Assembly: GCA_030704615.1 (NCBI GenBank)
Contig: CM060732.1
Coordinates: 9,734,001 to 9,798,000, forward strand
Reading direction: 5' to 3'
DNA length: 64,000 nucleotides
DNA from: Takakia lepidozioides
Taxonomy: Eukaryota; Plantae; Bryophyta
This document shows, piece by piece, positions 1 through 64,000 of the stretch (its first letter is position 1; each line of letters starts with the position of its first letter). Made by a program: the position numbers and the translations under genes. The notes under the pieces were generated by a model. The model saw only the letters and a program-made list of their open reading frames with translations, searched no databases and was not told the DNA's origin.

Positions 1-2
1 TT

Positions 3-899
3 TTGGGATCCGTTGACACAAGCGGGGAGAGAAAATATGCACGTTATCAAGCAGGATTGTTGATGAGTTTCATCGATACAATTGGAGTTGATAAAATTGT
101 CCAACCCACGGACAATACATCTAATATGGTTAATATGACCGATATTTTGAAGGTACGATATCCCCATCTATATTACCAAGGGTGTGCTGCTCATATCTTT
201 GATATCCTTTTGGAGGATTGGGGAAAAGAATCATGGGTGAAACAGCTAGTAAAAAAGGCAAAGTCGGTTGTGATGTTCATCCGTACACATCACATCCCTC
301 TGACATTGTTTAAAAAGCATGAACCCAAATACAGCCTTAGCAACCTGGGTGAAACCCGCTTTGCCACAAACTTTTTTATGGTGGATCGACTGGTGACTGT
401 GAGGGTGGGTCTGGAGCAGGTGATCATCGACCCTCAATGGGATGCGTATGTGGGCACCTTACGCGACTCTCGTAAGTCCAAGTCTTTGAGCAAAAGTCGG
501 AGGATCCGCGCAATCATTCGCTCCGACAATTTCTGGGCGAAATGTACAAATTTTGTGTACATGGTGGAGCCGGTGTTTATTGCTTTACATGAGTTTGATG
601 GAAAACAACCAATAATGGGTAAAACATGATTGATATTGGAAAACCTTCATAAGCACGTGCAATCCTTGAGGCGTCCTCCATTCTCTATGGACGATGATTT
701 GGCGGCAAGGACCGAGGATGCATTTTACGACCGCAAACAGATGGTTCGCACGGACTTGCATTATGCGGGGGTCTTGCTGAATCCATTCTTGCTGGACAAT
801 ACGGATTTGAGAGACGATGTGGATGCCAAAGTCGGGCTTGTACGGGTCATCATGCAACTCGTGCCCTTGAACATGGCAGAACGAGCTTTGTCCGAGTAC
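3..899 (+). mobile_element. hAT-superfamily transposase fragment (DUF659-type), pseudogenised; begins before the window
   Basis: ORFs 3..629 and 630..938 are in frame across one stop. They carry hAT motifs VQPTDN, GCAAHIFDILLED, GETRFATNF and LHYAGVLLNP. Similarity ends abruptly near 899 (RALSEY). Confidence 0.8.
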
Positions 900-900
900 T

Positions 901-1350
901 GGTTAGTGCTTCTCGGATTGCCAGAATCATTTCCATGACATGCCGGATCCAAATGCTAAACGACGTAGTTTGAGGGAAACTGCCAAATCTAACATTGTGT
1001 TTGCTCAAGCTGCTCAGGCAAAGAATTACAACCGCCGTGTTGTATATTCTGAGTCATTCAAGGTAGGTCAGTCTGTTTGTGTGAGACTCCAGCCTGGTAA
1101 GCAGATTTCCAAGGCTAAACGGCGCATTGATGGCCCTTACCTTATCTCTGATATTCTTCCTGGCAGGCAGTATGTCTTGCTCCCACAACATGCCTCTACT
1201 CCTCACTTAGCTAGCTCCATTCATGTTTCATTACTTGTTCCATGCACTCTTACTTTTGATCTAACCTGTTTGAATGTTGAGAACCGTCAGGTGATCTTCA
1301 CCCCGACAGCTCAGACAGTTCGCAATCTGACAACCTCTTCTTTAGAGTAG
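901..1350 (+). mobile_element. Ty3/gypsy integrase C-terminal (GPY/F, SH3-like) fragment
   Basis: ORF 940..1350 reads AKSNIVFAQAAQAKNYNRR..FKVGQSV..RRIDGPYLI..IHVSLL, the typical post-core gypsy integrase region. The catalytic core is absent. Confidence 0.75.
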
Positions 1351-1579
1351 TGTTTGAATTTCGTGTTAGTTTTCTACACCATTTGTAGCACTTGGGGTTT
1401 TTCCTATGGGATGTTTTGTTCTCCACCCAGCTTGCAAGGTGAGGTTTTCTTCCCTAGGTTTTTTCATCCCTTGTGTGCCGGGTGTATAGCTTGTTTTGGC
1501 TAGGCTTCATTTTTGTCCTCCCTGAGCTCATCACTCGCAGGAGCTCGCAGTTCCTTATGGCCCCAACAGGCATCACATA

Positions 1580-2118
1580 TGTGGAGCTGGGATTCCTTCT
1601 CACCTAATTTTTCAACATGGATGGATGGAGGAGGGATGCGCTCCGGATGATTTAAGGGATGGACAAAGCCAGGATGAAAGCTGGATGGACTTACACCTTG
1701 CGCATGAGGATGAGCTGGCAACAGCCGATGGCTTTATTAGGGGCTATCTTATTCTAACAGCTAGTTTAGGATCGGATTAGGATGGGACTAGGTGATCTGG
1801 CTTCTTTCTATGGCTATGCTGGAAGGACATCTGGTTGACCTATGTGTAAGTGCCACACGACACTAAGATTAGATTATGACCTAATGCTATTTAAGCCTCA
1901 CTGCCGTGGCAGTGATGGTGGTGGCTTTTGAGTCTTACGTGAGTGATGGTGGCGTAACGGTGTGCCTAAGTGGTTGGATGAAAATGTTGGAGGTCTAGGT
2001 CTGTGGCGTCCTCTTAGAAAGATAATATCTTCTCTGCCAGGCCCTTCTACTGACTACATTCCCTAGATAGGGTCAAGTCCGGTAGAGGAAGGGGAACAAA
2101 CCCATAGCGCCGGAATCA
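1580..2118 (+). repeat. LTR (539 bp, TG...CA), inverted copy of 23045..23585; putative 3' LTR of the dUTPase-bearing gypsy element
   Basis: TGTGGAGCTGG...CGGAATCA. Manual comparison with the reverse complement of 23045..23585 gave about 20 mismatches in the first 365 nt (about 94-95% identity). Confidence 0.9.
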
Positions 2119-2670
2119 GGCATCGCAGGCCTCTCTCCCCTTCCTTAATTTTTGTTCTTAAGAAAATATATATCGGAAGGGTCTAGTAGTATCTAAAGGG
2201 TTAGGGTTTAGGGCGCTGAATCTTAGATGGAACCGGAGGGGCCGGTCGGTGCTGGGAGCTAGTAACCAGATTTTCCCGGTGGATACTGGCGTCTTGACCG
2301 GTGATGGGCGGTCGGGGCCGCAGCGGACCCAGAGAGAAGTGGAGAAAAGGTTGACAATCTGGGTGTGGATTTCTGGGTGTGGATCTGGATGCTAGAAAGG
2401 CTTTGATGGAGGCCTCCTGGTTCTGAGAAGAAACAGGTTTTCTTGTTTGGCAAAGATTTCATGTACCGTAGAGCTTACATGTTTGTTTCTCTTTTATTTT
2501 TTCCTTCAGTACTCCATAGCTTTGGACCGTTGTCAATGAACTTCACGGGGTCGGCTGTCACATACATTGCAAGTTTTGTACATAAGTGAGAGACAGAGAA
2601 GAAGGCACGTAGTTGAGATTGCAGATTTGTTTTATGAGACTGTCAGAGGGAGAGCAGGGAGGTATTGGCT

Positions 2671-5600
2671 ATGGCAGTCTTGGGATCACATATACCATTT
2701 GTCAATCGCATTTCATCTCCTTCCTTTCCTCCCTCCTCCCGAGCTGACTCCTTGTCCTCTTCGAATTGTCGCTTCTTTCATGACAGCCAAAGGAGTGGGC
2801 CGTCAAATTCTCTTATTCACTTGCAAGACTTCAGATTAAATCGGAGAAAGAAATATTCGCAGTTAAGTTCGTGCCACTTCCAGCAAATGCTTGCATTGAA
2901 AGCTTCTGCATACGAAAGCTCTAGACACTTCCACAGAGTGCAACTATGGATAACCGCAAGCTGGTCAAGTGTTCGAATTCAGGTGTCTATGCGTCATGGT
3001 ATGTGCTGATTCTATCCGTTGTGAGTCTGTCCTCCTCTGTATCTCTTTCTCTCGGCTGTTCTCCTGCTCTTAAGCAGATCTTTTTCTCCCTCTCTCTGTC
3101 TATATGGCCTCAGAGATTCTCAACGGTGGTCGGTTTGTGTGACCTTAACGGTCCAAAGTGGCTCCCAAGAAATATGTCCACCCTTTATTGAAATTTAACA
3201 CGGGGACAGAAGCCGCAGTCTTCTGAACCACTGGAACGGTATTTTTGTCCTGCAAGTAAGATTTAGTTCTGTTGATTGAAATACTTGCGGATGGTGTTCC
3301 AGTAGTACGAGTGCATCCAGAGTTACGTAGGAACTCGCCTGTTGTGACCGCTGTACCAATACAGCTGGATACTTGACCAGATTTTCACCACTGCTCAGCT
3401 GTATCATGCAGTGTAGAACATTTTTCCAGAAGTCAAGTTGCCATACTGTCAACAGGACAGAAGGAGATGAGCACGCCAGCATTGCATGTTTGTAGTGACG
3501 TGCAAACTGAATGGAAGGGAACCCAGATGTTCAGTTCATCTATTCCAGGGTTCCGTTGTGAGGGCAGCAAGTGATCTTGGAAGAAGGTCAGTTGACGAAG
3601 TCCTAAAATGTAAAAGCGGGGTGGAAGTGGGGTCAGAGTGGTGATCTCATGGGGCTGCAATTCTGAATGAAACACAACTGGGACAAGTGTAGGGTTCACA
3701 GAATTGAAAAAATGAACATTGATGTGCTGATGTAGGTGCTAAAGTTGAGAAGGGGCCGAGACACACTATTGCACACAGTGGATATAATGGCGGTGGCAGG
3801 ACAGTAGCAGGAGGCATGGAAGCTGGCTGCACTTTCATCTCCCTCACCATGTTTAGTCCTTCATTGTATGATCCTTGCTCTGTGAACTTCACTTTCTGGC
3901 TCAGAAGAGTGCAGTTCAATAGTTCAAATGACTCACTTTCCTCTCGCGAGGAAAGGCGGAAACTCACTAACTTACAAACCACAAACTTTCTGGGACTTAA
4001 CAGGTTTATGCATCAGCTTGGTAACTATCCCATGAGCAGGACAATTGCTGCAGTCAGTTGTCACTCTTCTAGATTGTGGAAGGGGTTCGCCCCATCAATA
4101 TGTGGGATGAGGATGTGCTCTTCAACTGCTCCCTGTGGATGTTGGCTATTAGGACACCCTTAATGCATGGCCTTGTGGGGTTTAAGCTCAAGTAGGTGTA
4201 TGAGACTAAACCTGACATGGCCATGGGCGCCGACACACACATCCAAGGTTACAGGGAAGTGGCTGTTTATTCATGTGCTGGCAGTGTCATCATACAAGAA
4301 AGCATGAAGTTGTTCCAGCACTGCAGCTTTCTCTAGCTGACGATGGTGTGCTGTGATTACACTGCCTCACACTGTTGGGAGAGAGACATTGTACTCATTG
4401 ACCATTTCCTGTGAATGTTGGCTATTGCGTACCCTTGAGGGTACTGCAGAGTATCAAGATCCTGGAGGGAGCTGTTGGGAGCCTAATGACCTTGGGGAGC
4501 CCAATTATTTTTTAAGTGCTGGGGCCTAGCCAACAACAACTTTATGTGTTGAATGTACAGCGTGAGATAGAATCATGCTAAAAAACACAGCTTAGGGTTT
4601 AGGGTTGCTCTAGTCCCTAATTTTGCCACAGATGGGACACTGCCAGTCACTCTCTGTACAAGGGCAGAGGAAAGAGGGATTGCAAATGCCTGTTGTGAGG
4701 GCAACCTGAAGACTATTCATTTTCTGATTCATTGTCCTGGGTACTCTCGTGAGAGAGACGCCCTCTTCAAATCCATCAAGGGAATTGTGCCTGAACCTCT
4801 GTTTACCAACTTTGAAAGTCTCGAGGCTGAGCTAAAAGCCCAGGCCTTTTGGGGTCTAGTTATTGGGCAAACCACACACAGCAGATTGATGCTTGTGTGA
4901 AGGGATTTCTAGATGATATCTGGAAAACTCGGATTAATAGTCTGTTCCAAGGTAAGTCACACTACCGGCTTCAGCCCCTGGACAATGGTAGTTTCTGTCC
5001 CTTGTGTTCCTCTCAAACTGAGTGCGGGGTCAATGGCCACAAGGCTACGGCAAACAACGTCTTATGAGTACGTTCTGTAAAAGGGCAGAAGTGTCGGGGG
5101 GCCAATGTCACATCCAGTTTGTTTGTGTGCAGCCATGTTAAGCTTGCAGCCGTTGCTTGCCTTCCAAGGCCACGGAGCATCCTCCCATTGTCACCTCCCC
5201 GGAAACAAAGAATGTTACAACAGGCTGTTCAGGTTGAGTTGGCAGTTGTTACAGAGAATTGGTCAGCAAGTGAGGATGCTGTTGCTTCAGCAGCTGTAGG
5301 GGAGGCTGTGACCCTTGCAAGAGCAGCAGCAAAAGCTGCAAGAGATGCAGCTGCATATGCGGAAGCTCAATCTCTGGACATACACTGTGACTTTCCATCA
5401 GAGATGGATTTACTGAGACTGGAGAGGGCACGGTTGAGTGAGATGGAAAGGGTCACTGCTGTGCAGAGGATTGAGCTTGACTCAGAGGAAGAGTGTTTTT
5501 TAGAAACACAAAGGGAGTGGAGTGGAGTGGAAACATTGGGAGGGGAAAATTGGACATCTGGCACAAGGGAGGCAAATGATTCTGTGGCTTCAAGTGGCTC

Positions 5601-8433
5601 AGACATGGGTAAGTTAAGAGTAGTCTCCTAATTTCTGACCTATGTCTTACTGTTTTCCTCATTTCTGTCTACAGGTATGAGTTCAATCTTGCTACTTCAA
5701 GGCTATTTCAAGGGTGCAGGGTTGGTTTGATATCTATGAGGCATTTATATTGTTTGGTTTAGAAGTAGGTCGAGTGCGGTCAGGCCTCTCCTAGATTGCA
5801 TGTCATGCTTGCAACATGAAGTTTCAAGTGATTGGTTAGGTGGTATAGATACAATGTTAATTTGCAGACGTGATCTTCAGCACTGTACGGGATATATTCA
5901 TTAGCTTTTACAGCTTGGATAGAGATCAATTGTGGATTCCTTTTTAAGTGTGCATAGAAAACAGCACATGTTGAGAGCTGATGGTTTTGTTGTCTCTCCA
6001 GAGCCTTCAAGTACACACCTGTATGAGGAGATGACGCAGAAAGAAGGGATAGAGGATGTTGTGGTAAGAACAAGTCGCCGGGAGCAGAGATTGTTGAAGA
6101 GAGAGAGGGCGCTAAAAAAGGCTGAGAGGGCTGCGGCTGTAATTGCAGCCACACCGGTCCCTGCTAAGCTCAAGAAAGCGCAGCTAGGTCATGATCTTTC
6201 TGATCCGGTTCGATCGTACTTGCGAGATGTAGGGACGAGCCAATTGCTTACAACTGCTGAGGAGATGGAGCTCTCAGCAGGAATTCAGGTCTGAAGTTCT
6301 GAAATCACTGTTCTGTCCTTTGCTCTGATGGCTTTTCAATTGTCGAAGTATTCAATTGATTTAAAGGCTTCTCTTTCTCATTGTTCTGTTAGGTAAGAGC
6401 AGTCTTTCCAGTTGACAAAAGTTTACCTGAACCAGAGATGAACAAACCCTTGCACATGCACAATGCATGCTGTAACCCTGTCGGATTGTCCTCAAGGCAG
6501 GGGTTGGGTTTGATGCCATACTCAATTCCTTCTATTCTTGTCCCCAGCTAGTATCCTTTGACGTCGTGGTCACTTGTAGGAATGGTGCGTTTGAGTGGTG
6601 CGACAAAACACTCAAAACTTCTACCCAGATGTGGTCTACATGTGGCCACAGATGTTTGAATGAGAGACAAAGTCAGGGGGACAGAAAACTTGCTATCCTG
6701 TCCGCAAGAGTAGCAAACTGTCCTGGCAATGATGGGTGTGGTTTTATCAGGATCTTCTGAGCTTGGAAAAAAGGAGGAAGAATCTGATGGAGCAGCTTGG
6801 GCGGAAGCCAACACTGCTTGAATGGGCTCGGGCGGGAGGCATGGAGCAACACGCATTTGAAGCACGACTCAGGGAAGGCCAGTTTTGCAAAGACAAAATG
6901 GTCAACTCCAACTTGCGGTTGGTTGTCTCTATAGCCAAAAGATACCAAGGGCGTGGCATGACGTTCCAAGATCTCATTCAGGTCTGGTTTTGGGCACTCC
7001 TCTTTCTTTGACAAGTAAGTTGTCTGCCTGTCCATAATCTTGTGTCTGTCCAGTTCACAACTATTCCCACCTTTTTTAGGAGTTGTCATATAAATTGTAC
7101 ACCTGGACTAGCAGTGGTGTAATCTGGGGTGGTCAGCCTTTAGACGTGTGTAAATCGGAACTGGATCCATTACCAACATGCATATCATCTAGTTGTAATC
7201 TGTTTTATGTCAAAACATGGTTATCCAGTATTTCTCTCGAAAGATCTGAGTGCCTCAAACATCTGCCTGGATTTCTTCAAGAGTGTTGCCAGCCACTTCT
7301 CTCGACTAGAGGTGGCAAGGTTAGGTGTTAAAAGACTTTGCATTGTGTTAAACTCGTTCATAATGTAGTTTTATAATATCAATTGATTTGATCACCATCA
7401 TTTTCTTGTCATATGCACCTGTCCTATCAGACTCAAAAGCTTTACATTTTCTTTGGCAGGAAGGGAGCCTGGGTTTGATTCGTGGAGTTGAGAAGTTTGA
7501 CCCCAAGAAGGGTTTCAAGTTCTCCACATTTGCTTTCTGGTGGATTCGGCAGGCCATCACGCGTGCAATAGCTGATCAGTCAAGAACCATTCGCTTGCCT
7601 GTATGTGGCCTCATGGCTTGTCACACCAGCATGAAACAAATCTGAAGAATCTTCTCACGAATGAATACAGTTGACGCTCTGCATTTTGTAAATGCAAAAG
7701 TGGACCCATGGTTTCCCTTCACATTGCCATGGTGGGTGTGCCTTGCAGATTCATGTCTATGAGGTGATAGCGAGGGTCAACAAAGCTAAGAAGATGCTGG
7801 TTCAGGAACATGGCCGCCAACCATGGGATGAAGAAGTGGCAGAACTTTTAGGCATGACTGTTGAGAAGTTGAAAATGATGGAGAAGTCAGCTAAGGCCCC
7901 AACATCAATGGAGCGTCCAATTGGCAAGGACAACGATATCACCGTTGGGGTATGAAGAATAGTTAGGGATACTCTTGTTTTTTGAGAATAGAGTGTAATT
8001 GTTATGTATCCTCGTTACTATGTCATGAGAGATTGTTTTCTTCCAGTTATCCAATACAAAGTTCATGATTGACTTCTTGTAGGTTCAGTTTTTCTTTGCC
8101 TTCCCACTGTCATGAGTGGTACAGGTAATCTGTAAAAGAAATCCTTTGCAGGAAATGATTCCGGACAAGGGCATCGAGTTACCCGAGGATGCGATATCCA
8201 AGCAGCTGCTCAAGCAAGACCTTGAGCAGGTGTTGCACACTTTGAACCCCCGGGAGAGGGATGTGTTGAGATTGCGCTATGGGATGGACGGTGGGCGTAT
8301 GAAAACACTGGAGGAAATAGGCGTTGTTTTTGGGGTCACTCGGGAGCGTATAAGGCAGATTGAGTCCAAAGCTTTACGAAAGCTTAGGCAGCCAAGCCGG
8401 AACAACGTACTCCGGGAATATTTGGATCTGTAG
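2671..8433 (+). CDS. SIG2: Nuclear-encoded plastid RNA polymerase sigma factor, SIG2/sigB-like (7 exons: ~2671-2998 tentative transit-peptide exon, ~5150-5608, 6002-6288, 6751-6981, 7460-7600, 7749-7949, 8152-8433)
   Basis: Sigma70 regions present: 1.2 ([16 protein letters not shown]), 2 ([38 protein letters not shown]), 3 and 4 ([20 protein letters not shown]). The N-terminal [13 protein letters not shown] motif resembles plant SIG2. GT-AG junctions are phase-consistent. Exon 1 and the exon-2 acceptor (5133 vs 5150) are uncertain. Confidence 0.88.
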
Positions 8434-8689
8434 AGCAGTTCTTTGTGTACTTCTTAATTTCAATGTTAAAACTCATTGGTCCTGTTAACAGTTTGAGCTG
8501 TTTAGTTTTAGGCTTGGAATGCGACTTTGAGTTTGGGGGGAGAATGTATGTCATTGGTGATTGTTATAGGGATTATATACAGAAGGAATGGTTGCAGGAA
8601 ATCTAATGGAAGTGTCAAACTTGGTTAATGAAGCTTCATTACAATGTCAAACTTGGTTAAATGCCGTCAAGATGTGAGGCTTTGACCCG

Positions 8690-9300
8690 GGAATACACTT
8701 CAATCCAGCCTTCCTAGACATCAGATATATGGGGATTTTACAGAGGCAGGCGCTCATTATATCTCCAGACACTGCAACTTCCTAGAAGACGCAAGTTCGA
8801 AGTGCTCTACCTAGAACAAAGATGAGAGGCCACACGCTAGGACCGCCAGCATATTAGGTGATTACCAAATGTACTTCAGCTAACCTCTAGGGGACAAGAA
8901 TGTTGTTCCAAATGGGACAAATTTGAAGACATAGACAATGAGGTAGAGGAAGGGTATAGGTTGGCCTTAGTTACTTTTGATGGTGGGAATGGTGGAGCCA
9001 ACGAAGACAATGAAGAGGGATCTGAAGGAATACTTCCCTGATTTTGGAAATGGTCATAATCAAAGAGTGTTCATGGTGAAGGGACTGTGAGGCAGAGGAT
9101 TACACAGACATAGAAACAAAGTACCGGAAAGGGGATGGAAATAACAGGGGAATTAAGGAGAGAATGAGGGGGGGTCGGGAGAGGGAAAGGGAAAGGGGCA
9201 AGGTCTTGAAAAGACAAGGGTCGACTAGAGCGGCTATGCCGGAGGGCATTCAGCGGGGGAGGTTGAGTAGAGTTGGAGACGACAATTTAGACAAAGTGTC
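8690..9300 (-). mobile_element. Highly degraded L1-type LINE 3' fragment (tentative)
   Basis: Interrupted minus-strand translation gives CPIWNNIL and SRKAGLKC, which resemble CPVW/SEARKAW in the L1 copies at 33 kb and 59 kb. Many stops. Confidence 0.3.
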
Positions 9301-10534
9301 TTAGTGTTTCTATATTGTATATTGTAGAGGTCTTGAGTTCAAATATGTCTAACATTGTGTCGGAACTTGCGACGTGTCAACCCGCGGATCTGTGTTACGT
9401 GGCAGCTATCTGTGCACTGTAATCCCGCCATTATTTTGAATTTTTTCTCAAAAAGCGACCTCCATGCGTCGCTCCAAAAAGCGACCCTCAGGTGGTTGCT
9501 TAAGAAAAACGACGTTTTTTTATATCAATATATGAAGCGAGACGTTTGTTGGCTCCTCCCTAAAGAGGAGACTACCCAGCAGTGCAAAAAAATTATCAAC
9601 TCCCTGCTACACCTTCCCCAGATAACACCTGCCCTAAATGAACCTCTCCTCAGATTACACCAAGGTCCTGCACTCCCTTGGTAAACATTTATGAAATTGC
9701 ATATTCCGTTAGGTCTATTTTTCTTCACAATTTTAGTGGACTATGCATTTTCTTTATGTGTTTTGTTTTTTATTTTTCAAAAATCGCTGGCGGGCCCACA
9801 TATGAATTCTATCCACTGCCCATGTGGCGGGAATAATGAGGTGGCAAGGCTAGAATATTCCACTGCACATTGGAGGTACTACTGCCATCAATGCAATTAT
9901 CTGGTTGATGGCATCGGCCCTGTGGCCTTCGATATATTGGCCTGGCGCAACTTTTTGGTGGTGAGTATCCCTTTGTGTTTCTCGTCTCCTCATAATACGC
10001 AAGACAGGACTGCAGAAGAGACTCTTTAGCATGGCATAGCTGCAGGGCCATAAAATTGTGAGGCCTGAAAATGTGCCAGATAAATGTTCCTCCTGTCTCA
10101 CATACTAAACCATACACATATGCAACATAAGAAGCAGCATTGTGGGTTCGGTGACAATGAAATCAAGTCTGTTTTGTTCTGCATTGCACAAGCACGCTAC
10201 ATAGGGTCAACACGTCAACACCAGAAAATACACACCATACTGGGAAATGGAAGCTGAAAGCACAGCAGATATACGAACAGAGCCATCAATCACCTTCATG
10301 CACTCTCTCATGTCCGGAAGTTTGCGAAGAGAACAGCTCCCGATCCGCGGCACGCCAATGCAATATTTTGCCTCCTGCATCCTGCAACAAAGAAATCTAT
10401 ATGACAGTGTTAACTTTAGAGGGACACAAAGTTGACATTGCTTTGCTAATGTATTGACTGAGTTCTTGTTTAGATCACGCGCATCTTTGCAACAACATTG
10501 TCATATGTGGTTCTGACTGTAACTGTGCTTTCAG

Positions 10535-10963
10535 GGGAAGCGTGGTATTGAGAAGCAGCCGTTCCAGCTTCCTGATTTCAGTGCCGCAACTGGCATTGAG
10601 AAGATTAGACAGGTATGGATGGTTATGACTTATGACCAGTTGGATTTGTTTCTAGTGGATGACCGAGTCTTGTTCTTTTGGTTATTTCCTTCTCAACTAA
10701 TACCATCTGTCAACATGTTGTGGTCCCAAGCATACATTGAAAAGGAGGATAGTAAGAAGCTTAAGCAGAAGCAGAGAGAGAAGACGCAACCCAAGATGGG
10801 AAAGATGGACATTGATTACCAGTGTGTATTATCTCAAGGTGTCTTGATGGCTATCTTGTTCTTTATCTGGAGAGTGCAAACAAAATCAATGTTGCGTTAT
10901 CAAACAAAACCAAAGCTTACTCATCATAGTGATCTCTATCATGATGGAAAGGAGTTTGAGGTG
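10535..10963 (+). pseudogene. SF3B2: SF3B2/SAP145 (U2 snRNP) gene fragment, 3 partial exons with introns
   Basis: GKRGIEKQPFQLPDFSAATGIEKIRQ | AYIEKEDSKKLKQKQREKTQPKMGKMDIDYQ | YQTKPKLTHHSDLYHDGKEFEV. No start or end of the gene; splice sites damaged. Confidence 0.85.
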
Positions 10964-12397
10964 AGGTTTGCATTTGAGGTCAGGGTCAATATGGTGTTCA
11001 GCTTGTCTCTGCTCCAGGATGGTGATGGTAAAATGATGTGTCCCCCCTGAAGCTTCAGCCCTCTCTGTTTTATTTTTGGTGTCCTAGGGACTTAACTTCT
11101 CGGAAATGTGTCAGTGCAAAGAAATGCAGGGTGCTATATGACACTTTGCCAATTGACTGCATAGCCTACCTTGTGCACATTGCTATGTGGTTTAATAAAG
11201 AAGCACCGAATCAAACATCTAAAGGCTGGTTTTTCTGTTGCTGGTTTTTTTGTATGTATGTTCTTCTTACCATTTTCACCCGGGACCTCTGTTCTATTGT
11301 TTTTAATTTTCATATACATATACCAAGCCTTGGCATAGAGGTAGGAATAGTAGTTGAATGGAGGTCAGGATAGACATAATAACACTTTGGTTTGAGTTGA
11401 TTCTATATCCATGCCTTAATTTTGATAAAAGTTTGTTAGAGAAATTTTCTATGTTTTTGCGCCCTTTGGATAGTGACAGTTGCATACATGGCCAAACAGC
11501 TGAGGGGCTCAAGCAGATGCTAATCGAGAGCCATGTGGTGTCTTCCTAGATTACCCATAAATAGAGCAACCTGTTAAGATTATAAGTTGATTCAGCATGA
11601 GCAAATTGTTACAAGGACAGTGCCCGTATCTGAACATGGATGCCTAGCAGCTCTGTCTCTTGCAAAAACGGTTTCCTAGGTCCCTCAGTCAGTCACAACA
11701 AGAGATGAAAGCTTACACTGCCGGAAGAACAACTAACTTTCTTGACCAATCAAATAAACCTGCATAACCAAATCCCCCCAACCTATATTGTTGTGTCCCT
11801 ACAAGACAGTCTCCTGGTAGGCCCCCTTAAAGTTCAACTCGATGTAACCAGAAGCGCATATTATTCCCAAAGTCACATGGATCGAATCCTGCATGTATAT
11901 ATGGGCAGAGATGCCACTACAATTAGTTGAGGCCAAAATATTATAGTTTCTAGCCAGCCAGGAAGACAATGTAACTTGCACATTCTCTCTTAAATAGTGT
12001 CGTACCACTGTTTCAAGCTTGACAAAAATGTATATTTTGCCACAACTTCCGAGGGTTCAAATGGGCGCTTATTTTGTAAGACTTTCTATAGGGTGAAAAA
12101 AAAGTGAAAACAACATTAATTTAAGCACTTACTACCATATTCAACCCGTTCTTTTGATGAGCATTCTCAACCAGGAGGCTGAATTCTATCTAGAGACCAC
12201 TAGAATGAAACATCTTGTGGGATTGGATGGTTCTTCAAAGGTAGAACCTCCAACACTTTGTTCTGAACGTTATGAAAGTTTGGCTCCAGAAGGATTCTTG
12301 CAATGGCAGACCTCTTGGAATCACCCTATCTTTGGACATGGTGGTGCACACCAATAATTGCATAGAATTATCCTAGGAAGTGATTTGTTTGGCTCAC

Positions 12398-12517
12398 CTC
12401 ATCAACATGAGGCTTGCCCCAACCTCCAGCATGGTATCTGAATGAAGCGCCATCTGGGATTGGTGCATTCAACCCAGGAATCTTCAAGTGTGGATGAGAA
12501 GGAGGAGGCCCATATCG
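12398..12517 (-). pseudogene. SF3B2: SF3B2 PSP-domain exon, inverted relative to the upstream SF3B2 fragment
   Basis: AG|RYGPPPSHPHLKIPGLNAPIPDGASFRYHAGGWGKPHVDE|GT. Confidence 0.85.
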
Positions 12518-12725
12518 CTGAAAAGCAACAACATAAGTCCGAAATGAGCAAACAAGTATAAATGGCTGAGAAACAAGCAAAATCTAGAGATCGTTAGAGA
12601 CAACTACAAACAAATCTTTAATGAACCCAACCAAAGTGTCTGATTGCCCGCATGAGAACCAACATCTTGACACCCCAAAAAATACATTTTTCGAGTGAGA
12701 TGCATTATCCACCACTGTGGTTCCT

Positions 12726-12824
12726 GGGGGGGCAGGTGGTTATATTGGCCCATATTCAGGAGGTGCTCGAAGGTTGTATGTTGGAAACTTGCACTTCAAC
12801 ATGACTGAAGATCAGCTCGGATAG
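12726..12824 (+). pseudogene. RBM39/CC1-like splicing factor RRM2 exon fragment
   Basis: Translates GAGGYIGPYSGGARRLYVGNLHFNMTEDQLG*, followed by a GT donor. This matches the RNP2 (LYVGNL) region of plant RBM39/CC1-like proteins. Confidence 0.7.
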
Positions 12825-13158
12825 GTGATGAACTAGCAATAGTTTGTTTTGGAGCCTGGTTGTGCAGCTGCATAAGTCGTGCTTGGTGGTTGATAATTGG
12901 GTGGTTGTCTGAAATGTGGGTTCCATTGGTTGTTTCTGTGATTGGACCACAAACAATGTCTTTTGAGTACATTTTATGGTTGCAAATAAATCCTTGGACG
13001 GTGTAAGTCAATATTTAAGGCGTTTAGGATTAGATTGCCTCTGGATGTGTGAAGTGAGAGCCCAAGTAGCGGATGCATGGCATATCCATTTACTAAGCCA
13101 CTTTTGTAGACCATGAATGAAGGCCTCTAAATGTGTGGATAATGTATATGGTCGGCAG

Positions 13159-13195
13159 GTGTCCTTGGTGATCAATTACGATCTTCTCAACAACC
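13159..13195 (+). pseudogene. eIF4A/eIF4A-III DEAD-box helicase exon fragment
   Basis: CAG|VSLVINYDLLNN, compared with the family motif VSLVINYDLPNN. Very short. Confidence 0.6.
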
Positions 13196-13342
13196 TTTAG
13201 TTTTTTCAGATCTCAGATCCCTTCAGGTCCCTTTAGATCCATCAATTTATATACAAATGAAGAATTAATTTTTAAAAAACATTTGAGTTGCAGATTAAGA
13301 ACTATTTTTTCAAATAAATTAATTTAATTTCAGCATATTAAG

Positions 13343-15392
13343 GAGAGAAGACTCCGGCCGAAGCTGGCGTAACTGAGAGCCACTTCGCCTTGCGGCTACT
13401 ACTCCCTTTCGGAGGTAGGCCCTGTAAGAAAGACAGATGTCCAGGAGGACACCGGGTAACTAATGAGAAGAGGTACCAATGGTGCCCCAGGGGCACCCTG
13501 GGGTACCTAGGGTACCGTCGTGGGGCTAGATTCCAGTTGCCGTTTGTTGGTAATGATGGCTGTGAGGGAACGTAATCCGTGAGATGGATGGCCTTAAAGC
13601 ATTTGTGGATAGGGGGGATGGGAATTGGGAAGTTGTCGTGGATAACATTAATATTGGCGTTGTGGATACCTCCTCTGGTACCGGCAGTGATGACGGTAAG
13701 TGGGCCGGTATTCCAGCCTCGCCGGCGGATTGCAAGGATAAGTATGACATATTTTTGCCGTTTTTTCTAAAATTGAATCCATGGGGTAGCGATCGTGGCA
13801 ATAAGTGAATTCAATGAAGTGTATTGTGAATTTTGGGGAGGTTGCAGTGGGTAGCGATGTGTTAGTGGGTAGTCCTAGGACAAGTAGAATATCAAGACAA
13901 AGCCTAGCGAGGCATGTGCATGGTGAGCGGGTATATGTACAGGGGAACAACCATGATGGTACCGTGTGGTCTAGGGGTCGACCTTGATAGGTGCCGGTGT
14001 TAATGAGTGAGTACCACCTGGTTTCAGCTCGACTGAGAAGAGGTTTATGAATGTGCCAAACTGCATGATTGTGGCGTGTGATATGAAGGCCATGGATAAT
14101 CGGGTGGGTACAGGTGTGGCCAGGTGTCGCGCTCACGATGGGTGTGTGAGCATAGTAGGCAGTATGGTGATGGGAAGAGGCGTGGCCAGAAGATATGTTT
14201 ACGCTGGTGGCCCATGTATTGGGCATATCGGAACTTGAGGGTTTGCCGGATCTGTGCGTCTGTGGCAGCTTTGGTGTGCCAAAATAGTTGATAGCTTGTG
14301 GTGAAGCACTGTAGACTGTGTCCATTTTTTAATGTGTAATTTGGTGTGGCTTAGCAAGGCGACGACTTGTTTGTTTGCTTCTCGGGTAAGAGTGGTCATA
14401 AGATTACGTATTGGCCGCGGTGCGGGGGGGTCTAAGACTGGGTGGATGAGCCAAAAGGGATGGGTGTGAGCAATGTGAATAGGGTCGTCCGTGGGGGCTA
14501 CTAGGGGTAGAGAGGCGCCTTCTTGGGCAAGCAGGTCTGCCGCCTCATTACCTTGAATTCCGGTGTGTGATCGGACTTTGAGAAAATGGATGGGGTGACC
14601 TTTGGAGACGGGCAAGATGAACGATGGCTGCGATGAGGTTGCGGTCCGGGTGACAGTGGTGGGAGGAGGGGCGGGAGATGTGATTCCGAATGAGAAAGAG
14701 TGAGGTGAGGCTGTCTATGAAGATATAGTATGGGGGCAGGAAGGCATCAAGTAAGGAAAGTGCTTCGAATATGGCCATGAGTTCTGCACGCAGTATGGTG
14801 GCAGGGCCAGGGAGCCTCAGGGCAGTGCCTTGGTTGGTGGTTGCGTGGTATACGCCGTAGCTGGCATCGGGTTTGATGAGGGATCCGTCAGTGTAATGGG
14901 AGCTAGATGGGAGGTATCGAAGAGGGATGTTTTGTCGGTATAATGAGGGTATAGGGGGTATGGGTATTGGCGGGGTGGCCAGGGTAGGGCGCAGGCCCGC
15001 CTTAACCCAAGCTTTATTTGGTTTGATAATGGGGAAGGAAATTGATGCATTGTTAGAGGAATCGGAGTGCGAGCGAGGGATATTTGGGGCGTGGATAACA
15101 ACCTTCATTTTGTGCGTCCGGGTTAGTAGTTGGTTTAGTTGGTGCCGGAAGGGTGTTGGTGGAGTGAAAAGGGAAGAGTGGTGTACATGTAGGATTTGGG
15201 TGAGAAAGGGTCCCTTGTATTGGAGGTATTGGGGTAGGGGTGGGGTATGCACATATTTAAGCTGGTTTGGATCGATTGTGGCTAGTAAGTTGACTCCTGC
15301 AGGGAGACGTAGGAGAGGGTGGGAGTCGTTGGGTGATTGTTGTTGTGTAAGTATGAGGATGATAAAAGCATGGGGAGATGATTGAGCGGCGA
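13343..15392 (-). mobile_element. 5'-truncated non-LTR retrotransposon with RNase H + CCHC + restriction-like endonuclease (Dualen/RandI-like), frameshifted
   Basis: RNase H: YTDGS..AELMAI..FIDSL..KVRSHTGIQGNEAADLLA. Zinc finger: CLLC..DTWPHL..C..RHNHAV. RLE-like: RLCLDIL..IHFIEFTYCHD..K..K. Perfect 11-bp TSD AGCATATTAAG at 13332-13342 and 15393-15403. Confidence 0.8.
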
Positions 15393-16026
15393 AGCATATT
15401 AAGTCTTTATCCTATTGATATTTTTAATCTTTAGAATGTGTGCTTTGACTGGAAGGGTAGGAATGGAGGCTGCTGTTTGGCGCCTGTCCTTTGGCATTTG
15501 CTGACGTGGCCTCCGCTCGGGCTGATGTGGCATCCGTTCATGCTGACATGGCATGAACGTGGGCTCACACCACGTCACAGTGCATCAGCCTGCGCTCGCA
15601 CCACGTCAGCCCCGCGTGAGCGTGCGCTCAGCGCTCACGCCTCACCACTCAAGCCGTAGCGTTTCTCCTGGTGTTGCGCCAATATGAATTAAGGAATTCC
15701 GCTGTCCATTCCTCTCACTGGGGTGGTAATACCAACTGGTGACGGGTCAGGATGATTGTCCTTAGAGCCAGGAGCAATCCTTTGGGCGCCTCTGGTATGG
15801 GTATTGCGGCAATGTCTTATCTTGTCCCCTTGACGCCATGTATGATTACACATCTTGGGGCGATTACAAATGGTATGGAATTTGTTTTATCATGCCCAAG
15901 TGGATTGCTTGGAGGCATGTCTTGATTCTTAAATATTGTAGGTTGGTCCTTATGCTTTGCTTGATGCATGACCCTATGTAATAAAAAGCTGATAAGGTAA
16001 GGTGCTGCAATCAATGATTTTGACCT

Positions 16027-16293
16027 TGTCATGACACCAGGCTCGTGACCTGCAATTTAATGATTCATTGGCCAAGATGGCCGGATCTCGCCGCTCGGGT
16101 GTTCAAGATGCTTGTATCCCCTACATGAACAAACCCCGCCCTCCCACCCTGTTTTATCATGACTGATTGGGTGATGGCAATTCATGGGAAGCTATGACAA
16201 GAATGGAAATGTTAGATGGTGCCCTGTTTTGGGTTGTTTATGTCTTTAATTGACAATGACCCTAGTGGGTCTTGTCCATGTCTTGACATGACA
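16027..16293. repeat. Solo-LTR-like repeat (TGTCATGACA...GACATGACA); diverged partial copy starts at 18765
   Basis: TG...CA inverted termini. The first ~100 bp aligns with 18765-18850 (TGTCATGACA..TGACCTGCAAT..GGATCTCG..GTTCAAG.TGCTTGT). No PBS or PPT found. Confidence 0.4.
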
Positions 16294-17159
16294 TGAATAT
16301 CTTCCCTCTCTTTATATTTCCAGTGTACTTGGTGGTTCTTGTACACACCATCTACCACTTATTTCTTTATCATGTTGATATACTAATATGGTTTGTTTCT
16401 GGCCTCGCAGAAGGTCCCTCCATGACAAAGATATGGAGCAATGACCTTCATCTCCAACAAAAGCTTGTTGGTGAAATTGGGCACGGAGGTCTTTGAAATA
16501 AGTATAGTACTTTTGAAGGGTGTCTTCATATTGATATATTGAGCTAGGCCCAGGTAAAACCACCTATAGGGGTATGTGTACACCTTCTACATGATCCGGT
16601 CAATGCACACTACTCGTGATAGATGGCTCCTGTAGCTGATGCCTTGTATCATTTTTAGACACTCTTAGGCTCATATGCTTTCATACCTCTCTACAAGTGG
16701 CTTTGCTATATGTAGCACCACTAAGTTAATCTGCATATGTAATATGCTATGTGCTTATCATACCTTTGGAAAAACTGGCCTTAAAACCAGGATGGTGTAT
16801 AGATGGGCAACAAGTTGCTACCATCCTACCTTACACTTGTTTGAAGGAGGGTTGTCCCATATTCTCTTGTCACTTCTTTTGATCCATCAGACCCAGTTGT
16901 TGGTCTAGTTCTGATCAGTGGCTTAAGCAAGTTTGAGGAGAGGATATAGGCCTTTCTTGCCCCATTGGTGAACCTGTCCAGGGGTGGGAAACTATATTGC
17001 AGAGGGAGAAAACTTATGAAGGGGTCTGGTATGCACTCCCTTACGGGGTGAGTGCATACCACACTCACTCCATAAGGGACTGCCATACCAAGGGCTGGTT
17101 GGTGGGTGCCCCCTCTCTCCCTCTGTCTCCCTCTCTACTGGGAACCGGCAGTTTACTAT

Positions 17160-17710
17160 CAGTGTTGATTTCCTGTTTTTTCATCCTCTATCGGTTTTTT
17201 CATCCATATCGGATGAGCCACCAGGATGGACATTGAATTACCTTTAAGATGGTTTTTTGGCTTTTTTCATTCCTCCTTTATTGACTCTCATCCATACCGG
17301 ATGAGTCACCATGGAATGAAAAAAATACCTCTATGAAGGTTGCCAACAACATCTTGTTTTTCATCCATACCGGTTGAAAAACTACCAGGATAATAATTTT
17401 TTTCATTCCTCTTTCATTGACTCTTTTTATCCATACCGGATGGTCTGGTGAGGAATGATGAAATTACCTAGATGGAGGTAAGCCGCTGCCACGGATGATA
17501 TTCCCTACTTTTTCATCCTGACATAAGTGATCTGTTTATGGATGACGTGATTATGGCCTGGAATTGATCTTTACTACCCCTAATTATGATTAATTACGGT
17601 GGAAACCCTAACCCCTACCCTAAAACCTATTTTTAACCCTGTTGCGGATGAAATCTGTCAGGGTATAAGGATGTGTTCTACTGTTTTTCATCCACGGATG
17701 AAAAATCGGG
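17160..17710. repeat. DNA-transposon-like terminal region (CAGTGTT start, repeated TTTCATCCATACCGGATG subterminal motifs)
   Basis: At least four copies of CATCCATAYCGGATG/variants between 17200 and 17445. hAT-like CAGTGTT at 17160. No partner end identified. Confidence 0.35.
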
Positions 17711-18910
17711 GGGGGGGGGGGGGAAACCCTATGTTGTCTCTCCCGCTGTCAGAAGCACGCGATGTGCTTCTGAGCTCGCGGGGAGAGTGTTATGGCGGAC
17801 GTGCTTTGGTGGCTGCCCCGTTTGTGGTGTCGTACCCATGCTGGACAAGCGCCTGGGGAGGCGCGAAGGCAGCGCCTTGTCTCTCTTGCAGCGGGAAACA
17901 CCGCTGTGAATGCAGTGGCATCTTCCCTCCTCTGGCTTTTAAGTTTAGCAGGGGCATTTGTGCTAGGAAGTCTCTCTCCCTCCTTTCTAGTGCCTTGCGA
18001 TTGTGCCTGCTTTGCTTCATTGCTTATGTGCTTTGTGGAGGTGGCTTGCTGCGGGTGATGATGGCGCAAAACCCTCTTCCCCAATCGCTTAAGATGCCTT
18101 TGGAGTTTAGGGATCCTGATGTTCTTATCTTCTTCTCTTGCTTTTGAGTTTCTTAGTTGACATCGATGACAAGTGTGAGGGTCTGTGATTCACCTGGGGT
18201 TCCACAATCCTCACTAATCTGTTGATTTTGTGGGGGCTTGTAATGGGACCAAGTGAGGATCCTCACCTACTTTGAAGTTTCTTGAGCATGCAGTTGGGAT
18301 ATGGGCTGAGGAGACTTGTGGGTTATTGCGCTGTGAGGTGGTTGCTGCCTGCAGCCCCGATTTCAACCCGACTGCTCCTGGTTTGGCATGCTACAGCCTG
18401 TGTTTTGGCCTTTGTCATTCTGCCGTCGATGGGCAGCTCGACCTGTCTGGTTGTTCCTGAGGCCTGCATACATCTTTTGATCTTTGACAGCAGGGCCTGT
18501 GGATTATTGAGCTAGGTTGTAAGTTCTTTGGGCCATAGAGGATCTGGTTTTATGTGGTATATTTTTGGCGGTTTTGGGTCTCTATGGACATGGTGGCCTT
18601 GAATGTTATGGCGGCAGCCTGATAAGGCACCGACCTGCTCCTTTTCGGGCCTGTTTCGGGTGTGTAATGGATCATAATGAGGTGTTCTTTGCAAGCTTTA
18701 GCATGGACCTCTTAAAGGATGAGGATGGTAAGCTGTAATGGGATCCTACCTATAGTTTTGGCTTTGTCATGACATCAGGCCTATGACCTGCAATCTGGTT
18801 TCTTATGTGCAAAAGAGGCTGGATCTCGGTTGTTCAAGTTGCTTGTGTGTACAAGTCTTGAATTTGCAATTTGACAGGCTGAATTCACATTCCCTTGACA
18901 TCTTGTATGA

Positions 18911-20710
18911 TCACATGTCTCGGGGTGAATACAAATGGTATGGATCAAACGTTGTAGAGTAAATGTTGATGTCATCGATGTAAACCAAGGCACATTCCCA
19001 ATGAAGGTTTCCTAAAACGATATCCATTAGGCGTTGAAATGTGGCAGTGGCGTTGCAAAGGCCAAAAGGCATGGTTTCAAATTGAAAGAGGCCCATCCTG
19101 CAGGTGAAGGCAGTTTTCTCTTTAGCAGCAGCAGTTAAAGGAACTTGCCAAAAGCCAGAGGCTAAATCTAAGGAAGAAAATATAGTGGCCCCATTAAGTT
19201 GATCTAGCGTTTCATTGATGCGTGGCAAAGGGTAAACATCCCTCTTAGTGATGGCATTTAAACGCCGAAAATCAACGCAAAAGCGGGTTGAGCCATCTTT
19301 TTTACCCACCAATACAATGGGACTGGCCCAAGGAGATATGGAGGGGGTAATGACACCAACATCAAGCATTTTTGTAATCTCATCCTGAATGACCTTGTGC
19401 TCACGTACACTCTCCCTGTAGGCATGTTGTTTGATAGGCTTACCATCCGTGATGATGTCATGATCCAGAAGGGTTGTACGGCCCAAGACATGAAGCCCTT
19501 GACTAAAGATGTCGAGATTGTCACGTAGAAACTGGTGTAGGCGACTAATCTGCTGGGGAACAAGGTGATCACCCACCTTGATATCCTTTAATACTTGCTG
19601 GAAATGTTGCTCTGCCTCCGGAGTAAGCGGGCCTTTGTCAGTGGAACCAGAGTGAGAGGCAAAGGCCTGGAGTTGGTCCATAGGGGAGTCCACCAGCCCA
19701 ATATCATGAAGACTGAGACCTTTCTGAACAGAAGTCAGCTCAGACAAAGGAGTAGCAGTGAGTCTAGCAAGGACCTGACCCCTACGTATACAGATGCTGA
19801 TGCGTTCAGGATTAGCAAAAAGTAACCGGACCTCACCTTTGAAACCTCGGTCTAAAACCCCAGAAGCAATTAGAAAGTGCTTTTGGATGGTAAGTTTCTT
19901 CCAGCCCTCAATCTCAAGGAAATGACCTGCAGGGCAAGCAAAAGCTAGACCTGTAGGTATTATGCGCTGAGAAAAAGCAGGGATGATGAAGTCAACAGGA
20001 GAACGTAGCAAAAGAGAGTTCTTTGCCACGGGCAGTGGAGGTCCAGACTTCTTACCTGGTGGAGGGAAATGCCATTGATACAAGGTAGCACCAATTGGGT
20101 GGAACTGGCTGAACCTGGCCCAATTATAATGCAAACCCACCTGCTCCTTTATCTGCTCAGCTTGAAGCTTGAGACTAGAATAGTTGGCCATAGAGGTCCC
20201 AGCAGCAATGGTAACATGGTTTAGATTCACCTTGTAGGGTTGTCCTTCACCATTGTGAAGACACATAATGTTATTCATGATGTCTATGCTGGCCTCTGCA
20301 CCCTTCATCCAATCCAGATCCAGCAAAACTTGCTCACCCATGGTGACAATGCAGGTTAGCAAGACAGTTTTCCCACTAATGCGGATAGGTAAGGTGACTA
20401 ACCTGATAGGTTCATAAGCCGTGCCATCAGCTATGGTAACCACAAGACCATGAGCAGAACCAATCTTTAATCCAAGAATGCAAATTGTGCTAAGTGGAAT
20501 GGCAGACATGGTACAGCCCGTATCAATAACACATGGAAAGGAAAGGTGGCCTACATGGCATTGTGTCATCAACAGGTGAATACGGTCCCGACTGACACGT
20601 TTATAGGCTTCACAATGCATGAGTTTGAAATCATGAGAAAGAACAGCACTTACCAGCGTGTTGGGGTTCTTACCATGGTCATCTGGCACCCTCACAGACG
20701 ACCTGGTTCG
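18911..20710 (-). CDS. pol: pol: aspartic protease, dUTPase-like domain, reverse transcriptase (truncated at ~18940)
   Basis: Uninterrupted 594-aa ORF. Protease: VIDTGCT..VLLDLDWM. dUTPase-like: IIPTGLAFACPAGHFLEIEG..GVLDRGFKGEV..IRRGQVLARL. RT: FCVDFRRLN..PLPRI..LDLASGFWQ..MPFGL..VYIDD. Confidence 0.9.
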   Translation of the reverse strand, partial: RTRSSVRVPDDHGKNPNTLVSAVLSHDFKLMHCEAYKRVSRDRIHLLMTQCHVGHLSFPCVIDTGCTMSAIPLSTICILGLKIGSAHGLVVTIADGTAYEPIRLVTLPIRISGKTVLLTCIVTMGEQVLLDLDWMKGAEASIDIMNNIMCLHNGEGQPYKVNLNHVTIAAGTSMANYSSLKLQAEQIKEQVGLHYNWARFSQFHPIGATLYQWHFPPPGKKSGPPLPVAKNSLLLRSPVDFIIPAFSQRIIPTGLAFACPAGHFLEIEGWKKLTIQKHFLIASGVLDRGFKGEVRLLFANPERISICIRRGQVLARLTATPLSELTSVQKGLSLHDIGLVDSPMDQLQAFASHSGSTDKGPLTPEAEQHFQQVLKDIKVGDHLVPQQISRLHQFLRDNLDIFSQGLHVLGRTTLLDHDIITDGKPIKQHAYRESVREHKVIQDEITKMLDVGVITPSISPWASPIVLVGKKDGSTRFCVDFRRLNAITKRDVYPLPRINETLDQLNGATIFSSLDLASGFWQVPLTAAAKEKTAFTCRMGLFQFETMPFGLCNATATFQRLMDIVLGNLHWECALVYIDDINIYSTTFDPYHLYSPRDM

Positions 20711-20716
20711 TTTAAA
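20663..20716 (-). promoter_or_regulatory. Programmed -1 ribosomal frameshift signal (U UUA AAC, 6-nt spacer, stem-loop/pseudoknot)
   Basis: TTTAAAC (20716-20710) is in the gag frame as X XXY YYZ and pol is in the -1 frame. Stem GGTCGTCTG/CAGATGACC (9 bp, one G-U) starts 6 nt downstream. Loop GGGT can pair with downstream ACCC. Confidence 0.85.
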
Positions 20717-21893
20717 GTACCCTGCTGTTTCTTTTCCTTTTGTAACTGTTCAATCAGGGCAGGCAAGTTAGATTGGTAAGGGCACCACCTAGTGTAATGC
20801 TTGATGGACTTGCAAATCATGCAAGCCACCACTGAGGTCCTGGTGTCATGACGCATGCCAGCATAGGCTTTACTTTGAGTCCCGGATCTGGCAGGGACTG
20901 CAGAGTTCTAGCCTACCTCAGCCTTGAAGGCTTGCAGCTCTCCCTGGATTTCATTATGAAAGGATGACAATTCATGCACAATGGAAGGGACCAGATCTGC
21001 TGCAATACCTTTCACCCCAGGGTCCCCATCAGTAGGCTCTACACAATGACTCTCACTAGCGAGATGAGTGTGTTTCGTGGTGGCAACTTTAGACAGGTCT
21101 GCCTTAGCAGCTTTGAGACGTAATCGTTCTTCAATCAATTCCACCATCTCATCTTCAGTGGTGTAAGACTGTTTTTGCAAAAACACTTTCTCAGCAGGTG
21201 GCAAGCCTTTTACAAAACAATGTTTCAAAATAGCAGGTCTCTCTGATGTAATCAAAACCGACTTACAAATTGCAGTACGTAAATCAGTGTAGTATTTCCA
21301 CACACTGTCGCCATAATGAAATTTTAAGTCTGGTGTGGTGTAAGCTATGGGCTTTTCTTCACGAAAGAGCTTGCGAGCCAACTCTCTAGCCTCGACCCAC
21401 GTAAGATCAGTTTTGTCCTTAATGTTGGACTCAAATAGTTGCCTGGCCTCTCCCTTGAGATAGATCCGAAAGGACTTGACTTGGAATCGTGGAGGAACCC
21501 CATTCATTTCAGTGCTGATTCAAAAAATTCCAAGAAGGACTCAAAATCCTCCCCTATGTTGTACTTAGGGTATTGTTGCTTATACATTCGCTCTCCATGA
21601 TCAGATTTTCGTGGAGTAGTGTCCGGAGCCTCAGATTGTTTCAGCAACATCTTCAAAAGGGGGGGGCAATTTGAAATAACCCCCATGGCTTCACACAGCT
21701 CGTCCAAATCAAATGTGGGCTGAGGCACAGTCGCTGGATCTTTGTGATCTCCGGACGACTCTCCCCTTTCCATATTATTCTTTTCATTAGTTGCTGTCTC
21801 TTCCCTCTCCTCCGCTGCACGTTTTTCCAACTCACTCAGTCCCATTGTTTCTTCTGCTTCCCTTTCTAGCATAGATCTTGTAAATACAGGCAT
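20692..21893 (-). pseudogene. gag: gag with CCHC zinc knuckle; one frameshift (~21507) and one in-frame TAG (20908)
   Basis: MPVFTRS..PKYNIGEDFESFLEFFE..YLKGEARQLF..TWVE..FVKGLP..CMICKSIKHYTRWC. Confidence 0.85.
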
Positions 21894-21911
21894 GAGAAGA
21901 GAAGGACACGG

Positions 21912-22832
21912 CTACCTGTCCGAAGGAGCACTAAGCTGCGAGTCCCACCCAGACACACAGTGGGAGGTGATAAAGCGGTGCTTGTGCAGCAGGTACACTC
22001 CTTCGCCCAAGAATGCCCACAGCTCTTCTTCTCCCTTGAGCCAAAAAACCACGCGCACAATGCTGCGCACCACTTTTTCTTTCACCAACAGCGTGTGTGC
22101 AGGATAGGTTCGTGATTCCTCGGCCTTGTAGAGACCTACCATTTCACGCCGAAAACACACCCCCGGAAAGATCAACACATCACTAGGACAAAAAGGAAAT
22201 TCAGAGTCAGGGATACCCGTGATGAGCTCTTCGCAAGTGGGATCCCCGGTAGGGGCTGGCGGAACTCGAGGTCTTAAATTAGCAAGCAGGATAGATGTTC
22301 CTCCCTTAACCAGTTCCCACAAGCGTAGAGGGCTCGGCTTGTCAGGAGGTAGGAAGCTCTCAAGCTCCACACCCAATTCTCGATTCACAGAGAATTGTGG
22401 GATGTCCAAGACAGCCCAACTAAGCTTCTCACCACCCTCCAACTGTTCCTTGGCACTAGCAAGGGGGATTTGTAGAGTGACTTCCCTGGAGTGAAGTTTG
22501 AGGAGCAGGCGTGCAGCATAGGCCCCCTGAAGCGATTCACGAATGCGCCTTCTCTGCTCCCGCTGCTCTGCTTTGGTACGTATGGGCTTGCAGGTTTCCT
22601 TGCGCGCAGTTTCCTCAAATGTTTTGGCCCAGATCTCTGAGGGCGTGTCCAACGGGAGCTCAGGGCACAGAAGAGGTTCTCCTTCCGGGTAATCAACAAA
22701 AACCAACTGCTCAGGCAACATGTTGCGCGCAAGCTCGCAAATGTAGTGAGATTCCAACGCCAGAGTCTGCTTCAAGCGCAGGACCTCAAATTGATCAAGT
22801 TCAAACCAACCACGTTCAGAACTAGAAGCCAT
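21912..22832 (-). CDS. Extra 5' ORF of unknown function inside the retrotransposon (306 aa from MASSSERG; 345 aa from the upstream ATG at 22949)
   Basis: Intact sense ORF between the PBS and gag. It stops 18 nt before the gag ATG. No domain recognised. Confidence 0.7.
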   Translation of the reverse strand: MASSSERGWFELDQFEVLRLKQTLALESHYICELARNMLPEQLVFVDYPEGEPLLCPELPLDTPSEIWAKTFEETARKETCKPIRTKAEQREQRRRIRESLQGAYAARLLLKLHSREVTLQIPLASAKEQLEGGEKLSWAVLDIPQFSVNRELGVELESFLPPDKPSPLRLWELVKGGTSILLANLRPRVPPAPTGDPTCEELITGIPDSEFPFCPSDVLIFPGVCFRREMVGLYKAEESRTYPAHTLLVKEKVVRSIVRVVFWLKGEEELWAFLGEGVYLLHKHRFITSHCVSGWDSQLSAPSDR

Positions 22833-23026
22833 CGCGCTTGTTTGCCGGACTCTCAAAACACAAGAAAACACGAACAGACAAACTCCCTCTCTCTCTCTCT
22901 CTCTGCGTGCGAGACAACAGTCACCATTTTGCCACCCCTCTTCCTGCAATCATGCAGAATCCCCGTACCCAATCTACTGTTCTCAGGTGCTCCGTACTCA
23001 CTAAATCCTCTGTCAACGACTTTAGT

Positions 23027-23044
23027 TACCCCGCATCTCCACCA
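23027..23044 (-). other. Primer binding site complementary to the tRNA-Ala 3' end
   Basis: TGGTGGAGATGCGGGGTA directly abuts the LTR CA. It is the complement of ...TACCCCGCATCTCCACCA, the 3' end of plant cytosolic tRNA-Ala. Confidence 0.85.
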
Positions 23045-23585
23045 TGATTCCGGCGCTATGGGTTTGTTCCCCTTTCTCTACCGGACTTGACCCTATTTGG
23101 GGAATGTAGTCAGTAGAAGGGCCTGGCAGAGAAGACGGAATCTTTCTAAGAAGACACCATAGACCCATACCTCCAACACTTTCATCCAACCACTTAGGCA
23201 CACCGTTACGCCCAACGTACGCTCGCGTAAGACTCAAAAGCCACCACCCTCACTGCCACGGCAGTGAGGCTTAAATAACATTAGGTCATAATCTAATCTT
23301 AGTGCCATGTGGCACTTACACATATGTCCACCAGATGTCCTTCCAGCATAGCCATAGAAAGAAGCCAGATCACCCAGTCCCATCCTAATCTGATCCTAAA
23401 CTAGCTGTTAGAATAAGACAGCCCCTAATAAAGTCATCAGCTGTTGCCAACTCATCCTCATGCGCAAGGTGTAAGTCCATCCAGCTTTCATCCTGGCTTC
23501 GTCCATCCCTTAAATCAGCTGGAGCACATCCCTCCTCCATCCATCCATGTTGAAAAGTAAGGTGAGAAGGAATCCCAGCTCCACA
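23045..23585 (-). repeat. 5' LTR (541 bp, TG...CA)
   Basis: Inverted copy of 1580..2118, followed by the PBS. Confidence 0.92.
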
Positions 23586-26500
23586 TGCCCTTTCAATCAA
23601 ATTAATTTAAATAAAGGTTCACAAGAGGTGGAAAAAATAACCACCAGGAGGCCGTAAAGGCTAACTGGGGGATGCTACCCCGTCCCTATAGCAAAGCAAC
23701 TATATGAAGAGAAAGAGATACAGACAGTGAGGAAGACACTCAATTTTGAGTGAGAAAGTGAAGGTAGAGCCTAAAAGGAAATGCTGCTAAGCAGAAACGC
23801 AAGTTAATGTAAGGGGCAAAGCAAGAAGAGCGTGCGAATGCGCAAGAGGAGAATCAACGCGTAGCCACTACACAATCTGACATGCACAAAAGTCTCCACA
23901 CCTTCATACACTCCAGATACACTTGTACACAAAAGACCCCGAACTCTTCGTCACGCGCTGCTTATACGGGGAACCCTAGGAGGGCCATGACCTACCGCGT
24001 GGCGAGGCGTAAGAGGCCCGCGACGCGCTACGCGGCGCCTCATCTGTGCCCTAGATTAGATGAGCGGTGAGGATAGAGCCAGCAAGCTAGGTTAACCCTA
24101 GCTGCACTATGATTGTAATGGACCCTAACGGTACAATCGCCGAAAAAATACAGGAATGAATGATACCTACTGATGGATGAAAAAGGAAAAATTGGGCATA
24201 GGATGTAATGGGGCTTGAGAGCATGTACCCCCATATCACGATTACCATTCCACTCGACGGCGGGTTGACATCGTCTTCTCTCACGACAGGCTGCGCACAT
24301 TGGCGGACGTCGTCACCGCTGAACCTACCAGGTCGGATCTCCTCCCAGGCACAGCCTCATCACAGGGAGTTGCTGCTTTAGTAGCCGCACAGGGAAAAGA
24401 GCAAGATTACCGGAACGGCACCCAACAGACACATTCCTCCCTTTGGTAGTCGAGATTTTCTGTTGTTTGCATTAGTAGTTCAACGATTTCCTTCGCACAT
24501 GTGCCCACCGCGCAACAGAAAACAAAAGCATTGGAAATCCAAACGTCTATGTCCTTTTAGCCTTCTTTACTAGACGAGTTGACAACTAGCATGTAGCCCA
24601 GTAGTAATGGGCACAAACCATGTTGGATGTGGTTGTGGCTTCAAACCACGGTCTGGTGTGTCATGAAGGTGTCCACCTTTCAGCTGGAAGGCACTAGCCC
24701 TTGTGGTGAAGTGACACCATAAGTTACGCTCCCTTCGGGAGGCGCGACATACTTTTTTCTTTACTAGATGAGTTTCTGTTGCTTTACAAAAGGCTCAAGC
24801 TCTATCTATTTTGCGTCGGGCAGAGGTTGTTGGGGCAATTTCATCTCGCCTCCCTGCACTTTCTGACCTTCCTCAGGCCGTAGGTGATACTAGAATAGCC
24901 TGAATTCTCTTGTTTAATATATCTAGCTCAATGAGATTTTGCTTCTCCTTTTGGGGAGAGTGTTACCCATTTGTAGTCACCCTACTTGGGTCTTTTTATA
25001 AAACTACGCGGGAGTTACTGAGTAGGTCTCACTTTCTCTTCCTCGATTGCAATGCCTTTGTGAGTGTGTTTTCCGGCCTGAAGTTGGCAGATCAGATTTC
25101 CACAATGTACCGTGTGCCACTCCTGATTACTACAACACAATGTTGGTGAGGGTTGAGACAAACGACCACAAACTTCCAGACTCATCCCTGAAGATAAGTA
25201 GGCAGGCATCTACAAATCCTCCCACTTTCATCAAAATAGAAGAGGGCAGGTAATCCACTGAGCTTGCTGTTAGAGAGGGCCTACTCTCTCCAATCTACAC
25301 CTCTATGAAAGGGAATTGACCTTGTTAAGTCACTCAGAAATCCATGAATCTTTCAAAATGCTAGACACAACAAGAAGATCTGCCATTAGTCAGAGCTACA
25401 ATGACATGTAATGTAAACATGCATCAGTGAAAGGGCAATTCTTTCCAGTGCAAAAACCAGTGATCTGCAGCAAACACTCGACATGACCTCTTCCAAATCA
25501 TTCCTAAACTCTCAGGACTGATAATGAGCACAGGTGCTCGCAGAACATGTCCTGTTTATATCCCTCCATTAATCGGATACATAGAATGTTGGGAAGTATG
25601 TCTAATCAAAGTGAACATTATCACTATCATCCCCCAGAAAGGTCACTTTCATAAATTGAACGTAACATACAACAGTGAAGTGCAGAGTATCAGACTGTTA
25701 CTCGCTTCTTGCATCGGTAAATACAGCAATCTTTACAAGCGGCTGACATTCAGCCCACATGAACCCAATAATGAATGTAGACCAATTCTTTGTTGGGCCC
25801 ATTCTATTGATCACACCTCTCATAGCTTGGTAACTAAGAGCAGGAGTGGCCTACTCATGGATGACAAACCCTAAATTCCCAAAAAGCGACGCATCGCTCT
25901 GAACCACAAATCTCTCATAGCTTGGTAGATAACCAAAGGAATGCCCTTGTCTTGACTGACAAACCGTGAATCAAACTACCGTCCCTCCCAAAAAGCGATG
26001 GGTCACTCTCACCAGTGGCCTGCAATGCAGCCAGACTGTGAACCACAACAGCTGGATTGGCTTTGGCCCTGCCCAGAGCTCCAAGCCTAGAACACTGTTG
26101 ACATCATTTCAGTTCCCAAAGCCAGAACCTGGGATGATATAGCCCAACTAAGGTGCCAAACACAGGTATGCATAGGCTGCATACACCCTACCTAAGAGTA
26201 AAATGTCCTCAATTCCCCTCAACACCTCTGGCAAACCACAACACCTTCGCATTAGACCAATCCTGCGAGTGCAAACTCCTAGTGTTAAAAACCACGATGC
26301 ACTACTACTCTTCAACCTTGCAGCCTGGAGGAAAACATTAAGGCTATCGAAACAACCTATGTCCATGTAAATTTTGGACCTAAACTGCACCATGTTTTAA
26401 CACTTTCCCTCATGACTAGATTAAATTCTAGACACCTGCAAGTGCTCTTCCTTCCCCTGCACAAGGAGCCAACAAATTAACGCCGTAAATAAAAGCCTTC

Positions 26501-26759
26501 CAACATACTACAAGGTTGCAACTGGATCACATTGGCACTGAAGCAGTTTTGACTAGCAACTGTCTCTCTCTTCATCGATTTAGGGGCCTTCCATGTCTAT
26601 ACCCCCACTTGGGAAAGCGAGTCGTGTTCTAGCTCCATGTATGCAAACCAATTCAAAGGTTGGGAGAAGAAACCCCAAAAACCAGTTATAGCTTGTAGGT
26701 GAAACCTGATATAAGATATCCAAATATGTTAAGTGAACCAAACATATGAGGGCTTACAG

Positions 26760-29700
26760 CTATGGAGGTTGCCCATCGTGCATTGTGTTAGGTGGTGCAT
26801 GATGATGGTGATGATGGTGCTGGTGTTGGTGTTGTCGCTGCTGATGCTGTTGTTGCAACATATAGGAATTGCACACATCCATGTTCAGAGGCTGCATGCA
26901 CATTCCAAACAATTTCAAAATCATGTCAGCCATAAGTGAGTTGCTATTTTTACAAGTGATGATGAAGATTAAATGAGTGAAGGAGAGGGGGGAAGGAAAT
27001 GCGTGAGAAAGTGGTTTTGCTGACTATCAGGTCCTCAGGAACAAGCTATCAGTTATAGAATCAGTGACGCACATCCTCCGATCTAGGAGCACTCCAAGGT
27101 TGTCACAAGTAATCCACCGAAATTCAGTTATTCCACATGCTATGTACAACCCACCTTTGCCAAAAGCTACTAAAGTCAGTCAGGGGTGGGTTACATAAGC
27201 TTGTCGCAATGTCCATGCAATGGGGACTACCCATCGCTCTTAACAATAAAAGTGCTCAAGCCTAAAAAGAAACTAAGCATGTGAACAGAGAATTAAAAAC
27301 ATAACGAACCAAGGTGGGCAAAGGTGACAGTAGCAAATTCCTCTTTGTAATAGGTCCCCAGATTGTGCACAAAGTACAGGGAAGATAGAGCAGAAGGAAA
27401 ATCCAAAGAAGACCTTGTAGGCAGATGAAATCCAAAGAAGACTTCAGAAATGAATCATTTTATGTACTGGAACTTACCTGGGGAATTTGCTGTCGAGGAA
27501 GGTAAGCATTTAAGGACTCCATGATGTTTGCATTGTGCATGCGAGGGTCATGCATATCCATGTTGGATTGGGTACCTGCCACACCTGCATTCTGTGATGG
27601 CCCAGCAGGGGATGAAAAAGGCATCCCTGCTCGTCCAGAGGTGGCTGCACTCATGTCGATCATACCCATTTGCATCCCCATTCCCATATTCATCCCTATG
27701 CCCATATTCATTCCCATGGGAGACATGGATGTCAGGTGCGACATCTGCAGATGCTGCATCCCAGCAGGCATGACCATAGATGGTATGCTCATCCCACTTC
27801 TCATGGACATCATCTGCACAAACCACACCCGGTAGCAGAAACTTGAGATTAGTGTACAACTTGGCACCTTCCAAGAAACAATCAAATAGAAAATCCATCT
27901 CTGAGAGCAGAGTAACAGTATGATCTTGGTCTGAGTGTTACCCATGAAGTAGGAGTGAGAACAGGGCTAGAAAGGCTTCCAATTACCTGGAGTTGTAGCT
28001 GAAGCATCTTCAAATATTCAATTGCTTCATCGAGCATTGAAGCCTTATCAGTCTGAAATGCCAACCACTCTAAACTCAGAACCTCGCCATTTCACTTATA
28101 TACTCTTATAGTGGACCAGTGGGCATACTGAGCACCATCCCGAGATAACTGAGAAAGTCAGTGTGGACAATGGGACCCCTAGATACAACCTCACAGGTTG
28201 CTGTTCATAGGGGACAACATATGGGGGACAGTTCCACAGCCCTTCGCCCAGAGTAGCCTATGGTGCATAGTGAATATAGAAGTGGTTTGGTTCGAAGATC
28301 TACTGCTACACTTTACCAAGCCCAATGACTGAAAATCTGAAAGCGGGGGGTCTATACTGAAGGTCAATCCTTGGAGCTGGCTTTTGGCGTAGAACACTCG
28401 TCCAAAGATCTCCAAATGCAACAACACTTACCAATCAGAACCATTCTAACTTGCCAACTGAAGATTTTCGCACCACATCGCAAAGGCTAAGGCAGAAGAC
28501 TAGTGAGGAAAGTTTTCATAGAAGGGCAAAGAGGCCCTGCCAGTACATGTTACAGACTACAATAGTAGATAAACACACTATAAAATTGGTGATTCAAGAG
28601 GCTCTGAACTGTGTTAAACACTAGGAGCTCTACAGCGCAATTAAGATGGCCAAAAACAATGCCAGGGTACTTCTCCTATCCAATTATCACTGGTCTATGT
28701 TCAAAGACGACTACCAAAAGCAGTAGTCCACATGCACACGCTTTAAAATCCACGATCAAAGAGCGTGCACAAACCTTATTTGAGTTTGGTATCAGCTCCT
28801 GCAGGGCCTTCATCTTCTCATTGATTCTATCTCGTCGCCGCTACAACAAGGAGACAACAGGCAAGCAGTTCCTCTCAAAATAAAGCTCAGCTAGCGATAG
28901 GAACTACCAGCACAAAAAAATTCCACAACAAAGAAGCACGGGGAAACCTAACAGCAGTTTGAGAAAACAGGAAGACGTGGACGCACGCGTTCAGAAAGAT
29001 TGTGGACTTCGGCAGCTCTACTTCTCTTGGCTGTGCTCCCACGTCCTGGTGGGGGTTTCTTCAAGTCCACTGATTCCTCTTCTACATCCTGACATCATAA
29101 CGTCCAAGATCAGGGTTACTGAACCACCTTAAGCAAGAAAAAGTCCTGAACAGGAATCCTGAATCCATGCCAAATGCATTAGTTGAGCACATACAAGGAT
29201 CAATTGAGCCCCACTTTGCAGTCAATGGATACCTATGACAAAGATTGCAGCAACTCACTTCACTCTGGCATTCTGATTCTTCGACCTCACGAGTCCTCCT
29301 TTTATTACATGTCGCTGCCTCTTTTGGCCTCTCTGCACTATTGTCAGAGCCACCTACTGCCGACGTGATGGTTGGTTCCTGAGCATCTGGAACTTCTGCT
29401 CCCGGAGAGAACCCTTTATCTGAGGAGGCTAAAGCACTACCAGTCACACTAGATATCCGGCAGGTATCCACTTCCATGGCTTGATTTCTAGAGTCAATCC
29501 CCTCTCCGTCTCTCACAACAGGGTCAACCTCTTTTCTGGCCACCAGATTAGGGGGAGTAGGCCAGCTGGGGTTCACACCCAACCTGGGCTGTTGGGTCCC
29601 TGAGCTATCAAAGTGCAGCCCATTGTCTCCTTGCATTCCCACGGCACCCCTCCATGTTGTGGTTGATTCAGCAACAGTTGAGTCGGTTGAAGTGCTTGCC

Positions 29701-30816
29701 TCCAAGTTCAACTTCCCAAAATTCTGCAATCGGATGTCAGGGGTGGGGCCGGATGCCATCCCCAAACTATGCAAATTGGCTTTCATAATCGCAGCCGGCC
29801 GTGAGAAGTGTGCAAAGTTCATAGGTCCTGATGTCCTAGTAGAATGGTGTGGCAACTGGTTAGTAGCTGCCACAGGTTGGAGCATAGGAACAGAGACAGG
29901 CTCAGAGGCAGGAGGAGAGACTCTTGTATGGGTTCCGCTCGAAGAAGGATGCACAAAAGCCTTGGATGAGTTAGGAGGGAGACAGTTTGGTTGTGGCTTT
30001 GCATTTGATGGTCGCAAAGTCCGCACTTTGCTGAACGCCTCTGCCCCAGCCTGGGGTATCAAACCTGCCGCTCGGCCAGCCCCTAATGCCATGGCGGCCT
30101 CTGCACTTGCAGCCCTGTTGACAACCACATTACTTCCTACGTTCCCTGGTATTGGCATCCGCTGGGCTCGCCCCACTCCTTGCCCGACAAAGGAGTCAAC
30201 CTGCACGTTAGAATCTGGCAGCTCCCCAAAAAAGTCGGAGCAATAATTCCTCTCGAGACAATCATCGAGCGGATATTGTAACCATGACACCATCTCGTCA
30301 TCCTCAAGATTGCTGGAAGGGGCGGCGGGGGTTTCAACCACCGTCTCATTCACTACGGCCTCCAGCGTGCCATCCTTGGCAGCTGAGGGGGACTTTGAAG
30401 GTGTCACCCCACGGTCAGTCTCTTGCCTGTTGCCCCAGTGGGGATTAGAGTTCTGGCGCCACTGGGGCTTAGTGCCTTTGATGCGTTGGCCCTGCATTGC
30501 TATGTGCGCATGCTCAGTCCAGGGCCAATCCACGAATTCATTGTCCGGCCTGCAAAAACGGTCATAGACCATCACACAATTATAAGCCTGTGCCACAGAT
30601 CTCTTGAGCGAATCACTTACACGCAATCTCAAGTGACTAATCTCATCAAGTACTAAGCGTTTGGAGGACTTACACGATCGGCAAATCTGGACAGTGACCC
30701 CGCCTTCGATGCACTGGTTCCCACTTTCCTTTCACTGAGCGAACGAAATTACTCGCTGGTAAGGCTGCATCCAGTCCAACGGCGTGCCTATCCAAGTCTG
30801 GAACACAGAGACTCAT
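26760..30816 (-). CDS. PIF: Phytochrome-interacting factor (PIF1/PIF3-like bHLH); exons 30816-30674, 30549-29259, 29088-28987, 28840-28775, 28052-27987, 27813-27478, 26891-26760
   Basis: MSLCVPD start; EDDEMVSWLQYPL motif; APA-like MNFAHFSRP; bHLH [58 protein letters not shown] with the conserved 66-bp exons. All GT-AG junctions are in phase. Met-rich and His/Gln-rich C-terminus. Confidence 0.93.
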
Positions 30817-32340
30817 GCTCTGCAACAATTGCAAACCGTAATGCATCAACCACTTGCGCCAGTGGAGATGACCCTCTTCAAAGGAAGCCACACGGTGTGG
30901 ACAACTGTCTGACCACAAGTGGTTCTCTACAAGGTTCGAACAAGAACATGTAAACGACTCTATCCCCCTTTCCTCATTCTTACAAAGCGGACGACAGACA
31001 AGGACGCACAGCGCGTATCCTGCTGCACAGCCACGAGGCCGTAGAAACGCGACAAAAACTTCAGTGCTCCGCGTTTTCAAATGTCAGAAAACCAAGTCGA
31101 CGACTATCCGTCCTAGCCCAAAACAAATGACTGCATGAAGCGCATGTACGTAAATTGGAGTCTTTAGACAGCAACAAAAACTCCTGCTTCTACAGAGTGT
31201 CGATCAAAACTACCTAATGGACACAAACAGCACTCGAGAGCATGGCTGAGGCAGGAAACTTCGACAAAGCACCAAATAAGGACTCACTTCCGAGACTCCG
31301 GAAAGAGCCTCCTCCTGGAGAGATGCTTCTCTGCCTGCAAACAAGTAGTTCCCCTACCACCCAACTCCAACACACGCTCAAAGCAACAATCGCAACCTTG
31401 GACCACCGAACGAGGCCCTGTCCGTCGAGCTCCGGTATAACACGAGATGCCAAGCTTGTGGTGCCGACATGAATACCAGATTCTACGACAACCCTCTACG
31501 CTCCTCAGAAACCGAGCTCGGCACCACCCACCGCCCCCACACCATTGACAAATCCAAGCTCAAAAACAGGTGCTTTCGGACAGTGGATGCAAAACCCATA
31601 AAAGGAAAGAACCCAGCCGCCTATTCTTCCTTACATTTGCGCATCATCCTGCTGCTCCACCAGCCTCCCCTCAAGGCAGACCCCTTCCTCCTCCACCACT
31701 CTACCTCCCTTGAGATAAAGCACGAGAAACAAAAACCTGGCAAACAGTGCGTGAGAACCACACATTGTGCGAGAGGGACCCCCTGTAGGCCCCCCCGCCT
31801 CCTAGCCTCCACACGGCCTAGCCTTGGACTGGCTACTCCTAGCCTTTGACCTACCCCCTCACCGTTTTTCCGTTTTCATCCCCTTCATCCGTTCCCTGGC
31901 CAAGTCCGTTTCTCATCCACTTACGCCCTCATTTCTCATTCATCTTCTGTGTATTAAACACTGCTAATCTAATCGGAGTACTAATCTGGCTGTTAATTAA
32001 GTGTTGACATTAAGTGGCCTCCACCGGAATGTCTCTTATCCACTTCCCTCCGCCAACCACTCGCAGGTCGGCAGCTGTGCAATCCTATTGGTAAGTGGAT
32101 CTCGCAAAGACGAGGGGTCCAGGAAACAGCGCGGGGTAACATCCAATCCGAAGGCGCTCCAAACATCCATCCACTTTCGGATCTCATCGATAGTATGAAG
32201 TTCGACAGTATGAAGTGAATAGCTTAGTTGGATAGTGCACTAAGTGGGTTGGGGTCAAACCCTGCTATCTGGACGGGTGTGGTATGTTCTTCTCCCCCTT
32301 CCCTTGGGCGGTGTCCAATGCAAAAGCATTCACGGCGAGT

Positions 32341-33360
32341 TTTTTTATTTTTATTTTTATTTTTATTTTTCAAATAAACAGGGGGATTGTAGCCCTGGGA
32401 TTTTTATTAAAAGATAAGGAAAAAATAACCTTACAGTAGGGCCAGGAGGCAAAGGAAAGAGGTTCCACTCCCGAGCCAACGTTCTAAGATAAGAGGAAGA
32501 AAAGCAGGATGGTAAAGAGAATTTGAACCCTGCAGTTACAGGGAAGAAAGGCAGACACTAAGAGTCGCTGAAAGAATAACTACCAACTACCAAGTAAGGC
32601 ATGGAAAGCCAACATAGAGAACTACAATAGGGCTGCAAAGAACTTAGCAGCACCTGCCTGCAGGGACTAAAAAACGAGGGCATTGAATAAAGCTGCAGAA
32701 CTGCCAAGGATGAAACAGATAAAGAGCATTGCAACCCTACCCCAAACATCTGCATCAGCACAAAAGCAAGCCAAGAAGCGAGAAGGGAGGCTACTGTTCC
32801 TTAAGGCTAGAACCAGCAACAGAGGGCAGATCAAAATTCTGACACTAAGTGCTTCCCCTTTTCCTCTTGGGCGCCTCGAATGACAAATGAGCCTTGGACT
32901 TGGCCATTCCTAAGGCTACGCTTATTCACTTCTTCGCCTTCATGATGCTCCAGAGGGGATTGGCCGATGATGACTGCATTGCCAGCAGGCAGGGAGCTCT
33001 TCTACCACACAATTCAGGGATCTGAAATCCTTCTACAGAAGATACCGGTTTTCCCCAAGAATTGTCGAAGGAATTGAGGAGTTGGGCTCTCCTGGATTCG
33101 CTACACCTGAGAAGTGCTGCCACAAGAACAGACCACGATTTCCTTGCTTCAGACAATAAGTCTGAGTGAGCTAATACAAGCACCTTCTGCAAACAGGGAA
33201 GAGAGTTATGAAAAACAACAGAGCAGCGCATTTTCCAAATGTGCCAGAGGATAGCACCTCTCAGAAATTCCCAAACAGGGCAAGAGCAGAATTGGCTATT
33301 GTTTTTAGAGTTGAAGAGAAAAGCAGAAGTAGAATATGATAAGTCTCTGTTCCAGAGGTT
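32341..33360 (-). mobile_element. L1-type LINE 3' fragment with A-rich tail
   Basis: CPVWEFLRGAILWHIWKMRCSVVF..SEARKSW (L1 ORF2 C-terminus). The (TTTTTA)n tract at 32340-32370 is the minus-strand tail. Homologous to 58-59.8 kb. Confidence 0.8.
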
Positions 33361-33430
33361 AATGTGAAAGAGGTTATTTTCTCCTCTCACTATAATTAAG
33401 GGGCCTGAATTGTGAGCGGCCGCTTCCGGG

Positions 33431-34486
33431 GAGGTCGGGTAGCACGTGAGCTCCGTGCGCCTGCTCACGTGAGCACAAGAGGATATACCACATATTCCAA
33501 GAATATTCTTAGAAAAATGATTTAGCGAAACTAAAATGTCAAATTAGTCTGCTCACGTGAGCACAAGCCGCGCGAAGTTGGAACATAGGGAATTTCCCGT
33601 TAGTGCCGTCTCCATCAACAATCTCGTTTATTGATAGTTATATATTTAATCATGTGTAGTTGACGCTTGTAGCAATCACTAATATGCGAAACTATACATT
33701 ATTGCATCTCGACAATTTGTGAGTCGTACAAATGATATTTTCAGAGGCTTCAATTTTTTTATTCAAAATTGTTCTTCAATTCAAGAGGGTCATCAACATC
33801 AGTCCGCCGCCATAACCACCTAAACTATATCAAGTGAAACAAATGGACGATATCGAGGAGAGATGCATATCTCAACTTGTCATTGAATTTTGCAATAAAC
33901 TGTAACTAACGAACATTTGAGAGTAACCAAACAGATCTACCGTCAAGTATTCCTTTTCTTACTGTTACATAGTGAAGAGAACAGAAATGGAAATCCAAGG
34001 AAAATAGGAACAAGATATGAGATGCTATCAAACAGAATGAAATGATACTTACAGACACAATTAAAGCGCTAATTTGTTACACCTCGACCAATATCCAACA
34101 TTATATTATGAGGATCATCAGTTTTCGTTAGCGAAATGTAGCGTGGTCCCACCCTGAACTTGGAACCCGGCTCGGAAAAAATAGTCTACACATATTTGAG
34201 GATGCAAGCTGACACAACACACGTATCTCGATAAGCAATCACTGATATTCCATGTTTGACTCTCACCGGTGACATAGCCATATATCTTGAACCGCAGAAG
34301 CTTGAGCAGTAGGTAAGTACTTCACCAGAACCAATATATTCCACCGAATTGTCTCGTTAATACCGTTTCGCTTGCGAAACATTTTTATCGACACACTATA
34401 TTTCAGTTCTATCAAGGAAATACAACTCACTAGGCAGCCCTAATATCTGTTGCCAGAAATCCATCCATGACTCCAAAATTACATAT

Positions 34487-34554
<68 letters not shown>

Positions 34555-35415
34555 CTGGTCACGGGACAGGCGTAACTAAGAGCCACATATGTATTTTGCC
34601 AGTGAAGTTAAATATCTTCCTGTCTCTCCGATATTCTTTTTTACGTTGATGATCTTTGCTGTATCGTTGGGTAGCATGTGACAATGCTCACGACAGCAAA
34701 CAACAATAATATGGTGATATTACCATATATCTCAAGCCTCAGAAGCTCTAGCAGTAGGTAAGTACTTCACCACAACTAATATAGAATGGTCTTGGTAATA
34801 CCGTTTCGCTTGCGAAACGTTTTTATCGACACCCTATATTTCAGCTCTATCAAGGAAATACAACTCAATAGGCAGCTCTAATATCTATTGCCATAAATCC
34901 TTTCAGGCCCAAAATTACATATAAAACCACACATGTATATTCGAATCACCTCTTCCATGTATTCATTTCATTGCTCTTGTTCTGTTTAGTATGCTATACT
35001 GAGGATGAGGCTTTTAAGAAGTTAATCAGACAATGTTATCTTTGGGAAGACCTGTAATGGCCTCCTGCCCGGGTGCTTGCATATCCCGCAAAGCATTACA
35101 GATCGAGTCTTTGCACTTACGCGACCATAATTATACTACCTTGTATCTTAGAGCTCATCTCTAGTTATATTTCTAAGAACTTGGAGCTTGGAGCTTGTAG
35201 ATATACATTAGGGGTGTCTATTTCGCATTAGGGTTTAGGGACAGAAATAGGGACAGAAATAGGCACATAACTCCCTATTTCGCATGGAGGGACCCTATTC
35301 ACGCGTATTCTATTTCCGTGGAAACATGGGTACCCTATTGCCGTATTTTTGTGCTCTCGCCTCTGTTTTCCTATGCTCACATGAGCAGTGCTCACCTTCT
35401 AAGTTACCAACCCCC
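33431..35415. mobile_element. Non-autonomous TIR element (Mutator-like) inserted in the SINE 3' end
   Basis: Ends GAGGTCGGGTA / rc GGGGGTTGGTA, with TGCTCAC.TGAGCA motifs at both ends. Flanked by CTTCCGGG / CTCCCGGG (imperfect 8-9 bp TSD). Confidence 0.55.
34278..34923. repeat. Two ~205-bp direct repeats (34278-34488, 34723-34923) flanking a (GA)31 microsatellite (34491-34552)
   Basis: Directly visible shared blocks such as GCAGTAGGTAAGTACTTCACC and TACCGTTTCGCTTGCGAAAC. Confidence 0.9.
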
Positions 35416-35935
35416 CTCCCGGGTATTTCCCTTAAAAAAAAATTAAAATTAAGGGGCCTGATTTGGGAGCTGTCGCTCCCAGGTGTTAAAAAAAAACAAT
35501 GTATTGAGAAAAGCCATTAAGAAAATAGCCATGGCAGAGATGCAATGGCAATATTGATTGGTGTACTATCACCATAACCCCGTTACATTTTATAAAAGGG
35601 ACGGACTCAGCCCGGAAGTCATATTAAGTGGTCATCTTGTAAAAATCAACGAAGATAGGAGGCCATAACAGGCTAAAACATCATAGGATTCGGTAACATC
35701 CATAGCCAAAGAGTCAAGCCTTAACTACCCACAACAACGGATTCACTGCGAACCGTGCCATAGGAAGTGCAATGCTGCTCTCCACTAGAAAGTAACATAC
35801 TCTCGAAAAGAGACTATGGCAAGTAGATAAGCTGGGTGCCTGCAGAAACTGAGGGGTAATTACTGGAGTGGAAAGGAATCCCCTGCTAAGGAGCACCATC
35901 TGAACTGTGGTTTAACGGTGGGTTAGCGTTTTTTG

Positions 35936-36821
35936 GGAATTGCTCAAATTCAAGTGAGCTTTTCATTTTGGAGTCCCAGTTTTTCGGTCACTGGACGTCA
36001 ATTTCGCCGGGGAGTCACCAAAGGTTGGGAGGGTGTCTGTCCAGAGATGTTCGATGGAGACCTTCTGCAGTGTCGTTGAAATCTGCAAATTGGGCACACC
36101 ATTTCACCGAAGTACATCTGCGCTGCATCCACAAAGCACTAACGTGAATCATAGCGAGATTGAATTATAATTTAATTAAAGAATGATAAAATTATGCAGT
36201 TATCTCACTTTCTGATTTCTCATCTACTTTCATGATATTTTTCATCCATGTTGATGTACTGTACAATCGTACTTGGGAAGGTAGGCACTGTGATGAGCAG
36301 GCTCCTACTGTGAAAATGAAGCCTGAACTTTACATAGCATCAAATTGTTTTTGTATAGAAATAAATCGAGTCCATGATTTTTTCATGAAGGAAACTATTT
36401 TTAGAGTGTCCAATGATTGTGGTGTACGAATAATCAATATTGTTCCCAGGTGTTTTTCATTTCCAGAATGATAATATTATTGACGATGAGATTATTGGAC
36501 CAACTTGACTATTCTTTTTCTTTTCTACCACGTTTCCCACGACAAACTTGAAGTGCAACGACTCTCATTTGAGTGCGACAAAATAAAATAAACATTATTT
36601 TTGTGGAATGGGTCAATGGACATAATTTTATATTAAAAAATGTACTTTTGGATTTTGGAAACAGGGGATGGTACTGGAAATAAAATTAACAAAAAAGAGA
36701 GGCGAAACAAGCGACGGGCAGCTTCCAGAAGGTCTCCACCGGACCAGCAAGATAAAACATCTGCCCAAAACAGAGAGCCAGTGAAGGCCTAAAATGCTTG
36801 CTCCAGAGTAGTTTGAAATTC
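35936..36821. mobile_element. Old fold-back/MITE-like element with degenerate long TIRs (tentative)
   Basis: GGAGACCTTCTG (~36055) matches CAGAAGGTCTCC (~36726) in inverted orientation, and TCACTGG matches CCAGTGA. AT-rich interior. Confidence 0.35.
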
Positions 36822-37284
36822 AGGTGCGCTATGGTGTCGGTGCTTTGATTATTGTGATGGGGCTAATTGATATCCTCCAGAAGTTTGGGGATCCCCCCGC
36901 AGGAAGGCTGGAGTTCCACTAGACTTGTTCCGAGTCGGTACCCAAGCTGACGACCCCTCTATCCAAAAGCCAAAAAACAACAATGGGCCAGTAACTTCCA
37001 GGGCATCTGGCGATTGCATGCGTGGCACGAGATGAATGCTGTAGATACGGGAGGATAAAAGACAACCAATTTTTTTCCTACCTCTCTTGTGCGCGGACCA
37101 CAATGTGCAAGTGAACTCTTTGAGCTCTTGCAAAAGTTTGTACAAGGGGTGGACAAAACAAGTTGTGTGGCACTTGTACCGTATCCACCCGTGTTCTGGT
37201 AGGCCATATTTTGAGTTTACTGCAAACTGGCTGCCCGTCCGCCCTAAGGTGAACTTAGAGCGGCAAACTATTCCTTCTCTTTTT

Positions 37285-37515
37285 TCTTTTTAATTTTTTA
37301 AAAGGGAAACACCTGGGAGCGACAGCTCACGAATCAGGCCCCTTAATTATGGTTAGAGGAGAAAATAACCTCTTTCAGAGTAACCTGGCCGTGAAGGCTT
37401 TCGCATGGGACACCGCCCAAGGGAAGGGGGAGAAGAACATACCACACCCATCTAGGTAGCTGGATTTGACCCCAGAATCATCTGGGTCTGCACTATCCAA
37501 CTGAGCTACTGACTG
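37285..37515 (-). mobile_element. tRNA-derived SINE, intact copy
   Basis: A box TAGCTCAGTTGG, B box GGGTCAAATCC, shared body ..CCCTTGGGCGGTGTCCCATGCG..AATTAAGGGGCCTGA..CTCCCAGGTGTT, and A-rich tail. Confidence 0.85.
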
Positions 37516-39581
37516 TTGGTCACACTTGTGTATTATTGGCCTCACAATCTTCCAAAAATAACAGCTCAAATACCAGAAGTCAGAAGACATTCAAATCGAC
37601 ATCCAATGACTCAGATGAATGAACGGTTTGTCTTGTGTGCACAAATAAACATCCAATGAATTCCAAGCCTGTATTCTCAGTCGAGTCACCCTACAACCGC
37701 GGCCGGTCTGCCCAGAAGAATCTGTTTTTGTTTGGAGACGGGCAGCCCTGCTGCGGCGCGGTCGCCGCGCGGTGGGGCTACACAATAGTACCTTCCAAAT
37801 GGGGGCCCGTGTTGTGGGTGAGACTGCAACTGAGATCCTGGATGAATGCAGCGAAAGGCCTCAGTCAGTGAGCTCCCTGGGGTTTCTATTTATAACGTAT
37901 TGAGAGGGTGCAGTAACTGAGCCAAAGTACTACCTAGTCTGTATGAGGCTGGCCTCACTGTTTGGAAGAGCAATCACACAAGCAGGGATTACTCAGCAAA
38001 TTTCCCAGGATTGCTCACCCTAAATACAGTTCAGAGAAGAGTAAATAGAAGAGTTACAGGCATTGCATCTCCATGTCATACATATAGGATGTATCCTTAT
38101 CTGCACCTTCCGATTGTGGTTGTGGGTCCCCAGGGAAGGATGTGTATTGAGAGTGAACCCACAAGAGAGCAGGATCTTTGGAGCCATCTTTCTGGGGATT
38201 CTTTGATTGCCAACTACAAACCCATCTTTGGAAGCGGATTATTATATCAAGCTACCCCTTTTCCTGTGTGTTTTAATATGATTTACAGGGCTTCCTCCCC
38301 TTTTTTAAACACATTTTCACACAATCTGCTCTGAGATAACCTTCGAGAGGGAGAATTTATTTAGTACCTTGGAATGAGCCACCCACCTGCCATTTATGGT
38401 GGCTATGCTCGGCACTCCAAGTGCCCCACCATCATACCCAGGATTGCGCTGGACCTGATTGGCTGTAGACACAGATGGATAGGGTTTCCAGCTACTGATT
38501 GGCTGGAGACTTGAAGCAGCTTGTAGAAAAGTCTAGTGGCCCGGCAGTAGTCAGCCGCTGCAGAGAGCGGCAAGTGGGGCAAATGATTCTCTATCGGCCT
38601 CTTCAGATTCGACAGAATATCCATCATGGTGGTCGTAGCCTGGTCACAGTGAGAGTGTTGTGATGCTGTCCCCCTGCCTTTGTATGACTCTCAGTACAAG
38701 AATCCCTAGTACCATAGTTACTATGTATGTAGAGCGCATGTGCACACCTATGCACTTGGGGTTGAGTTGGATTTGGTTCGGGTACAGCGATGAAAGAAGC
38801 AAGGGTATGGCAGGTTTGTTCACCCATTCTGGGTCCCCCTCTCAAATGTGGGCTCACACAAATGAATGGAAGTCACAACCGTGGATTGAAGAAGTGGTTG
38901 ACTGAGGGGCTCTGTAATTGCCCAACAACCAAAGGCACAACAATTACCTGAATGAACGTCTAGTTGTCTGTTGCAATTCAGGACATCATCCATTGTAATA
39001 GCAAGTATCTATCTTCATTGCAGGTCCTCTATCTGCAGGTGTAACATATATGTGTTGTTCACACTTGGTCAAGGCTAGCTTGATCCTATGCAACACTTGT
39101 TGCTAATAAGGCCCACAAGGGATAAGTGAGCTGAATTTTAGAGAGAGCTGTGGCACGTAAGTAGTGGTCACTGTAGTGTAAAAGTTACAGCTACGTCCTA
39201 GTATCTTAGGGGGCCTGCTCGGAGCTTGAGGGAGCTGGAGGGCCGGTAGCTGTTGCTGATCTACTTAGGTTAAGCAAATAATTTTACCATGTGCAGTATC
39301 TGTCAGGGAAATTTAGCTATTTGCGAGTAGACACTGACACGACGGTACCCACCTGCCCAAATTGCCCACAAATTTTGCAGCCTTGCAGTGATGAGCCTGA
39401 GCTCCCAATGGAGGTGATAACGTGACAACATCCAAGGAGACAATGTGAATGTGTACCCTGGGAGCTGGGGGAGCAGTGTACTCTAGCATACATTTGCATA
39501 CATTTGTTGCAGCACAGGGCAGGCCGTCATTACAGAATGATCGAGGTGTGAACTTTGAAGCCATATGGTCCACACATTTAA

Positions 39582-40913
39582 CCCCTAAGCGTCAAAACGA
39601 CCCAACTTGGGTCGGTTGGGTTTAGAAAACAGGCTGGTTATCTCTGACATAGGCTCATTCGACTGGAAATCAAGTCTGATATGATGTGGCATTTCCCAAT
39701 TGGTCATACGACTTGGCAATTGCCACGTAAAAAGCGTAGAGTCTGCCACACTCGTGATTTTGAGGCCACTTTCCACCATCTAACCTGCCCTGAGGATGAT
39801 GTGGCAACTAGGGTCAGGTTAGGGTGAAATTCCATGCACCCCCCATGGCGTGTCTCCCAACACCCTTTATTGCGCCACTTACCCCCTAAATGGCACCCGC
39901 AGCCGACCTGCCTCGGATATCTCCATGCCTAATCCCCAAGCTGGAATCAATGGCGATGGTAGCTCCGGGCGTGGTTTGGTGTCAAACCTGTTGTGGGGGG
40001 GGGTGGGGGAGAGCGCGGGAAGAGACTCAATTGATGCGCAGCCGGAGAGCTGCCTGGAGATGCTTCCACCCACTTTGTGAAATCCGGCGAGTTTTTTTTT
40101 CCCGTCCTGAAAACCGGGACACATTTCCGGCATGGGTGGCCCATGAACGCGTGGGGTGGGTGACCCCAAAACCCAATAAACATAGGGGTGGCCCGAACCT
40201 GGGTGGGGGGGGACATGCCTTGTGAGGGGTGGAGGCCTAATCAGTTTAGGGACGGGTAGGATGAGCCATCCCCTAAAACCCTCCACAAGAGAGGGCTACC
40301 GCCCAAAAATTATAGGCCCACATAGGTGCAATTGCAAGTCTCATGGGCAGGGGGTAAAAAGACCTAGTAGGAGATTCAGATTGGCCCGAAATGTTTTTGC
40401 GGAAAAGCCATACCCACCCACAACATTCCCACCGGAGCGATTGCCAAATGAACGGCTCAAAATGTTTCCTCAATTTTCTGAACAAACCTTTTTACCTGTC
40501 CGAAGGAAAACCCCAAATTTGACCCCCCATTTTTAGCATACAAAGCAGCCCACCTGAGATTATGTCAGAAAAAGATGAAATTTGCAGGGAAGGTGGCTTA
40601 TATGACAGGGCACCAGATTCTGGAGAGTGTCATGTCAGACCAGTTTGCAGATGGGAAATTCGATAGAAAAAGCACTTTTTTTTTCCCTATTTACTTCATT
40701 TGTTTTTTTTTTGCACCCCTTTAGACATTATATTCTTTGGATCTGCTGGTTGGATTTAGACAGGGATTTTTGTGGTCGTAGATGGGGTGGTTGAGAGTAT
40801 ATTCTAGCGGTTAGTTTTACAGTGCCTTAGTAAATCTCAAGATATAAATGTTTTAGAGGGCCAGGGTCCAGTTTTTGAGGTCTTGGCAAAAATTGTCCCT
40901 TGTCCTTTAGGGG
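39582..40913. mobile_element. piggyBac-like non-autonomous element (TTAA TSD, CCCC...GGGG termini)
   Basis: TTAA|CCCCTAAGCGTCAA ... TTGTCCTTTAGGGG|TTAA, with TTAA at 39578-39581 and 40914-40917. Imperfect ~14-bp TIR. No transposase. Confidence 0.6.
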
Positions 40914-41141
40914 TTAATCTTGTGACCAGGTCTGCAACATCAAAGCTGGACTCTTCTGGAACCTGACGGCCAAGAGCAGTCTACCACGCCCAAAATCGCA
41001 GTACCAAGGTACTTTCAACCTTCCCACGTCTGTGATCGGACACTCAAGAGTACCAGGCTACATATGTACATTTGACAGTACAAATACAGTGCAAGGAACT
41101 GACGTGCAAAATCTTGAAGGCAATGTAATGCGTTGTGCATA

Positions 41142-41711
41142 CCCTCCGCGGACAACCGTTTAGGCATTTTTGCGCCTAATAATTATTAATAACCAAACAG
41201 ACTGCTTAGGCACGTTTCTCAAACCATTTCCCACATTAGGCATCTTCATGCTATAAGTTTTTTGAATTAGGCACATGAGAAGAGAAAAAAGGAAAAAAAG
41301 AAGAAGAGAAAACATTTATTTTCTTAAGAATAAAAATACAAAATAGAAACCCAATGCCCATGGGCCCCTTGTCCCATGCCAACAGGCCCAGCTCAAATCT
41401 CCTCCGAGCTTGCACCTAGCCGGCCCCGCCTCATGAGTCCATACTCCATTAGGTTTTCGCAAATAGACTGGGATTTGTAGGAAGTTATTTCCGCACGCAT
41501 ATATTTGTATTGATTTTTGTTCAATGACATTTTCATCTTATTACAAACAACATGAGAAGAGGCTTGAAAGTATTTTGCTGGAATTTTTAGGCATCAGGCA
41601 CTTTGGTCCCATAGTTTCCGAACAATTAGGCCAAAATCTGAAAAATTCCCAAAACGTGTTAGGCACTTTCATTTTGATTTAATTATCACCTAAATGGTTG
41701 TCCAGGGACGG
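41142..41711. mobile_element. Tc1/mariner-type MITE (TA TSD)
   Basis: TA|CCCTCCGCGGACAACCGTTTAGG vs rc TA|CCGTCCCTGGACAACCATTTAGG. Confidence 0.8.
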
Positions 41712-42805
41712 TAATTTTAGCCCACAGTTGAGGCATTTCACCACATCCGGCTATGGGTTCTACCTTTCATCTTTTGGCGAGATGTACCAAAGAATATCAC
41801 AATTTAAAAGCTGCCTGACTCTCATACTGAGATGTAGCATGTAACCCCATACTTTTGCTAAAGCCCCAAGAGTCTCCTAGTTAGCTATAGGCCAACCTTT
41901 GGCTGCAGCCAGCTTCTGCAAAGATCCATCTTGGCATTTTCTGATGAATTGGGTTTCATGCAATGTTTTAGTGTCTGTAATTTGGGTTTCCAGTCATAAC
42001 TTGGCTTTTGTCACTGCCAATACCGATTAGCCTAGAACCCCTAGGTAAGTAAACTATGACTAACCAGCGACGAGGACTTCGATCATGTCTGTGTTGCACA
42101 GACCTAGTACTAAGAACTTCAGGAGGACAGAGTGGGAGTTACTGAGCGTGCGTAGTACTAATGCAAATACATGTATGCAACCCTAAAGTGTGTGACATCT
42201 GACATGGTAATCCTGTGTATGACATCAGCTGCTGTCGCTCCTCCTCCTGGCCATCCTAAGTCCTCCTGTCAATGGCAAGTGAAACGAATGAATGAAATTT
42301 ATGGACGGATCAAGGGTGGGGTTTTAGAGCTCGGTAGGCCTGCAGAGTCTTAAGCGAGAAACAGACGCACACCCCCCAACAAGTTGGCCTGGGGCATTGA
42401 AAATTCAATCTCTCAGCACTTCAACAAAACTTGCTGTCATCAACAGAGAAAAAACAAATGTGGATGTTGGTACTGAGAAAAACCTGAGAAGTGGATTATT
42501 AGTACTAGATAGTCAATCCACAACTCACGGTGACAAACGAAAACGGCAACCACCAGCGAAATTGGAAACAGTGCTCTACTTGTCTGCCCCACACTTACAC
42601 TTGATCTAATAGTCACTGCTGTAGTGGCGCCGCTTGAATGAAGAGTATCTTACTAGGGTTGTGATAACTGATAACCAAACTTGCACCAGCATGACATACT
42701 AGTGACTTCACGCTGGAATCCAATTCTGGCACAGAGCCCATTAAACAAATGTATATGGGGCAAGTCACTTTGCTCTGAAGGTTTTGATAGTAGAAAACTA
42801 ACCAA

Positions 42806-43141
42806 TAGCTGGTAGCTCAGTTGGATAGTGCACTCAGTGCCACCCAGATGAGTCTGGGGTCAAATCCTGCTACCTTGATGGCTGTGGTATGTTCTTCTCC
42901 CCCTTCCCTTGGGCGGTGTCCCATGCGAACGCCTTCACGGCGAGATTACTCTGAAAGAGGTTATTTTTCCTCTCACTATAATTAAGGGGCCTGAAGACCA
43001 CATGCAGTTAGATCTGAGTTCAGGACTGTTGGTCAGTTCTAATAAAGGGACTTTCGTCTCCTTCGACGGGTAGCCTTGGGTAGGGTGCCCCCCTCCATTC
43101 GGAAACAAAGGGCTTAAGTTGTGAGATGTCACTCCCAGGTT
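42806..43141 (+). mobile_element. tRNA-derived SINE copy with a ~115-bp insertion near its 3' end
   Basis: Same A/B boxes and body as 37285-37515. The 3' end resumes at ~43110 (GGGCTTAAGTTGTGAGATGTCACTCCCAGGT). Confidence 0.8.
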
Positions 43142-43941
43142 GAGCGTGAAATAGGGACCCACTTCTACTAGAGTAGATTATTAGAAGACTTCAGATGAGA
43201 AGTGAGGGAAGAATGAGCAAATGCTGGTGGTATTAAAGGACTCGGTTGTGCCTCGTGCAATATACCCTCCCAGAGATTATACTCATTGTTTGAATGTTGA
43301 GCTCACCATATCCAAGCACACCCAATTGGAAGGTTAGCATGATCTTCGAGGAATTTCCCTAGAAACCAGCCCAAATCTTCCCCACTCAGTTTTTATGAAA
43401 TGATTTCAATGCCAGTCATTCAAGCATGTCTTATCATCGATCTCATCATGAAGATGGAGCATGTGGAAATGTACACTTACCACAACTTTAATGCTTTGTT
43501 GGAATCTACTCTTTGACTGATAACTTCTCTTCCAGATTTATGCCGGAGAGCTACGCGTGTATAGCCCGAACCCTAAGCTAGCGCGGGCAATAAAGAGGGC
43601 GGCAGCCCAAACCTCGAGTTTGGCGATCATCATCATTTCTGGGCCCACTTTGGCTGCTTGCTATACGGACGCTTTCACACTTAGCAAAGTGGTGTTGGAT
43701 TATTCTATTCTTGCAATTGATGTTATTTATGTCCATGAGAAGGTCGTTGTGTTTATGCTCTGAGGATATGGGCCAGTACAGCCTGCCGTGCTCAGCGTCG
43801 GCATGCAAGCTGTTTCGTGCTGGCAGTTGCTTACACGATAGATTACTCGACAATCTGGATCGGCTCACAGTATGTAATCTGATGGTACATTATTATATTA
43901 TAAAGCTACTGTATTTGGGTACCAAGAACCCACTCGCTATA

Positions 43942-46900
43942 TAAAACAACCCTGTTCTGACAGGAATCACTCTGAACAATCCTTTTACAGTTCAATCTTG
44001 ATGGAACCATAATCACAAGATCTACACAGTCCTTTTGAAAAAAAGGTGAACCATAGTCCCTGTCCTATAAAAGCCAGTGACTATTTCTAGATTAACCAAC
44101 TCTAATATGCGGGGCACCGGTTATCACATCCGGTCCACCCAGCCACCACGCCGTGCCTATCTCCTGCATCAGTTCTATCAGATCCTAGTGTCCTCCAGGC
44201 CACCATCCTCAATCCTCTGCAGCTCTTTCTTCGTGTACAGGTGACCTTCACCACCTGTTGACCTCCTTGGCAGGTGATCAGTACTCAAAGCTGGCAGTTG
44301 TCTCTCCAAACCAAACCTTCACGTGACACTGCTCCAGCTTTCCCCCCACCTGTCATTCACACCGCCCCATGGCCTTTTCCGCCCAAAAGTCATTCAGACT
44401 TGTTGCCTAGAGGACCATAACAAACTCCCCCACTAAAGATTTATCATTGTCCGCAATGATAGTGAAATGGGGAAAATCCAATTGCAGGTCACTTTTTTTT
44501 TCCCAAGTAGCTTCAGATTCTGGATAGTGATACCACTTGACAAGATGTTCACGATATGAACGATTTCAAAGGTGTTTCATTCTTGTCTCTAGAATAGATT
44601 CAGGTTCAGCCAATAACTGACCTTCATTCATAACTTTGGGTAGTTCGGGTAAAATATGACTGGGGTCTGCCACATATTTCCTTAGGAGGCTGACATGAAA
44701 GACGTCATGGATTTTCCAAGTAGTTGGCAGATCTAGCTGGTATGCCACAAATCCATAACGCTTTAAGATCACAAAAGGTCCACAGAATTTTGGGGACAGC
44801 TTAGGACACTTGCCCAATTTCAACTGGCTTCTGTTGGGAGCAACTTTCAAGAAGACCTTGTCGCCTACCTCAAATTCACGGAAGCTTTTGTGCTTGTCAG
44901 CATAGAACTTGGCTATTTCTTGAGCACTTCTCATGCTTCTCTTTACCAAATCCAACACCGAGTGCATTTCATGGACCATGTCATTGACAGACTGGACCTT
45001 AGACAATGACGTGGAAAGAGAAGCTGGGGTTAAACAATCGCGTCCATAGAGTGCTTGAAATGGGCTCATTCCAATGGCACTATGGAAATTCTTGTTATAG
45101 GCGAACTCTATCAAATACAAGTATGCTCCCAGGAAGTCTGTCTCTGACCAACATACATTCTCAGCATATCCTCAATGGTTCGGTTGGTCCATTCTGTTTG
45201 GGCATCTGTTTCAAGATAATATGCAGTACTAAGTCTCAACTTGGTTCCCAAAAGCTTAAACAAAGTAGTCCAAAAATGACTTGTGAACTTCGTGTCCCTG
45301 TCACAAATGATCTCACGAGGTATCCCGTGGATCCGAAAGATTTCTTTCATGAAGAGTGAAGCCACCTCAGGGGCAGTGACTCTCATTTTTGTGGGAATCA
45401 AGTGTGCTGTCTTAGACAGTCTATCAGCAACCACCATGATGCTATTATGTCCATTTCTGGTCCGTGGCAGTGCCACTATAAAATCCATACTTATCGATTC
45501 CCAGTTTCCACTGGGAACACTTAGTGGTTGTAATAATCCAGGAGGAGGTATCATTTCTGATTTTGAGACTTGACATGGAAAGCATCTATCCACATACTCT
45601 TTGATCTGTCTCTTCATTCCTGGCCAGAAATATTGTTTTCTAACGGCCACATAGGTTCTCTGAAAGCCCGGATGTCCAGCTATGGGAATATTATGACAGT
45701 CATAAATGATACGTAGTCGCAAATCTTGTAAAGAGGGAATGTATATACGCATGTGATAATATAATATCCCATCACGCAACAAGTATGGACGATACTTGTC
45801 AATCTCATCAGAGGTCCGACGGCCATGCAAGAGGCTTTCATATGGTGCTTTGAAAAACACATCATCATCATAATGATTCTTCACATCATCAATCATAGAG
45901 CTTTTCACAAGCGACACAGCATTGACCATCGGCCTTCTAGAGAGTGCATCTGCCAGTACATTCTCTTTTCCCTTCACATACCGCAGATCATAATGAAACT
46001 GTTGAAGGAATTCAACCCATCGAATCTGACGACGACTCAAATTGGGTTGTGTACTGAGATATTTTAAACTCTCATGATCCGATTCAATTGTAAAGTCCAC
46101 AGGAAGCAAGTAGTGCCTCCATATCTTCAGTGCGTGAATCATAGCCAAAAGTTCTTTTTCATGAACAAAATTATTCTGTTCAGCTGGACTGAGCTTTCTG
46201 GACTCATAGGCAATAACGTGACCACTTTGCATCAATATTACTCCAATAGTGAGGTCACTCGCATCAGTGCAAAGCACTATCTCATTCCTGGTAGGATCAA
46301 TTAGCTTCAAGACTGGAGCATGAGTCAATGCAAACTTTAGCTTGTCAAAGCTAACATCACAATCTGGAGTCCAAGCTTCATTCCAATCTTTAGAAGTAGA
46401 GTTCTTTAGTAGATCAGTCATCGGGGTTGCAATGCGAGAGAATGATTTGACAAACTTTCGCAGAAAGCTAGCAAACCCAACAAAGCTTCTGACTTCTATT
46501 TTATCTTTGGGTTTGGGCCATTCGGCCACAGCCTGAATCTTCTTGGAATCAATGGACACCCCATCTTTTGAGATATGAAATCCCAAATAGTCCATATGAT
46601 CTACAAAAACTCACATTTACTCTTCTTTGCAAATAGATGATTCTGCCTTAAGATATCCAAGACCATTCTCAAATGTTGTTCATGCTCTTCTTCTGTTTTA
46701 GAAAATACCAGGATGTCATCCATAAAGACAAGAACCATCTTGCCAAGGTATTTTCGAAACAGAGAGTTCATCAAGTGCATGAACGTAGCCCGAGCATTGG
46801 TAAGTCCAAATGGCATTACCGTATATTCATAATGGCCAAAGCGTGATCGGAATCCAGTCTTAGGAATATCTACATCCTTAATTCGTATCTGGTGGTAACC

Positions 46901-49341
46901 TGATCGCAGATCAAGTTTGGAAAAGACCTTACTCGCATATAGGTGATCAAAGATAATCAATGCGTGGAAGTGGATATTTATTCTTGATCGTCATTTTGTT
47001 CATCGACCTATAGTCCACACACAATCTTAATTCAGAACTGCTTTTGTTCTGACATGTACTCCTGTACTTTTAATATCTGATCCAGACAGACTTTCATGCA
47101 CATTCAGGATAAAAATCTGACCATTTGCCTTACGCGCACACTTTTTCATCTGAACAACAGACATCAGAGGAACATTGGGGAGGGCTCGAGTACCTTTTAA
47201 TTCAAAGGTTTTGCCAGAGGGTAAGGTACCGCTCACCAACCCACGTTTGCAAGCCACCACCACATCCACAATGTCAAGCCATTGCATCCCCAGAATACAG
47301 TCGTAGCAAGCGCCGTTCCAGACTTCAAATTTTGCCTTCGTGTGCACCCCTTGCATGACAACTGGCACAGCTGAAAGATGTTGCTGTGTGGTCTCCACCC
47401 CACCATTTGGTAGCATAATCTGAGATGGCTGTACCTCCTCCTGAGACAATCCCAACTTGTCTGCAAAGGACTTTGACAGCATATTATGGGTGCTGTCAGT
47501 GTCAATCAACAACATTGTTGGTTTCCCCGCCACCTGTCCCTGAACTCGAATAACATTGTGAAATTGTAGGCCACTCCACCATCGACAACTGTAGCTGACA
47601 CCCTCATATTGGGACCCTTTCCAGTGGCCGATCCTAAACAATTTCCGAGGTCTGTAATGGTTACGGGCTCCACCGGTTCTTCCACTACCAAGGCTGCAGT
47701 CTGTCGAAATTAGCGTTCAGGACAATCTGCTGACCAATGGCCGGGCTTGTGACAATTGAAACAGAGCCCCTTCCTAAGATGTTCTTCCTGTTCCCTGGGA
47801 CTTAGGCGAGGTGGATTTCCAACAGTTGGTTTCTGTCGTCTCTGATTGTCGTTGTTCTTGTAGGGTTTGAACCTCTTCCAATTTCCCTTCCTTGCTGGGG
47901 TGATCTTGGGAGAAAATGTCATCTTCTTCTAATTTCCCCTGCACGAGCCGAGTATGCCACTCGCTGTGCCTTGATTTCACATTCAAAATTGCAAGCTAAT
48001 CTATAGGCTTCAACCTCAGTGCGGGGATTGTGGGCTTTGACCTTATATTTCAAAGAGTCATTTAGGCCATCCACAAAAAAATCCACCCTGTCATCTTCAC
48101 TGAGAGTTGGAAAATAGCTGGCATGCATTTTGAATTTGGTCTTGAACTCCACCACATTAGAACTTTCCTGTTTCAGGGTGAAGAGTTCAACCTTCCATCT
48201 TATGAGCGTAAATCTCCAGGGAGATAGTGGGCCAGAAACACTGATCGAAACTTCTCCCAAGTATCAATTGGGGGTTTGCCATGTTCACGGTGTTCCTTTT
48301 TCTAACGAGACCACCACAATTTTGCTGCATCCCGAAGTTGTAGGGTTGTCGTTCTAATTTTTGCTTCTTCAGGGTAATCCTCTTCAAAGAATTCCTCGAG
48401 TGTTTCTAGGAACGACAAAATCTCTTTTGGCTTGACAGAAGTCTTACCCACAAATTCCGGCAGCTTCACCATTTGTTTGATCTCGCGAGTTACATCTTTG
48501 TTTCTCTTGGCTCTGAACTCCAAGGAGCTAGCGTCGGATTGTGATTCGGCCTGGCTTCGCAATTCGTCATGTGAAGTCCCTATGGTTCTTTTTGCACTCG
48601 ATTTCTCTTTTGTTGGTTGAAGTTTCTGGACTTCAGATCGAATGAGTGCACCTAGGGCTTCCATCTGTGCATTAGAGAAAAGCTGACCCTGGCGATCTTC
48701 CTTACGCCGAGAGCTACGAGCATCTGAAGGTTCCATCTCTTTTGAGTTATCGTACGAGCTGCGCCGCACGTTACTCTCCGATCCTAGCAATGAGAGCTTG
48801 CTCATAAATCCAAACGTTCTTTTTTCTGCCCTTATCGTACACAGGCTCTGATACCACTTAAAACAACCCTGAGTTCTGACAGGAATCACTCTGAACAATC
48901 CTTTTACAGTTCAGGTCTTGATGGAACCATAATCACAAGATCTACACAGTCCTTTTGAAAAAAATGTGAACCATAGTCCCTGTCCTATAAAAGCCAGTGA
49001 CTATTTCTAGATTAACCAACTCTAATATGCACAGCACCGGTTATCACATCCGGTCCACCCAGCCACCACGCCGTGCCTATCTCCTGCATCAGTTCTAACA
49101 GATCCTAGTGTCCTCCAGGCCACCATCCTCAATCCTCTTCTCCTCTGCCAGAACCGCAGCTCTACTTCGTGTACAGGTCCACTTGTTGACCTCCTTGGCA
49201 GGTGATCAATACTCAAAGCTGGCAATTGTCTCTCCAAACCTTCACGTGACACTGCTCCAGCTTTCCCCCACCTGTCATTCACACCGCCCCATGTCCTTTT
49301 CCACCCCAGAAGTCATTCATGTTGCCTAGAGGGCCATAACA
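43942..49341 (-). mobile_element. Full-length but decayed Ty3/gypsy chromovirus (LTRs 48859-49341 and 43942-44422; gag-PR-RT-RH-INT-chromodomain)
   Basis: 5-bp TSD CTATA (43937-43941, 49342-49346). PBS TGGTATCAGAGC (tRNA-iMet, 48856-48845). PPT AGTGGGGGAG. CFNCHKPGHWSADC knuckle, VFMDDIL, RNase H CTDAS, integrase HxxxxxGH..C..C and SMDF, chromodomain EPESILETR..LVKW..EATWE. Several frameshifts/stops and a deletion between PR and RT near 47030. Confidence 0.95.
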
Positions 49342-50673
49342 CTATAAGACTCAACTTCAGTGGAGGCATCAGCTTTCTAGTTTTCTCAATTGAGTTCGAA
49401 GAAAATACCAAGGCTATGAAGTTAATTCATGCTGCTGCCATCTGTATATATGATACATTAGTTTTCTATCTATATCGGGCTTGGAGCACGGAAGCGGGCG
49501 GCTGTACCTATGTGATTTCTCACCTCAGTAGCAAATTGAGGTTTGAATTCAGAACAGAATCATTGTCAAGTCGACCAGGCTTTCAGATAATCACTGATTT
49601 GGATTCATTGAGAGAATAGGAGAGAATTCTGATGAGACGGTTACGAAGTGCCTGTAGCGTCGGTCAGGCGAGTTATTGCTAGTATCATTCTTCTTCTCTG
49701 TTCCGTGCATTGGGTCTCCTTATTATACTATAGCAGTGATGATGATGAGTTATTAACATTCACATGAAGATCATATTTTCCAATATGTATCTTGAAGTGG
49801 CAGCCTATATATGGCAATGCAAAGTGTGTATGGCATTTCCACCGGATTAACTAACGATGATGAGGACCTTATTATATACTCCGGTGATGATTCCGATGAG
49901 TTGTTAAATTCCATGAGAATACCACGGATATTAATTGTGGAGATCAGGATAAAGTTGAACATCTCTGTACAGTTCCCTTTTTCCCTTAAAAAAGGAGGAA
50001 GCCCTGAAGTGCATTAAAAAACAACCTCTACAATTGGAGGCATTGAGTATGTAATGGAAGCCTACTCCTGATCGGCTTCATCCCACATACGGTATGTACG
50101 TTCTTCAGCTGATGATTGTTAACAATGTTCACTACAAAGGCCATATCATTAGATGCAGAGATGGGACTTTCTCGCACAAACTGCAGTGAGCTTCAATCTT
50201 CAGATCAGGAGGAAAAACCATTCTTCTAGGGTTCCCACTTACATGTGGTGGGTCCCAAGATGCTCTGCAAGACTTTTGTGGGACTAATAAGTTACTAGAT
50301 TTCAGACCACAAACGCTCGGGGCCGCATCAAAATATGTATTGCACCAACACTGCTGCACATGTACGTTGTATCTTTGTCATGTATCACAACGGCTCTACA
50401 AAAACGGAAAGAAGCGAATCATCATAGCGAACCATATCCACAATTACACAAATCGGGAAAGCAAGAGCATTAGAGTAGTAGGTGGCAGGGCCCCACCAGC
50501 AGAGATCATATCCACCGCAAAGGAAAGAACCACAAAAACTGAAGCAAGGTGGGTCAGATGCCGACAGATATGGGCAGTCTGAGCTGCCTCTGCCATCCCC
50601 ACCGTCCTTTGACTGGCAAGTGCGAGAGACACGGACGCTTCTTGTCCCTGCCTAATCACCCCCTCTACACATA

Positions 50674-51748
50674 ATGTGTTTATTTTTGAAGGGCACCTTA
50701 GACTTGCATTTGCAAGTTTCCTAAAAATTTCGCCCTTCATGTTGAAGGGCTGTAATTTCGATAGCCGTTCTTTTTTTTTGGCGGCCATTCGGCGAAATAT
50801 GTATGTAACATAAAAATAATGTTGCTGTACAATACACTTGAAATGAAAGTCTTTTCACATTCCAGAATTCCACATACGATAAAAGCTATTAGAGAAATTC
50901 AATCTGAATCTATATCCAATGGAACAACTCTACCGTTCTTCATCCCATTCCGAATTTTCGTCAGATTTCGACCTCAAAAAATAAAATGGAATATTTTGTC
51001 ACAAATTCTCTGTTTTTTCATGGATGAAATCGTCAAACTTCTCCAAGTAAAAAATAATTATGGATGAATTTGTCAAATATGGATGATATAAATGGATTAA
51101 AATACAGAGGTGGATGAATTTCAGTGGATGCACAGAATGTATGGCTTTTTTTTGCAAACCTCTGTAACCACTCGTGCTGTTTTCCAAATTTCTTAGAGAA
51201 AAAGCTGGCTCGACGATAAGCTTCACCACGGAGCACGGTAGCCCGCAGGTCACACGGACTAAGAACTTAGAGAGTAGGCCATAGCCATACATTACTCACA
51301 TTTTGCTGCTGGCAGTACACGGTGCAGTGCTAGTGCCCACGCAATGGCAATGGAAATTGGCATACTGGCAAAACTTTGGAATTTGGAACCTCCAATGGCT
51401 ATTGCAACTTGGGGAATGGGTTTAAGCACTTGTACCTTGAGGTTTGAAGTTTGAACCCTTGACTTTTGAGGTTTGAACCCTTCATTATTAAGCACTTGTA
51501 CCTTCAGGTTTGAACCCTTGACTCTTGAGGCTTGAACTCTTCATTATTAAGCACTTGTACCTTGAGGCTTGAACCCTTCATTATTAAATCTAGACTTTCA
51601 TTTGCAAGTTTTATTTTTTTAAAGCCCTTCATGATGAAAGGTTCAGATTTTATCTGGCCTTTCTTTTGAAGGGCCCTGATTTGTTTGCCCTTCCTATGGA
51701 GCATTTTTGCAAGTTGAAGGGCATTGCAGTCTTCAAAAATAAACACTA
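50674..51748. mobile_element. hAT-like MITE with internal tandem repeats (51422-51590)
   Basis: Inverted ends GTGTTTATTTTTGAAG / CTTCAAAAATAAACAC. Three copies of TTAAGCACTTGTACCTT.AGG. TSD not clear. Confidence 0.5.
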
Positions 51749-52297
51749 TTAAACTTCAGACAGTGACACGTTCCCTCACAGTAAGCACCCTACTCCCCTT
51801 CACCCTGCTCTTTGTCACTCATTTGCTTGTTCGGCTGCTGTTTAGTGTTATTCGAGGGTATCTGCACTGTTGCACAGCGTTGGCTAACTAACACCCGCTG
51901 TCTGCTTACTATGTAACTCTTAGGCCCCCGCCGCACCGGGCTGCTAGCGTAAAACACTTGCTAACGGCTTAGCAGGCCCGTTTTCCTAACAGCTGCTCCA
52001 ACTAAAATTATCTCTGCCGCACCGAAAAGTTACCATAACAAAGGTTAGCGCGAAGTTTTAGTTTTAAAGCATCGTTCGCTGCCTGTGCCTGTTTTCCCTC
52101 GCCACGTTTGCTCGCCGTTTCTCCCGGCTCTCCTCCTTCCTGTACGCCATAGCCGAAGGTCGTGGGTCATTTTGAAATGAAGGATGCTCAGTCTCTCTTT
52201 GAAAGATGAAGGTGTTGTCGTTGCTCAGTCTCTTTGAAAGTTTGGTGGGAGGCGGCAATGTTTGGGGTAGTAGTGAGGTTGATGAGTGTGCAATATG

Positions 52298-54350
52298 TTT
52301 TGAGTTGGGAATGAGCTGAGTGGGGATGGCGTTGAACGAGCGTTTCAGCAGAGCGGTACGCTGCAGACTAGAAAGAGCTTCGCAAAGTGATTAGCACCCT
52401 CTACAGGGGAACGTATCCACAACCCTTAGTCGTTGTACGTGATGGATTTTTCAACCCCCAGTGGTATGATGCATTTCTCAACGCCTTAGGACCTGGTGTT
52501 GTTGATGTTATCACACGCCACATTTTTAGTCTTGGACCAGGTTGGCAACTCCCTTTGATTCTTTTTTCCACATTTTGAACGTTGCTGAGAATATTAGGAG
52601 GGAATTTTTGTGCTGTGTGGCTGGAAAAGTTGTTTCAAAAATAAAATATGCAGCCATATGCCATGAAACAAAATGCTGATGCAATGTTAGACATACCAGC
52701 CCTGTCATGACATCAGCTGTCAGTATGTTTCAACAAAATGTTCTCCAAATAAGAGCCCATTGACGTCCAATATGCCACTTGTAATGCTGTAGGACCTGCA
52801 TAGGAGGACTTTGTTACTAGAACTGGTTCTTGGAAGCATGCAAACCACAGCTCTTAGATCTTTCTTTGATTTTTCCGCTGCAGGCATGAAGTGCCTACAC
52901 CATAGTAGAGGTGCATCATTTGAAAGCTTGCAATTTCTTCTTTGTAACCTGAACATAAATACGGTGAAATATTATGCTTCTGGTATTCCACTTATGTGTT
53001 GTCAATATCACTATGCCATAGGAGTTACCCCTCACCTGATGGAGAGGATTCTCAATTCAACATACTCGGATAAGGAGAAACATAATTTCCTAGCACTTCA
53101 GAGAAAACATCAAAGATCTGCACTGTGGGCAGCCACTTGGGTTGGTGAAGCAAGTGGAGCAAATAACAGTGGCCAACACTGTAACAGATGCCTTTGTTAG
53201 CAGTTTCTGGTAAGCTTCACATGCCTCCGCTGTTTTTATTCTTTTTGGTGTCTGCCTGTTTCCCTTACTGTGGTCTAGAGTTAAGAACATCCTTTAAAGA
53301 GGAGAGATCTCATGTACACAGAAAGGACAAACTGACAGATGGACAATAGACAACAAGCCATCTTTACCTTCTCTATGTAGGCTTCTTAGTGGAGGGCATT
53401 TGCCAACTGGTCATATTTGCCGTCTATTCCATGGAGTTTGTTAAAAGCTTTTGTTCTTTCTCTATATCTGGGACTACAATCAATGTATTCTTCTGCCTCT
53501 CTTTGAAGTGAATGAGGATGGAAAACATATGCAGGTATCTGGATCAACTAGCAATGGCTGCATCCTTCAACAATACGGTGTATTGCCGTCAAAGCTTCCT
53601 TGGGGGTTACTACCAGTGCTGGGCGGTTCTCTGGTTTTGGGTGAAAGAACCGCCGGTTCCGGACCTGGGTATATGCCCCCTTAACCTCGGGTATTAAAAT
53701 TTCAAATACCCTAGTCAAGATTGAACCGGCGGATACCAAAATCTATTTACCCGTGAACTTCACCGAACCAGGGGTTCTCTAATAGACCTACGAGTTGGAA
53801 TGAGAGGGGAGGGTAAGGGTAACTGCACCTGACACATACCCTGGGTATAAGGGCGGTTATTTAAGGTTAGCGTGGAAGCCTTGAGGAAGAAGAAGGGTAG
53901 TGAAAATGCTAGAACTGAATGCCAACAGGCCAACATTGCAATCTAGAGGAAGTTTAGTCTTAGTTGTGCTAGAAAATGAGCTTAATTTTTGACAATTGTG
54001 GCCATCTCATACATGCACATTTTTTATTTATTCTGTTCATAATAACTTTTGAACTCGGAACCGGGACTCGGAACCGGGTCATCTCTCGGTTCTCTATACG
54101 GTTCTCTACCCATATACCCGAGCACCGGTGTAAAACATACCTGTGAAAATGTAACTCAGAGATATACCCTGCACCGCAGGTTCTCTAACTGTCCATGTTT
54201 TTAAGTACCCGGCCCCAGAGGTTCTCTATTTACCTTCCACAAGATAGAACCTACCCTGCAGGTTCTACCCAAAACCAGAGAACCGCCCAACACTGGTTAC
54301 TACGGTCTTCTCAATACTACCATTTATGAACCAAATCCAGATTACTGTAG
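52298..54350 (+). pseudogene. Heparanase-like (glycoside hydrolase family 79) gene fragment, 3 exons, frameshifted and MITE-interrupted
   Basis: ELGNELSG; PLVVVRDGFF..GPGVVDVITRHIFSLGPG; WVGEASGANNSG; YLDQLAMAASFNNTVYCRQSFLGGYY|MITE|GLLNTTIYEPNPDY. Confidence 0.85.
53614..54295. mobile_element. hAT MITE with 8-bp TSD GTTACTAC
   Basis: TIR CAGTG(C/T)TGGGCGGTTCTCTGGTTTTGGGT. TSD at 53606-53613 and 54296-54303. Removing it restores the GH79 reading frame. Confidence 0.93.
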
Positions 54351-55689
54351 TAAAATTAACGTCTTGTTACAATGTTATCTCTGCTGCTTTTGCCATTCCA
54401 TGCTGGGAAACTGGCTTTGTTGTTGCAGTAGCTATGGCATAGAGATTGTGAGGTTTGAGACCACAAGCTGTTCATGTTTACTTCCAGTAAAACTGCCGCT
54501 CCTTGGTAGGCAATTCTCCATTTTCAATGAGCATCCTCATCCCAGTCAGGTCGTCAGTTGAGTTGGCTTTGAAGAGGTGAGAGTAGTGGTTCTGTGAGAG
54601 GATTACTATTGATATCTTTAAGATCCAACTGCAAACTATCGGAAAGAGGTAGGTTAATAGTAGCATGGGGAAAGCTTTCAACAAGATAGTTTGGAGACAC
54701 ATTGTAAGAGAGAGAAAGACCACCCTCGTAGGCTTAGCCCAAATTCTGGGTGTCCCCTCTGTGGAACAGAGAGTGGCCAAGAGTAACCGAACTTTGGGTT
54801 GAAGCACTCCACCACACCACACAAGCATTTAAGCACTAACATCATATTTGGTAGAACATCAGCAACTCGTGAGCAGGGTGTGCAGTAAATATGACAGCAC
54901 TTGAAAAGAAAACCCAAGGTTCAGGATATCACAGAAGCAAGGCCCCGTGGACATGCTTGCTAGCTGACCTGAAATTGAAGTACGACATGCTGCACACTGC
55001 AAACTACAAAACACTACAACTACACCACTACAATGATGGAATCTCCAAAGTGTGCACCCATAAGTCAGTGGATTATTGGCTACCAATCACAGAGCTATAA
55101 GCAATTACAAAACCCAACCTATACACAAAGCAAGAGTTGGGATGGCAGAAAAATTTAGTACAGACATGACTGGCTAGCCATGAGGAAGGAATGAATAGCA
55201 GCCTAATTATGTAAATCCCCCACCCATTCTGCACCCCTGCTCTAAGATGTATACATTTGAAATGCCAACTGTGAATTCAAACCAGCCCCGACAACATGGA
55301 ACAATCTCCAGTATTTACTCTAGATTTTGCAATGAAAAGCTTCTGACTTGTTGTGACTTCAATGGTCTTCCGAACAAACGCTTCCATGGGCCAATGACCA
55401 ACGGCACGCCATCTCTCTCCATCTCTCAGGGCTAGAAGCCAACAAAAAGCATTGAGCATTGAAGGGTTAAGTGTAAACATGTTTGAAGCCATGATCACCA
55501 GCAGTGTGGAGACTGCCCCCAAACCCATCAAGTTGGGTACGGTAGAGTCAATGCCAAGAGGCAGTGTGAATGAGTACTCATTCTCTGACAAACACTACTG
55601 TCACTTCTAGAGACCACTTTCTCTCTGTAGAAGGGGCTTGTACAAAGGCAATGCTCTGTTGGCTGTCTTTAAATTTTGTTGGTGTGCAG

Positions 55690-56414
55690 GTTATCAGGTG
55701 TTGACAAAGATACAAAACCTCATGGTACATGTTGAACACGACGCACACAAGGATGGGCTGCTGGTGGATGCAAGCAATCGTTTCTTCACGTTCATACCCA
55801 CTGTTCATCCTACTGTGATCTTCACCGAGCAAATACTTAAGTCCAAGGTTTGACCATACCTGATTGTCATAGGAGAGAGACACATTGACACATATACAGA
55901 TAAGGTCATTGATAACGGTCATTGATAGTCACTTCCATTTCTAGATAGCTGACTTCCAATGACAATGTGAGATATGTTTGGGGAGGATGGCTAGACATGC
56001 CGGATTACTAAGCGGTGATTTGAGCAAGAAATTTGTACGCTGCTCACTAATCTGGGAGAAAGGGGAGGGCTAGAGGAAGGGTGTCAGCTTGGCAAAAAAG
56101 ACAGTAGGAGTAAGACACAATTCTGAGATAGAAGATACAAAACGTTCTTTAGCCATTCCTTGAAAGTTTGCAGCTTCCAGGCATCTTGTTTCAATACCAT
56201 GAAGTGTGATGGCGGATTGAAATGCTAGAAGCTTTCCGGGACATTGAAATAACATCAGAGCTCATCAATTCAAGGGGGGAAGACGCTGAAGAAGACCCCT
56301 TGGATGCAAACTACAAGAAGTTGCAATGTGATATTGTTCCTTTACCTCATGACAGCCCTGACTTTGAGCTGGTGAACAAGTATTTGATGAGAACTCATGC
56401 GCCAACCCACCACG
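55690..56414 (+). pseudogene. PARP1: PARP1 regulatory/catalytic-junction fragment (2 exons: 55690-55847, 56216-56414)
   Basis: GYQVLTKIQNL..LLVDASNRFFTFIPTVHP..KSK | IEMLEAFRDIEI..LDANYKKLQCDIVPLPHDS..KYLMRTHAPTH. The second acceptor is mutated (GG). Confidence 0.85.
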
Positions 56415-58094
56415 GTATGTATCTTAAGAAATTGTGAACAACGACAGCCCAGAAAATGGAACTTAAATTTGAATTCCTGGTCAGCTAGAATATCGATTCC
56501 ATGAGGGTTCCAGGGGGTCTAGCCCTGAATGTTCTGGCATTGTTGTATGCAAAGTACCTGGAGCTTGCAGCCTCTGCAAGTGTAGAAACTGGCTACAATC
56601 CTGTGACGGGGTCCATGTTTAAACTTTGATAGTAATTTGCACATAACACAGTATATGAGCACTACAGAATAGAGTGTTTTGTATATAAAATTGGGCTTGT
56701 ATCCTGTGTATGTTCAATTAAACAAAAAGAACTACTCGGATGTCGTCGTCGGATGCCCTATCCGATGTCGTCGTCGTGGTGGACATGATGCTATGTAGGA
56801 GAGGAACGCGAAGAGGAACTAGAGCAAGAAACAGCACAACAAGAAACAGAAGAATCGACAAAGTTGATGAGCGTGGGCTGTTTCTATGTATGCGAGGAAC
56901 TAGAGCAAGAGGAACGCAAGGAGAAGGGAAGAGCGAAGGAGAAGCAAATGGCGGCGAATGTGAATGGCGAATGACGAAGAATGGCGCGGGCAGCTGCCCA
57001 AAAACGACGCGCTGTTTAGATTTAGCAGGGGGGGGGGCTAGTGCTAAATTCCCTCTAAACTAGGAAGGAAAGTTTTAGGATAGATATCAATAGTTATCGT
57101 TAAAATCTTTTAAACAGGTCAGTGCGGCCGCGATTTTTCATGTAGCAGTAGTTAGGCCCCGCGCAGCAGGCTGGTGCGGCCGGGGCCTTTACTTTAACAC
57201 ATATTCATTGCGTTTTGCTCGACCCACTTGCCACTTACATTGTAGCTAATTACTAACAACTAAAGATAGTTAGGCCTCCCTTTGAATTTTGGGTTGAGAA
57301 TCACGTGGTTTAGGTGATACATTTGGCAGATGTCATCCACATCTGTAATAAGTATGTATATATGTACTTGGTGTTTCAGTTCTTGTCACTGAACTATGTT
57401 ATTTATATCTAAACCCAGATTATGGACTAGGTAGCATTCGAGAGGAGCCCCTGCTACCGGACATAACCGGTTTTTGGGGCAGCGAGCCAGTCACTGTACC
57501 CTTGTACCTACCACCACGTTTTCTATCCATTTGGAGCTGTGATAAGAAGTTTTCATCCCCGCAGCAGGTAAGTAGTTAGTTAAAATCTAGTAGGTCGTAG
57601 AATACCACATATAGCACCCCTCCTCAAATCCAGTAGAAAAACGCCACGTCAGCGAGTCTGCTCTAAAAATCGGTTATGTATTCTACTAGAGCAGCAATCC
57701 GGGAAGTTGGAACTTATCAACGGTGGGTAAGGTAGCCTTGTGCCATTACTGCTAATGCAGCATCTCTAATGAGGTGTCACTGGCAGGTCTAAACATGGCC
57801 CAACCGAACACTGACAGGGATGTTCTTGCACTGTTTCAGTCAAATTTTGGAGTTGTAAGCAGTGTCTAGTGATCAAGGGTGTCTCTCTCTCAACTGGAAT
57901 GCTGTCGCGCGGATGGACATAAATTGTTGCCGTCAAAATTCCCATAATCTTTGTCAATAGGTGTGGACCCGATGCAACTGATCATACTTAAGTTACATAG
58001 TCTTCCAACAAAATAAGTTCAGCAAGTTGGGAACACCCTCCGTGCAAATGAATAATAAGCACCCTCGTTGAAGCCTCCACAAGTGGTTGCCGTG

Positions 58095-59788
58095 TGCCCT
58101 CCTTGCTAAATGGATACCCCGTATTTTTTGTAACCTTCTGGCTCCATGGAGTATTCTAGTATGTAGCCACATTCTTCAATCAACCCCTTCTTCATCTCTA
58201 CTGTGGCCGGCCTCCCTTCGTTGGATCGTGCAAGGTTGTTCTCTGAACAAGATCCCTGGTGTAGGCTCTACAGCTTGGAGATCTATTTGGTCTGCTTGGA
58301 CAGGGACAGTTAACCCTTCACTTGATAATGGCCTACATACGAACCCTCACCTTAGATGGTTTCTCTCGGCCCCGGTCTCCCTTCTGATCCGGGAGAATGG
58401 ATATGGATGGATAAAAAACACAGTCCCTTCTTCTCATACTCGATCAAGATGGGACGCTCTTTACTCCGTCCGGTTAATCTCAGCCAAGTGGTCAGCTAAG
58501 TGGCCTCATTTTGTTTTTCGCCCTCCTCGTGGACTAAGATCTGGGGTGATATCTGGAGAAAAGACAGGTCGGCCAAGTTGAGTGGCTTCCTCTGGAAACT
58601 GGTTAACAGGATTCTGCCAGTCTCAAGTCATTTTGCTGATCCCAATCTGCACTGCAAAGCCTGTAATCTGCAGTTGCCCGAAACGATTGAACATGCTTCT
58701 TTGAATGCCCTTTGGCCAGCAGGGTGTGGTGCTTTGTTCTGTCCTTCTATAGTCCTTGGAAGGCCCTGGTTGCGCCCTCCATCTCTATTCTTCTCTTGAA
58801 TTATGTGAATGGACATCTCTGGTCTGACTGCCCGGTTTGGGCAACTCTCAGAGCCCATACCCTTTGGAATATATGGAAAGCTCGATGCAAGCTCGTCTTT
58901 GATGCAAGGCCGATTTCAGTTAGAGCTGTTCTTTTTGGGTTCATTCAGACTTGTTGTCTGAGGCCAGAAAAGCATGGGGGGTGATTTCTGCAGTTCTTCG
59001 CAGGTGCAGCTCTAGGAGGAGGGATCAACTACTCCTTCAATTTGACAGCACTTGGGCCAGAGGGCATATCATATGCTCAAGATCGCGGGAGTTCGCTGGG
59101 CTGACTCCATCCCTGCAAGCTGGGAGTTCCTTTAGTGCGAGACACTCGCCGGCGGAGGTGGAAGACTCTGAAGTGAATTGGAGGCACAAGAAGTCCTACA
59201 AGAAAACAAGATCTAGGACCCAGCTTTCCTATGAGCCACAGAAAAGGAAGCATGGGAGTTACTAGCTATGGGCTGCGCTCATGTTAAGGCGCTCCCTTGC
59301 CTGTTGCAGTTTAGTTCCTGGGGCCTTTGCTGGTCACCAGGCTGCTCCTGGTCTGGTGGAATTATCAGCTATGTGCTGCGCTGTTGTTAGGAGTTTCTCT
59401 TGCCTGATGCAGTTTAGTTCCTTGGGCCCTTGATGGTCACCAGGCTGCTCCTGGTCTGGTGGAATTATGGGCTATGTGATGCGCTGTTGTTGGGGCTCTC
59501 TCTTGCCTGATGCAGTTTAGTTCCTGGGGCCCTTGCTGGTCATCAGGCTTCCCCTGATCTGGCTCCTCTTCATGCTTAGTTTGATTTATCCATATCCTCC
59601 TTCTGGATTCTCCGCTCTATGTCTTAGAATTTTGGTCTCGAAGCGTTGTCTTCCTGGATCAGCCTCCATGGAGTGGGAGGTTATTTTTTCCTCCCTGTAC
59701 TCTGTCGGCTTTTTGCCTCCTCGTAATAAAATCTAAAGGGCTATAATCCCTTTTCTAAAAAAATTAAAAAAAGAAAAAAGAAAAAAAA
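58095..59788 (+). mobile_element. 5'-truncated L1-type LINE (zf-RVT region, 3' UTR with three ~100-bp tandem repeats at ~59264-59560, poly-A tail)
   Basis: LLAKWIPR..WTKIW..FLWKLVNRILP..CKAC..ETIEH..WNIWKARCKLVF. A-tail at 59757-59788. Degenerate TSD AAGTGGTTGCCG / AGGTGGTTCCA. Confidence 0.85.
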
Positions 59789-60323
59789 GGTGGTTCCATG
59801 CCAGACCGTTCCATTCAGCCCCCTTAAAATCTTGGCACCAATTGCCATGTGGGCCCCTGACATAATAAATGATAATTGATATAAGTTTTAGATGAAGATG
59901 TCAAAATTCATTTCCTTTCCTGACTTACTTTGGATGGAAATCAATAACATTTATCTCATTTAATTTGATTAAAAGGGCCTCTGTCCCTTTGTTTAAAAAA
60001 TAAATAAAAATAGCATTGTGTAAGGCAAGGCCCCTATAAGAAAAGACAAAGGTGTCAGTTAGGGGCCCGCAAAACTCGGTCGCCCATTGTGACGTCAGGG
60101 ATGTCTTTTTGGGCCTCTTAACCCTTAACCGACGAGCTAACTTTTGGCCGTTTTCCCAAAAAGGGGTATATACCCTGCATTGCTGAGCTGTAACTTCCTA
60201 CCCCCTTACATCCAGCTGGATGAACCCATTCATCTCAACAACACTAACTACATGAAGGTCCTCAGGAAATTTCAGCAGTTTTGACCGTTCCATTTAGTAG
60301 ATTATAACAAAAGCAAATTCCCA

Positions 60324-61187
60324 CAATTGAAGCTAAAACTAGCTTGAAAACAACCCTAATTTACAAATTAGGGTTGTTTTCAAGCTAATTGGCAATTCAA
60401 CTGAATTGTAATCTATAATTTTTAACTTTTTCTCTATGTAATATATATAATGTACATATATGTATATATTCAAGTTATACTATACACATATGAGAGTATA
60501 AACTAAAAATACATGTTGCCCGTCTACTCTTGCTGCCCCTCTATCTTGTGCCCCTTAGGGAATCGTGGAGTTGTGAAGCCAGCCTCGGCGAGAGAGGGAG
60601 CTAGAGGGGGAGAGAGATCAGCAGCTTCCTACGATTCACTGGCAAAAGAAACATGGCGGGCTCTGAAAGAAACAGACAAAATCAAACCTAACAATTGATG
60701 AAAGGCTTCATCATGTAGTCCCCTGGCACTAGTATCTCCCCCCAGGACACAACCCTGTTCATCTTATAAATTAATATTGTTTCGATACCCTTACAAAGGT
60801 ATCATGTTGAAGTTGGGATGTGTGTTCCATACAAGTTATCATAGCCATACATTGGCACCAACATCCACAAAGAGGGACAATCCCGCTTTTAGGGCAAGCG
60901 CTTCGTGACTTCCTCTCTTTCTCTCCCTCTCTCGCTCTCTTTATCTCATGCTCAGGCCTTACCACGGGCAGCAAGAATAGACAGACGGGCAGCAAGAATA
61001 GACGGGCAACATGTATTTTCAGCTTATACTTTTGTATGCATATGTATAATTTGAATATATACATATATACATTATATACAGAAATAAGTTAAAAATTATA
61101 GATTACAATTCAATTGAATTGTGTGCCAACAATTCAATTGAATTGCAAATTAGGGTTGTTTTCAAGCTAGTTTTAGCAGTTCAATTG
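60324..61187. mobile_element. Fold-back element with ~200-bp terminal inverted repeats
   Basis: 60324-60540 is the reverse complement of ~60987-61187 (e.g. AAAATACATGTTGCCCGTCTA / TAGACGGGCAACATGTATTTT). Near-perfect 47-bp palindrome at 60340-60386. Confidence 0.75.
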
Positions 61188-61750
61188 AATTGCGTACTTT
61201 TAGGGGGGTGATCAAGTGAATTGCTATGCATTTCACATCAAGGCCTTTTTGGAATTCCCTACGTGCTCGCCCAGTGTACGATGAATTGTGTTTAACTTAG
61301 TTCATCCTCGCAGCAGTTCGTGCGAAAGGGGCCCTGGTCCTGGAATAGGAATCCATGATGCCCAGTTATGATATCTAGCACAAAATTTGAAAGCATTATA
61401 GATTCATCTTCAAGTACATAGGACGGACCGGAAACGAAATAGCAGCCAATGACAAGTGAACTACGAATGCATTGGAGTGGATTCAAGATGACCTTTTTCG
61501 CTTTATTTCTTCATTCAAACTGACTCGAACACTGTCAGCGGCTCACCAAATGCATGTAACAGCACAGATCACCCACGGTCCATTGAACGTACTGAAGAGG
61601 GGATGGAGGTGCATTGACTGCCTCTAATAAATCGGCTGTATGGCCCGCTTCTTTCTTTCTTCATATGCCATGATGTGTTCAGGGGCAGGTCATTGGTCTT
61701 ATACCGACAGTCAAGATAGGCCCCGCAATGCATTACGCGATGCCACTGGG

Positions 61751-62037
61751 CAGTGTTTTTCTTTCTGGCGAAAAATCGCCAAATTTCGACATTGAAACTA
61801 CGTTAGCTACTTGAACAAAGGAATTATGGGGGGTAAAATCTGACTTTTTCGCCAAAAAACAGCAGCAGATAAATTTCAGGGGCCTACTCATGCCGACGTG
61901 GACCAGTTAAACCGTGACACCTGGAATATAGCCACTTTTCTAACTCTGCCACCTCGATATTCTCGCCACATGGGCACTGCGTAGAATTCACAGGTGGCCC
62001 CGCCAGCGATTTTGGAAATATGAAAAAAATAACACTG
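61751..62037. mobile_element. hAT MITE with 8-bp TSD CCACTGGG
   Basis: TIR CAGTGTT(T/A)TTTT. TSD at 61743-61750 and 62038-62045. Confidence 0.9.
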
Positions 62038-62506
62038 CCACTGGGTAACCTGCCACCATCATCCTTACTTTCCCCTGTCGTGTGGCAGGGACCTACCCAA
62101 CAAAATACGTACTCGCAATCTGTAAACTAGGAGTATCGCCATTACAAATTCTGCTTCTCCTTTACTGATGATTGTATAACATGCCATTCATACAAGAAAC
62201 AATTGCATGGACACAGATTTGATTTCACAAACACAGCCCAGTAACTTAGCATCGAGCATATTTCTTCAGGGATAATAAAGAAGCTAGGAAAGATACGACC
62301 TAGCAACTCCCAGTGTCTGTGTCCAGTCACCCTCCCTCCCACCTGAGCTTCCCCTTACGGAAAGGGAAAAAATCCATATGAATATGTTTATTGTATTCGT
62401 GTTCAGGGTTACTGGATCTGATTGAAGGCCTGCCCCTCAGGAATAAAGTTGAGATATGTTGGAATTCGACTTTCACTGACTGGTACATGAATTTTGCACA
62501 TGAAAT

Positions 62507-64000
62507 TATTGGAGAATGCCATGTCAACACTGTGAAACTCAAGCCAGGTGGAACTAGCCGTGGAGACATGGAATTATTAGCTAGCCTAATGGCTGTAGTG
62601 CTGGCCAGCTATCTCTCTCACTAAGTTGTGTGTGTAAGGTTGCTCCTTCGTAGTTATGGTAGCACTACCTCTGTGTGTGTGTCTGAGAGCTTAAGTATGC
62701 TCTGTACCTAGCCTGGTTTGGTACAGAGTTGTAACTCAGCATATCTATGGTATAATATATGTATTATGGTTGTTTGCGAAGCGATGGTGAAGTGTGTATG
62801 AAGCAGTCTAGCTACTTGTGTGAGCAGAGTGATAAAGATCAGTCTAGTTTATCTTGTAACACAGTGGATATCATCCATTAGGTTATGGGCTCCTTTGCTT
62901 AAGTATGTGCACTCTGTGTCAGAAGCATATTTTATTTGTAGTACGTGTGTCTTTCTCGGTATTTGTCTACAGTAGCATCTTTTCTTGCTACGTCTACGGC
63001 TCGTGCATGAGCCTACTAAGTATACAACTCTGCTTATAGTCTATTTCTTTTGAGTCTGTGGGTTCTTGCATCAGCCCATTACCAATCTTTGTTGTGGCAA
63101 ACATGGTGTAGCTTCATCTTGTTTTTCTTTGTTTTTATCTTTCTTTATTGCGGGATCTTGCATGAGCCTATCGTCGTACTAGTTTTTTTTTTTTTTTTTT
63201 TTTTTGTCCTTCTTGCGGGCCGTTTGGCCGTGCACCAAGGAAATTGTATTCCCTGCAGCAGTTCGTGTCCAGCCGCCATGGCTGACAACACTCACGATCT
63301 TGGTAGCATAGCCCGTTTTAGGGGGGATAATTTCCATTTATGGAAATTCCAGATGCGAGCCATTCTTCTTGGCAAGGAGCTTATGGACATCGTTGATGGT
63401 GCCTCGCCCAAACCAGAGGAAACCGCTTCCGCTGCAGTTCGGTCAGAATGGGTTAAGCGGGACAGCCAAGCTTTTAGCCTTCTTTGTCAGGCATTGGATG
63501 AGTCCATGCTCAAGCACATATAATTCATGAGCAGAATGCCTCAAAGAATGTACACACGATGCAGCAGGAGTTTTACAAGTGTGCCATGGTTGAAGGGGAG
63601 AGTATTGCTGATTTTCTTGGCAAGATAGAGCTCATTGTGTCTCAGCTGGCTAATCGCGGGGACACTACCTTCAATGAGCAGGCCATAGTGTCCAAGATTC
63701 TCTGCAACCTTTCAAGAGCGTTTGACAACATGATTCCTGCATGGCGCATGCAACCGACTGCCTCCAAGACCCTGACAAACCTCACCTTACAGCTCCTTCA
63801 GACGGAAGGGACTCTCAAGACACGGTCAGATGCCACCATTGCCTCAGCCCAGGCATACGCTGCTACAATGAAAGGGAAGAACTCGACAGAGTACACCCCT
63901 GAGCAATGTGCGGCAAGAAGGAAGGAGATTCTTGATCGCAAGAAAGTCACCGAATGCTGGAAGTGTGGCAAGAACGGCCACTAGGGTCGCGAATGCACGG
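62507..64000 (+). mobile_element. Ty1/copia element, 5' part (LTR ~62507-62880, half-tRNA-Met PBS 62881-62892, decayed gag from 63278); continues past the window
   Basis: gag MADNTH..RFRGDNFHLWKFQMRAIL..DIVDG..W..RDSQA, UBN2-like region, CWKCGKNGH*GREC knuckle. PBS GGTTATGGGCTC. Confidence 0.85.

Follow-up and report, generated by a model that had tools for sequence, protein, structure and literature searches.

A land-plant Ty3/gypsy family with a conserved, likely inactive dUTPase fold between protease and reverse transcriptase

Introduction

What kind of element occupies positions 18940..23585 of the 64,000-nt stretch of Takakia lepidozioides DNA analysed here (the window), and do its additional coding regions set it apart from known plant lineages? 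An earlier note, made from the sequence alone, described it as a retrovirus-like Ty3/gypsy element of unusual architecture, possibly an uncatalogued lineage with accessory genes. The note's premise that plant gypsy lineages normally lack a dUTPase agrees with REXdb, the classification in practical use for plant LTR retrotransposons, which gives this domain for no lineage (PMC6317226); here and below, statements from cited papers extend to the available portions of their text. We found no report of the order protease–dUTPase–reverse transcriptase (RT) in land plants, where it apparently has not been described before. The same order has been published for gypsy elements of fungi, bdelloids and planarians, a point on which the note overstates how unusual the architecture is.

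Results

Structure of the element and its family

All features named in the earlier note were found on the minus strand where it had placed them (Table 1). The TG...CA LTR is confirmed by a second copy on the plus strand, with 504 of 541 alignment columns identical (divergence 6.9%, K2P), and, according to variant-contig joints, family copies depart from the window sequence at 23585, each into another flank. Permuted LTRs were considered and rejected, because both copies share the TG start and the CA end and other copies diverge into flanks there. Contamination was rejected as well, since LTR copies lie among intron-bearing plant genes (including one for a plastid-type sigma factor) and the family is abundant in host DNA runs.

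Table 1. Features of the element and of the inverted 3' end of the same family in the window.
Feature	Position	Strand	Remarks
5' LTR, 541 nt, TG..CA	23045..23585	-	outer flank ends in GGCA
Primer binding site (PBS), 18 nt	23027..23044	-	complement of tRNA-Ala 3' end; no spacer to LTR
ORF1, 306 aa from ATG	21912..22832	-	belongs to no known family; same frame as gag
gag, broken in this copy	20692..21893	-	assigned from position and CCHC knuckle
Predicted -1 frameshift signal	20675..20716	-	slippery heptamer TTTAAAC (20716-20710) and downstream hairpin across gag stop
Aspartic protease	20260..20560	-	DTG at 20524-20516; domain ends approximate
dUTPase-fold domain	19697..20008	-	motif III Asp retained; motifs I, II, IV, V degenerate
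RT	18944..19462	-	cut just past YIDD by unrelated repeat; other copies read on here
Integrase C-terminal tail, same family	953..1350	+	GPY at 1132; no chromodomain; other copies extend upstream of 953
3' untranslated stretch	1351..1579	+	no polypurine tract beside LTR; contigs 1456-1613 (X1) and 1521-1643 (X3) span into LTR
3' LTR, same family, 93% identical to 5' LTR	1580..2118	+	then GGCA; possibly other half of one insertion

The proposed tRNA-Ala primer site is likewise present: in locus L033, ARAGORN called a tRNA-Ala(TGC) gene whose 3' end is identical to the first 15 complementary bases of the site. The 15-mer occurs in 42 loci and ends a called tRNA gene in one of them, and other family copies carry an identical PBS directly after the LTR. 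We take this match to be to a tRNA-Ala end of the green-lineage type. An Rfam search gave no match.

In run X1, 3171 contigs align to 18500-24000 at 80-99+% identity, and all 30 bins of this interval are covered in four out of four runs. Summed X1 depth, which adds up contigs and is not a true copy number, is 3186-4523 in the dUTPase bins, 5854 in the protease, 6291 in the RT, and 3318-5964 in ORF1, all of comparable magnitude, against 57 for a unique flank contig; in run X2, depth dips to 762-1053 across 19788-20339. Variant contigs overlie ORF1 in 4/4 runs, and none of the 15 joints inspected (of 57) deletes the domain or ORF1 entirely. As thousands of variant contigs cover every part, ORF1 and the dUTPase-fold domain are traits of the family, and the earlier proviso that other copies might lack both does not apply in these four runs and 15 joints. 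Among 33 classed coding differences, five in ORF1 are synonymous and 10 are not, the respective counts for pol being seven and three; they are mostly private to the window copy and have little bearing on selection. Locus searches yielded nothing in genome contigs or viral contigs, and two loci in a metagenome scan (a distant RT fragment and a spurious bacterial match); a search among longer proteins had no match.

The 3' end of the same family, missed in the earlier note, lies inverted at 953-2118. GGCA, a 4-mer with a frequency of 0.4%, stands outside both LTRs in the orientation that an inversion predicts and resembles a 4-bp target site duplication (TSD), though the halves lie apart and may be two insertions. 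Their combined length is 5.8 kb, RNase H and integrase core not included. The repeat joined at the break is hAT at 953 but a LINE-like piece at 18944; given this difference and the LTR divergence, the two segments are possibly independent truncated copies. In one run, presumed to be RNA, twelve contigs match the 3' region at lower identity; they were not counted as expression.

Classification of the element

The TG..CA LTRs and the tRNA PBS are Ty3/gypsy (Metaviridae) traits. In pol, the protease precedes the RT with no integrase between them, and a GPY integrase tail closes the family pol ahead of the 3' LTR, the middle of pol being absent from the window. The RT was recognised by Pfam at E 2e-22 and the protease at E 0.003, below its cut-off; this copy has neither RNase H nor the integrase core. 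Pfam found no chromodomain in the integrase tail, and the RT is not of the chromovirus type, so that both marks of chromoviruses are missing. Compared with solved structures, the RT is closest to that of Ty3 (E 8e-35, vs 2e-12 for the top retroviral RT), and neither half contains the env gene that Retroviridae would have. Thus, the element is a non-chromoviral Ty3/gypsy. The label "retrovirus-like" is best dropped, as nothing goes beyond general Metaviridae traits and ORF1 has no membrane-spanning stretch (top 19-residue hydropathy 1.1).

The RT tree comprised 27 of 65 full-length RT matches (long branches and near-duplicates left out) and the partial RT of a second element in the window. The RT of the element stands apart from two chromovirus-like rows (support 98/95) and is sister to P0077 (99/96), a protein that likewise has a protease, a degenerate dUTPase fold and an RT; a quick tree of all 65 matches gave the same pair. 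The suggestion that the RT looks more animal- or fungal-type holds insofar as its named neighbours among the database matches are elements of animals (e.g., sponge, fluke, bug, and fish), the tree itself containing no Selgy, Phygy, Athila or Tat RT.

The dUTPase-fold domain

The dUTPase fold proposed between protease and RT was recovered by Pfam at pol residues 248-339 (E 1.2e-7, 32 bits with a cut-off of 22), and among PDB sequences the domain matches trimeric dUTPases. What did not stand is an intact enzyme: only motif III is recognisable out of five, with the glycines around its Asp retained, and a KSG scored as motif II sits upstream of the domain, off the motif position. According to the alignment, the window protein, P0073, P0075, P0077, and P0086 lack AGxDL (motif I), RSG/RSS (motif II), the Gln of motif IV, and the glycine-rich motif V; the element-borne P0084 and P0093 retain motifs I, II, IV, and V at the same pol position. 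The window domain and those of seven relatives, at 29-44% identity to it, form one clade of eight degenerate domains against 22 others (98/98), a clade that long branches may inflate, with the bootstrap unsettled and P0002, the sole animal-type segment, falling outside. The degenerate group matches stand-alone dUTPases with an HH probability of 99.8. A structure model of protease–dUTPase was poor (pLDDT 37), and its ESM Atlas matches, all under 0.9, are leads only.

The same motif losses across relatives at 29-44% identity are not those of single-copy decay, and the domain is likely a conserved, catalytically dead pseudo-enzyme, its catalytic loss being read from motifs with the motif III Asp retained. 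In retroviruses, loss of motif V abolishes the activity of the EIAV dUTPase, and BIV retains an inactive dUTPase (PMC4531489).

ORF1, gag and the frameshift signal

The intact 306-aa ORF ahead of gag, claimed in the earlier note, is confirmed; a stop-free run of 306 codons occurred in 0/2000 shuffles of the stretch, the longest shuffle run being 230. ORF1 had no match in the homolog search, ESM Atlas, Pfam or PHROGs, among PDB sequences (best E 1.5), or in the Pfam families named for Ogre, Retand, and Athila ORFs. Its single-sequence structure model had a pLDDT of 32, and a fold search with this model, returning nothing at E 0.001, is without meaning. ORF1 would be one further orphan accessory protein.

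The CCHC gag was correctly recognised from its knuckle (20823-20782), but two lesions were overlooked: the frame is broken near 21510, and a stop codon lies in frame at 20910-20908. The RT cut at 18944 was also missed. No capsid profile matched gag, and the Pfam search and a further search gave nothing useful. The pol frame is -1 relative to gag, as the note had stated. Where gag and pol overlap, TTTAAAC is the sole heptamer of the form X XXY YYZ, and a hairpin of -24.7 kcal/mol follows it (z -2.1; seven out of 200 shuffles were equally good). U_UUA_AAC is counted among the most shift-prone heptamers (PMC5009743).

Comparison with known elements

The closest structural counterpart is Selgy, a non-chromovirus Ty3/gypsy of Selaginella moellendorffii, for which a tRNA-Ala primer (90%), a 4-bp TSD (96%), and overlapping gag/pol (65%) are reported, with a length of 4.4-6.7 kb (mean 5.0 kb), nearly all of it polyprotein, and no extra ORF or domain listed in the available text (PMC6317226). 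The window family shares the tRNA-Ala PBS, the overlapping gag/pol frames, the lack of a chromodomain and probably the 4-bp TSD; it differs in the 306-aa 5' ORF and the dUTPase fold, and would reach about 8 kb. It is likely allied to Selgy, on three structural traits and beside an RT tree without Selgy references. Phygy differs in its tRNA-Trp primer and NCGN target, against tRNA-Ala and GGCA here. For the Tat clades, tRNA-Ala is not among the dominant primers that the REXdb account lists, and their additional archaeal-type RNase H (aRH) region is absent from the window. Forward 5' extra ORFs are known from Tekay (33%), TatII (23%), and Ogre (21%) (PMC6317226), which resemble the family in an extra ORF of >250 codons between PBS and gag, but have other primers, mostly 5-bp TSDs, and aRH or a chromodomain. 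The idea of an uncatalogued lineage with accessory genes is therefore right in that both extras are family-wide and overstated in that the primer, the gag/pol overlap and the TSD length are Selgy hallmarks and 5' extra ORFs occur in these three lineages.

Gypsy elements with a dUTPase have been reported from fungi (PosPlaTy3-5, Phanerochaete, Tuber Tmt1; PMC2864245), bdelloids (Juno, Vesta, TelKA; PMC5408684), and planarians (Burro; PMC6431247), and a metavirus serving as PNMA-ancestor proxy has a dUTPase or dUTPase-like domain in Pol (PMC11011659). In PosPlaTy3-5, the bdelloid elements and Burro, it lies between protease and RT, as here. Unlike all these, the window family has a land-plant host and has lost four of the five motifs lineage-wide, and the papers describe the domain as rare or separately captured. 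The Pol of BIV also contains a conserved remnant of dUTPase origin that lacks the full motifs, but it is retroviral, of about 74 aa, and lies between RT and integrase (PMC4531489), whereas the window domain is a near full-length core fold ahead of RT.

Discussion

Taken as a whole, the window element is probably the 5' half of a decayed copy from a multi-copy non-chromoviral Ty3/gypsy family of a land plant, likely Selgy-allied, whose Pol has a conserved, likely inactive dUTPase fold between protease and RT. In the cycle that we propose as part of this reading, ORF1 would be translated first from the 5' LTR transcript, and Gag from the next ATG by leaky scanning or re-initiation; Gag-Pol would be made by the minority of ribosomes that the hairpin causes to shift -1 at U UUA AAC; host tRNA-Ala would prime reverse transcription, and integrase would produce the 4-bp duplication. 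The fold most likely no longer hydrolyses dUTP; it may be retained in Pol as a folded spacer with a structural or oligomerising function, and would have come down by vertical descent within this gypsy branch since an old ancestor. Once inserted, this copy likely underwent an inversion of about 18 kb in which RNase H, the integrase core and the end of the RT were lost and the 3' end came to lie on the opposite strand. The insertion itself is dead and tells little of host biology.

A working dUTPase captured by the plant lineage and keeping uracil out of cDNA, as in betaretroviruses and fungal elements, would account for the Pfam and PDB matches, the retained motif III Asp with its glycines, and the intact dUTPases of P0084 and P0093 at this pol position, but is most improbable given that relatives at 29-44% identity show the same degeneration of motifs I, II, IV, and V. 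Nor is the family likely to have arrived from an animal or fungus by horizontal transfer, which we regard as very unlikely, if slightly less so. Such an arrival would account for an RT resembling those of animals and for the dUTPase fold, and the absence of any named plant protein from the 72 database matches points the same way. However, RT identity to the named animal elements (about 58-59% at best) is ordinary for distant gypsy RTs, plant transposon proteins are mostly masked in gene sets, relatives graded at 30-44% identity argue for long residence in some lineage, and the primer site fits what we assume to be a green-lineage tRNA-Ala end.

The reading proposed above has to be weighed also against two further ones. 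The element may be an ordinary Selgy (or Phygy), its domain overlooked in reference elements through weak scores and ORF1 alone being new. The PBS, gag/pol overlap and probable TSD length agree with Selgy, liverwort elements have been classed as Selgy and Phygy (PMC12885004), and many relatives with the cryptic domain bear no precomputed Pfam dUTPase label; we still consider this rather unlikely, as the domain passes the Pfam cut-off in the window element and is not hard to see, and the compact Selgy and the primer and targets of Phygy disagree. ORF1, in turn, could be the N-terminal part of a long Gag and no separate gene, its stop being read through or a private mutation of this decayed copy. 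The stop shares the gag frame six codons ahead of the gag ATG, gag bears two further lesions, and no free-standing protein is homologous to ORF1. This is unlikely too, more so than the preceding: the gag ATG begins MPVFTRS, presumably a typical gypsy Gag start, and the ORF1 stop is absent from 40 listed differences, a weak point with 920 more outside them. Separate forward 5' ORFs are, moreover, common in Ogre, TatII, and Tekay (REXdb, PMC6317226).

The land-plant family extends the known range of a domain that the cited papers treat as rare outside retroviruses. More useful is the sign that a degenerate dUTPase fold makes up the protease–RT "spacer" in many gypsy elements of animals. Tentatively, and with somewhat less than even confidence, we suggest that a large non-chromoviral branch of Ty3/gypsy elements inherited the fold as part of its ancestral Pol, rather than through rare, repeated capture, and that most animal members retain it as a structural domain without catalysis, as does an undescribed land-plant lineage, this family, with an orphan 5' gene. 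If so, one old gain with widespread catalytic loss replaces many independent captures, and it becomes possible to test whether the domain serves Pol folding or particle assembly in a non-enzymatic way. The presence of the cryptic domain in many distant relatives likely reflects old inheritance rather than recent capture, and the fold may be ancestral, judging by profile comparisons. Of 48 pre-RT segments taken from RT relatives, 26 outscored every one of 288 shuffled or reversed controls when compared with the degenerate-domain profile, and 22 failed to pass; with a profile of 64 stand-alone dUTPases, built from matches to the window query and hence biased toward look-alikes, 12 out of the 48 exceeded the best control. 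A profile of 41 pre-RT segments picked by position alone, several from animals, matched the stand-alone dUTPase profile with an HH probability of 94.9 (E 4.4e-8), and ten column shuffles reached at most 0.08.

Structure and predicted expression of the element

The earlier note had described a TG..CA LTR, an 18-nt tRNA-Ala primer-binding site, a 306-aa upstream ORF and a CCHC gag, and all these features are present on the minus strand. The primer site adjoins the LTR with zero spacer, and its complement is an alanine-tRNA-like end, whose first 15 bases are identical to the 3′ end of the tRNA-Ala(TGC) gene in locus L033. The length of ORF1 exceeds chance expectation by far (0 out of 2000 shuffles), and gag, with the CCHC knuckle at its end, starts six codons past the ORF1 stop in the same frame. 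In the window copy, the gag reading frame breaks near 21510 and meets an in-frame stop codon at 20910–20908; contigs of other copies vary in length near the break, and thus it is not family-wide. That the DNA comes from a land plant is borne out by two host genes in the window, the intron-bearing plastid-type sigma factor gene and one presumably of the phytochrome-interacting-factor type.

Features of the element and its surroundings in the window
Feature	Position	Strand	Remarks
High-copy remnant	1–953	plus	Joined to integrase tail at 953; scanned piece without Pfam match; presumably hAT-like transposase
Second LTR of the element's family (3′ LTR)	1580–2118	plus	93% identical to 5′ LTR
Plastid-type sigma factor gene	2670–8433	plus	Host gene, intron-bearing
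LINE-like remnants	13648–15879 and 18400–18944	minus	One has RNase H-like stretch (Pfam E 0.001); 53-nt match common to both
ORF1	22832–21912	minus	306 aa
5′ LTR	23585–23045	minus	541 nt, TG..CA
Host gene	27460–30731	minus	Presumably bHLH phytochrome-interacting-factor-like; exon without Pfam match
Second gypsy element, chromovirus-like	43942–49341	minus	LTRs ~400 nt, 89% alike; primer site presumably tRNA-Met type
Start of gag	63020–64000	plus	Presumably copia-type, from its motifs; continues beyond window end

The pol frame is −1 relative to gag, and the dUTPase-like domain lies between the protease and RT, as had also been claimed: Pfam domains follow in the order protease (weak), dUTPase (above cut-off), RT, and TTTAAAC at 20716 is the sole canonical slippery heptamer in the gag/pol overlap, in the correct register and followed by a hairpin with a modest folding z-score of −2.1. 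RT stops at 18944, the start of an unrelated repeat, past which other copies run on. The element is predicted to follow the usual gypsy scheme, shifting frame by −1 and using tRNA-Ala as primer. According to PMC5009743, a 2003 survey found that plant elements in which gag and pol are separate use solely the +1 frame; therefore, going by that citation, a canonical −1 site in plant gypsy elements is uncommon in the published record.

The degenerate dUTPase domain and its relatives

Among solved structures, the dUTPase-like domain finds trimeric dUTPases (best E 1.6e-7), although only its motif III is intact. The protease–dUTPase query yielded 210 matches among 1.84 billion representatives, the top ones sharing both the protease and the degenerate domain with the query (P0073, P0074, P0075, P0080, P0085), e.g., P0073 with E 8e-48 and 36% over 289 residues. 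Protein P0077 combines the protease, the degenerate domain and RT, the latter being sister to the window RT (65% identity, branch supports 99/96). In the domain tree, eight degenerate domains group together as a single clade (98/98, rough bootstrap), separate from intact dUTPases borne by elements: P0084, P0093, P0138, P0220, and P0222, gypsy Pol proteins with a dUTPase past the protease and five motifs intact or nearly so, are all outside it. Since the same motifs are missing across clade members just 29–44% alike, the presumably inactive form has been long maintained. According to mutagenesis as summarised in PMC4531489, loss of motif V alone abolishes dUTPase activity. We infer that the degenerate fold would have a structural role.

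Cryptic dUTPase fold in RT relatives

Database neighbors of the window RT (72 matches, P0001–P0072), the named ones mostly from animals, have no precomputed dUTPase label. Sufficient sequence upstream of RT was present in 48 relatives, and 26 of these pre-RT segments outscored the best of 288 controls with the degenerate profile, as did 12 out of 48 with a profile built from 64 stand-alone dUTPases. When 41 pre-RT segments chosen by position alone were aligned, their alignment matched the stand-alone dUTPase profile with HH probability 94.9 (E 4.4e-8), compared with at most 0.08 in 10 column shuffles. The second, chromovirus-like element of the window, which served as a control and in which the dUTPase signal is absent, scored below zero. 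Because so many segments exceed the controls and the aligned segments match the profile, a cryptic dUTPase fold is common in this non-chromoviral gypsy branch, where many animal-type Pol proteins have it in an unannotated segment, and it may be general there. The single animal-type segment in the domain tree has a very long branch outside the degenerate clade, which does not speak for an origin shared with the plant domain. The main interest of the finding is the hint that the dUTPase fold is ancestral and widespread.

Occurrence of both extras across the family

Four host DNA runs, representing at most two samples, gave 3171, 2806, 2061, and 196 contigs on 18500–24000 (80–99+% identity), with 30 out of 30 bins covered. 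The dUTPase fold and ORF1 reach a summed contig depth of the same order as the protease and RT, some tens of times that of a unique flank contig, although such depth does not equal true copy number; no joint deletes the whole dUTPase fold or the whole ORF1 among the 15 of 57 joints listed. Thus, other copies do not lack both domains, the outcome that the earlier note had named as contrary to its reading.

Comparison with known elements

The protease–dUTPase–RT order has been published in basidiomycetes and Tuber (PMC2864245), bdelloid rotifers (PMC5408684), and the planarian element Burro (PMC6431247), and profile and structure searches have revealed a vertebrate metavirus carrying a dUTPase domain (PMC11011659). 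No land-plant case was found in the accessible portions of the mostly open literature, including PMC2774666, PMC12885004, PMC12083454, PMC13468544, PMC5890265, and PMC5009743, and dUTPase is unmentioned in the main text of the paper on REXdb, the plant LTR-retrotransposon classification (PMC6317226). The REXdb lineage table gives forward 5′ extra ORFs in Tekay, TatII, and Ogre, and characterizes Selgy, a non-chromovirus lineage from Selaginella moellendorffii, by tRNA-Ala (90%), 4-bp TSD (96%), overlapping gag/pol (65%), and no extras (PMC6317226). The element shares the tRNA-Ala primer and the overlapping gag/pol with Selgy but has ORF1 and the dUTPase fold; as the comparison is one of structural traits and Selgy has no such extras, it resembles Selgy yet is not assigned to it. 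The features that the earlier note described stand, but its reading of them, as an uncatalogued retrovirus-like lineage that captured a dUTPase, is supported only in part. The element belongs to a non-chromoviral gypsy family of a land plant, marked by a conserved pseudo-dUTPase and, at its 5′ end, an orphan ORF.

The 3′ end and a possible split of the insertion

Upstream of the 3′ LTR lies an integrase tail, which has a GPY motif and lacks a chromodomain. Contigs from other family copies span the tail into this LTR, and hence the two constitute the 3′ end of the element's family. No polypurine tract was found before the LTR in 1351–1579 of the plus strand (best 9/15 purines); the only purine run near the LTR start sits inside it, at 1627–1636.

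GGCA stands immediately outside both the 5′ and the 3′ LTR, in an orientation fitting a single insertion split by inversion: one insertion with a 4-bp duplication would later have been split by an ~18-kb inversion and deletions. Since the two halves have different junction partners and their LTRs diverge by 6.9%, an origin as two independently truncated copies is nearly as probable; by our own estimate, the balance tilts slightly toward one insertion.

In a contig from run X6, the match extends 10 nt past the LTR end (window 2119–2128) and then diverges, hinting at a preferred target sequence of the family. The sigma factor gene starts ~550 nt downstream of the 3′ LTR.
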